A stretch of 64,000 nt of DNA from Lytechinus pictus (taxonomy: Eukaryota), in contig NC_087246.1 in the NCBI RefSeq assembly GCF_037042905.1, forward strand, positions 3,906,001 to 3,970,000, given 5' to 3'. A program made the translations under genes and the position numbers. Shown piece after piece: positions 1 to 64,000 of the stretch (positions are counted from its first letter, which is position 1; each line of letters opens with the position of its first letter). The notes under the pieces are model-generated. The model worked only from the letters and a program-made list of their open reading frames with translations, was not told the origin of the DNA and did no database searches.

Positions 1-1254
1 CCCAAAAAAAAAAGAGCAAAATTATGGCTGCCTTAACACACTATCCAATCTTCTTCTGTTTTGACTCAGCACAGTGGCTCCAATCTTTGAGATAGAGAGC
101 TGAAATCTTGACAGGATAAATCTTACAGGGGAAGCTGACCCTGATAATAATTTGGTTTAAATAAAGGCAGAAAATTAGAGATGAATTTTGGTAAAGGTTT
201 TATGAAAATCCATCAAAGAGTGAGAGTTATGAGTACATGTATTTCAAGATTTTAATTTGTGACATCATATACATGAAGCTCCCCATATAGCATGTAATAT
301 AGATTCCATTGAACATGATGAATAATATAGGGGGGGGGGGGTAAATGATGTGTCTTGTCTGATGATGATATATCTGCCACACAACTAAATTAACTTTTTT
401 TTTTTTTTAAGATTTATATCACATGACACATCAAGGGAGTTGCTCGTCTATGAAGTCACAAGATCAAATCTTTAAAAAATCATAAATGTTAATCATTAAA
501 AAACTTTCATCAAAACTTCATGAATATTTATATTTTTCTGCTTTTATTTAAGCTAACTTATTGTCATTATTTAATCTTGCCATTTCTGCAATGGATATCT
601 GTAAGACTATATTGTAATGCCACAGAAGAAAAGGAAACAAAATTGTTTTGTTTATTACAGCCACAGTGAGATTTTAAGACTTAGCTGAAATACATTCAGA
701 TATATTTTCACCAGGGAGTGATTTCATGTTTCATGGGTAATTCTGAAATTAATGTTCACTGGTGTTTTTACCTGCGATTTTGCACCCCAACATCTTTTAC
801 TCTTCAAAAATTATTTAGGAGCACCTAGTTGAAATTCCTGTATTCTTAGTCATTCTTGTTCAATACCCCATATGCCAAAACCAGAGATGTCAACCGTTAT
901 TATAGTCATGGAGTATGTGCTATAGTTATATATTATGCACAATCTGTTATCCATAGAGGGAGCCACAGGGCTGATCTGTGCTTGATCCTTTACAGTTGTG
1001 GTGCAAATATATATTTTTTTTTGGGGGGGGGGGTTCAAAAATAGTGTTTTCTTTCTAAGAATATTTTTTTTAGATGAAGGTTGGCATCTCTGCAAAAACA
1101 CAACTCTTATTTCAATTCATGGTTGACTTGATATAAAGTGACTTATGAAAGTACATGAAACCTTGACACATGTTCTTTGAGAAAATTTTTAATCTATAAA
1201 CTTAAGATAAGCTGACAATATACATTATAATTACATTGATTTAGGTTATGTTGT

Positions 1255-1575
1255 ATATTCATTTACATAAAGTTTTCACACATTGGCACAGAATGAATAC
1301 TACAATGCAGTAAATGCATTGGAACTGCAAGTCAAATCACATCAAATCTTTGTATAAGGGTCAGTGAATCAACAACGACAGTTTCATCAGTGACTCTGGA
1401 CAAATGACATATTTGCAATTTTTCGTCAGCTCTAAAACGTCAGACAAAACTATTCAGATTCACCGACACTCGACAAAGACTTCATTGTAATTTGAGTTGC
1501 AAATTCAATGCATTTGATGTGTTGTATGATTCATTCTGCACCGCTGTGTTAAAACTCCCTATAAGGATGGATGTA
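1255..1575. repeat. Old diverged foldback element (~130-bp arms)
   Basis: CAGAATGAATACTACAA..AAATGCATTGGAACTGCAAGTCAAATCACATCAAATCTTTGT pairs with ACAAAGACTTCATTGTAATTTGAGTTGCAAATTCAATGCATTT..ATTCATTCTG. Confidence 0.6.
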
Positions 1576-2672
1576 TAAACCCTGCTATGAACTTTTAATT
1601 TTTCTCCTATTTCTCAAACCACCCAAAAACGTTTTTGACAGATTCATTTAAGTATAAATTATTGTTTTCACTTGATAAAAAGCTGTTTACCGACATCCAT
1701 GGCAGATTATATCATAAATACATTCCTTGCAGTGGTATGATCCATTAAAAAAGTGTTACAATTAAAAAAAAAAGCTAAACTAAACCACAATCAATTAAAC
1801 AATCAGTTGACTGCCAATAATTAGATGGACAAGGTTTGAATTCTGTTGGTTCCAAGTTTTTTTCTGACTTATTTTCTGCTGGAGTATGCAATCTTATTTA
1901 CTGGATGCATGCCAGAAATTTATCTACAGTATCAAACTTTCCCAGCAAGCCTTCAACATTCCAATGAGTTGATTGTTTAGCATTGTTTGAAATAGTTTAA
2001 CCGAAGTCCTTTGTTTTTACGTTGTATCATTTTAACACATTTTATGTCCTGTCATGAAATATTCCCAAATCTATAAGATTTTGGCAAAATTCTGCCAGAT
2101 CAAGTGTGAATAGACCAAATAGCATTTTCATTGGCCATATTATTTATTAAAAGTGTTGTGTCTAATCTGGCTGTTGAGAAAAGTTTATTTCAATTTAGCC
2201 TTTACTTTCAATCATGGAAATTATTGTTTAAAAATGGATATTAGTAGTTTTTTTTTAATGTTATACATATCAAATAATTATAATAATTGGTAAGAAAGTA
2301 TTCTGAATGTTTTATAATAGTACTGTATGTGGCTTAAACAGCTTGAAATATATATATTGGTCTTGTTTCGTGAAACTTGTTCAAATAACAAAGTTACAAT
2401 ACAGCTTTCAGCTACAGATACTATGGATTTTGATCGCATGATGGCAATTTTTTTCCATAGACGTAACATTTTATTGACAAGTTTTGTGAAACTTGGCACT
2501 GGAGTTGTCTTGTGAAAATTGTACAAAAGAGAGGTCGTTAAGTAAATGGATATTTATTCTGTACATTAAAAGGCATTCATATGGCACAAATTCTTATTCT
2601 TATTAATATAATAAAGCCTCTTATTATACAACTCATAATAAATAAAATGGTTTGTCTCATTCTTCTTTGTCA

Positions 2673-5600
2673 TCAACCGTCTTCATCATATTCTTCGTCA
2701 GGTGCGCACTGTGTGAAGAAAAAGAGGAAAAAAGAGAGAATATGAATTATTGTTTAATATTGTTTAATGTTTAATATCTTAATCTATGATCATTTATAAA
2801 ACAATGGACCAGATTATACAGCTCTTGTGGGTAGGCCATGTACACACCAGTAGTTCATAGCATAAAATAGACTATTATGGTAATTTACTATGGAATCCTT
2901 GAATATGAATAGGCATTCAGCCCTAATACCATGGTCGTCACCAATGATATTTGCTACCTTTACTAGTTAGTTTTATACAATGGGTCAGATGCATAAAAAG
3001 TAGCAATTGCTTTTGCTAGGCTTTTTCTTGGCCTACGCTTTTCCCATATGCATAAAAATGAGCGAGCAAGTGCTTTTGCTAGTAAGTTCACACAATCGAT
3101 AACTGACTGCTAGCACTTCCTTGACGATTAAGCTAGTGCTATAACGCGTATGCATAAAGCGAACATTTTAAGCACTTGCTTGAGTTTTTTTTCAAGCTCC
3201 GTCAGAGCAGCTTGAGCATTTGCTTCATCAGGGGGTTTGCGTTTTTAATCATGTTTATGCACCAAAGAGAGAATCCAAAGGTGTACAGTAGCCTACATGT
3301 ACAAGTTTTCTTCCTAATAAGTGCAAACCAAATGCCAAATATGTAAATTTATCAAATAGATAAATGTAAAAGACTATGACAAGAATGAAGATCCATACGT
3401 GGACTAACAATATTGTTTTATGCCTTTATTAAAATTAAAGATGCATTTGGGTAAAAAGCGCTGATCTATTTCACAGCTTTTTTACTTTTTTGACTGAAAT
3501 ATGTATTTTTCCCTCTGAAATTTTTTTTTTTGTTTCAACATAGTTTGCTTTGTTTTATTTGCGAGTGTATAGCAAAAAGCCAATGCTGACTCATTTGGTG
3601 AATCTACATAGATTACATGTGCATGTATATATTACCAGGGGGATGTTTCAAAAAAGGGTTTAAGAATGACATAGAGTTATGCCTAAAGGACAAGTCCACC
3701 CCCCACAAAAGTTGACCATGTCATTTGCATGGCACTGAGTTGTGCATATCACTGTTTTGTGAAATATAAAGGAAAGTTTAAAATGTCATAACTTTCTTAT
3801 TTTACATCCGATTTTGATGAAATTTTCAGTGTCATGCTAGTTTGATTTTTTCTCTATTCAAATCAACATTTTTCTGGGGTGGACTTGACCTTTAAATGCC
3901 GATGAACATGATACAAACAATATGGTGATGCCTTTTATAGCGTACGAAACTCAAAATTAAAATGGGAGTGTAAATTTTAAGCTATCCTGTGACCAATGTT
4001 TTTCCACCTGCCTTTTTGTTCAAAATGAATTCTCTCTCCACCTCTCTCTGACTATTCTCTCACCTCCATTTTTACTATATTTCTAACCCCAAACCCCCCT
4101 TTATATCTCATCATTTAGAATGATTTTTTGTAAAAATCTTTATTCCTATGTATTAGCAATTTGAGTCTTTTTTAGAAAGTCAAAGGGGCCTAAGCTTTCG
4201 ATCCTAGCAGAATCTTCGTCGGAGGCAAAATGGTCATTTTGCCTCCAACGAAGATTCTGCTAGGATCGAAAGCTTAGGCCCCTTTTGACTTTCTAATTTA
4301 CTCCATTGGCTCTCTTTTATTAGATAAGCAGTTTTCAGCAGCTTCTTATTGCCATTGAGTCTTTTTTACACTAAAAACAAGGCATTCTGACACTATTTAC
4401 TCTATGTACATGTATGTACTCACATAATATTCTACAAAAGAGATCTGTCCATCCTCATTTCTAATCATGTACTGAAGAGATAGGAAACCACGGTTATCAG
4501 TTCGTATGGACACCTTGCTGGATTGCATTAGAGCCTTGATAGATGGTTTCAACAAACAAAGCTTGTATCTGTGGATAAGCAAAATAAAGCCTGGTTTATT
4601 CAATTCCGTGTAGAAGTTTGGGGTACCTCATGAAGCTCTACCAGATGGGAGAAAAAAATCAAAATCGGTCAACAATTGAAGAAGCATTTTTTGTGAATTT
4701 TGAAAAATGCGCATAAATTAGCATATTTAATGAGTTTTAAAATTCTGTGTAGAAGTTTTGAATTCCCCACCTAGTGCTTTCATATAAAGCAAACAGAACT
4801 GAAATCAGACTTGAAATGAAGAAGAAAAAGCATTTCAAAATTGTGGACGGACGACACGCCACGACATTAGCTCATCTGGCCCTTCGGGCCGGATGAGCTA
4901 AAAAAATTGTTGATTATTTCACCCAGCACAATAGTCTTCTATAATCATCTAAAAGCCTTTCATAAAACTAGACAGGCCTCAGTATGCTAGAAACCGACAT
5001 CCATTTTTTTTTTACATGCAATAACATTACATGTGATGGAATATTATAATTAATACACCATTTGACCATTCCCCAAAGGCTAATTTCAATCTGGATTTGT
5101 TATTAATCTTCAAAGGATATCATATATATTACATCTGATTAAGTGTTTAACTTGCTTGTTACTTGAGCTCCTCACTGGATAAATAATAAGAAATTGATCT
5201 AACACCCACATATTGAATTTGAGGATAGGAGAGCTATAAATCATGATCTCTATTTCATACCAACCTGTAATTTGAAACTAACATGCAGGTAGACATGAAC
5301 AATAAATAAAGATATACTCATTTGATGTGATGAATGAATGGGGATGGTGGATGTGATGAAGTTGATAAAAAAAAGAAAGAGAGGTATTCAGAACAAGGTA
5401 TGGAGAAACTGATAAAGATACTTTAAATGGATAAAGTGAATGAGAAAAGAGACAAGAGAGAGTGAAGGGGGGGGGGTGTAATAATTCCTCACCTAACGCT
5501 CTGAGTCTGTGTGCATTGAAATGACTCCACCATATCAGAGTCCTTTGGAAAATCAGACTGAAAAAGAAAATTGAAAAAAAATAATAAAAAGATCTAGAGA

Positions 5601-8600
5601 GAAAGACAATTATTACATTAGATTAACAGCTCAAATAACATTTCTTCATTATCTACACAACATAGAAGAAACGAACCTTCTTTATCAAATTATCACACTA
5701 AATTCAAATCTGAATAATAAAAGCAGCTGTGGTATCAAAATCACATACATCATAGCAAAAAAGAAAGAAAAAATAAGAAAACATTGATACTGATATACGA
5801 GCATGAAACTTAAAGGTTCCCTACAGTCAAAAATTGCTTATAACGAGTTGCTTGGGACACCATAGTCATGAGTTTTATATCCACGAATATTATGATCCAT
5901 CAAATAAACTTGAAGTATTAGTCTGTTAAGAATCTTTCACTGGAAACACTGAATACTGTAAAGTAGAAACTACCAATTCTTTCTGGTTGCAAGGTTTCAC
6001 CAACCGCACCTGGCTTCATGAGTCGAATGAATCAACTCCTGCTCCTAGGGAACCAAGCGATGCTATGGTCTACTGACTTTTAGTACAAAGTTGCGTGGAA
6101 AGACATGCCCGGTGATCATTCACCTGATGAAGCCAACAGCGTTTGGTGAAATGGCACAACCACAGAGAATTGTGAGTCTCTACTTTACAATTTTCAACAG
6201 ATTCATAAATGACTAATACAGGGTATTGTAGACAGTCTTGCAATGCATGTCTGATATCTGAAACTTAACATTCCATCAAATGATGAAGCTGAAAACAAGT
6301 GTGGATCTTAAAATTTCCACTTTAACAATCGCAAACATTCATTGTATACACTATTTTTCTCATGATCATCATCACACCAAATAAAATAACTTTTAACCAT
6401 AAATATTCATAAATGATTTTCATGTCACATTATTAGAATGATGAGATTTTTTTTGTCACGTAACGAAACTGAAACAAAATTCAAGTATGACATTTTTATT
6501 TCAAACAAATGAAAGCCATGTCATAGATTCCTTGTTTTCAAAACTAGTCCAAAAGGGAAAAGTGGTCAAGTTCAACTTTTTAAAGGTCAAGTCCATCCTA
6601 ACAAAAATTTGATTTTACTTAATAGTGAACAATCAAACAAGCATATTGCTGAAATTTCATCAAAATCAGATCTGAAATACAAGTTAAGACACTTGTAATT
6701 TTTGCCTATTTTTCTCCAAACAGTATATAAACTGTACATACACAATACAATGGCATGCAAATAAAAGTCATTGATGTCACTTCTTCACTTTCCTGTGTAG
6801 TTTTATTTCAATTTTTGCATATTTGGTGATAAGGATACTCTCCTTCAAATCACAATAGGTTACATCAATTGCAATTCCACTTTTTCAGAGGGTAAACAAA
6901 CATTCTTTAACATTATAATGAGAAAATACAAGAGATAGTGAGTGGCTGACATTATCACTGCCCTAATTTGCATACTAACCAAGCATTATTGTTTTGTGAA
7001 ATGAAGTGAAGCTTTAAAATGTAATAACTTCATTATGATCAATAATAAAAATTTGATGAAATTTTCAGATTTGTTTGATTTTTCAATTATTCACATCAAC
7101 TTTTGTTGGGGTGGACTTGCCCTTTAATAAATTTGAAAGCTTTTATCAAAGTGACAATATCTACTAGAAACTACTAATCAGTGGGATAAAGATACAACAT
7201 AGATATTTTTAGTTCAAGTGCTTTATAAATCAATGTGCTGATATTGCATGGATCATTACTGATTTATAAGTATTATTCCATGGCATGAATGCTAGGGCTG
7301 TTATCAATAACGTCTTCATCGCTAGTCCTTTCAATAATTGCTTATTTTTTGCCACTTGGCAATGTCGATAACCTTTCTCTCGTCGATAATACCCGCTTTT
7401 ATGTAGGGATAAAGAGATTTTCCGCGATTTCACAGAATTCATGAAAATGGCCCTTTGAAAGTGGCTTTTCAAACGGAAAATCAAACGGAAAATTACGGAA
7501 AACATATTTTTCCTCAAACTGCAAAGAACAGCAACAGAAATTACTCTAAAATCTCAACAAAATACGAATACAAAATACTAGCAACAAAACACGATCTCAC
7601 CCCCACTTCGCTATTATCATAGCGAAGTGGGGGTGAGATTGTGACATTCCAAACATCCTGACTGCACTCGACTCCATTCGATCGAATCAAAAACATCACA
7701 AGTGCAAGCTCAATTTTGGCAAAGTACGCCGGGCAGCTAGCACACAGCCTAGCCGTGTGTTGCTGGCTTGCTGCCCTTTACATTCAAAGATGTACAGCAC
7801 GGTATAAAATGGCGGATAGGCGAAAGACCCTGACTGCTCAGAACGATGTCCAAAAAGCCCCAAGATTATCGATAAAACTTCATCCAACCCTAAAATAAGT
7901 CTAATAACGTGAAAGGTGAGGATGTATTTATGCTATATATTTTTATTAAAAGATGTTATGCAGTCATTTACATCCGATGAACACGTATTTTAAAGCGTTC
8001 TTACATGTAGTACAGTGGCAGATACAAATTTTGACCAACGCAAGTAAGTGACATCGCTATAATGCATAAAAAATGTGTATTGATTATGTTCTTTTGTTGA
8101 TAGTTATCGATATCGGTAAGATATTTTAAGCATGATCTCGAAAAAGAATTTTCTCAACGATAACAGCCCTAATGCATGCATATGGAAAATGTTAAGTTTT
8201 CATTCACTTCTGCCTTTAGTTGTCTCAAGCAAAGTATTCACTGTTATAATCAATTATAGAAGTAATTTTATGGCATAGGGCCTAGAAATACAAAGTAAAA
8301 AAGAAATAGGGCTCACTTACATAAGCACTACCAGCATGTCCGAATGTGGAGAGTCTGAAGAAAGGTTTATCCGGGGACAAGAGAATCTCAATAACCTCAC
8401 TCGTCATGTCAAGTTCTTGAAAGGCATCTTTCAGACAGTCACTCTATAGGAAAAAAGATATGTGGACAGGCTTAGCCTTCAAGAGATGGAGACTGCATAC
8501 AAGAGACATTTAAAAATTGATAAAATTTCCTGTAAAAAAAACTAGATACAGATTGAGCGAGAACCAGGATGCAAACTAAATAAAATAATAAATAATGTTC

Positions 8601-11600
8601 ATGTCATTATCATACGTTCCAAGGCACACTTTTATTAATACACTGGCTTCGACTGTTAGACGATGGATTTTTTTTCAAGATCTTGTCAACTGTTTCAGCA
8701 TAATTGTTATCATTTCCTTCTTCAGTGCAAATATAAACTATTCAAATGATCAGAAATAATAGTGACTGTTTTTTAAAGATGCTACAATATCAGTATTTGG
8801 CATATGGAGCGTGAATGAAAAAACTATTTTCGAACTACACAAGCATACCTTCATGATGATTTTATTGACGACATTTGCACTGCAGAAGTTGAAGTCTAGC
8901 ATTTCATCTGGTTCTAATGTCTTGATACTGCAGTCTGTCACAACACCACTCTCTTCAAGCCTGTAGAGAAGATATGCACCCTCAGAACCACTTTTCTTTT
9001 AAATTCTCACTTCTATGAGGCATGTTTTCTTTAAAAATAATGCACCCATCAGCATTATCCTGCTCATGATAATGGTCTCCTACATTTACAAAATCATCTT
9101 CATCTTTCAAAGAAAACAAAAGTTGAATTTCCCATTTACTTTCCTTTTCTTTTTTAAAGTAAAGTGTAATAACTAATATCTGAAAATGTGAACATGTATT
9201 TTTTCTGCAAAACTTTTTTTCTTTGTGTTATATTATTTTGAATATAGAAATGAATTCAAACGAATCTGATTTGGTATTGTACAATATATTAAAGACACAT
9301 GCAATATATCATTCAATATTCAATTGCCAAAGATATCTGCATATGTCATTGATTCTCTGTTGCTTTTCCATCAACTTTTTCTTTACAAATAAAATTATAG
9401 GCCATTTTATTCTTTTATTTTTAATAGTTATTTAAAAAGTATAAGACTAGCTATTTTTAACTGTGAATGAGAGAACACAAACAGTGTTGGTGACTTTGTT
9501 CCCCTTTTACATGAAGGAATATAAATTCTCCCAAGCTAATCAACTTACATGAGAAGTAAAGGAGATCCATATCCTCCATATGACATCTTCAAAGCAGGTG
9601 TGGCACCTCCCATCGGGTTACTACCAAAAATAGTTAGACATTCCTATGATGCATAGAGAAATGGTAATAGCAAGCATAATTTTTTTTTTTTAAAGCCTAT
9701 AGTTTTTGTAAATCCCCTGAAAGTGCACGTCACAACTCCAATCCATTGTGTGTGCTCTAAAATGGTTATGATGTGAGGGATATAAATATAAGTGTTTTAT
9801 TCTGTAATTTTACTGACTTTACATCAAAAAATATATTTTGATCAGGTGCATGATCAAAATAAATTATATAAAAATCTCAAGCATTGAATGGGTTGAGAAT
9901 TTCAGGATATACATGTATCTCTACTTTAGCTTTCTAATATCTATCTACTAAATTTGTAAAGTGCTGAGAAGGCTAATTTAAATCAAGATTGTACCAAGAG
10001 AGGGTGCTAGAGTTAAGTGTATACTACTTCATGACTTTACTCTGAAGTGGACCACTTTGTGAGAAGGAGAAATGTAGTGAATAAGAAACCCATAAAATGA
10101 ATGTGCATCACATGTTTAGCTAGAAAAAGAATAAGTAATACTTTCTAAAGAAAGTTGAAGTTGTTAAACAGGTCTGTTATACTTCCTGTAGAAGTATCGA
10201 TTGAGTATTGTTCATAAGTATTGGTGTATCATTGAAAAAGTGAGTGTGAAGGGTCTTCCCATAAAAAAAACATCACTGTTTAAGATAGAAAATGATGGTT
10301 TCCCACATTTGTTTAAAAAAATCAATGGTCTAATATAATCAAACAATTAAAAATTCATATTAAACAAAATATACTTTGTAAAACTGTCCAATCATACTTA
10401 AGTTAAACGGCACATGTTTCCTTTAAAACTACAATTACAATGATTACTACAAGTATACAACAAAATATATCAACTAAACATAATATAACATGTTTTAATA
10501 ACATATAACATAATATAGTATGAAAAAATACAAGAAGAAAAATATGAGACAAAGGTAACTAGAAAGTCAATTCACTCTCAAATAAGTCACCATAATAAAC
10601 CCTGATAAATGGGTCTTGAATAATTATATCGATAAGATAATTCATCAATGAAATTCAAGTAATTTGAGATGTCATATGTACATGTATGATAGAACAGTTC
10701 AAAAACTATATGATAACATTACAGTTAAGAGTCACTCCACAATCAAATCACATAAATCAATCATTTATTGAGCCGCGGGCGTCCTCATATCTTAAGGAGC
10801 TGTGCACATCTTTCCACAATAACTTAGCCAAAATGAGCTTTAAGGAGTTTTTTAATACATCCATTCAAAAAGCATATCTTCAATATTCTTACAGACATTA
10901 GTGAATACTCACAATGGCCTGGGTATGAAAGAAATAAAGGGGCTATAGGATTGCTTTACATAATGGTCTCTAGATGTAGATGACAAAGGAAATGCTGAAA
11001 AACATACCAATAACACAGAGAGGTTGATTTTGAAAGTAGCAGTATCCTCTTGCATATAATACTCCTGGAATATATTAGACTGGATGAAAGCATTCGCCTG
11101 CACACATTTAGCATCCTCCACAGTCACTTTGAGCCCATTCTCACTGGCACAAAATGTAGCAAGCTGCAGAAAAAAAGACAAATCAAAATGTAAGATGGTA
11201 GGCGCTAGACCTTGCATTTAAAACTAACTCTGTCTCTAGCTGGACATAAAAAACAAACCAATTGGGCCCCCAGGAGCTACCTCAGGTCACTACCCCTACA
11301 CTATGCACCTACCCGGTAGGTGTAGCGGTAGTGAAGTGTAGTGGAGCCTACACAAACCATCACCTGAGGTACCCAGAAGCATGCCACTGACTTTATTTCG
11401 AATTTGCTCTTTTTTGTATGACTTTGACTGATTTATAAATTGAAAATTAGAATTACGATTGTGGCTACTACTGAAAAGAGCTAGAGCCCCGTTGAGTAGC
11501 GAGAATGAGTTTCGGCAAATATTACTTCTGCAATGAAGCGATGTTTGCCGACTACTTAGAAATCTAGGGCCAAACACGGTTCAGTGTACGAGGTTAGTAT

Positions 11601-14600
11601 ACTATAGCATACTAACCTCTAACCCAGGGAGCTCTGGCCCGTTTATTATTATAATAATTATTTATGATCACATATTAAGTTCTGGTATTTGTTAAATAAT
11701 TTTTATCCGTGTAGCAACGTGTAGACCTGCAGTGTGATGCGGGGAGAAAATATGTTCTGATTTTACTCTACTAGCAGTCATAGCCGGTGTTGAGTTACCA
11801 GGTGTATAACCAACTCTAGGAATATACACGTGACCAGTGGAATCGACAAAAAGGTGGATTCTGAAGCGATTTGAATGTTGTAATTTTAACAAGCGATCAT
11901 GGTCGTTACACAGCGTTACGAACAAGTAGACTCAACGGATAATCCAGCCGTACCTATAGGGCTCGACTCGGGTAAACCAGAGGGTCTAGGTGAGAGGGCA
12001 CAACAAAAGGCAACCACTAAACCCCAAAGAATTGATGAAATTAATTCTATTGTGGAGGCTATTGAGCAAGCATTCAGTGACAAACGACTGGAAGAGCGAT
12101 TAGCTCCCGCTCTGCCTGTGCTAGCCCCTGCTTTGCATAGCTGTTTCATGATGGAGCTTCAGAAGAGAGACACCAAAATTCAGCAACTGGAATCAAAGTT
12201 ATTGAAAGCCGAAGCCCGTGTAGAAGACCTTGAACAGTATTCAAGAAGAAACTGCCTCGTCATACATGGAATCAAAGAGAATATCAACGAGGATACCGAC
12301 CAAATCATCAGCAAACTTGCTAAGGAGAAACTCAACGTCGACATCACCCCGGACAACATCGACCGATCACATCGACCCATCATTGCAAAGTTCACAACAT
12401 ATGGACCAAGATCGCTTATCTACGAGGCAAGATCAAAGCTCAAATCAACCAGCATCTACATCCATGAGAATCTGACTAGTGAAAGACAAAAGCTGCTGAG
12501 GAAGGTGAAAGAGAAGTACCCTACCCCGAACAAAATTTGGACTCAAGATGGAAAGATCAAAGTGAAAACGACATCAAACAACAAGATAGTAATATCATAT
12601 GAATCTGATTGGGAAAAACATAAACAGAGCACCTGAAAGTACATGTGAACACAATAGTTACTAGGAACGCTCAAATTGCCAGCACTATAAGAACATGAAG
12701 AATGTAAACAAACCGGCTTCTGCATTGTAAGTTTCGTAATCTACAACTCTTTTTAACTCTTGAACTACATGTAGTGTGTTTCCGCATTTCTATGTGTATT
12801 ACGTAACCTTATTTGTGTATGTGTTTAATAGTTATGAAGTGCAATGTATGTTTCAAAACACTAAGAAGGAATCAAGAGCATGTGTGTGATTGTGGTGACA
12901 AATGCCATAAAAGATGCTCTAATACAACCCACTTGCAAGATAAGTGGTCATGTTCTCAATGTATTGCAAATGAAATTATTTTATTCAGATTCTTGACGAA
13001 GCTGAATTTAAAGGTCAAGTCCACCCCAGGAAAATGCTTGAATAAATAGAGAAAAATCAAACTAGCATAGTGCTGAAAATTTCATCAAAATTGGATGTAA
13101 AATAAGAAAGTTATGACATTTTAAAGTTTCGCTTATTTTTCACAAAACAGCGATATGCACAACTAGGTGGGTCAGTCGATGATGTCCATCACTCACTTTT
13201 TCTTTTGTTTTTTATTGTTTGAATTATACAATATTTCATTTTTTATAGATTTGACAATAAGGAGCAACTTGACTGAAACATATAGTATTAAAGGTCAAGT
13301 CCACTCCAACAAAATGTTGATTTGAATCAATAGAGAAAAATCAGACAAGCACAATGCTGAAAATTTCATCAAAATCGGATGTAAAATAAGAAAGTTCTGA
13401 CATTTCAAAGTTTCGCCTATTTAAAAAAAAATAGTTATATGAACGAGCCAGTTACATCCAAATTAGAGAGTCGATGATGTCACTCACTCACTATTTCTTT
13501 TGTTTTTTATTGTTTGAATTATACAATATTTCAATTTTTACGAATTTGACGATTAGGACCTCCTTGCCTGAACCACAAAATGTTAGTATAATGGAATTCC
13601 ACGTATTCAGGGAGGAATGAAACTTCATTTCACATGACAATGACGAGAAAATCAAAATATTTCATAATTCATATAATAAAATACAAAAGAAATAGTGAGT
13701 GAGTGATGTCATCAGTTCCCTCATTTGCATACCGGCCGGGATGTGCATATAACTCTTTTGTGAAATGAAGCGAAACTTTAAAATGTCATAACTTTCTTAT
13801 TTTACATCCGATTTTGATGAAATTTTCAGTGTTATGCTTGTTGAATTTTTCTCTTTTTATTCGAATCAAGTTTTTGTTGGGGTGGACTTGTCCTTTAAAC
13901 AAAGCTAATGCCACATGTTCAGGGAGGAATTAATCATTAAATCACTTGCCAATGAGGAGAAAATTAGAGTATTTCATATTTGACATAATAAAATACAAAA
14001 GAAATAGTGAGTGGATGACGTCATAGTCTCCTCATTTGCATACCAGCCAGGATGTGCATATAACTGTTTTGTGAAATAAAGCGAAACTTTAAAGTGTCAT
14101 AACTTTCTTATTTTACATCCGATTTTGATGAAATTTTCAGTGTTATGCTTGTTGGATTTTTCTCTTTTTATTCAAATCAACTTCTTGTTGGGGTGGACTT
14201 GTCCTTTAAGATATCCATCGATGCGTTCTTTAATCACGACTGTAACATAAATATTATTCCAATGCTGTGTTCTATAGTTTTTAATGGTTTAAATGAAATT
14301 GATGACCATACACCCGATTTGTTTATACCTTCATCCAATTATTACTTCAGCGACACGTTTAAGAATAAATTAGATTCTTTTAACGCCTGCGATAACAACG
14401 TTCTTTCAATGTTCCATTTAAATTGTCGCAGTTTGGCCTCTAATTTCATGAGCCTACAGGATTATATTCATACTCTAAAACATAGATTCTCCATATATGC
14501 TTTTTCAGAAACATGGTTCAAAGATAATGTTCCATCAATGTACAACATGACAGGATATTCATTATTACACAAATCCAGAGGAAATAGAGTAGGCGGGGGA

Positions 14601-17600
14601 GTATGTTTATACGTTAAATCAAACTTGAATTTTAAACAATGGCTAGATATATCTTTTGGAAATAGTAGTATAGATTCATTATTTATAGAACTGCAGTTTA
14701 ATTCCCATAGAAATGTGATTGTGGGTGTGGTGTATAAGGCTCCAAATTCTGATTCAAAGTCTTTTAATGAACTTTTAGAAAAATGTTTATCAACTGTTTC
14801 CAATGAAGATAAGTATTGCTATATACTTGGTGATTTCAATTTTGATATTTTGCAACATTCCTCCCATTTACCAACGAGTGATTTTCTAAGTTCTACGTAC
14901 TCAAATGGTTTTCAGCCACTGATAACCAAACCAACACGTATCTCTAATTCATCTTGTACCTGTATCGATAATATATTTACAAATGTCTTAGACAAGTCAA
15001 TTCTTCCAGGAATACTCTATTGTGATATCTCAGACCATCTACCTGTATTTCAATTAACCGACTTTGTCACTTTACACACTAATCCTATCTCACATTCTTC
15101 TGTTAACCAATCAATCTTTTCAAGAGTAAACTTCGAAGATCAGTCAGTCGGCAAGCCCTGAAAAAGTAGCTTCTTTTATCCAAGTGATATTCATGACTAG
15201 AGGGTTTTTGCATTGTTGATGAGCTTGATGCGAACCTAAACACCTCTTTTTATTCGGCAATTGAATTACATTATAAAGATTTCAAAAAGAAAACAGTCAC
15301 TATGCACAACTTCTGGAAAAGAACAAGTTGAACCTTTCCAAAACTTGGCAAACTATCAATGACATACTTGGGAGAAAAAGAAAACACAAGTTACCAAGCT
15401 TTATTTTAAAAGATAATAAGAAAATATATGATGAAAAGGAAATAGCAAATGCATTTAATTCATATTTCACCAATATTGGTACCTCCCTTGCTAATGATGT
15501 TCAATCAACCACAAAACATTTTTCTGACTATCTAGATCCACGGGTTTCTAAATCCTTGTTTTTTACGACAACCACTGAATACGAAATAATACAGATTGTT
15601 AAAAAATTGAAAATCAGTTCTTTGTGTGGTCATGATAATATAAGTACGAAATTTGTGAAAAAAAAAATATATTGTATATCCCAACCCCTTGAATACATTT
15701 GTAACTTGTCAATGTGTACAGGCATCGTTCCAGATAGTCTTAAAATAGCTAAAATAATTCCAATATTTAAAAAGAATGATTCTTATTTAATCCAAAATTA
15801 CCGGCCAATATCTCTATTACCAACTTTTTCGAAAATTTTAGAATGCATTATATTTAAAAGGCTTTATAGTCACTTAACCGAAAATAATATTCTTAGCAAG
15901 TATCAGTTTGGATTCAGACCCAACCATTTCTACTGAACTCACTTCATGCAATAAAACATATTACATCGTGTTTAGATAAGAGAGTTTATGTTAGGGATAT
16001 ATATCGATCTAAGTAAGGCATTTGACACTTTAAATCATAAAATCATGTATGGCGTGCGGGGAATACCGCACGACTGGTTTGTTAATTATTTTTCTAATCG
16101 AAAAACAGTTTACAAGCTTTAAAGGAGTTAAATCTGAAACCATGCCTGTGACCTGTGGAATTGCACAAGGAAGCATAATTGGTCCCTTGCTCTTCCTAAA
16201 TATATGTAAATGATACATTAATACTTCAAAAATATTACATTTCATTCTATATGCAGATGAAACTAACATATTTATTTCAATTTCTGATAAAACACAACTT
16301 CAAAATTATGCAAACACTGAATTAAAAAAGGTTTCTACTTGGTTCAAAGCAAATAAACTTTTTCTTAACACTGATAAGACCAAATACATGTTTTTTCTGT
16401 ACTAATCACAGTTATCGATCTCAGTTAAATTTTTCAATAAAACTAGACAATGATGCAATAGACAGGGTAAATACTATAAACTTTTTAGGCGTACAGATAG
16501 ATGACAAGCTCTCTTGGGTTAACCATATAGATAACATCCATGGAAAAGTTAGTATGTGCATTGGTATGTTATCTAAATTACATAATATGCTTCCACTTAA
16601 AGGTCAAGTCCACCTCGGAAAAATGTTGATTTGAATCAATAGACAAAAATCAAACAAGCACAATGCTGAAAATTTCATCAAAATCGGATGTAAAATAAGA
16701 AAGTTATGACATTTCAAAGTTTCGCTTATTTTTCACAAAATAGTTATATGAACGAGTCAGTTACATCCAAATGAGAGAGTTGATGATGTCACTGACTCAC
16801 TACATGTATTTCTTGTTTTTTATTGTTTGAATTATACAATATTTCAATTTTTACGAATTTGACAATTAGGACCTCCTTGCCCTGAACCACAAAATGTTAA
16901 AATAATGGAATTCCACGTGTTCAGGGAGAAATGAAACTTCAATTCACATGACAGCGACGAGAAAATCAAAATATTTCATATAATGAAATACAAAAGAAAT
17001 AGTGAGTGATGTCATCAGTTCCCTCATTTGCATACCGACCGAGATGTGCATATAACTGTTTTGTGAAATGAAGCAAAACTTTAAAATTTCAAAACTTTCT
17101 TATTTTACATCCGATTTTGATGAAATTTTCAGTGTTATGCTTGTTGGATTTTTTTTAAATTCAAATCAAGTATTTGTTGGGGTGGACTTGTCCTTTAAAA
17201 CCCTCTTTGTATAATGCCATTGTCTTGCCCAATTTGGATTATTGCAGTCTTGTCTGGGGAGGAGCCAGCTCATGTCATTTAAGCAGATTGATTGTACTTC
17301 AAAAGAAAGCAATTCGTCTATGTTCTAACACGCATTATCTTGCCCATACTCCACCTCTATTTAAAAAATTCAACACTGCCAATTTGACTGATACTATAAA
17401 AATAAAGGCAGCACTCTTTATGTTTCGATATATGAATAACATGTTACCAGCTATATTAAATGAATATTTTCTTACAGTTGATAAAAACATTGTTAATACA
17501 AGACAGAGAAAGAATATATTTGTGCCATATTCACACTTAAAACTACTACAGACGAACTCTATTAAACACAAAGGGGCTCAATTTTGGAATAGTCTTGACC

Positions 17601-19304
17601 CACTACTTAAAAGAATGACCACCGTTACCTCATTTAAAGCTAAAATTAAACAGCCTCTTCTTGCCACTTACAAGTGATTCCTTTAAATTGAACCAAAACT
17701 AAACAAACAGTTATATGATATATTTTGTTTTGTCATGTATTGTAAATATTGTAACTTGTTTCATGTATTATTTCAATTGCTATTTCCTATGAATTTTATT
17801 CCTACTGTAATTTATTTGCTGTATTTGTGTCACTGTTACATGTATTTATCTGTCATAGATCCCCCTGCTTTTCAAGCCTCTGGCTTTCCTAGGGTGTTTG
17901 ATCCTCACATTTTACAATGTATATATCTACTCATGTGATTTTTACCTAATAAATAAATTGAATTGAATCTATAAATTGTTCTTCAAAACGGCATTTTGTA
18001 ACATAGCTAATCGAAGGTACGTTATAACGAAGCGGTTCAAGGGTCAGACCTGTGGGCCAGTCAAATATATTGCTGTACACACGCGTGAACAAAAAAACGT
18101 GTTTAAGGTGTATTTTTCAGTTTTGGACGAGGGCCGCGCGTGCACTCGTTTGAGGGTATCAAAAACACAGATTTTCAAGAAAAAGGGTGGTTTTGAAAGA
18201 CTGGTCAATGGTCAATCGCGGGGTCAAATGTTTTTTCCCCAAAACTTTTTTTTTTAAGACTAGCCAAATGTGTTTAGGGTATGTTTTTTTCCCAAGCTTT
18301 TTCCCCGTGGTCATATTTTGGCGACAACTTGTTTAGGGGGTTATTTTGCACACAGAGAAAAAGTCGTTTAGGGGGTGTTTGGAAATTCCTTGGTCACGCG
18401 TGTGTATGGCAAGTTCCCCCAAGTCTGCGCAGTCCCCCTTGTCTGCGCACACGCGTATCTGCACGATTCCAGTAAAAGAAGATATGCAACGAGCACGAAC
18501 TTTACACATGCAATACATAGACAGGTATTCATTAAAAAATCTGACTCAAAATGGTGGAAAAATAATGAATTTAGGCCTTTTTTTTTATTAGGGCATTTTA
18601 TGTGACGGTCTCAAAATGCAGCCTTTCTCATCAAAATCCCCGAATCGTGTGCAAAGTGAATGAGTGCGCAGACATGGGGTAATATTTTTTTGCAATCTGA
18701 AAATGACTGACCAAGGTTTTTCTCAAGAAAATCCTATATTTTCTTTCATTTTTTAATGAGAAATTTGGTACACTTACTCTTGATAATATAAGGAACATTA
18801 TTAACTGAAAGATTTTGTAAAATAAGAAGAAATTCATGTTAAATCTTAACTCAAAGACTTGGGGCCCACCATCATTCAACAATATATTTAACTGCCCCCC
18901 CCCCCCCCCCCCCCCCGGACCTTCTTAAAAGATGGATTTCCTAGGCTAGGGAAATCCATCTTTGTTTACAACTACAAGTGTCTCTTTACATATATGACAG
19001 GCGGTTCAAGGCTCAAAGATGAAGAAGTATATGTCAAAATGTTAAAAAATATCATCATGGTCCATGATGATATTTTTTAACATTTTGACATATGGAGTCC
19101 TCAACTTAGGCTACCTCCCCCAAGTTAATCTACAGTCCCACCTATTCGATTCTGGGCAGTCTCTGGCCACTAGACAGTAATTACCTCTCGATCTTTGAAG
19201 TGAATAGCTTTCAGAACCATGGCCACATTCCTTGCATTATCTACTCTCAATGATAGCACATGCTGCCCGTCTTCTTCACTTTGTTGGGTTGATATTAAGG
19301 ACAT
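2673..19304 (-). CDS. RAD1: Cell-cycle checkpoint protein RAD1 (9-1-1 clamp subunit), 8 coding exons, 283 aa
   Basis: Exons (minus): 19304-19185, 11163-11008, 9643-9549, 8960-8849, 8443-8321, 5557-5493, 4568-4424, 2708-2673. All GT-AG with consistent phases, 852 nt total. Translation MSLISTQQSEEDGQHVLSLRVDNARNVAMVLKAIHFKDRE-LATFCASENGLKVTVEDAKCVQANAFIQ...LDFNFCSANVVNKII...ELDMTSEVIEILLSPDKPFFRLSTFG...KVSIRTDNRGFLSLQYMIRNEDGQISFVEYY-CAPDEEYDEDG* is collinear with known RAD1 proteins. Confidence 0.96.
3687..3891. mobile_element. Kolobok-type MITE, internally deleted copy
   Basis: CTAA-AGGACAAGTCCACCCC ... GGGGTGGACTTGACCT-TTAA; keeps only the left tip and the right ~170 bp. Confidence 0.78.
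4175..4354. mobile_element. Short inverted Penelope-like retroelement fragment with hammerhead-like cores, flanked by a 14-bp TSD
   Basis: Direct repeat TTGAGTCTTTTTTA at 4161-4174 and 4355-4368; ~60-bp inverted arms centred at 4233-4234. Each arm reads gcct-CC(G/A)ACGA-agattct gct aggatc-GAAA-GCTT-aggc. The family assignment is inference. Confidence 0.6.
4600..4907. mobile_element. Helentron/DINE-like (HINE) non-autonomous element end
   Basis: Two ~140-bp core repeats starting AATTC(C/T)GTGTAGAAGTTT (4602, 4741), a GGAC/GACG short repeat, then terminal stem-loop TTAGCTCATCTGGCC-CTTCG-GGCCGGATGAGCTAA (4867-4901) and an A-run. Confidence 0.55.
5957..6189. mobile_element. Small element with 74-bp diverged inverted arms, each carrying a hammerhead-like core
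   Basis: Left arm 5957-6030 is a diverged reverse complement of right arm 6116-6189. Right arm: CTGATGA(6124-6130)-agccaa..ttggt-GAAA(6148-6151). Left arm on the minus strand: CTCATGA-agcca..ttggt-GAAA. Confidence 0.55.
6584..7123. mobile_element. Kolobok-type MITE, older diverged copy
   Basis: TTAA 6580-6583 / 7124-7127; termini AGGTCAAGTCCATCC / GGGGTGGACTTGCCCT. Confidence 0.82.
7293..8171. mobile_element. Non-autonomous hAT-like DNA transposon
   Basis: TIRs TAGGGCTGTTATC / GATAACAGCCCTA; 8-bp TSD ATGAATGC (7285-7292) / ATGCATGC (8172-8179), 7/8 identical. Confidence 0.75.
11899..12636 (+). CDS. LINE ORF1 protein (coiled coil + RRM/CTD, L1/CR1-type ORF1p)
   Basis: 245-aa ORF with a heptad coiled coil (IQQLESKLLKAEARVEDLEQYSRRNCLVIHGIKE) and the motifs IDRSHR, IIAKF, IYIHENLT, WTQDGKI typical of LINE ORF1p. 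Confidence 0.8.
   Translation: MVVTQRYEQVDSTDNPAVPIGLDSGKPEGLGERAQQKATTKPQRIDEINSIVEAIEQAFSDKRLEERLAPALPVLAPALHSCFMMELQKRDTKIQQLESKLLKAEARVEDLEQYSRRNCLVIHGIKENINEDTDQIISKLAKEKLNVDITPDNIDRSHRPIIAKFTTYGPRSLIYEARSKLKSTSIYIHENLTSERQKLLRKVKEKYPTPNKIWTQDGKIKVKTTSNNKIVISYESDWEKHKQST
13012..14205. mobile_element. Kolobok-type (TTAA-AGG...CCT-TTAA) MITE, outer copy, containing a nested copy
   Basis: TTAA at 13008-13011 and 14206-14209; termini AGGTCAAGTCCACCCCA / TGGGGTGGACTTGTCCT; long imperfect TIRs. Confidence 0.88.
13292..13894. mobile_element. Kolobok-type MITE, inner copy nested in the same family
   Basis: TTAA at 13288-13291 and 13895-13898; same TIRs; 603 bp. Confidence 0.9.
16601..17194. 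mobile_element. Kolobok-type MITE inserted in LINE ORF2
   Basis: TTAA at 16597-16600 and 17195-17198; highly similar to 13292-13894. Confidence 0.9.
18049..18918. mobile_element. Related CCCGGG-type MITE whose right TIR is split by a ~470-bp second insertion
   Basis: Left CAGTCAAATATATTGCTGTACACACGCGTGA; right TIR split into TGGTCACGCGTGTGTA (~18391-18406) and CAACAATATATTTAACTG(C)nGG (~18877-18918). The inner element has CCCCAAGTC / GACTTGGGG subtermini. A fragment of the same family lies at ~20553-20660. Confidence 0.55.
19029..19093. repeat. Perfect 32-bp-arm palindrome (1-nt spacer) in RAD1 intron 1
   Basis: ATATGTCAAAATGTTAAAAAATATCATCATGG-T-CCATGATGATATTTTTTAACATTTTGACATAT. Confidence 0.95.
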
Positions 19305-20789
19305 TGCCAATCATATGCTGGAAGTATTAAGTGCAGGCCGAATCAATACTGTAAGTCTGTTATCTTTTGCAAAAATCAAGTTTACCGCGGGTCTGCTGCC
19401 CTCTTGTGCTTATATTGCATGATTTTTTTTTCACCGATTCAGAGAGCTCAGCTCCGAGTCCGCTGCCGATACCAAAAAAAATATTATTTTACTTTATCTA
19501 AGACTATTTTTATATTTATATAAAGTTGCCAAAGCAAACAAGCAAAAATAAATAAGTGAATAAATAATTACACCTATGACTGCATGACACTTACCAAATC
19601 ATCAATGTCGTTGAATTAATTTTGGTTAGGATAGGTCTGCAGATTCAATTTCACTGAGTTGGACATATTTTCTACGTCGCATATCAATCACACCTGTAAT
19701 ATGATCAAATTTTCAGGATAGGCAGTTAACTTCCCCCCCCCCCCAAAAAAAATCCTTTTAGTAAGTTTTATTTCCACTTTTATTGAAGCAATAAATTGAT
19801 TTTATTTCTTAACATATGCCATAAACATATTGTCCCTAAGCATATTCTTTCAGCACAGGGCCATCAACCCCATCAACCAGTCAGATAAACAGTAGACGTG
19901 TTGATATTGAACGTTCATGCCAAATCGCTTGTTTTCCCCCTTTTTTTCTCTCTGGAATGGCATGGGCCTTACCAAAGTTGCCTATTATTTCAAACAACCT
20001 TCTATTTTAGACTCGGTTTTAAGACCCTATAACTACCGAACTACTGAGTGAGTCAGAATAAAATTTTATACCTTTAAAAGTCCTTTATCGTAAACACATA
20101 GGCCCTATATATGCCAGGAAAGAGTATTTCTTCCTAAATATTTTGAAACGTTTTTATGTGATACATGCTTACACCTGGATAGACGGTCAGGAAGTATTTT
20201 GACGTGGGGTAAAATTTGATCTGTGGCAAAGTGAAAGCAATGAATGAATATAAAGTGTCAAGCTATAATCATATAAGAGATAAGAAAAAAATAGTTTGAA
20301 ATTATCTTTTTCCCCCTTTTCACTGTTTAATTTTAACAAACACTTTTGGCATCTCTCTCTATACTTATGTCATCTTATTATTTTGCAAAAAGTTTACTTA
20401 ACTCGTGCACGATTATCACATCAGATTCTGGATTCATTCATTTCATTCATGCTATACCTCGGCACAAATCAAATTTCACATCACAGCGAAGAAAATTATC
20501 CCAACATAATCATTTACCGCATAAAAGAAATCAAATTTTCAGAGGGAAGATCTGGGAGGGGGCGGGCAGTCAAATGTGTTGCTGTACACATGCGTGACCA
20601 AATTATTTTCAAACACCTCCTATAACAAGTTTTTCTTGGTGGGCATGGGACCCTAAACTTTATCCTGATCTTATTTAATGTTTATGAACATCTATTTTTT
20701 CCCTCAATGCAGAGGTCAGAGGGTAGTCCGTACGTAGCTGTAGAAAAAGAAAACAAAAAAAATTGTTGTTTAGTATCGACATAACGATG

Positions 20790-21150
20790 ATTAGACCAAA
20801 TGGTAATTAGACCAGGGGCCTGCAATATAAAAGAAAAACACAATCAATCTCAAACATGATTGACATCAATCATAAATCTATGGTAAACCATGTACTAAAT
20901 TCTAAGAGTTACAATTTGATTGTATCTCTTCATATAACAGGCACCTAAGGGATATTAGACCAAATGACAATTAAACCAAGGACTTATTAGACTAAATGAT
21001 GGTAGACCAAATGAGGTTAAACTGGGCAATGGATCAAAATCAATGTGTACACCACATCGGTATAAGACAAATTTGATTTTAAACCATTTGATGGTTTGAC
21101 AAAATGGCAATTAGACCAAATGATTAACACCAAATGGTTATTAGACGAGA
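20790..21150. repeat. Degenerate TAGACCAAATG minisatellite-type repeat; a second array of the family at ~43080-43495
   Basis: Recurrent (T)TAGACCAAATG units at ~17-20-bp spacing. The 43-kb copy has TTGGTCTA units followed by inverted TAGACCAA units. Confidence 0.6.
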
Positions 21151-21820
21151 TTCCATGTAGGCAATATCTAAAAACAAAATGATAACACCAAAGACCCCCA
21201 CCCATCAATGCCAATAAAGGATGAACAAAAAAATGGAATTTTATATGAAAGTGAAATTTTATTAGGAATGTTCACATTGATTATTTTACATTGAAATAAA
21301 AGTAAAAGCCTTCAATAAACTATTTTAAAAATAACAATTGCAATTCAGTAGCTCAGAAACCACTAATTCCCATTGTGTAAATACATTTACACACAAACAG
21401 TGCTATAAATTTTGAATACTTATTGTATTCAATACAATTACATAGAACATGACAATTAAAAACATAGTGTAAAAAACAAAATCAACAGAAGTCACCATAT
21501 TCATATTTATATACTATACTGACATCCCAAAATATACAAAGACAATCTCAATATGAACCTCACATAAATTATGAATGAAATGTATTGACTCGCCTGGAGC
21601 TTTCGATTTCTGAGTGTTTTCTTTTTTATTCCTAAGACTTTTGATTCATGTCCACTTGACTGAATTCCAACAGACTGAATGCAATAAGTACATGTAAGCA
21701 CATATTCATGTCTGCTCCAGTGTCATGCCGTTACAGTATCATATCTTGTTTGATTGAATTGCTGTTTAGCTTTGGTTGGTGTATAATCTCTGATACTCTT
21801 GAGAAAGGAAGTAATCAGAG

Positions 21821-22397
21821 CCCGGGGGGGGGGGGGGGGGGGGGGGGCCACTTACATTGACGAGTGGATACCATGCGCGACCAAAAAAAACACGTAAAAA
21901 GGATGTCTTTTTTAATGATAGGGCACGTTAAGTACGTAACGTGATAAGGGTGTCAAAAACACAAAAATAATGAAAAAAGGGTATCTATTTCGCTAGGAAA
22001 GCTACGTGTTTAGGGTCAAATTTGCGGGGATGCTAAAAATATTTGAATGTTTTATAAAGGATGTCTTTTGTGCCCCAACATTACGTGTTTAGAGTCTGAT
22101 TTGCACGAGGTGTGGAAGGTGGGGCCGTACTAAACCAAATGGTGTGTAAAGGTAAACCGATGACCGACGGACCCGTGACATAATAAAATATCGCTGTACT
22201 TTTTTAGGGGTTCATTTCAGGGAATACTTGCCAAGAGTATCGTTTTGTTTCCAATGCTTGTTAAGGGTAGGGTTTCAGACGCCAATACTCGTTAAGGGGT
22301 GCATTTTCAGAATATGGAAAATACGTGTTTAGGGTGCTTTTCGAGACCCCATGGTCGCGCATTGTATCCACTCGTCAATGGAAGTGGCCCCCCCGGG
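21821..22397. mobile_element. MITE with CCCGGG(G)n termini and 8-bp TSD
   Basis: TIR CCCG(G)nCCACTTACATTGACGAGTGGATACCATGCGCGACCA / TGGTCGCGCATTGTATCCACTCGTCAATGGAAGTGG(C)nGGG; perfect TSD AATCAGAG at 21813-21820 and 22398-22405. Confidence 0.88.
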
Positions 22398-25300
22398 AAT
22401 CAGAGGGAAATTGGTTAAAAAAAATCAGCTTTACTGGTCTTCGGTCTCGTTGACCTCTGGTCAATAGGTTAGACCACTGATGATCCATTGGTTAAATGCT
22501 AAAACATACATATATAAATGAACATAGGGTGCAGTGATGAAAAGCCTATCATCATAGCTGCTAGCAGCTGAACGAACAAGATGTGGAACTCGGGATAGGT
22601 ACAGCATTTCCAGTAATGATATAAAAATTGCATTAAAAATACTCGAAAGTAGCAACACAAACTATAACACCCGTACAAAACTCATTTGAGGACAATTAAC
22701 ATGGCACAATGTTGAAATAAATGGTTATCATTATTCCTTTTGAAGCTGTGCTCCAAGAATTTGAAATCATTCTACAGATCACCTCTGTCTTCAGCATTTT
22801 GCATACATGAAAAAGGTGAGCCATAAACTACGCTTACACATAACATTAATAATCACAAAATAAATGTTATGTCATATCGTAAAATGTGCCATCCACATAA
22901 CTATGGATAAAATTACCCTGGTTTAAGCACTAGTGTCCTTATATAGTGATACAAATTTTTATCAATATTCTGAAACATATCCAGAATAATTTGTTATAAT
23001 AAAGATAACAATGCTAATAGCTATATTTATCAGGAAATATGCAAAGGTCAGCAGCTTGCAATGGTCTACTAGTACTATAAGGGTAGAATTGAATATCAGG
23101 AAGTGAGATGAAATGTATGTGTTGCTACTAGACCTGGTTCAGAACCAATTTTCAAACTGATTCAGCTAGTTCAGGATTTTAATAGAGCAAATATGAGCTC
23201 TCAAAGCGATCCAGAACATGAACATTTACCCAGAGATCATACACAAGAAATGCTTTTATATTGAAGGGGGAGATTAACATGTACAGTTCTGAATTACAAG
23301 AGTACCTAAGCAATGTGTTTCCATAGCAACATAGCTAAAGGTGTACCTCGTAAGGGTTCCATCTGGTCACTCTAGGAAAGTGACTAAACAAAGTATGTAT
23401 TAAGTATGCCTTACAAGAGGTAATTAAAGCATTGACATAGCAACACATTTGATTCATGGCATAATCCATAAAATACATTATAGACCTATTTACTAATATT
23501 CTATTACACTAAGGTTTTCATTGTCAACTCTGAAGATTGCCCATCATAGCAACAAGTAATGTTTGCACACTGGATTCCTAGTATTCTGTTTTTCTGAAGG
23601 AAACACTTTAATATCAAGAAATGTTTTGAACCGAAAGTTTTGAGAGATGACTCATTTGTTGTGAGGTAAAATGATTTGGAACTGCATATATTCTGTTTTC
23701 ATTGAAAGGACAAGTCAACTTATTTCAGGAATAGTGTATTGTACCCGAGAGGGTAGGAAATAGATCTTATTTTCAGGGGCCATTTTTTTCCACATTGGGG
23801 GCAATTTGCAGAATTTTGGGGGCTATTTCTTTCATTTGAATGGCTTTTTTAAGGGTAAAAAGTAATTGTGCAGTAAAAGCAAATGATTATTCTTCTGCCA
23901 TTTAGAATAATGATTTTTCAAATAGTCTTAAATATTGTTTGGAACAGATATTGAGGCGACTCTAGAAAGAATAGTCGCCCCAAAGCATGCATTTGATTTG
24001 GGCTGTCATGAGGGCGAAAACCCCCTCGCCCTCATATTTCCTATGCTAAAATTTGTACCCCTTTATATTATGGTGTAAAGGGTAGACAAAGAAAAATCAT
24101 TTGTAGCTGCTGTGTATTTATAATAATATTTTTCCTGGTACAGGTATTGTCTAAACTTCCTACCTATCAGTTTCCACATGTTTATGATTTGCTTGTTATG
24201 TTTCTGATTCTTGCCCAACCTCTTTGGTTTTGATTTCCTGTTGTGCATTGCAGCAGTAGCAATGTGTAGATATGGTATCTTTTGTGTTGATTGAATAGAA
24301 AAATCACGAACAAAGAAAAATGACTTAAACTTTATCCAAAACTAGGTATATTCAGAAGATCTGAATGCAATACTAGTATGACTTCAGCTCATCCAATGCA
24401 GTAGAATTTAAATGAAAGCGTTTTTGTTATCCTTTCATATTCTCTGATGACAGATTTACAAGCGCAAAATCAAATATTAATTATGAGTGGATACTTTCCT
24501 TTAGTAGTAAGAAATAAATATTCTAATTAATTGAGACAAATATTCTTATTTCAAATACATTCTATTATCCAATCATTTTTTTTCCATTTACATTACCACT
24601 AAATGAACTTCTATCTTCTTTTAACCATTAATCATAAATCTTATAATCTGTTTTAATTAAAAAGGATAATGCCAGAAAACTACTGTAGGCTTCTACATGT
24701 ACATTTTGGCACTGTCATATTACAAGATATATCATGAGTAAAGGATATTGACCACATTCACAAGTCAACCAAACCTTCAACCACAAATGAAAAACACACA
24801 ATTAAAAAAAAAAGCAAGTGACAGACAAACAACAAGATTTAGTACATTTTCTCACACATAACCCTTCTGGTGAACAATCAAACTATGATTGTATTACAAG
24901 TAATCTTCTCAACTTTATATCAAGAGAGTACAGTCAACTCTACTCTAGCCAAACTTGCACAAGATGAAATATTGCCTTGGTTGATACTATATTTGATTTC
25001 TTGTTCTTATATTATACTGTCTTCAACCAAAATTTCTCCCCCCCCCCCAAAAAAAAAAGAGGCAAAGCTACTTCTGAGTCCATATGGATTCAACTTCAGC
25101 AGAGATGATTTTACATAAAGAGAAGACCAATGATATCAAAGATACATACCTTCACCATATTCATTTCCACTTTATCTTTTCTTAAACTACAAAATAGAAA
25201 TGGACCAACACTATCTGATCAGTAGTAATCTGAACTAGATAAAATTTTTTCTTTCACAAATCAATTTACTCATATATGCATTTAAATAAAGGTTTAAAGC

Positions 25301-25480
25301 AGTACTTTCAAGACTTTCCAATAGTGTTTGAAATCACAATTTCACAGACATCAGCCAATCACCAATCCGCACAGATATTTTTGAATAGGAATAGCCATCA
25401 AACCCCATCAACCACATTTTCAAAGCTACTTGTAGTGCTGGTTCCTAGAATAAAATACTGAGAATTCTAACAGCTATGCA

Positions 25481-28400
25481 TTATAATCTACACAGGCAAA
25501 ATAGAGTAGGGATGAATATTGCTATTGCTATAAGTACTGGGAATAAAAAGCTAGTTTCGTCAGCTGCGTATGGGTCCACAGCTTTAGGACCAGATTTATA
25601 TTTGGCCTTTGAGATCACCTTAGGTGCATCTTCCTCGTCCTTCTCTTCATCTTCGTCACCCTCATCCTCAGGATCCTCCAAACCAGGAAATGGAGGTAAT
25701 TTGGGAACATCTGTATTCAAAAGGAAGAAAACTTTGAAAGATCAATGGAATCATGACTATTTAAAAATTGTGAATTATAGAGCAGAAAATAATAAAATTT
25801 AATGAGAAAGAAAAATCAGACAAACAAAACCCTGAAAATTTCATCAAAATCAGACAAGGAAGATCAAAGAACTTTTTAACATAAAGATTTGCATTATTTG
25901 GAGAAATAGTTCTATCCATGTCGTTCAATAAACAAACTGATGATATCATATCCCCACTTGTTCTTTTGTATTTCATTACATGAAATTATGTTTATTCGAC
26001 TTTTGTCCTCCAAGAACTAAACAAATTGGATTGACAACTGATTTGGTGCATTATGATTAGATATTCATTGCTGCAACTACTTTAATTGTAATTGCATATA
26101 GCCGACCATTTTCACAAAATATTACTGAACTTTGAATTTCAATTACTTTGTTATTTGTTATCTGATATTGATGAAACTTGCGGCATTTTGCTAAGTGAAT
26201 TTAACTCGTTTATTCAGATATAATTATTTTCAGCAGGGATTAGCCTACCCATTTAAAGGTTATTAATTTGCACAATAGAGGACTCTTTTAAAGTGCCTGT
26301 GAACCAAAGAGTTTACATGTACTGCATAATGCACCTAAGAACTGGTATTTGCTAAAAAGCAAAGGAATTGCCTACGAGTTTACTCATTTCTTCCAAAGGT
26401 CACAACACACAACTAAGCATGTATGGGACTACCCCAAAATTAAGATGCACATAATCTAGTGACAATGACTTATAACTTGGTCACATTTGTTCTACGGCGG
26501 CCGTACGGCGAGTCGAAAACAGCCGTTTTAACATTTTTTGTCCAACTACATATAGGTGGTTTGAATCAAAATTAATAAAACGGCTGTTTTCGAACCGCCG
26601 TACGGCCGCCGTAGAGCAAATGTGACCAAGGTATAACTATCATTGCATCAAGGGAAGGTTTGCGTTAATAAGTCCATGGTTTAATTAACCCATTTTCCAT
26701 TTCCAATTAAATGTACATCGTCTGTATGCTAACCTCAGTAGCAGAAACAGTGGACACCGATGGTAAAGAATATTGAGTCATTACTCAAGAAGGACCAGAT
26801 GTTGATATTTCAGCTGATGATAATCATAATATGGAATTTATATATAATATATATTATTAAATCAAGAATAAAATTGATTGCAAACTACACATTTCAAGGA
26901 TGAATCTAAAGGCCTCTGTCACTATCCTCTGTACACCTTACAACAGGTTCCAAGATCTGGTTTTGGAACAAATCACATTTTGCTTATTTTTGAAAATGTG
27001 AAAGAAAAGCATCTTTCTGTTTCAGGATCAAATTAGCTGTCAGAATACTAACATAACAATTTGGGATGATTGTAGGCCTTTATTTTGGAGTAAAGGCAAA
27101 ATTGGTTCCAAATCGCAGCCCATTATACGATTGCTATGATGTCACTACAACTAGATTCAATTCGCTTTTATTCTAATAAAGATTGCAACATGGTCACAGA
27201 TTTGAACATTAATATTCTTACAATGGATTAGAACTTTGCAAAGTAACATAACCATGTCTCAACTATGCTTTATTCCAACATCAGGTCACAGACAAATCAT
27301 AAGGTGTGGGTGGCCTTTTAATAGCAAAATTCATGTGGCTTGCATTACAAAGAGAGAGAGAGAGAGACTTTGGGAGTCATGCAAACATTTATAATTTAGC
27401 ATCCAGCATCACAGGACCTCATTCCAATCGTAACATACTTAAAACTTAGAAATACTCAATAGGCCTACATAATTCAAAACAAAGCTGAACCTTATAACCT
27501 TATTTATTTCTTTGTGAATTTTGTGAAAAGATAAAAATTACTCACCATCCAATGTACCCTTATAAACAACAAGTGCATTGATTTTAGGATTGTCTAGATC
27601 ACCCTGGAATGAAAGAAGGAAGAACAATAATTTAAAATAAGATTTAATATGTCTGTGAAAAATTGCTCTTGGCCAATGTCATTATTCCAATACCTTACAT
27701 ATCTGATTGCACATTAAGTAATTCTTAACTTGTCACTGATTATAAAGAGCAGAGCACAGACTTTATTTGGAATTTAGAGTCAAATAATCTATAAACATCA
27801 AAGTTGGAAAGGTACTCTAGGCTGAAAATGTGATTTGAACAGAGTAAAATTAAATAATCAAAAAAAAAAAAAAAAAATCATCAAAATTGGACAATAACAG
27901 AGTTGAACATATTTTTGCACCATTTCAGTGAAACATTTTTTGCACCTCTTCATGAATTTTCAATGAGTGAGAAGATCTTTTATATTATAGTGTAGGAAAT
28001 TATATTCAAATCAAACTTCTAAGAATTCAAAACAAAACAAACAAACAAACAAAGCAGGATTAACTTCTGATCTGATGTGCTGGATCATCATTGCTGGAAT
28101 TCATTTTGTTACACAGGAAACATGTTTTACACACCTATTATTATTTCATCATACAATAAAATAAGAAAAGGGAAAGTGGGGACCTGGCACCGTCAGCCCA
28201 CCTATTACATATTCATTATAGTATGCATTTAATTTGTTACAAAATATCGCTAAAACATAGAGTTCAATAACTTCAACAGATTTTGATTGAATTTTATTTC
28301 ATTTGAACTGTTTTACTTGAAACTTTATCAACTTAAAGATGTATTATTATTTTAGACAAGTCACTGGAGTACCCCTTAATGAATGGTATTGCACGATGCT

Positions 28401-31400
28401 TATCATATTTGCCCACTAATGTTAAAGTTGTAGCCTATATACACTGTACATGTAGATACTAACGACAACAACAAATACCTCAAACACTTAAAGGTATACA
28501 TGTAGTTGCAGCAAACAATTATAATTTCTTATTAAGATAGTCTTTAAAATCAAGGTTGATAGAAATCTGTGTTTATTTTACTTATTTCTCAGGAATTACA
28601 AATTTTCTTCCAGAGCCATTTGTCACATGTATTTTTTATTTACATGCAGTACAAACACTTGAGTGGTCATTTTATTGGTTTCTGTTCGAACTCATTTTGA
28701 GATCGTTACCACCAACTGGTATCTCTTGTTAACTGCATTTAGCTTGGCTAGAATTGCATCTTTTGAAAATTTGTGCAATTGATAGAATTTCAAGTATATC
28801 TAAATCAAACAACTACATACATGTAAAAATACAATGAAAACTCAGAAGATTGATTATACTCTTACATGTACTTTGTAAACAATATAAAAAAGGGTGATAC
28901 ATAAAACTTTATTCAGGTGGAAAACATGACCTAAATAATCTTTTCTGCATTGTGCATCAAATTGAAGTACGGAATATTATTTGAGGTAACCAGTACAAGT
29001 ACAACCATATTCTTGCTTTGTTTTCCTTTGTAGTTTTTCATGGGGGGGGGGGGATATCATATTAAGACACTGAAGAAAAAATATGGACTCTTTCCCTAAA
29101 TGAGGAACACGTATTGTGATAACATGACTTTACCTTTTGAAATTCCACTCTAAGATATCCACTGATGGTTGAGACCTCTCCTAGTACCTTGAGTTTACTC
29201 TTACTGACTGTGAAAGGGACATACTCATCATGGGCCGTCCCACGCCCAACCTTGTGGTAAATATCCAGATCAGGAACAACTGTGTGCTGCTCATTCAAGA
29301 CTACATCAAAGACCTATTACCAACACAGAAAGGAAAAAAAATATTGTTCTTACACCTACCATATCATCTAAATTCACAGACTACACATACATTCGGGTAA
29401 TGAGTGTTCTTCCAAGGGTAACAGAGCATCTGTTGCAATTGCTATGCATCCACAATGCAGGCATCAGTGCAGAAAGCTATCAGTGAAAATCCTTAATATT
29501 GTTCGAAAATGCAGGTTCCTTCATGGAGATTTTGGACACCATACTTTTTTTCTTGAAATGATTCAGAATTTATTTGTCACTGTGTACTCAACTATTGGTG
29601 TCGCACTGTCAGAGTGCAATGAGTAGAGTTTTGGAATCTGTTTGTGTTAGTTCTGCTATACAAATAATGTGTAGTTCTTCTTTTACTAGTTCTTGCCTCA
29701 TCTTTTCAACCCCAAAACTTAATATGATTACCCGACATTTGCTTCAACATAAAATCACAGGGGGGGGGGGTAGGAGGGGTGCTCCAAGAGTTAAGATACA
29801 TGAACTACCAAGTAATACCTTCAAATTTGATTGATAAATGAATCTAGATGTTTTTTCCCACACTGCACTGACTTAGTGTAAGCCTTTGCTTTGATTTTTT
29901 TTCTGGGACACTGTTCGCTCATCCTATGAAACATGCAATAAAAATCACATGAGGTATGCACACCATATAAAATGCAATCTACCAATGTGATCCCAAGGAG
30001 CTTGCAGTAGACCTTCAGATAAAGTCACACTATTGTCCCAGCCTTGTATTGGTTCGTTCACATACAACAACAAAATCTGTACAGACAATCACGTCAGGAC
30101 AAACATATCTGCAGAGTGTAACAGCTGGGTTTTTTTTGCCAATCATTTTGTAAAGAAAAAATAAGTACATCAGTTTGTGAGTTATATGAGTTATGACGAA
30201 TGGAATGTATACCTCCAATTACATGTAAAAACTCAAATTTAAAGGAGTAGATCTACATGTAATGTGGATGCATACCAGTGCATGGAATCCATGGATCATT
30301 GTTACATTCGATCAGAAGTGCATACATGTATAATTGCCTCATATGGAGTTTTAAAATTTGGAGGTACAACATGGCAAAAAGCATGAAATGGAAAATCCTA
30401 TTTAAAAAACTACATCTAAAATGATTGACAATCCATCACTGAAACTATATAATCATAGAAAGCGACCTCTCCACGAGACTCCACACTACATCTATGTCCG
30501 TCAATGTGGTATAGTCTACTATTATAGTCTTAGACTTATTTTTAGTAAAAGCCCTGGGGCGGTATTCTGAAAGCTCAATTAGCGGTCAATTAGCGCTCAA
30601 TTAGCATTTTGGTATTCTGAAAAGTCACTTAAGTGCCCCTTTCCTTATTTGGCAGGGTTGCGTTGCGCGCACTTGCAACAGTACGCGTTATGACCGCGCG
30701 AAGACTTAATTGAGTAGTTACGAGACTTTTGGTATTCTGAAAAGTCTCTTAGCGCTCAATTAGCGGACTTTCCAGTGGGGAAAGATAATGGTGATAAGAG
30801 GTCCATTAAGTCTCATTTTCTCTTGCTAAATGTGGCTTTCATTTCGTATAAATATCATCAAATCGGTTTAATACTGCGACCAAATTTAGGAGGAAGCAAG
30901 AGAATAAAGGAGAAAGGTATACAAAGGGAATAAAGGGAAAGAAGGTGGTATGGGTGTCCAAACTTGGCGGACTTTTAAACAATATGTTTCAGGCTTAAAT
31001 TTGTTCAAAAAATATTCACAATTTATACAAGTAAAATAAGGAATGGGGGCTATATTTGGTAATAAAGAAATTAGAAAAGAAGGAAAAAGAAAACAGAAAT
31101 TGTGTACTTATAGGGGAAATATGACTATTATTTTTCTATATTTTCTTTTATTACAAGCATCATAAAGTATTTTTGCACATTATTTTGACAATAATGAGAT
31201 TGCCAAGTAACAATATAGATGCAGCAATGTTCAGGGGGGAATCAAACCTTGTTTCCGACAATGAAAAAATAAGCATTGACCCCTTTGGTACAAAAGAAAA
31301 AAAATAGTGAGGGATGCCATCGTTTTCCCCACCTATAAAATCTTAAATATCATAACATTTGTACATCCAATTTCAATAAAATTTCGGCTTTTTTAACGAT

Positions 31401-32569
31401 TATGCTAGTTTGATTGTTAAAATCATTTTATTCAAATCAGCATTTTGTTGAAGAAGATTTCTCATAAAAATGAAAAGTATGTTATTTTTAAAATAAGTAG
31501 GAATTAAGTTAAAGAAGAACCCCCCCCCCCATCATGACCCCGAGACAGAGGCAAATAAAATATTGTAAAAAAAAAAAAAACAAAGAAAGCTACAATAGGT
31601 GGATGTGAAATCAGAACGCGTTCGAAAAAAAAGAGAAAATCACAAAGGTACAATAAATGAGAGAAAGGGAAAAGACAACAATTAGCTTCAACAACATAAT
31701 GACCCTCCTGTTAATCTCCGATGCAAATGCTTTTAGCATTATTTTTCAGCAAAAATTCTTTGTATCAATATCGTGGTGCAGTGCACCTGCAGCAGCCGGG
31801 CGCTGCGCTGCAAGCCAGCAAAGTGAAGAGACACTACGCGCTGGGAGAAAATTTTACGTTGTAAGAGCGCATTTGATTGGCTAATTCGGCTCAGTAGGGG
31901 CGTGGCCTAAAGGGAGTTAATTGAGCGCTAATAGAGTTTTCAGAATACGAATTTGGAGGTACATTAGCGCTCCATTAAATGGGTAACTTATGAGGAAACT
32001 TAAGTGGAAACTTACGAGACTTTTCAGAATACCCCCCCTGGATTATCAAGGCATACCTCCTTGACTATAAATCAAAGTGGTACCGGGTAATTAAAAAATG
32101 GGGAAAAAACACCTTGGCTTAGGCTTTGGATTATTAAAAGCAAACAAAAAATAAATAATTAAATGAACATTTATTCATGATGGTGATCATCATGATCATT
32201 GACATTGATAGACACCTTCATTCTTGAAGATGTGAACCAAACTTCACAAAACTTGAGAACTAGGACATAGTCGCCATCTTCCTTGATTGGAACATCATAA
32301 CCAAATGTTGATAAATGGTAGCGCTCCGTCTGATACAGGATGGCATCACTTGGAGGAACCCTAGCTATCAGCATACTCTTCCCGTAGTCCGATGGGATGC
32401 CGATGGTCAACGGGTCTTCCTGATAATGAGTTCCGTACATGTCTGTGTGTGCAGGTCCGCCGCTATTCACTGCATAGATAACCTCACCGATCCCTGCACA
32501 TTTTGACACCTCATGCATGAGGAAAAAGATAATTGAAATCATATGAGCTCCATAGATAATCAACTTCAT
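25481..32569 (-). CDS. MLEC: Malectin (ER membrane lectin for Glc2-N-glycans), 4 coding exons, 273 aa
   Basis: Exons (minus): 32569-32216, 29313-29134, 27603-27546, 25710-25481; phases 0,0,1; 822 nt. Signal peptide, then VIYAVNSGG...SDYG...LYQTERY...GDYVLVLKFCEVWF...VFDVVLN...DLDIYHKVG...DNPKINAL, an acidic stalk, SGPKAVDPY and a C-terminal TM helix ending IPTLFCLCRL. Confidence 0.96.
26473..26633. mobile_element. Small MITE with ~60-bp TIRs and TA flanks
   Basis: TAACTTGGTCACATTTGTTCTACGGCGGCCGTACGGCG... / ...CGCCGTACGGCCGCCGTAGAGCAAATGTGACCAAGGTA, with TA on both sides. Confidence 0.8.
30557..32037. mobile_element. Non-autonomous PIF/Harbinger-like transposon in malectin intron 1
   Basis: TIR GGGCGGTATTCTGAAA / TTTTCAGAATACCCCCC; 3-bp TSD CTG (30554-30556, 32038-32040); subterminal repeats GGTATTCTGAAAAG and GCTCAATTAGC. 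Confidence 0.78.
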
Positions 32570-33166
32570 TTTGATGAAAAGGTAAAGTGCGCCTAACGTT
32601 TAAAGAAGAAATTCCAGGGTTAAAATTTCGTGCCCAAACTACTGACGTTGAAATCCACCAATCCTCTTCACTGCACTGCCGCGCCAGAATACGGGATCAG
32701 ATCGTCGGAGCGGAGCGCTAGCTTGCTTAGCTAGGCTAGGCGCAGGCCGTACTCCTTGCGCATCGCTCCGAAACTCCGAGATCTTTTGTACGGCTGGAGA
32801 CGGCCAAAGTTTAGCAGTCGAGCCGCTCATTGACATCACATTAACCCTGACCCTGATTTTACACGTGGGACCCGTTTAGCCAATACAAAGTGCACGCGTA
32901 CCGGTACCGATACATTGCCAAGCAGAGTAAGGTGAAATAACCGGTGAAATAATCACAAATTACAATGATATGATATAAAAAGAAATATGTTTTGTAATAT
33001 TTTGAATAAATGAAATTAACGAAATGCCAAATTAATTTAAGATGTTAATTGAATAAATTACACTTATGGATCTATTTATATATTTTTTAATTATAAATGA
33101 TGAGGATGTCAGACTCAGAGTCAGACGTAAATCATGAACTGAGTTACGGTACGGTACCAAACTAAA
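32570..33166. promoter_or_regulatory. Probable bidirectional promoter between malectin and TYW1
   Basis: 597 bp between the divergent ATGs; CpG-rich patch ~32640-32910; CCAAT at 32881; E-box CACGTG at 32862. Confidence 0.6.
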
Positions 33167-36100
33167 ATGTTGAATAAATGGATATGGATCGGGCTTACTT
33201 ATGCCTTCCTTTCAGTTGGTAATAGCAATGCAAGTAAGTTTCTGCTGGGTGGGTTTTATTTAGTGGTATTATAAAACTATTAAGTTTTGAGGACGTACTC
33301 AGCTCAGATTCAGATCATATCGTTTAATCGCAAGTTGATATCCGCGATGTTCAGTCCCACGCGTTAAAAAAATTTGTTGGGCCTAGTCCCTAGATCTGCT
33401 GCTCAATGAATGCTTTGCCTTTGCTTTGGCTTTGTTTTAAAATTTAGGTAATAAGCCCGAGTCATATCGATTATTTTGTAAACAGGTGTTTGACAGCTTT
33501 AATTCTATCAAACATCGCATGCATCGAATTTTGAAATTTTCCACAAATTTTACAAAATCTTCACTGCCTGTCTACCTCAGCATGCTGAGAGTAGACAGGA
33601 ATAACCGTCGTTTCTGGGGATTTATTCAACAATTTCTGACATTTTACTGTAATCCCCATTTACCGACGGTAGGGTGTACGTGTTGGCTCGCATGTGTTCT
33701 CATTCCCTCCCTTTTGTCAATTCACAGTCCAAAGTTTGATGTAATTTTACACATCGAATTTACAATCTAAGGATGTATACAACAAACTTTTAAAGCTTGA
33801 TATTTTAACATTTGAATACTTTAAACGATATAGATGGAAAAGGCATGAAAAATATACTTTACCGATGTTTAATTGGGTTGAACACGATAAAAATGGTCAA
33901 AATGGCAGCCAAACTATAAAATATTTACAAACGAACGTCAACAATCACGAATGTGATATCGATATTGCTTTCGATATTATACGATCTGCTCCATATGCGA
34001 ACGAAACCGAAGATAAACGATACTAGTTATACTAGTACTAGTACTAGTTATAATCGCGATATATCGATTCGAGACATTAAGTTAATACGATAATGACGTC
34101 ATTCAAGATGGCAACTTGCAAGAAAAACCGTCAGGTCAGGTGAAAATGTCTTAGATGACAGATTTCTCAATCATCCAGAGGATTTTTTTCAATAACTCCG
34201 GCCCAAGGTATGCAATTACTTAAGTTATGTATATTTCCCTGATAATGGAAACCATGAAACTTTCAATTTTGCTTAAAAAACAGTTTTAAATCGCGATCTA
34301 TAAAACGCTAGTTCACTATACGTTGACTGTAGGTACGGGGCCCCATCCCCTTCAGTCTATGTATGGTGAGTGGAGCCAACGTAGTTCAGCGGAACAACCA
34401 AAATACAGAGACTGAAGCTTTTGGTCTAGCTGAGAGTGAGAATGCTCGGGCGATGTTCGTGCAGGCTCCACTCCACTTCACTACCGCTACACTACGCTCC
34501 ACCTACCCGAACATCGGGACAGTGAACTAGATCGGATATTCTGAGTCATAAAAGGTGGGATGGCAATCATGGTTATCGTAAAAATTAAAGAAAAAAAATA
34601 TAAAGAGGGATATGAATGACTTAATATCTTACTTTACACCCGTATTTCACTCCGTGTCCATCCTCCGGTTATCCTCAAAATTGGTGATTTTGGGCCAGTA
34701 TCTTTTTCCTCACACGTATTATTCATGGCCGATTTCAAAACATCGCATGCGATCGCGATCGATTCGACTCAGGCTTATTAGGTATAATCAAAGATACTAC
34801 AAGGGAAGATTGGACAGTACATAGACCGCGTAATGAAACGCTCGGGAAGAGCGCCCTACAGCGTTGAGTAAATAACGGCCAACCTCTTTTTACCTTCGCG
34901 TATCGCGAGATGGTTGTGTACACTCACATATTATGAGAGAAATGGTGAAGGAGTGAAGGAATAGACGATTTTTACCTTTTAATTTTTTTTCATTCAATTT
35001 TTTCCCCTTAAATTTGAGATGAATATATTTCAGAGGTTTCTTGGTAATAAAACGTGGAATCATTCCCATGTACCACCCTTGTTGAGCCCTCTCCAAACTC
35101 CCCTCTCATTTTACCCAAGGCCAGGGTTCATTACATGCTGCCGCGCACAGAAAATTCAAGCCATAGAAGTCGTGTGTTGTGGACCCAAGAAGTAAGATCC
35201 CAGCACGCGCGACCCACTAGTTAGAAATCCACTGCCAAACGCGGTTCGTGGTGCGAGGTTAGTATACTAACCTCGCAATACGTGTGAGTGCTCTCATTTT
35301 CCCCATATGTTTTATACACAGTCGCGTGCCGATATGCGAAGGTTTTCTTACTCAACGCTGTTGGGCGCCCTTCCCCATTAGCATTTATCGAGCGTTTCAA
35401 AAAATCATCGAAGTGTCCGATCTTCCCCTTGTTGTAGTATCTTTGGTATAATTTAGACCCTACTAGTACTGTTTACGAACAAAGCATGTGGTACTGCTGG
35501 TTGTCGTTGGCATTTAATGATTTAGGTTTTTTTGAAAAGTTCCATATGTACCTCCCCCCCCCACCAAAATCAACAAGATTGTTGAGACTTCCGGTTCATT
35601 CACCTTAGCCTGGGGAGTAAAAGTCTTTCTACTCAACGTAGGCTTACTCGATCCCATGAAGCCTGGGTCGCGATGCCATAGGCTCACACGCACCGACGAA
35701 TTGGGCAACAATAATAATGCGCCAAACTGCTAGTTATGTTTAGAATGTGATGTTAACACTTACGTCAATGGGCGATAATGTTGGTTGGCAACGTTTGGCA
35801 AAAAATTGTTTTGTTTTTTTAGAATGACGCTAAAATGAAATTATTAAAAGTAGAAGAGCGTTTTACTTACATGTTATTGACGCCATCTTGTCTCCTTTAT
35901 GATTGCATCCTAGCGACGCGACGCGTCTATAGAGGGTGGCAAAATCATGAGCAGTGCCAACCTAGATTTAAAAAATTACTTGCATCGGCCGGTAAATATA
36001 ATATACAGTTCGTGATATTTACCGACCGATGCAAGTATTTTACCATTCATGAAATTTATTTTTAAAAATAGCATTTTTTTTGCCAAACGTTGCCAACCAA

Positions 36101-39100
36101 CATTATCGCCCATCGACATTAGTGTTAACATCACATTCTAAACATAACTAGCAGTTTGGAGCATATTGTTGCCCAATTCGTCGGTGCATGTGAGCCTATG
36201 GCATCGCGACCCAGGCTTCATGGGGAGTAAGCCTACGTTGAGTAGAAAGACTTTTACTCCCCAGAAGCCTCCAGGCTAGTTCACCTCAGATTTTTCTATC
36301 ATTTTTTTACTGTTGCTTACCTTAGTTGGGACTCGAACTCACCTCGTTTTATCTGCAGTCAAGACCTCTTCCCGCTATGCTAGCGAGAAGCGCTGATACT
36401 GGAAGGGGTATGTTTGACTAGTCTAGACTCACAGACCCTTTACTGACTAAATAAACCGATGTCTATGGACAATTACATGCACTAGATCCTGATCGAAATT
36501 TGACGGAATAAAGCCATATTTTGGTATGTATTTCCACTCCCCAATCATACATGTTCTATATTAGGGCTAGATGTATTATTCTGAACCTTTTCCATGTTTT
36601 TATTTTCAATTTTAGTGGGGGTGCATATGGAACTCTTGCGGTTTTTTTGTATAGGCCTATTTTCTAAATCTTTTATTTGTTTCTGCTAAAATAAAAAAGA
36701 AATTGAAGTTCAAACTTAAAAAAAAACTTCCATCATTGACATTGATGATGAACTGCAATGATGTGACTTTTCTGAAGGTATTTGTGCCATTATTATATCA
36801 AATAAAAGGATTGTGCATATGATGAAGTGGACGAAGTTTAAAATTGCTGATGTGCAGATGCAGATGTGCTGAATTAAGAAAGTGAATTCGAATAGCACCA
36901 TCATACAGCTCGTAATCTACATGAATGCAGTCATATCTCATGTAAACCACTGACCAAACTGAGGGAATCCTTTTTAATCATTTTCTTATTTAAAAAAGAG
37001 TATTTCATTATTATCGATATAGTCTATAGTTTGTTTGGTCTTAATGAGACTGATTTTTGTCAAACATTTCTTCTGTTATGTTATGAAGCAATGTTTGCTG
37101 TCTTTGAAAATCAATAGTCACAGGACTAGCCCTGGATCAGAACGGACGGAATACCGGAATCCGTCTAATGTGTGCGGGTTCTGGTTTTGTTTTTCCTCTT
37201 CCGGTATTTCAATAAAACAATGTAATACATAACAAATAGTTTTAAAATTTTCTTCTGAAGAATATCTTAACATAATTATTGAGTATGTTTTATTTAGTCT
37301 TACCAATCATAACCCAGGTCTCTTTGTTACATTTCAGGTGACCGCCGAAAAATATGACAAGATGGGATAAAACTTGCCGATGTTTACATGGCCATCTTGT
37401 TTTCTTTGATAGTAGCTAAGCTACTAGACGCATATGGAGGGTGGCAGATTATATGCGTCTCGTAGCTCAGCTACTAACAAAGAGAACAAGATGGCCATGT
37501 AAACATCGGCAAGTTTTTTCCCGTTTTCTCATAATATTCTCGTTTTTTAATGAATGTTTGTTTAAAAATTAAATCAATATTGTATAATCTGTGACTTCAT
37601 TGTACTTCCCAGTTCATTAATTCATTTATCGGGATACCGGATTTCGACCAGCGCAACACTGGCGGATTCCGGAACAAAAAAATTCTGAAATGTCTCAGGC
37701 CTACACGGGACATTCATTGTGCGAGTTCTTCTTTATACGAACCTCGCATTAGTTTGAGTGGGTAAAGGACTAAAGGTAACGGTAAATACATGCATATCAA
37801 TTATTCTTAACTCTATCATCTTGGAAAACTGACTCACCAATTCATGATTCCATGTTTATTTCAGTTAAATTTCAGTTTTAAAGGAAGTAAAATCTGCAGC
37901 CTGTCTACTGTCATTAGACAGGCTTGATGGTGATTTATTTCTTTGTTTTTTATGAATAAAGATAAGTGTTTTCTTTTTAAAGACATAAGAAATCTGTAAT
38001 TGTCTCTTTTTATTGTCCCAGGTGAAGCCAAGAATACCTCTGATATGTGGATGGGTCCAGTCGGATGGGAGTGGATGTGGCTAGCAGTTGCTGCAGTGAT
38101 TGGAATATTTATCTTTCTTGGACTCAGAAAGAAGGGTCAAGGGTTACATGTAAGGCAGATGACTTACTACACTTATGATTAAAGATATCAATAGATCCTC
38201 TTGATAGTGTCTCTTTCCTCCCTCCCTTCCTTCCTCTCTTCCTCCTCATCATTAGCTTTCTTTTATTGTCTTCCTCTTCCTTCTGTTTATCCTCAACCTT
38301 TTTCTGCCTCATTTTCTTTGTCTTCCTCCTCTCCTCTTCCGCTTCCTCTTCTTTACTTTCTACATACAAAGTGAGCCAGAATTTTTTTGGGGGTATTGTA
38401 TTACATGAAATAAAGAATATTTCATTTTTTACTACTCATAAGCAGTAAAAGGTAATTTTAGATTTAAATTCACTGACATTAGCATTTGTGGTTTGGTGAT
38501 TATTCATGTATTCCTTTAAAATATTCTTTTCATCACATCCAAGCTGAAAAGTAACAAAGTGTGAGTAATCATTGGTATTTGACAGAAACCCAAACAATAG
38601 TTAATGTGCCAAAAGTGAGCAATGCAACAAATGATTTTCCAAATTGATCACTGATGTACTATTTTAGTCTTATGGTCTATACCATGCCTTTCTTTCTTAA
38701 AATTTGATTGCCATTGCTGGGAATGCTTACACATCTTCATTTGAAAGTGTTAGTGCTCTTCCAAATGAAAAATGGGAAAGGTCATTTGAGAAAAGTTTAT
38801 CATGAGCTAACCTTGAACTGGTTTATTGAATTACATACTTGTACATTATGTATCATCATAGAGACATTGCTGATGGAAGCACTCCAGACGTTTAACTTGC
38901 CTCTGGTACATAATTCAGAAGAGTAGTGATGGTTGGCTAATAGTAATGACTACTTAGACAAAGTTATGCCAGCTTTGATAATTTTTTCTTCCTGTTCTTT
39001 CCCTTCTCACCATCCTCCTATCCATCTTCATTATTATTATTGTTGTTGTTACTGTTGTTCATCTTGTTATTTATCTGTTTTCCAATTAAATTTTACTTTG

Positions 39101-42100
39101 CATATTGTAATGAAATTATTATTTTTTAAATCAACATGGTATTTAACATTTTGGTTGCAGTGAATGGTGGTGCTAATCTTGTGCAATCATCTATTTCATT
39201 TATCTTCTGTAGGTAAAATGCAAAGATGATCAGACTATATCCATATCAACATCAAATGAGATATCTTCACTTTATATAATATCAAACGTAAAGATATTCT
39301 ATGGAACTCAAACTGGTACAGCAAAGGTAAACTAAGATAAAACTTTTTTTTTGTTGGTTATCTCACCTGTACAGCTGAAACATGACATACACACTACTTT
39401 AACAGAGATAGTAGGAGCAGCATTGTTAATATCAAAATCTTTAAGGCCACCGCACACCTTACCATGGGCATGTGACGCGATTTTGGAATCAAACGTAGTA
39501 AAATTTGATGGGAATATGGAGACATGGAAAATCTTACTCTGTAAAATTATGAATCATTACACCGATTCTTATATTCATGTCTGTGACTTTGTTACCATCC
39601 TTATGAGGATTGGCTACGATTTGAAACTAATTTGGAACTTGCTGCAATAAAAAGGCCTGCAATTATCCAAAATTGTCATAAAAATTCTTACCCTTAATTT
39701 TAACCTGAAATAAAAAGATACTTTGATTTCACATTTTCAAAAAATAAGCAAAATTTGATTTCTTCCTAAGTTGGATCATGGACCAGTCTAAGGTGAAGGT
39801 TTTGAAATAAATTATTTATACGTTATCTCGGAACATTTATGAGAATTTAACGTAATTGATCATTTGACATTGATTTTTGGTCATATAAGCAAGTCTGGGT
39901 TTGTTTTTGTTCAATAAAAAATGAAAACTAGGCAGTTGTTATCAACTCGATGATAATCAATATGTTTTGTCCTTGTTTGTAGTCAAATTTTGGATCAATT
40001 TTGGCCAAATTGACTTGGTATCCAGAATTGTGTGTTTTCAAGTTCTAAAGCAATAGACAATTATTTCATTTTTTTTTTTGGGGGGGGGAGAGGTACATGT
40101 ATAGTTATTTATCAGACCTTTAAGAAAAGCAAATTTTTTGGTTGTTTGTTGATAACTTGTTATTTCTAATGATATCGCAGACACAAAATACATATTTCAT
40201 TTTTTGTAGGACCTTGCAACTCAACTAGCTAAAGATATCCCTAGCCCAGTGAAGAAAGATGTGATTGATCTGAAGGAGTTTGACCCAGAGAAACATGTTT
40301 TATTAGATGTAAGTCAGTTTTTAAAACACTTGAATAATGACTGGATAGATTCAATGGATACATCATTTTCTCCTGTATACCAGACTTGATAACCAAGGCT
40401 GTTTAATTTGACACCTTAGAATGGAAATTGATATACATATATTTGATAATACATAGAATGCCTGAAGGAGAGTCCAACCCAAATTGATTTTTTTAAAGAA
40501 AAAAAAAAGAATTCAGAGAAACATAAAACTGAAAGTGTGATCATTATCATACAATCTACAAAGAATATTGTGAAAAATATGTATAAACCAATATTTCAAT
40601 GAGGATATTAAAATTAGTGCCCTTTGGATGTAGGGTAGGGACAGCTCCTTAATTTGCTCCAATACACAACATCACTACAATGTTATCTTTTTCAAATGCT
40701 TTACTTGGAGTGATTTTCTTATACTTTTGAGCCAGATTAATGGTGCTATGAAATGTAAATAATAATTTCTGTCTCTTTTCAGCAAGATGATGAGACATTA
40801 TGTGTGTACATCCTATCTACCTATACGGATGGTGAGCCTCCTGAGGGTGGGGCATGGTTCTATCGATGGCTTCATGAATCCGTCAATGATTTTAGAGTGC
40901 CAAGAACTTTACTCAAAGGACATAGATTCGCTGTCTTTGGACTTGGGAATTCACTTTATCAGGATCATTATAACACAGTGAGTAGACCTATAGCAATCCA
41001 TTTGTCCCATTAAGGTCATACGTTCAGTTAATCACTCGACCAAAACTGATTTTTGGGCTGAAAACCAAAAGTAAGTTGATTGGGGAGAAACATGACAAAA
41101 AACAGAGTAAATCACCTTTAATTCGAATCATTTTGCCAAAAGGTGATCAGATAATGCTGTCGCACATGGATATCTTCATTTCAATTTAGACCATATGAGA
41201 CTTGCTCTTTCATTCACATTTGTGCCCACCCTAAACTTCCTGAGCTCAGCCGACAATCATGATAATCCCACTACCCTTACCAGCAACAGTGAACTAAACA
41301 GAATACTGACAATACTAATTATTCTACTGAAGGAAAAGGATCAAGAAAATTTTACCTGTAATATGCCTCTGAGGCCAGATTTTAGAACTGCATTTTAAAT
41401 TTTGTCCCATACTTCGTCCATGCTGTCACCATCTCTTTCACTCGGCTCTGCTCTTTCGCTCAACTAATATTTCAGACAAAGTAAGAGGGACGAACATGGA
41501 GTCTCTCTGTCCGTGCCTACAGTGCAGAAGACGTTTGCATTGCATTTTTATTCCACAAGTTTTAGTTGACACTGCTCCTTATTTCTTCAAGAGTGTGTCC
41601 AAAATATCTTCATAAGTTGATATTGATTTTGCCTCATAATTCATTTTTATTGTAAGGGGTGTGATTTAGTATCCAGATATGTAATAAAGATTGTTATTTG
41701 GTTATAGGTCAGTAAAAATGTACATCAATGGCTGACAGACTTGAGTGCCAGGCCATTCCTCCCAAGAGGAGAAGGGGATGGCAATGTTGCAGCAGGCAAG
41801 CATGGTGGTAAGTTCCAGATAGGGACTGGTCCATAAAACTTTAAATTACAGCAATTTTGTATAACTTAATTGTAATAATTGTATATTGATTAATTAATGC
41901 ATGGTTTCAGACTATAGATTCAAAACTGCCATTTGGAATTAATAATAATAATATAGGGTATTTATATTGCGCACATATCCACCTTGTTAGGTGCTCAAGG
42001 CGCTCCTATATTACCCGGCTTTTAGGAGCCAATGTGTTCTGTATAATGTATCTATATGAAAATGAAATATATGATATGTTCTTTACTCGGATCTTAGAGA

Positions 42101-45100
42101 CTTACATATTAGTAAGAATTTATTGGTTTCTGGAGGAATCACTTTGTATGAAGATGTTAAAAGTGTGGTTCTATAATGATTTCATCCTAATTGTTTGAAT
42201 ATTGCATCTTAGCATTTTTTCACTAGCTGTGCTGTGATTGATAACCTGGTATGAGATTATCATGAAGGAAATGGATTTATTATGTTTTCATTCACATTCT
42301 TCAACTTTAAAGTAAAATATCTTAATCAATTATTTTATTTGCTCATTGATAGGTACTGAGGCGGATTTTGCTGCATGGAAATCTGATTTTCTTCAGGCTG
42401 TAGTAAAGGGCAATGGAACTGGTGATAATGCATGCAGTTGTAATCAAAATGGAACATGCCAGTCGATAAGCAAAGGTCAAATGTCATTGAAGCAGGTGAG
42501 GTTTCTAAATATGATGAAACTCATATTGCTTCAGTATCCCAGATTTTTTCCATTCTTAGTTTTTCACAAGCTTTGTATCTTCTATTTCACTGTATAAGTT
42601 ATTTCACTGTATAAGTTTATCTGTCATTTATGGGTGGAAACATACACAGCAAGAGTTTATGTTGCACTCAACTTTATGTTCATTTGCTAAATATATGTAG
42701 AACATACCACTTTATTTTGTTGGTTTTTGTGTGTTGATTACTAGATTTCATACATTTGGTATAACTTGTAAGAGAAAAGAATAATAAATAAGTACATAGT
42801 TAGATAGATAAATGATTAGATATATATACAGACCAGTAATATTTCTGTGCTCTGTCATATGTGTTCCTTTTATTTAGAACACTGTGGATCAAGGTCTTGT
42901 TAATGATGATGAGGAGAAGGCTGATGATGGTTTGGACAGTGACCAGGAAGATCCTGATGAGATGGATGTCATTGATGTTGAAGACCTGGGATCAGTCATG
43001 AACAAGATGAAGAATGCCAAGGTTTGTGTGTTCTTAGACTTTGATTCTTTTGATAGGGGATGTGGTAGAGAAAGATAGAGTTGGTCATTTGCTCTGGTTA
43101 ACATCCACTTTGCCTACCATCAGATGGTCTAATTCTCGGGTCATATAACACCGTCATGGCTAAACCCAGTTGGTCTAATATCAATTTGGTGTAATTACTG
43201 ATTTGTACAAATATCACTTTGGTTTATTACTCACTTGATAGAACTGTCATTCAGTTTACTTTATTTCCCACTTTGTTAAATGAAGATTTGGGTAATAAAC
43301 AGTTTGTCTTATGATATAGACAAGTTGGATAGACCAAGTAAAATGGGTATAACCCAACTGGTGATAAGGCAAGGTAGGAAATGGACTCAATTAGACCAAA
43401 CTGGGTCGTAGACTCACTGGTTGTAGACGAAGTAGTGTTAGACAATGAAGGATGATACCATACAGAAAATAGACATTGTGGGTGTAGACCAATTTACCTT
43501 TACCACATGAGAATGAGAACCCTCCTGCAGTGTTTTCTAAGTGAGATGCCGGATGATGCAAATAGGAGTTGTGACTGGGAAAAATATTTTAGCAAGTCAA
43601 GAAAGGAATCAAGTTTTGTCTACTGCGTCGTACTGATCTTTGATTAATTGCTGATAGGAATTGTTGAATGATTTATCCAACAAAGTATGTCTTATCTGAC
43701 AGTTGATGTAGTAACAGTCATACAACTGTGCTTCACTGGTGCAGGAAAGTTGTTAGATAACAAGTTATGATGTAAGGCTGTACCTGATATGAATTGTTAA
43801 AAATAATAGGTTTTACCTCAAAAGTGCTGGGGAATAAAAATTTAAATAGTTTCTATGGCTTACTAATGGGAAATATTGTTAAGTAACATTCATGATATGT
43901 GCTTGATTTAGTACCAGTTATGATGGTGCATGATTCTAGTCACAAATTATCAAGCATCTTTTATGACTGTGACTACTTAAAAATCATTTGGAATAGTTTT
44001 AGTGTCTAGATACTAAACATCTTTATGTAAAGGTAGTGAAATCTTAAATGAATAGTCAATTTGAATTTCATTGTTGTGTGTAGGCCATGAATGGAGTAAA
44101 ACAAAGCACTGAACCAAAGGAAATGGTCACGCCTACCATCAGGAAAAATCTTACAAAGCAAGGTAATTATTCATATAATTTAGTAGAAAGAGAGATAAAA
44201 TGTCATCAAAGTTTTGAAAAAGAATAAAAAATTGAAATGCATTTTTGTTAGTATGAGAGATTCTATGTTTATGTAAATGAAAAACTGAAAGTTTGTAAAG
44301 TTTCTAGTTCATTTGAAACTGCATTGCTCTTGAATTATCATGGCTTTTGAAGTTTTTTAAGTGTCATAAGAATGGAGAAAAATGGGGGTTGGAATTATAA
44401 AAAGGTTGATAATTTGATGGAATAGCCCAGAAGATTACAAGGTTTCATATTTGAAGTGAAGATATCGGTATGCAGATGGGGCTATTTTCAAATGTTTTAC
44501 CAACAAACATCTCATTGTTATTGTTTTACAGGTTATCGAATCATTGGTTCTCATTCAGGAGTGAAGTTATGTAGATGGACAAAGGTGAGCTATTAATCAT
44601 TATAACTCTTAACAGTTCTTACCAAGAATAGAATGTTGGTTTGCTTAGACTCAACATAAGGAGTCATTAGGCTCCCAAATACATTTTTTTTCTTGATATG
44701 CACAATGGATTACATTTTAAAAAATTGTCAAACAATTAACATGTCTTATCTGTTTTTTCATGTTGTAAATAAAATGAAAAAGTAATTTTTTTTAAATGAT
44801 AATTGATCAAGCCTATGAGTTTTACCCCCAACCCCCCCCCCCCACTAAACTGTAGTCTGAAGTTAAGTCTGATTGAAGGCTCCACAATTTCCACCCCAAA
44901 TATTCTAAACTGTAGTCTGTATATGATTGAAGGCTCCGTCCAAACAGCTTGACCTATGACCTGATATATTATACATAATCTTCTCGGTCATAAGGCTGAG
45001 GAGTGATGTTTTTGTTACTTTTTCTTTGGCAATCTTGTTTTTCAAATGCATAAAGTTACATAACAATGTAGGACTTATCCATACAATAAGAGTAGAATAG

Positions 45101-48100
45101 TCAAGAAAAATTGAGGGTTGAATAACATGATGAATGACTGGAAAATAAAGTGTCAAACTATTTTACAATATGTGTAAATAAAAACTATGATGTTTTACAG
45201 AGCATGCTTCGTGGTAGAGGTGGATGTTACAAGCATACATTCTATGGTATTGAGAGTCATCGATGCATGGAGTCCACACCCAGTCTAGCATGTGCTAATA
45301 AATGTGTCTTCTGTTGGAGGTGGGTAGTACTAGGTTAACTCACAACATGAGTAACAATTCACATAAAGCCTGTATAGCTGCAAATTCTGTAGCCTTTAAC
45401 CCTAATATGACTGGGGGCTGATTCACCATCCCGTCAACTTTTTTCGCTGTAAATCTGTAAGGTTAAAAGTTTGCACTGTGTTGTTTAATGACCAAGTTTG
45501 TGACCCCCGGATACATGTTTCCAAAATTACATAAAATTTTGTATGTGCATGTCAACAGAAAATTGCTATATCATGTACAAATCCAAAGCACCTTAGAATT
45601 TAAACAATGCCAAACTCTGGCTGTTCTCAGATGCGATTGTTATTTGCCTGTTTCTTTAAGACAGTTTTAACCACAAGCAAGTTGAAGCTTTAACCTAAGT
45701 AGTCATTATATATCAGTACAAGATTTGAGATATTTGTTGATCTTCAAGCTGTTATCCCTACTCAAAGAAATGAAGTAGTTTTGTTTTACACTTATTTAAC
45801 TTGGGTAGCTTTTCCCATCATAAGTCTGTAACAGCAGATTCATTCATTATTGCATGCTAATGACCTATTGAAACAAGACCAATCAAAACTAAAATTTATT
45901 TATGTGTGTGTGTGTGTGTATGTGGGGAGGGGGGTTGTATTGTAGGTAAGGTAGCAGAGGAGGGGGTGTGGGATAACGGTTTAGGTAGCATGGGGGGGCT
46001 TACCTACATGCCACTTTTTTCTTTTCAATTGCTTATGAAGCAAATGTCACCATCTAGTTCTAAATGCTCAATTCGTCAGGGAAAGTTCTCTGTAATAAGC
46101 CGAATAGACATTTGGGCTTCTAAAACTAAACTTAGAGTAACCCTTCCTTGTTGTACCTGAATTTTAGCCGAACTCAAGATACAAGCATTTTTGTATTGCA
46201 TCTATGAAAGCTTCAATATGTCTTTCACATTATAAAGCATACTCCTGATTATATGGTAAATAGCATATATCCATATTATTATTAAAGCTTAGGAAATGCT
46301 TTTTCAAAATCTGTAGAATATTACCTGACTTGTTGTGAGTTTTTAGCTGAGTGGTCAGAAATATTCAGAGACATCATTGAGCATGCAGGAATAGTCTGCA
46401 AGCATACATGTATTTGTCATAAGATTTTTATTTGTTATGTTTCTCCTTCCAGACACCATACAAACCCAGTTGGTACGGAGTGGAAATGGCAAATGGATGA
46501 TGCTGAAACCATCGTAGAGGGAGCCCTAAAGAACCACTATAACTTGATTAAACAATTCAAAGGTATGATTCTGGTACAAGATGAGATTTTGCTCAGTAAT
46601 TACCAAAATAATCCTGCCATCCTAACCGAAATTATTCTTAGCAATATTGATATACATGCCCATGTGTGCTTATTTATGTTTGTGTGATTTTGAGTAAAAT
46701 GGGTTTTATTGAAGTTTTCATTATTAATATTTGGTTCTCTTTACATATTTCAAACTATTTCAAAACTTAGCCCCCCCCCATAAAATTGTTGACTTGGCGT
46801 AATAGGCCAATGAAAATTTGGGTAGGTAGGGTGGATTTTTTTTTCTTTTGGTCGTTGTTGTCGCTTATATTTGCATATTATATGAAAGTAGCAATTTATA
46901 CACATACATACAGTGGCGTAGCTAGATCCTCAGACCTTGGGGATGATCTGATGAGGGGTAGAACACAATATCATATGTTCAAATAACTCTCCCCACATAT
47001 ATACACACTAATATATATGGACACAGAACGAGCCAGAAATTGTTGAAATCATGAAAGCAAAGAACATCCAGGGTTTTTCCGCATTGCAATATCGATGTTT
47101 ACGCGATCGATCGCGATCAATATCAGATTTTTTTTTTTAAAAGCAAAGGGTCGGCGATATATTTCGGGTCGGGCGGGTTACGCCAAGTAAACAATTTTTT
47201 TGGGGGGACCTTAGTTAGATCGTTGATGATTACAATTTTCTATTGCTATTTATTACTCACTGCAACTACTCCAGTTTGACTGTGACAATGATTATTCTTA
47301 TGACACATCCAGGAGTTCCAGGGGTAAAGCAAGAAAGAATGATTGAAGCGATGAGGGTGCAACATTGCGCCCTATCACTGGTAGGAGAACCCATCATGTA
47401 CCCTAAGATCAATCGTCTTGTAGAACTACTCCATAAGGAAAAGATCTCCACCTTCCTTGTTACAAATGCTCAGTTTCCTGATGCAATCAAGTAAGTCTTG
47501 GTGGTTTGTTACAAGAATCTATCATTGAAAAACCCATGTCATGTTTATACTGCTGGTAATATTGGCATAGGCTGAAAGGTAAAATCCACCCCAACAAGTC
47601 GATTTGAATAAATAGAGAAAAATTGAACAAACATAAATGTGACATTGTAATTGGAATCAAAAAGTTAATTAGAAAGTTATGACATTGAAGGTTTCTGTAT
47701 TTTTGCAAGACCATTTTTTTTAAGATTCTGACATACTATTCATTTTATATATTGCGATATTTTTACCTTTCTCTTGTAGGAATCTGCTACCAGTTACTCA
47801 GTTGTATGTGAGTGTTGATGCTAGTACAAAGGAAAGCTTGAAGAAAGTAGATCGCCCTCTATTTAGAGACTTCTGGCCAAGGTTCCTTGATAGCTTGAAA
47901 GCCCTTTCTGATAAGGTAGGGATAGAATCAGTGTACTGTATACGTAATTTACATTTTAATGTTAGTATATACCTGTACATGTACAATTTGGGATTTGAGT
48001 CAACGTGGGTAATAAAGTTTGGCAGATAATTTTGGTCTCAGGCTGAGAAATGTATTAATACAAATTATTTAAAAGAAAAGAATATAAAGTGGTGCTCAAA

Positions 48101-50701
48101 AGCTAGTGAACCCCACCAGAAAATGAATATATTTAAAGTGTTAAAATGTTCTGCCATGTTTAAAGTATTTAATTGTAAAGCAGGTGATAAACTATTCCAT
48201 TCAATAAAGTTGATTTCTCTGGGCTTGCTGAACATTGTAGCATTGTTGTCTCCATTCAATATTCAGCTTGATGGATTGTATTTACTGATAGGGTTCATTA
48301 ACTTTTGAGTACAACTGTATATACTCTGTAGCAACTATAGAATCTACAGAATTACAAGAGAACTTGTCCATAATTGGTACTGAATGATTGGCATCATTTC
48401 CTTTAGACCCATAAACAAATGTTAAGGCTCTCTTTAGCAACCTGATCCTTTCTTTTAACATAAACACTGCACTTAAAATATTCTTTTTTTTTATTGAAAC
48501 AGGGCCAGAGAACGGTATATCGTCTTACTCTAGTCAAGGCATGGAACGATGAGGAGATACAGTCCTATGCAAACCTTGTACAACTCGGCAAACCAGATTT
48601 CATTGAGGTCAAGGTATAGACCCTCAACTCTTTACATTTAGCCATCCCACCTGGTTATACACAATACTGATGATCTCTCCTTATGGTCTAGGAAATAGTC
48701 TGAATTGTTGTTTTTATTGTGGTTTGGAGTGAACTTTGCATGACCTTAGTAAACTTGAAAAATCAATGATCTAGCATTCTGATTTTTTTTTTGCAATGAG
48801 AATGATAATCTACATAGATTTGAACTGAGCAGATGTGAATGAAAATAATTAAGAATTTAAATTGGCCACAATGAATAGGTCACAAGCCGTGTATAAAGTT
48901 GTTAATGACTAACTAACAGCTTTTTGAAACACCCCCAGATCTCTAAGCCTTCCCTTGTTCTGTTGTACTGTGTGATACAAAGTTCTAGGAGAAACCAGTT
49001 GTGCCCAACCAGCTCATAAATCACAATAGGTCTGACGAAATGAGCTCCAATCTTTTAAACTAGACTTTAAAAATGATCTTACATGTAAACAAATTCTTGA
49101 ATACTAGTATTATTTTTTATTTTACTTCACAATTCACATTTTAATTGTAGGTTATTGATTTAAAAAGGCAGATTTTAGCTTTGAATGAGGTTTAGTCCTG
49201 GTCAAGAGTTCAATGAAATAAACCACCTCAAAGTGATTGTTAAAGGTTGTTTATAATCTCTTTAATTGTCTGATTGTGATGGTTGTGGATGGGAAATGTT
49301 GAACTTTTAATTTGTTTTATTTATCTCAGGGTGTAACCTACTGTGGTGAATCTAAAGCTAGCACACTGACCATGCAGAACATCCCTTGGCATGAGGAAGT
49401 TGTTCATTTTGTACAGAAACTCATGGACCTTCTACCAGAGTATGAGATAGCTAGTGAACATGAACATTCAAACTGTGTTCTGGCAGCTAATACAAAGGTA
49501 CAACTATTGTATGGTATTGTCCTGCATATAGATGTTACTAAGTTAACAACGATGAGAATTTGTAATACATGTGAAATCTGTTTTCTATCATAAAAAATGT
49601 TGTTACTTTTGATTTATGAACTTGACTTGCCCATGTAAGACTATTATTAGTCAATATTGATCTCATCATTGACTGAAATATTTGTTCTGTATATAGTTAT
49701 TTGTTGTGTTTTATGTTTGTGTAATCAGATGACTCTTGAATTTTCAAAAAAAAGGTGTAGATGTGTTATGTTCTAGTACAGTTGTCACTGTACTTTATCT
49801 CACACTCAAACTTTTGATTATGTTGCGGCAATTTAATCCTTTGATATATCTACATTTGCCACTTATCTGACACCACCAAGGTGTAATTGGTTTTGGTAGG
49901 AAGGAATTATCCAAATACTGGAAATACTTGTTTGCCTTGTGCGAGTCTGGGATAATATGGGAGTATTTAAAGCAGCTTGTTTGTTGTTCAAGTTTGCTGT
50001 ATATGTTATAGCCAATAAGGCAACCTACCAATAGTCAGAGCTGTTTCTTTCCTTTAGTAATCTTGCAAGTAGCTTATCATTGCTAATTACATCATAGAAG
50101 AAACAATGAGGAATCTAGGAAAACCACTGATAGTGCCTTTCACAGTGAGATTCCTGTTAAAAAAGACACTACACACACTTTTTTTGTAAGGTGCTTTTTC
50201 TTTAATAGCAGAAGCAGTTGTAGTTTTCATGTTTACTATATTTTTTATTTCCATGCAGTTCAAGAAGAAACAGAGGAATCTAGGAAAGCCACTGATAAGT
50301 GCCTTTACTGTCAGATTCCTGTTAAAAGACACTGCACACACTTTTGATGAGGTGCTTTTTCTTTTCTAGCAAAAGCAGTTGTAGTCGTATTACTGTATTT
50401 TTAATTCATCTTTTGTATATTTGATTGCCTCTGGTATTTTCATTAGATTCCTTTATACTTTATTTTTGTTTCCATGTAGTTCAAGAAGGATAGTGAATGG
50501 TGGACTTGGATCGATTACCCACAATTCCATGCGCTGATGGCTGAATATGATGCGAGCGAGGGAAAGAAAACATTCACGGCAGAGGACTATATGGCAAAGA
50601 CCCCTTCATGGGCTGTGTACGGGTGCAAAGAGCAAGGTTTTGATCCGCAGGAGACTCGATTTTACAGGAAGGGAAAGAAGAAGGATATGGGTGGATGCTG
50701 A
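33167..50701 (+). CDS. TYW1: tRNA wybutosine-synthesizing protein 1 (flavodoxin + radical-SAM 4-demethylwyosine synthase), 17 coding exons, 721 aa
   Basis: Exons: 33167-33233, 38022-38149, 39213-39326, 40210-40308, 40783-40977, 41708-41807, 42353-42495, 42878-43021, 44084-44162, 44532-44584, 45201-45319, 46453-46562, 47313-47490, 47780-47915, 48503-48613, 49330-49497, 50480-50701. 2166 nt, phases consistent. Motifs: [10 protein letters not shown] and [11 protein letters not shown] (flavodoxin), [30 protein letters not shown] (CxxxCxxC), [28 protein letters not shown]. Exon 1 is the least certain. Confidence 0.95.
35606..36278. mobile_element. Foldback DNA element with ~200-bp near-perfect TIRs (TAGCCTGG...CCAGGCTA)
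   Basis: Arm ~35610-35805 is the reverse complement of ~36075-36264; 8-bp flanks ATTCACCT (35598-35605) / GTTCACCT (36279-36286). Confidence 0.82.
36313..36390 (-). pseudogene. tRNA-Cys(GCA)-like degenerate sequence / tRNA-derived SINE head
   Basis: Minus strand: A-box-like TAGCATAGCGGG, anticodon arm TTGA-CTGCAGA-TAAA resembling tRNA-Cys, B-box GTTCGAGTC; the acceptor stem does not pair. Confidence 0.4.
37346..37542. repeat. Foldback inverted repeat (~90-bp arms)
   Basis: AAAACTTGCCGATGTTTACATGGCCATCTTGTT...AGCTACTAGACGCATAT / ATATGCGTCTCGTAGCT...AACAAGATGGCCATGTAAACATCGGCAAGTTTT. Confidence 0.8.
41941..42021 (-). mobile_element. 5'-truncated 3' tail of a LINE/SINE with an (ATT)n tail
   Basis: Minus strand reads ...GGAGCGCCTTGAGCACCTAACAAGGTGGATATGTGCGCAATATAAATACCCTATATTATTATTATT: a stem-loop followed by a trinucleotide tail, as in L2/CR1-mobilised elements. 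Confidence 0.5.
50095..50490 (+). repeat. Local ~165-bp tandem duplication in TYW1 intron 16 that includes a copy of the terminal-exon acceptor
   Basis: GAGGAATCTAGGAAA(A/G)CCACTGATA..GTGCCTTT..AGATTCCTGTTAAAA occurs twice; TTTCCATG(C/T)AG|TTCAAGAAG at 50258/50259 and 50479/50480. Confidence 0.8.
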
Positions 50702-53700
50702 GCTGTCAAGTCTTATAGATAAAGATTCAATGTTGAAGTTAAGAAGCAGAAAGAAAGGAAATACCAGAGGCATTGACTAGGAGTATTCAGATGCAAAGTT
50801 AGTTACAGTGAAACAGATAATACCTTGTCAAGTATGAAACAAAATAAGGTATGTCATTTCATGATCAGGTTTAACTAAGTTGGGCAAACACTGTGCTTGT
50901 TTTCTGTGGAATACTTGCCAAGGACAAAAACTAGTGTTTTGTTCAGAGGAGACCTGATTCTTCAGGAAAAGAATTTAGTGGATGGTGAATTTGGAAGTCA
51001 TAAGCAATTTCTAGCTAGGAAATAAAATTGGACTTTCAATTGATGATGGAATAATAAGGATTGGTTGGGTCTACATGGTCTTTAAAGGGAGAAGGCCTAT
51101 CTGTTGAACGCTATCAATGTCATCTTGGCATTATTCCTTAGTTTTAAACACATGTGCAGAGTATTAGTTACCTAATTAAGACTAAAAACATTTTAAACAA
51201 TAACATCAGACTGCATCAGGATAGATCAAGGTATAAAATTAGGGCTAAATTATGCCGAAAATGTTTCTTTCTGCATTTCCATTCTGTCTTAAGTAGAAAT
51301 GCAGTGTTCCATGGGATGGGTTTCTGGAACATTGATGCATTGAAAAGTACATTCTAAGCTATGTATTTTGATGTTTCCAACAACTAAAATGCTGTCTCTG
51401 TGTTATAGATATTGTACAACATTGGTTTCTGAACTTCAACCAATGAAATAAAAAGTTAGAAGGATGAGCTTGTATTTTCTCCATTTTCCTGTCTGACGCC
51501 GCCAATATTAATCATGTCTCTAGTAAAGAAGAGACTGCCACAGATGGGACTCTAATTTTTAAGATTGCTTGGGCCTACTACAGCCAAAAAACTGTTTACA
51601 AGACACATTGTTGAATTTGGGCAATGAAATTAAGTTTTACAGCATGCCTATCAGTATCTTCTATTGGTTGACTTTATTCATGTAAGATATGACTTTGAAT
51701 ATTTTAACTGAGCAGAGTATGATCTTGATTGGCAAACTCAGTGGCTCAATGAGATAACTTGATTATTCTCACTGAAACTCCTGTATTGGAACTAATTCAT
51801 GATATTTGATGGTCAAGAATATTGATCTAACAGAACTAGTACCTCATTACAAGCATCAATATTGTTTTCTAGTAGTTGGTTAAAACACTCCTAATTTATA
51901 TGGTTAACCAATACTCATATGACCTAAAAAAATTTGTCAAAACCTTCATCATCATTATATCATATCTTTCACCTTCTTGATTGATAAGTTCATTTTGAAT
52001 GAAGGGCAAAAAAGAATCTGAAGAGGTGGCTTGCAGATTGATTTTGCCAGGTTTTATAACCAATATTGCTTGTTGGAAGCAAGCAAGGTCATACTTATCA
52101 TGACAATTTTTTTGTGAAGACTATGAAAGTTTTTTGTGTGTGTGCAAAATCATATATTTTCATTCAATTTTACATATTGACATATCACTTGAAAATATGG
52201 CTGAATAAAAACATGTGAATGCCGTTCAAATGACAGTTAAACACGTAAATTTATTCCTATTTTGACAGCCATTGACACTATAGAGAAAAAAGACTTCCCC
52301 AGAAGTTGCCAAAATTACACATTTCACATCTTTACATCCATGAAAATGAAATGGTCATCTGTTTTCAATATACCTTGAAATTATTTTGATTAAGTTACAA
52401 ACCTTCTTCTATCTTGACTCTGAAAGATCATTTTTAGTTGATATCACATGAGATCTTACTATAATGCATGTCTGCATGTGGAATAGAATGCCAAATTCTC
52501 TCCAAATATCATACCAATGGATGAGCCATGAATAAGTTATTGGATCATTGATATTGAACTTTATGCCTTTAGTGTCCTTTTCTCAACTTGAAAAAGAAAA
52601 ATCAAGATGGAGTCAAAAGGCAGGTAAATCAATGAAGTTTTGCTTTACCCATAATGCAACACGATTCTATCTTGAAGGTGATACAATCTTTATCTGTACC
52701 CACGGCCTGCTAGTTAACCCTTATCGCCCATTTATTAATAACCTTTTTCAAAATGAATGTAATGACTTGGGCCTACTCGAAAGGAAAGCATTTTGTTGAA
52801 GTCTGTTTTGCATTTTATTATGATAATGTTCATATCATTGTGCATATATTTGTGATGCAAAAAATAATAATCATTATATTAATCTATAAAAAGTATGTTC
52901 TACTTTCTGTGCCTTGATATGATGAATTAGTGTTAAAGCAGTGATAGATTGATTGTGTAAAATTATTGTATGAAATGTGAAATATTTTTATTTTCTCTTC
53001 ATTACAACGTGAATCAAAGTTGGATTCCTTCCTGAACATGTGTAATGGTTATCATTGTGACCTACTGTTATTCAATAAACAGTTTCCTTGCTATCAATTC
53101 TGCAAGAATTAAGATAAAATTCATGCAATTAATTACAAAAGAATAAGCGAGTGAATGTACCAACTTTCTCATTTTCATATGAATGTGATGTGCATAATAT
53201 TGTTTTTTTGAAAGATAAACAAAAATTAGAGAATTCATAACTTTCTTAATTACATCTGATTTTGATGAAATTTTCAGTGTTAATGCTTGTTTGATTTCTC
53301 TTCTTTTTTAAATTCAAATCAATGTTTTGTTGGATTGGACTTGCCCTTTTTTAATTGAAACACAGGGGAAATGTTTTATTATACAGAGGGAAAAATGCTT
53401 TTTATGAAATGATATTTTGAAAGTTTAAAAATTCTTGTATACTTTTATGATCCTAAAATAAGCAACTTTGCTTCATATTGTACCCTTTTCAGAGACATCT
53501 TATGTATCCTGGAGGAGTCTTCTATATTATTCTTGTCTCTTGAAACAATTATTTCTAGAAAGTGCCACAAGAACATGTGCCTATAACATTCTCTTTATAT
53601 GCATTTGCTGTCATGTTGTGTGTAATATATAATATTACTCATATTAGGTATAAAACCAACTTATTTCCATCATACAGGTTACTCTGCCTTAGTCAAATAT

Positions 53701-55335
53701 CTATGGACCCCAGAAGTCTGTTCAACCAAGGAGAATTTTGACTTAAAAGATGTTATTAACACACGTTTTGCATATTCTGGTCTATCAATAAATTGTGAGC
53801 AATTTATGGTCATTATTTGGGAATCCCACTACAGGAAAGCAACATTTCAAGTAAGGTTGATATCGTATTTACATCTTAACATTCAAAAAATGAATTTTGC
53901 TAAAGATGCAGTCACTATTTGTTCAGGTAGTTTAAGACCTGATCATCATGAGCACCTTGAAAAAAAAAGCTGTGCACACAATTTTAATGGCCCAGCACAA
54001 AGACTTAGAATGATTTATTTATTTTAAATGCTGTAAATTATTACACCCTTTGATGGAAATTAACAGAATGTTCTTTCATCGAAGGAGGCCCCTGTTTCAT
54101 AAAACTTGTTACCAATGACAAGTCTCTAGCTAATGTTATAAGCTACTGAAATGGTGCCATATGATTGATAGACAGCAAATTCACCATCAAATTTTTCGAT
54201 TTGTAACCATTTAGTTTTATGAAACAGAATTATTGTACTGCAATGATGAAATAGTCAATGAGAATTTTCTAAATATGTGGTATGATGTGGTTTTTATTTC
54301 TTTACATTATGTGTCAACTAATTCAGATGAAAATGCAGGGATCAATGGAATTATTCCAATGATGAAAAATGAAGTTACATGATGGGAAAAAGAACCGGTT
54401 GGTCAGTGTAAGAGAGGAATATATAATTGTCGAGACAATTAGTCATATCCTTTTTTTTAAGTTTGCTAGATGGGCCTCGAAAAAAATCTGAGAGTCAAAG
54501 TGGTCCTCGAGTAAAAAAAGGTTGAGAAGCACTGGTTATGCTATAGTCACAAATAAGTTTATGAATACCATACGAACGGATGACCATGTATTGCTATGTA
54601 TAAAAATCGTTTGTAAAGGTATTTGCAACCGTAGCTTTAATCATGATTTGAAAGTTAATGAAACTATAATACCCTAATATGTAATATCATGCTTATTTTT
54701 ATTCTTCTTTGTTTTTGTAAAAATATCTCCATTTATGGATTCATAAGTAAATTGATAATTTAAGTGTGTACATTTATTCACTGACATATTTTCCATGAAT
54801 AAATTATGGAGAAAAGTCTAAACATTTCGAGTTGTATACTTGTTCTTGAAAATTTGAAATTTTCCAGCTGGTTTGCTATGCTCCCTTTTAAAAATAATTG
54901 ACACACCTTGAAAAGATAGAATTACAGCCTCCCCCCCCCCCCCCCGATTCTGTCTCCTTGCTCCCCTTGAATGAAGCACAAAAATTGCACGCACTGTTTA
55001 CATGTAGATGAAAAGACTCTAAAATACATTAATAAAGTTTGAATATGATTTTTTGAGCTCACTCGCAGCTCTATCTCTCACATATTTACTGTACGGTCTA
55101 TTTAATTACCGAGGCAGGAGGAGAGGGGTTGGGTTGATTTACAGACGGTACGATCCTAGCCCCCTGGCCTAGTAGTTCCCTCTCCATTTCTCCTTGTATG
55201 GAAATGAACAATGTCACAAAATTGTATAGCCTCTAGAAGACCCACCCCCCAGAAAGAGATTCAGAACTGCACCAGCAGTTAACATAATATCGAAAACGAG
55301 CACAATTTCGTAATGCTCATTCATATTCAACAGTA

Positions 55336-55534
55336 CACAGTAAAAAAAAAATTATACAACGCTGTTTACTATATGAACCTTACACAGTAATTGTTTAAAC
55401 AGCTTAAACAAGTATAATTTTCAATATCTAATCTTCAATAAATTAAACATGATTGTTTAAACGGTTAAACAAATACTGTAAGGTTCATATAGTAAACAGC
55501 GTTGTATAAAATCTTGAACAGCGTTTTTACTGTG
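55336..55534. mobile_element. MITE with CACAGTAAAA termini and TA TSD, upstream of the PLPP-like gene
   Basis: TA-CACAGTAAAA ... TTTTACTGTG-TA; internal inverted arms TATACAACGCTGTTTACTATATGAACCTTAC / GTAAGGTTCATATAGTAAACAGCGTTGTATA. Confidence 0.8.
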
Positions 55535-56079
55535 TAGAGTTAATTCTGCTCCCATGGATCATGATTTCGTCCCCCCAAAATACCATTGTTCATTTCAATT
55601 TTATTATACTGTATAGGATAAATGAAGAAAAAAAAACATAATTGGATTGGCAAGACGTTATTCGATATGAATTAAAAGAAAGGGGGTGTAAGCAATGGAG
55701 GAGGAGGGGGGGGGTCGAGATATAAAGAAGAGAGAGAGATATAATATAGATTGTTAGAGAGGGTGAATTGTGAAAGGGGAATCAAATAAATGATTAGTGT
55801 AAGTTTACCCGCCAACCTGAGACCATTGGAGAAGTAGGTGGTGTTAGTAGAAAGAATGAGGGGGAATGCGAAAAAGATCTTCATGCGTGCTGCTGTGACA
55901 TATTTTGCCGACTTCGACTACTCGTTCTGTGCATTTGCTTCGCGGGCTCTGTGTTATTTTAAACCGCAAGCATGTCATTACCACGCGGTTCCCCCGGCAT
56001 CACATTCATGTTCGTGATTCGTTAGATTGAGCGGGATATTTATGCCTTTGTCGATCATGGGGATTCCCCAACCTCCATC

Positions 56080-59000
56080 ATGGCGTCGGATACAACAATG
56101 TCGGATACAACAATGTACTCCACTGTTTTCACTGACTTGAATATGCGGTTCGAATGGTTAATTGGTGAGTCAGATTTTTATACAATAAATTAGAAATATT
56201 GAATTCTGATGATATCGCGCTGGTTTTCATTAGCTCTGTATATCATTTTAAGTAGAATAAACTATAGGCCTATTATATATTACTCTAGCTGTATTTCTGA
56301 AAAACCACACTGGCAAGTCACGTTGCTTATTATATGGGCATACGCAGGGCATTGAATATGTTTGAGCTTTTATGTTCGTGATGTGCGATGATCTACATTC
56401 GTATATTATGTCTCCCATAATGCCATGAATGTATAATAATTATGTAGGAAATATGAAAAGCAGACTATTCGTTTTTTAAATATATTTTGACAGGGATAAG
56501 GGAGAGAGAGTGCGACTAAGAGAGAGAGAGAGAAGGCGAATAACGGCGATTCTTCTGTTCAATCATCTAATTCGACTAATTACCGTGGCGGATCCAGTAT
56601 TTCTTCAGGGGGTCTAAATAAGTCGAACATTTTTCATAAAAAATCAGACTAAAAAGAGGTCAAAACCAAGGTCACCACACTGTTAGTTTCTCTCTCAACC
56701 CCCCCCCCCACTCCAATCGACCCCCCGTTGAAAGGGGCTCCAATAAATTTTGTTTCCCCCTATTTTGTAATAGTTTTTTCCTCCCCTGGATCCACCACTG
56801 CACTATTCGAGTGTCCAGAATTAGACATTCTGTTTCTCTTCCCACTTGAACGTCAAGTCCACCCTAGAAAAATGCATGATGTGAATAAATAGAGATAAAT
56901 AAAATTAGCAAATGAGCATAATGCTGAAAATTTCATCCAAAAAAAATTCAATACATCGGATGTAAAATAAGAAAGTTATGGAATTTTAAAGTTTCGATTA
57001 TTTTTCACAAAACAGTAATATGGACTACTCAGTGACATGCAAATTAGACAGTTGATGATGTCCCTCCCTCACTTTTTCTTTTATTTTTTATTGTTTGAAT
57101 TAGACAATATTTCATTTGGTTTTCCAGATTTGACAATAAGGACCAACGTAACTGAACTGATATAATACTAAACAATGCTAATTCCACATGTTCAGGGAGG
57201 AATTAATCGCTGTTTCACTTGACAATGTGGAAAAAATAAGAATATTCCATGTTGCATTTAATAATATACAAGAGAAATAGTGAGTGGATGATGTCATCAG
57301 TCTCCTCATTCATTTGCATACCGACAGCGTGTGTGTATAATTGTTTTGTGAAATTAAGCGAAACTTAAAAATGTCATAACTTTCTCATTCTAAATCCGAT
57401 TTTGGTGAAATTTTCAGTGTTATGTTTGTTGGGTTTTCTTCTTTTTATCCAAATAAAGTTTTTGTTGGGGTGGACTTGTCCTTTAATCAGAAGACAAAAC
57501 AGACTATTGCCTTGACTGGCAATGCAATTACCATGATGATGGTTATGGGTAAAAGCAAATGCTATGTTCATTATCCTGCTAGTATTAAACTTACATAATA
57601 TTTGATTCGGTTATGTAAATACCACAACCTATATCAGCCTTGATAAAAAGTGGGATCTGAATTTAACTTTTGATATGATTTAAAATGTCTGTGTCACGCC
57701 TGTGTCATGTTATTCTTGATTATTTATTGAATTCTTTGACAATTATCTTTGGAAATTTTTCTCTTATCGCTAGTACATTTCATAAAAAATCATGTCTTCA
57801 CAGATTTTGTTAGAAATTTGGGTCTGTATTTTCGAAATAATTATATATATATTATCTTTGCATTCGTTTTTTCAGATCTCTTCAATGAAACGTTGCATAA
57901 TTATGAACGACCGGTTAAAAGGGGTTTCTTCTGTTCGGATACTTCTATCCGATATCCATATTTTTCGGATGATACTATCAGCATATTCACTCTGTTGTGC
58001 ATCATAACCGTGCCACTGTTATTTGTAAGTTCAAATGTTTGTATATATTGACCCCAAACAGGGACGGACATTTTAAGGACTATATTTTAGGAATCCATTA
58101 AGAGTATACATGTACATACTCTTACTCTGTGGTTGCCACGCAGCCAAGCTAGCTTATAGTGGCAACCCCTGCAACCTTCTAAAAATCGATATGTTTTAAT
58201 AGAAAATGCAATTTTGTTCAATGTTTTGCTTGTCAGTTATATGTATATTATTATTGTATTTTCTTTGTTAATGTGTTTATGAAAAAGTATTGCAGAAACC
58301 AATAGATGAAATGAAACACATATATCTCACCATAGTCATCTAATTCGAGTGCCGAGGCGCCTGCTGATTTTGTTAGAATTGCATCTAAACACATGAGACA
58401 CTTGTAGTCATTGTAATCAAGATTAACATACGCATCTCACCAATCAAATATTGCGAGCGCGAAGCGCGAGCTGAAAATTTAGGAAATTCAGACCTGAAGA
58501 GGGACATTTTAAGGCTTGTTTGTAGGAATTCACAAAGACCATACGCATTTTACTAACCAAATGATGCGAGCGCGAAGCGCCAGCTGAAATTTTTGTATAT
58601 ATTGACCCTAAACAGGGATATTTTAAGGACTATTTTTTAAGGAATCCATTAAGAGTACACATATCTCACCATAGTCATCTAATGCGAGTGCCAAGCGCAT
58701 GCTGATTTTGTTAGAATTGCATCTAAACACATGAAGTACTTTTTGTAGTCATTGTAATTATGATTTAACATATGCATCTCACTAATCAAATATTGCGAGT
58801 GCGAAGCGCGAGCTAAAATTTAGGAAATTCAGACCTGAAGAGGGGCATTCTAACTCTTGTTTGTAGGAATTCACGAAGACCATACGTATTTCACTAACCA
58901 AATGATGCGAGCGCGAAGCGCAAGCTGAAAATTTTTGATATTCAGATCAGAAAAAGGGACATTTTAAGGACTGATTTTAGGAATTCATGAAGAGCAGACA

Positions 59001-62000
59001 TATCTCACCAATCCACTAATGCGAACGTTAGCACGGACAAGAAATGTTTTATATTAAGACCTTAATATGGGGCAATCACTTTAAGCAGTTATGAACTGAA
59101 AAGAAGCATATGTCACTACATAAAACAATACAATAATTCGAAGAGCGAGAAAATATATATTTTGTGTATATTTACTTGAAAACAGGAGGTTTTAGTACAA
59201 CAGGATTATATATCTCGTTAAACAGACAATGCGAGCACCAGGAACACTGAAGACATAGGCCCTGATCAAATTATGTTTCATAAAGTTATGAAAAAAATGT
59301 TTTTATGTAATATAACATAACATGATTATGATATAATATAACTACGTTTCTCTTCCCGGCTTTATCCCTCTTTTTCTCCTTTTCACCGTTTTTATTTATT
59401 TATTTTTTTGGCCAGCCAATGATAGTGATGGTAGTGGTGGTAATGATGATGATGATGATGATAATAATATTAATTGATGATAATGATGGTGATGATGATA
59501 ATTATGATTGATAACAATGATGGTGGTTGTGGTGGAGATGATGGTGATGACGAGAAGGAGGATGACGAAGATGCATGATGGCGATGATTGTGTCGGTATT
59601 TTTTGTGTTGGTTATTATGATGATTGTGATATTATCATCATAATTATCATTATGCCACATTTGAATGATTATTATTTAAAATATTTAGCCAACCCTAGAC
59701 CCGTTTAATTATCGATTGGCCATTTCCTTTCTTTTCATTCATTTGAAAAATTTCGTCTTTTCAGATGATCTGGCACCAGAGTATAAGTTGGATGCTGGCA
59801 TATCGAAGAAGTGACGTCGATTCTATCCTCCAACGACCACACCCTATGGGTGTGGTGGGTGGGGCACTTCTCACAACTCTCCTCACTGTCTGTATGAAGC
59901 TCGGCATAGGGAGATTAGCGCCCAATTTTTATGAAGGTTGCATGCCGAAGTCAGATTGTTACAACAGTGGCTACTGGAGTGAAGTTCTTAGTCACATGTA
60001 TATAACTGATTTTACATGTTTCCATCCAGAGAGGTTAAGGGAAGTAAGGTACGATTTATATCATCTTACTTTCTACATTGCTTTGTTTGGTTTTTATTTT
60101 TTCTTCGAGAAATTTATTTTGTCTACTATTTAAAGCCATTTTAGAATAAGTTCGAGGCCTTGAAACTGATACTTTTTTTTTATACAAAATGAATTCTACA
60201 CTTGATTAATGCTCAACCTTAATGAAAAGATGTTATTAATTGAGAGATAAAAAGGCTTAATTTTCTCAAAAAATCTGTAAAGAAATGAGTGATACAAGCG
60301 TCAAAAGTATAAATTACTTCTTCATAAACATGATGGGCAATTATTGTGGAAATTTATATATTTTGTACTTTCGGTATTCAAAAAATACTCTTATCTTCAC
60401 GTGAATTTGAAGCAAAATGCCGGTGAATAGCCTCGTATCCTGACCTTAGAGTGTACGAAGGTATTTTTGTTTTTGCGTATTTTTACGACGTAACTATAAA
60501 ACCCAAACTCTATATACCTTTATGGCAAAACTACACATTGTTACTGATAATTGTGCACTAATGTATTTCATTTTTACAGTCGATCATTTCCCTGTGTGTA
60601 CACATCATTGTCATCATTTTCTTGGTTCTATTTCTTGGTAAGTTTTTTTTAATCAATAAATCTTCTTGATCTTGATTAGATATTCACTGCATTCTAAAAA
60701 ACACTATTCTATTTACATTCTCATCCCCTCTCAACTTAAGATTGACGCCGAGCCATCACAATTTCATTACATAATTAATTATTGTCTTAAAAACACTGAC
60801 GGTTCATAATTCGGATGAGATGATTTCTATTTATTATTAATGACATATTGTTTTCAGTTCTCTTATGTTTATTAAAAGAAATCAGAAGTTTAAAGGCATT
60901 AATAATAAAAGCACAAACGACGTTGCATTGAATAGATGGACGGTTTTTAAGGTATTTTATTTATTTACTTATTTATTCATTTATTTACTTCTGTTACTCC
61001 TTTCATTCTACCAAATTCGCTAATATAACAAAATTTGATCAGGCCAGATTATGATCTTTACTTCTTCTGAACTACTTTAGATATACTTGGTATACAACTC
61101 CCCAACGCCTAGTCTCCGAAGAACATTCGCTGTCATTACCTGTCTTGCAATCCCCGCCTGTGTCGCATTCACTCGTCTTCATGACAACAGGAGTCATTCA
61201 GGTGACGTAATTGCAGGATGCATTCTGGGTATTTCGATCGCAGTTATCTTGACAGTCGGTAGAAAGGCAAAGTCTGATTGGGTGAGATATATTATGGTTT
61301 TAGAATGTTTTTGACGGTCATGTTAAAGGATGTCATTGTGGAAGTATATTCCTTGTGAATATGGTTGTGGCTATTTTATTGACTGTGGTTGGTTTTGGTT
61401 GCCGCTGTGGTGATTGTTGTAGTTTAATGGTTGTGGTTAGGATTGTTGTTTGGTGGTGAATGAGGTTCTGAATGCCGTTTGCGGTTGTGGTTTTGGTTGC
61501 GTTTGAAGATTTGTTGGTTACTGTGGTTTTTGTTTTGACTTAAAATTGTTGCATTGGTCTTGGTTGTACGTGGTTGTGAATGTGGTTTGTTTGCGGTTGT
61601 GGTTTTGATTTGGTGCAGTTGTGGTTGTTAGTTGTTACCGTGATTTTAGTTTTGATTAGTATTGTAGTATTAGTTGTGGTTTTGGTTATAAATATCCCTG
61701 TGTTTGTGGTTTTTGTTGCAAAACGAAATTTGCACCCCTTCTTCTGCTTTCAACAGCTGATTTTCCAAACTTTAGTTCCACCTGGCCCCAAGATATGCAC
61801 CCCATACCACTTTAGTTCCACCTCCCCAGGATGTGCACCTCCCCATGCTCAAACCAGCATATGCCCAGCAGATTGCTCTTCATATTTTATCCTTCTATTG
61901 GTATTCTTATTCTTTTCATATTTCTAATCACATTCCCAATCGTATTTGTTATTCTACTCTGATGCCCATTTCCGATCAGATATATTCCTTTTTCCGATTC

Positions 62001-63445
62001 ATAATTCTATTGATGTTCTCTTTCGCATTCCCATAATTATTTATATCCCCGTGCTCACAGAAGAATTCCTGGCTCTTCCTCTTCATATTAATATTACAAT
62101 GATTACTATTCGATTCATCTTAGTATTTCCCCTCCTTTTCATAACTTTTCATTTCCCTTTCATCTAAATATTAATTACTTTGTCATTCTTATTTTTATTC
62201 AACACAACACCCCTCTTTCTTTTCCAATTCTTTCCCGGTTTTTTCCCTTCCACTTCCTCTTAATGTTGTTATTTCCCTCTTTTTTTTTCATTTTCTATTC
62301 ATTTTCCTGATGCTTCTATTTCCCCTTTCTCTGAATTTTCGTCTTGTTCTCTTCCCCCCTTCCATTTCCCCTTCTTCTCGTTCTCATTCATCTCGCTCTT
62401 CCCGCTTGACTCTAAACTTGGAAGAAGAATAAAGAAGATGAGAAAATGGAGGAAGACAACGACGACGTCAAAGAAGAGGAAGAAGAAGAAGAAGAACTAG
62501 AAAAAGAAGAGGAAGAAGAGGAGGAGGAGGAGGAGGAAGAAGAAGAGATCTAACATAAATCTAATTAAGATGTGGTGTACATGATATTAGAATGATGAAT
62601 CAAATTTAAAAAAAATGATATAATTATGAAAATAATAAGGTCCTTTTCCATCATTTTTTTTCAGACTGAAGATGATAAAGACGTAGACTTTGAAATGCTA
62701 TCTATGAGGGAATCGGAGGAAGGTATAAGCCTTAGACAGAAATTTCGTTTTTTAATGAGTTTTCCTTTTTTTTCTTTTACTATTGTGGAGGAGGCTAGTC
62801 GAGCCAGACACATTTTCTGCAAAACACTATAATGCAGAATAGAGACTGAAGATTTCTGTATAATGCGGCTTAATGCTCTATTTGTCTTGTTTCCAAAGTA
62901 GACATGATTATAATTGTCAAATGCACATTTAAAAAAATGGTCAAATGAGCTAATCTCTTTGTGAATATAATTGTTGGTTGATAAATTGGTTAATATCAGA
63001 TACTAACCGACACATTGGTTATTTTGACCGATACTTTTTACATGTTTACGAAGGTATTGACTTAGTTGGTGGAAAGGAGAGAGAGCGAGTAGTAACAGAA
63101 GCAGCAGCAGCAGTAGTAGTAGTATTACCATAATTTTATTTCCTATTTATACAACAGCGTCTAAAGAGAAGAACCTCAGACCGACGGTTAGAGTTTGCTC
63201 ATCGGCCTTGACGTCTAACATTCAAGGTTTCATTGACGAGCTCAAACACCGCTTAAACGATTATGTCGTAGGCATTGATCACGTCATACTTCCATACAGC
63301 GATCTCGATTCATTTAAACCGACTGGCTGGAATAAGACTGATGTCGTCATATTGTGTCATTCCATCAATAATCGAAGGCTATCGATCACTGACGTGACAG
63401 ACGCCCTTTACAATGAATTCCTTAAGATGGTTACGAAACATTGCG
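56080..63445 (+). CDS. PAP2/phospholipid-phosphatase (PLPP/PLPPR)-like membrane protein with degenerate catalytic motifs, fused to a C-terminal uncharacterised alpha/beta domain; 3'-incomplete
   Basis: Exons: 56080-56164, 57876-58024, 59765-60048, 60580-60637, 61081-61281, 62665-62722, 63158-63445; phases 1,0,2,0,0,1,1; no stop. PLPP signatures RGFFCSDTSIRYPY, KLGIGRLAPNFYEGC, RSFPCVY, TRLHDNRSHSGDVIAG. The last exon ends at a donor, so the gene continues beyond 64000. Confidence 0.8.
56583..56800. mobile_element. Old MITE with C(A/C)GTGGCGGATCCAG termini
   Basis: CCGTGGCGGATCCAG ... CTGGATCCACCACTG; no clean TSD. Confidence 0.55.
56850..57482. mobile_element. Kolobok-type MITE in intron 1 of the PLPP-like gene
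   Basis: Degenerate left end (ttga-ACGTCAAGTCCACCC), intact right end GGTGGACTTGTCCT-TTAA (57483-57486); body collinear with the outer 13012 copy. Confidence 0.82.
58039..59260. repeat. Satellite-like tandem array (~113-bp units, ~342-bp higher-order repeat) with GCGAGCGCGAAGCGC cores
   Basis: Cores at ~58457, 58570, 58688, 58799, 58911; block ~58320-58590 is repeated at ~58660-58935. Confidence 0.8.
59420..59670. repeat. (GAT)n / (GGT)n microsatellite low-complexity tract
   Basis: Directly visible. Confidence 0.85.
62420..62547. repeat. (GAA)n/(GAG)n purine tract, preceded by a pyrimidine-rich tract (~62200-62400) and GT-rich low complexity (~61360-61720)
   Basis: Directly visible. Confidence 0.85.
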
Positions 63446-63489
63446 GTAATTATGTTTTGGTATTTCATAAGCTTTACAATCATCCATTA

Positions 63490-64000
63490 TAGTGGAGCGG
63501 TTATGTGACAAAAAATGGCCAAGATGCTCGGATCTGGCAGAAAGTGTGAAATTTGGCATACAGGGGTATTTTTGGGCGCTGATTTCAAAAATTGCCGGCC
63601 CCAAGCGATTTGACCATCGGGTCGGCCGCCATTTTGAAATCCAAAATGGCCGCCAAAAAAAATCATTAAATGTCATTTTCTTGAGTTTTACACGGCATGT
63701 GACACTGAAATCTGGCATATATGGGTATTTTGGGGCACTGATTTAAAATATTGCCGGCCCCCACCAATTTGACCATTTGGCCGGCGGCAAAATGGCTGCC
63801 ATCTTGAAATCCAAGATGGCCGCCATGATATATTATTGCAATCATTTTCTCGAGTTTTATATGAACTGCGGTACTGAAATTTGGCACATAGGCTTAATTT
63901 TGGGTGCTGATTAAAAAAATTGCCGGCCCCAAGCGATTTGACCATTGGGTCGGCCGCCATTTTGAAATCCAAGATGGCCGCCATGAAAAATCATTAAATG
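63490..64000. repeat. Tandem ~160-170-bp repeat with GGCCGCCATTTTG..CAAAATGGCCGCC palindromic core (probable Helentron-type core repeats), runs off the window
   Basis: GAAAT(T/C)TGGCA(T/C)A at 63548, 63707, 63876; each unit contains GCCGGCCCC and the inverted CCATTTTG / CAA(A/G)ATGG motif. Confidence 0.75.

What the first reader, a model, noticed from the sequence alone, without database searches (positions are those of the whole stretch)
61081..63445. Candidate new receptor: dead lipid phosphatase fused to a cytoplasmic TIR-like alpha/beta domain
Seen: after the last TM helix the frame continues by phase-compatible splicing (61281->62665, 62722->63158) through an acidic linker into PTVRVCSS-ALTSNIQGFIDELKHRL-NDYVVGIDHVILPY...TDVVILCHS-INNRRLSITDVTDALYNEFLKMVTKHCG. 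This alternates beta-alpha-beta...beta-alpha, with a hydrophobic strand ending in Ser and a following helix containing a Glu (LYNEF), as in TIR/SEFIR/flavodoxin-like folds, where the alphaC Glu is the NADase catalytic residue. I recall the ITDVTD(A/S)LY motif from uncharacterised, expanded protein families in echinoderms and amphibians, but cannot verify that here. I know of no described PLPP or PLPPR with such a domain. Inference: a sensor-effector in which a pseudo-phosphatase binds an extracellular lipid phosphate (LPA, S1P or lipid A-like) and signals through a TIR-like module, plausibly in innate immunity.
Basis: partly seen in the sequence, partly recalled or inferred. Interest (0 to 1): 0.82.

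Follow-up and report, generated by a model that had tools for sequence, protein, structure and literature searches.

The report
Dead lipid phosphatase fused to unknown domain
A sea urchin gene really does join an inactive membrane lipid-phosphatase relative to a cytoplasmic domain from a large, undescribed protein family found mainly in sea urchins and frogs, but nothing tested here shows that this domain is a TIR domain or that the protein is an immune receptor.

Summary
The window is from Lytechinus pictus. One spliced RNA contig joins the PAP2 exons to exons 6 and 7, and on to an eighth exon 3 kb beyond the window, all at GT..AG sites. The product is RefSeq XP_063963662.1 (447 aa).

The same fusion occurs in L. 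variegatus, S. purpuratus and two Diadema species.

The PAP2 part is dead. Four residues that are each essential in human PLPP1 (R127, S169, H171, H223) are replaced by A, C, Y and S in all five urchin orthologs. LPP helix TM1 is also missing.

The C-terminal 160 aa form a confident flavodoxin-like alpha/beta fold (pLDDT 90.8). They belong to a family with no Pfam, NCBIfam or PADLOC model. L. pictus has about 40 two-exon copies, frogs have hundreds, and the symbiont Endozoicomonas has one.

TIR membership is not supported:
- There is no HMM or profile match.
- The structural score ties with CheY-like receivers and GTPases.
- The proposed catalytic Glu is not conserved.

The conserved residues are instead Ser/Thr, His-Ser/Thr, Thr, Tyr, Asp and Gln.

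My best reading is a PLPPR-like pseudo-phosphatase that holds a ligand-binding or catalytic module of unknown function at the cytosolic face of a membrane.

The parts
56080..56163 (+). Exon 1 of the annotated model: start codon and residues 1-28. It has no hydrophobic helix.
   Evidence: tblastn of P0001 on the window, 100% identity; sequence read.
57875..58024 (+). Exon 2, residues 29-78: the RGFFCSDTSIRYPY loop typical of LPPs and the first TM helix, which corresponds to LPP TM2.
   Evidence: The alignment to PLPP1 starts at PLPP1 residue 30, after its TM1.
59765..60048 (+). Exon 3: the helix homologous to TM3 and the extracellular loop with the degenerate C1 motif KLGIGRLAPNF at 59894-59920. 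The Arg of KX6RP is Ala130.
   Evidence: RNA contig piece and GT..AG joint; alignment to PLPP1 shows R127 replaced by A; conserved in five urchin orthologs.
60580..60637 (+). Exon 4: the degenerate C2 motif SFPCVY at 60581-60598, in place of SFYSGH. PLPP1 S169 is Cys, G170 is Val and H171 is Tyr.
   Evidence: H171A and S169A abolish PLPP1 activity (PMC13745504).
61081..61281 (+). Exon 5: the helices homologous to TM5 and TM6 and the degenerate C3 motif TRLHDNRSHSGD at 61171-61206. PLPP1 H223 is Ser230 (61192-61194).
   Evidence: The same position is the H223A mutation in PDB chain 9l0u_A.
62665..62722 (+). Exon 6: a 19-residue acidic linker, phase 0 in and phase 1 out.
63158..63445 (+). Exon 7: the first 96 residues of the cytoplasmic alpha/beta domain (strands 1-3 and the conserved loop CHSINNRRLSITDVTDALY). 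His346 is at 63358-63360. The non-conserved Glu365 is at 63415-63417. The domain is completed by exon 8 outside the window (L002:3493-3713, G000:C2:3972493-3972713, stop TAA).
55798..55959 (+). An upstream open stretch that encodes a TM1-like hydrophobic segment (CCDIFCRLRLLVLCICFAGSVLF). It has no in-frame ATG and is closed by TAA. I read it as a relic or 5' UTR. The L. variegatus model reads through it.
   Evidence: I recognised the likeness to LPP TM1 from my own knowledge; no tool tested it.

Best explanation
This is a genuine echinoid gene, conserved across sea urchins.

N-terminal part. It is a divergent member of the PAP2/lipid phosphate phosphatase family that cannot work as a phosphatase. 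It has five membrane helices homologous to LPP TM2-TM6.

C-terminal part. After the last helix comes an acidic linker and one copy of a roughly 160-residue flavodoxin-fold domain, on the side that homology with LPPs says is cytoplasmic. This domain comes from a large uncharacterised family that exists as a two-exon cassette. In paralogs the same domain is tail-anchored to membranes or repeated 2-6 times in one chain.

Most likely mechanism (inferred, not shown). The pseudo-phosphatase acts as a membrane anchor, and possibly as a lipid-binding platform, in the way vertebrate PLPPR/PRG proteins do. The output is carried by the cytosolic domain. Its function sits in a pocket at the C-terminal edge of the sheet, formed by Ser/Thr293 (end of strand 1), His346-Ser/Thr347 (end of strand 3), the ordered loop NRRxxITDVxDALY, Asp385 (after strand 4) and Gln408. 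The pocket binds a small, probably phosphorylated, ligand or catalyses a hydrolytic or transfer reaction.

Shown: the splicing, the conservation, the loss of catalytic residues, the fold class and the family's spread. Inferred: the topology, the anchoring role and the pocket.
For: Fusion transcript: one contig crosses five introns with GT..AG ends.

Same architecture elsewhere: L. variegatus P0120, S. purpuratus P0121 and Diadema P0018/P0111, with 37-90% identity.

PAP2 membership: Pfam PAP2 scores 48.3 bits against a cut-off of 27.2. Solved PLPP1, PLPP2 and PLPP3 match at E 5e-15 to 9e-14.

Dead site: PLPP1 R127, S169, H171 and H223 are replaced by A, C, Y and S, invariant in the five orthologs. 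Each single Ala mutant of PLPP1 drops to control level, and the PLPP1 termini are cytoplasmic (PMC13745504).

Domain fold: AF2 pLDDT 90.8 and pTM 0.87, with five strands and helices in flavodoxin order. 118 of 122 residues of a CheY-like protein superpose at 2.8 A.

No curated family matches.

Family size: 108 representative clusters, at least 322 short members, and about 40 two-exon copies in this genome with the intron at the same domain position.

Membrane context in paralogs: tail-anchor helices in P0013, P0015 and P0022.

Near-invariant residues: H71, T81, V83, Y88, G100, D110 and Q133, with S/T at positions 18 and 72. All are kept in the PAP2-fused orthologs.

Selection: exons are 94-96% identical between the two Lytechinus species against 80-88% for introns. 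dN/dS is about 0.45-0.55, from few changes.

PLPPR precedent: inactive LPP relatives whose cytoplasmic tail is needed for function (PMC9520309).
Against: No function of the domain has been measured anywhere, and no paper was found.

The conserved polar residues could be a purely structural hydrogen-bond network that holds the long loop after strand 3.

I had no model coordinates, so the clustering of these residues is inferred from strand order.

The missing TM1 makes the topology less certain, because the N-terminus would have to be translocated without a signal peptide.

Two RNA-seq runs sampled at about 6% showed no reads on the exons, so expression is restricted or low.

dN/dS near 0.5 shows only moderate constraint.
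Confidence: 0.55

Rival explanations
1. The domain is a TIR-like module, possibly an NADase with a helix-C Glu. The protein is an innate immune receptor that senses an extracellular lipid phosphate and signals by TIR-type assembly.
Against: No TIR-type HMM hits any of 90 members, even at E 10. hhalign against 30 TIRs from the same genome gives 0.3% probability. CheY-like receivers and GTPases score higher than TIR. E365 is Glu in only 28 of 90 members, and no Glu is invariant. The Death hits are below Pfam's cut-off (19.5 and 21.8 against 22.6 bits). Four of the six residues that mutagenesis showed PLPP1 needs, which include the phosphate-binding ones, are lost.
Confidence: 0.1
2. The domain is an enzyme, a hydrolase or transferase that uses a Ser/Thr293-His346-Asp385 constellation on neighbouring strands. 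It acts on a membrane-proximal substrate, and the PAP2 part is only an anchor.
For: His346 (88 of 90 members) and Asp385 (88 of 90) sit at the ends of strands 3 and 4, and Ser/Thr293 (86 of 90) sits at the end of strand 1. This is the usual active-site edge of doubly wound folds. SGNH/GDSL esterases appear among the weak structural hits. All tandem repeats keep these residues.
Against: Ser and Thr interchange freely at position 293 (S46, T40), which is unusual for a nucleophile. Tandem arrays of 2-6 copies are more typical of binding modules. No hydrolase family matches by sequence. The geometry was not checked, because I had no coordinates.
Confidence: 0.2
3. The domain is a degenerate Ras-like or GIMAP-like GTPase fold that has lost its P-loop. 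It would be a pseudo-GTPase scaffold.
Confidence: 0.08
4. The domain is a true flavodoxin-type FMN-binding redox module.
For: The nearest named ESM Atlas shapes are Flavodoxin_5/HemG clusters (TM 0.59-0.69, 144-147 residues aligned). One S. purpuratus member is auto-named 'Flavodoxin domain-containing protein'.
Against: No flavodoxin HMM matches any of 90 members. The loop after strand 1 lacks the Gly of the T/S-x-T-G-x-T phosphate loop (the motif is from established knowledge). Comparison with the flavodoxin exon of the neighbouring TYW1 gene gives 1.4% probability.
Confidence: 0.04
5. The fusion is an annotation or assembly artefact, and exon 7 belongs to a separate transcript.
For: Gene predictors often merge neighbours. 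The family's other roughly 40 copies are independent genes.
Against: One RNA contig spans exons 3-8 with canonical splice sites in two independent studies (X1 and X15). The same architecture appears in five species of three genera. In L. variegatus the intron between exons 7 and 8 is only about 190 bp.
Confidence: 0.02

Closest known systems
PLPP1-3 (lipid phosphate phosphatases, PAP2 superfamily PF01569)
   Same: It matches the Pfam PAP2 model above threshold. It aligns over about 215 residues with solved PLPP1, PLPP2 and PLPP3, including the RGFFCxDxSIxYPY loop and the C1-C3 motif framework.
   Different: R127, S169, H171 and H223 (PLPP1 numbering) are replaced, and each is essential in PLPP1. 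TM1, part of the PLPP1 tetramer core, is absent from all urchin models. A folded domain of about 170 residues follows TM6.
PLPPR1-5 / PRG proteins (vertebrate phospholipid phosphatase-related proteins)
   Same: They are LPP relatives with substituted catalytic residues and no LPA phosphatase activity, and their cytoplasmic C-terminal extension is needed for function (PMC9520309). This is the best analogy for how the urchin protein may work.
   Different: PLPPR tails are described as unstructured, and PLPPRs keep six helices. Here the tail is a compact alpha/beta domain from an independent, expanded family. Common descent with PLPPRs was not tested. The urchin PAP2 part is very divergent: the word-based search found only one non-orthologous relative at E below 1e-5.
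TIR domains
   Same: The same broad fold class, a three-layer alpha/beta sandwich with strand order 2-1-3-4-5. Both are found in multi-copy, lineage-expanded families.
   Different: No sequence or profile similarity. The structural score does not stand out. There is no conserved Glu.
CheY-like receiver and flavodoxin (Flavodoxin_5/HemG) domains
   Different: The end of strand 3 carries His, not the phospho-acceptor Asp. There is no FMN phosphate loop and no HMM match.

Membership tests
PAP2 / LPP superfamily | Match to Pfam PF01569 above the gathering score, and homology to solved PLPPs | tested here: met
   48.3 bits against a cut-off of 27.2. PLPP1, PLPP2 and PLPP3 match at E 5e-15 to 9e-14.
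PAP2 / LPP superfamily (active enzyme) | C1 motif KX6RP with the phosphate-binding Arg | tested here: not met
   The motif reads KLGIGRLAP. Ala130 aligns with PLPP1 R127. The position is A or S in all urchin orthologs.
PAP2 / LPP superfamily (active enzyme) | C2 motif PSGH with the catalytic His | tested here: not met
   SFPCVY aligns with SFYSGH, so H171 is Tyr180 and S169 is Cys178.
PAP2 / LPP superfamily (active enzyme) | C3 motif SRX5HX3D with His | tested here: not met
   The motif reads TRLHDNRSHSGD. Ser230 aligns with H223, the residue mutated in PDB 9l0u.
PAP2 / LPP superfamily | Six transmembrane helices with both termini cytoplasmic | tested here: inconclusive
   The alignment starts after PLPP1 TM1. 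The hydropathy scan finds the helices homologous to TM2, TM3, TM5 and TM6, and a weaker TM4. The topology was not measured.
PLPPR / PRG | Inactive catalytic motifs plus a functional cytoplasmic C-terminal extension | tested here: met
   This shows likeness in how the protein works, not shared descent.
PLPPR / PRG | Membership of the vertebrate PLPPR clade in a phylogeny | not tested
   No tree was built. The PAP2 part is too divergent for the word-based search.
TIR | Match to a TIR-type sequence model (TIR, TIR_2, SEFIR, TIR-like DUFs; ThsB models in PADLOC) | tested here: not met
   None of 90 members hits any such model at E up to 10.
TIR | Profile-profile similarity to bona fide TIR domains | tested here: not met
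   hhalign of A1 against 30 L. pictus TIRs gives probability 0.3% and E 0.19.
TIR | Structural match that stands above other flavodoxin-like folds | tested here: not met
TIR (NADase subclass) | Conserved catalytic Glu | tested here: not met
   At position E365 the family has K32, E28, R9 and D8 of 90. No invariant Glu occurs anywhere in the domain.
TIR (NADase subclass) | NAD+ cleavage | not testable with these tools
   This needs a biochemical assay.
Flavodoxin | Flavodoxin HMM match and an FMN phosphate-binding loop after strand 1 | tested here: not met
   No flavodoxin model is hit. The loop consensus C-S-S-[SA]-x-E-S-N has no Gly.
CheY-like receiver | Acidic pocket with the phospho-acceptor Asp at the end of strand 3 | tested here: not met
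   The end of strand 3 is His-Ser/Thr, and the end of strand 1 is Ser/Thr-Ser.
Ras-like / AIG1 GTPase | P-loop GxxxxGK[ST] after strand 1 | tested here: not met
   It is absent from the alignment, and there is no GTPase HMM hit.

The most novel reading that the evidence does not exclude
The roughly 160-residue CHS...ITDV...Y...HDF...QP domain is a new signalling or effector module of animal innate immunity, a functional counterpart of TIR or Death domains. It has expanded in sea urchins and frogs and was copied by the symbiont Endozoicomonas to interfere with its host. On this reading, the PAP2 fusion is a membrane receptor whose pseudo-phosphatase pocket senses a lipid phosphate and switches the domain on.
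Probability: 0.15. Interest if true: 0.85.

Novelty: new variant of a known kind. Interest (0 to 1): 0.58.

Why it matters
Inactive relatives of lipid phosphate phosphatases are known so far only with disordered tails, as in the vertebrate PLPPR/PRG proteins. This one carries a compact, conserved domain.

The domain itself belongs to a family that no curated library describes and that no paper I could find mentions. It has hundreds of members: about 40 copies in one urchin genome and large arrays in all frogs sampled.

Defining what this domain binds or catalyses would annotate all of these proteins at once. It might also explain why a marine symbiont holds a copy.

L. pictus is a genetically tractable urchin, so the gene can be knocked out.

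Tried and rejected
Searches and tests that gave nothing:
- Homodimer prediction of the domain gave no verdict (score 0.00). It counts neither for nor against self-association.
- Profile search of PDB sequences with the family alignment gave only chance-level hits.
- Pfam, NCBIfam and PADLOC scans of the domain and of full-length relatives found nothing consistent.
- hhalign against urchin TIRs and against the flavodoxin exon of the neighbouring TYW1 gene were both negative. So the Foldseek top hit by E-value (the TYW1 flavodoxin domain 6puq, TM only 0.38) and the adjacency to TYW1 look like coincidence.
- A search for AIG1 in this genome, to build a GTPase profile, found no match.
With the Endozoicomonas protein it found only that one genome.
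- Paper searches by gene name and by locus ids returned nothing.
- The feature search of the ESM Atlas gave only unnamed clusters below 0.9.
- The search of earlier findings returned only this same finding.

Ideas rejected:
- The upstream TM1-like stretch is not a coding first exon in L. pictus. It has no in-frame ATG and is closed by a stop.
- The kinesin fusions in Xenopus were not examined further and may be merged gene models.
Full report
**Where and what.** The window is G000:C2:3906001-3970000 of an 812-Mb assembly. The proteins it encodes are RefSeq models of Lytechinus pictus. The finding covers the last three in-window exons of a plus-strand gene.

**Check of the observation.**
- Downstream DNA holds a phase-matched eighth exon at L002:3493-3713, 3 kb past the window's end. 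It completes the domain and ends in TAA.
- Laying public runs on 59740-63600 showed one 1634-nt contig (X1, depth 34), and matching contigs in a second study (X15). They join 59765-60048, 60580-60637, 61081-61281, 62665-62722 and 63158-63445.
- Each skipped piece has GT..AG ends. A loose end after 63445 reads the first bases of exon 8.
- Exon 7 is single-copy in the genome, so this is a spliced mRNA and not a retrocopy.
- An exhaustive HMMER search with exon 7 returned a 447-aa protein identical to this gene, XP_063963662.1, named 'phospholipid phosphatase homolog 1.2 homolog'.
- The refutation condition 'exon 7 belongs to a separate transcript' is therefore not met.

**Conservation of the fusion.**
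- Proteins with the same PAP2-plus-domain layout exist in L. variegatus (P0120), S. purpuratus (P0121), Diadema antillarum and D. setosum (P0018, P0111).
- The Diadema proteins have an extra hydrophobic insert between the two parts.
- Between the two Lytechinus species, exons 5, 7 and 8 are 94-96% identical while introns are 80-88% identical. The intron between exons 7 and 8 is only about 190 bp in L. variegatus.
- Nei-Gojobori dN/dS is 0.45 for exon 5 and 0.55 for the domain. These come from few changes, so the constraint is real but moderate.

**The PAP2 part.**
- Pfam PAP2 matches above threshold. The solved human PLPP1, PLPP2 and PLPP3 align at E 5e-15 to 9e-14.
- In that alignment, K120, E162, R217 and D227 of PLPP1 are kept.
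- R127 is Ala130, S169 is Cys178, G170 is Val179, H171 is Tyr180 and H223 is Ser230.
- The H223 position is the one replaced by Ala in PDB chain 9l0u_A.
- The PLPP1 structure paper reports that K120A, R127A, S169A, H171A, R217A and H223A each reduce activity to about control level. It also reports that both termini are cytoplasmic (PMC13745504).
- The same substitutions are invariant in all five urchin orthologs. This is an old, maintained pseudo-enzyme, not a recent decay.
- The alignment begins after PLPP1 TM1. None of the urchin models except the read-through L. variegatus one has a TM1.
- In L. pictus a TM1-like stretch lies upstream at 55798-55959, without an in-frame ATG and closed by a stop.
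- TM1 is part of the PLPP1 tetramer core. I therefore do not assume that this protein forms tetramers.

**The C-terminal domain.**
- Domain mapping on the hits shows an autonomous unit of about 150-160 residues, present one to six times per protein.
- An alignment of 90 copies (A1) gave an AlphaFold2 model with pLDDT 90.8 and pTM 0.87. The order of elements is strand, helix, strand, strand, helix, strand, long kinked helix, strand, helix.
- Foldseek against the PDB found only weak hits (one at E below 1e-3): flavodoxins, Rho GTPases, receivers and a SIGIRR TIR domain.
- In the ESM Atlas the nearest named shapes are Flavodoxin_5/HemG and response regulators.
- All these families share the doubly wound 2-1-3-4-5 sheet.
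- No Pfam, NCBIfam or PADLOC model matches the domain, even when all 90 members are scanned at E up to 10.
- hhalign against 30 TIR domains that I extracted from this same genome gives 0.3% probability.

**Conserved residues.**
- Gln408 is invariant.
- His346, Thr356, Val358, Tyr363, Leu367, Gly375, Val381 and Asp385 are conserved in at least 90% of members.
- Positions 293 and 347 are always Ser or Thr.
- In the model, 293 ends strand 1, 346-347 end strand 3 and 385 follows strand 4.
- Residues 348-363 form a long, confidently modelled loop.
- These are the positions where doubly wound folds bind ligands or catalyse. That they cluster in space is my inference from the strand order, since I had no coordinates.
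No acidic residue at a helix start is invariant.

**The family.**
- The exhaustive search found 108 representative clusters.
- A profile search limited to 95-301 aa found 322 proteins. All are called 'uncharacterized', and they come from sea urchins and from every anuran genus sampled.
- AlphaFold DB clusters add elephant shark, amphioxus, cnidarians, a limpet and others.
- L. pictus has about 40 copies, in clusters on contigs C10, C3, C18 and C9. Each is split by an intron at the same domain position, about 96.
- This suggests the PAP2 gene acquired a two-exon cassette.
- Some paralogs end in a hydrophobic tail anchor.
- Two S. purpuratus proteins have sub-threshold Death-domain hits, and two Xenopus models have kinesin motors. 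Ten other long relatives have no second domain.
- One bacterium, Endozoicomonas elysicola, encodes a 259-aa copy very like the urchin type. I suspect transfer from an animal host; this is inferred.

**Reading.**
- The closest working analogy is the vertebrate PLPPR/PRG group. These are LPP relatives without phosphatase activity whose cytoplasmic tail carries the function (PMC9520309).
- Here the tail is a folded module of unknown activity, which is also seen tethered to membranes by other means in its paralogs.
- I therefore favour 'membrane anchor or platform plus cytosolic ligand-binding or catalytic domain'.
- I rate the TIR/NADase receptor model at about one in ten.
- The gene model is already in RefSeq. 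The domain, its family and the pseudo-enzyme status appear to be undescribed.

Noticed in passing
window 40200-50700, + strand: The upstream neighbour looks like TYW1 (tRNA wybutosine synthesis). One exon (40759-41010) matches Flavodoxin_1 (E 2e-8). Other exons carry a radical-SAM-like CxxxCxxC and a typical C-terminal end; those are my reading of the ORF list only. The domain under study shows no relation to this flavodoxin exon (probability 1.4%).
   Followed up: partly
window 63480-64000 and L002:450-3400 (intron between exons 7 and 8), both strands: Several copies, in both orientations, of a repeat whose frames read ...MAAILDFKMAA.../...GRHFEIQNGR... fill the 3-kb intron. They are very abundant in the RNA runs (depth 170-380) and absent from the L. 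variegatus intron, which is about 190 bp. There is no Pfam hit.
   Followed up: partly
window 61675-61932 (intron 5): A short element has very high depth in all four runs (250-590 in contigs), with many variant joints and loose ends. It is a dispersed, transcribed repeat, possibly a SINE.
   Followed up: no
window 55798-55959: A hydrophobic stretch that resembles LPP TM1 lies upstream of the annotated start. It has no ATG and is closed by a stop in L. pictus, but it is read through in the L. variegatus RefSeq model (548 aa). It may be a relic of a lost first helix.
   Followed up: partly
L035:8001-8780 (Endozoicomonas elysicola NZ_JOJP01000001.1): A lone bacterial gene encodes the same domain, with the CHSIFNRRFAITDVPDALY motif and an amphipathic, hydrophobic C-terminus. 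This is the only prokaryotic genome found with it, so it is probably a eukaryote-like protein acquired from a host.
   Followed up: partly
L003:4733-7072, - strand (about 14 kb past the window's end): A 780-aa intron-less ORF with many hydrophobic segments and no Pfam match lies next to the gene on the opposite strand.
   Followed up: no
L004:329-4084 and L003:594-1994, 8916-9878, - strand: A full-length (1252-aa) ORF and truncated ORFs of a LINE-type retrotransposon lie here. I saw the endonuclease and reverse-transcriptase motifs by eye only.
   Followed up: no
window 62420-62550: A GAA/GAG-rich low-complexity tract in intron 5 encodes a poly-Glu ORF. The RNA contig does not include it.
   Followed up: no
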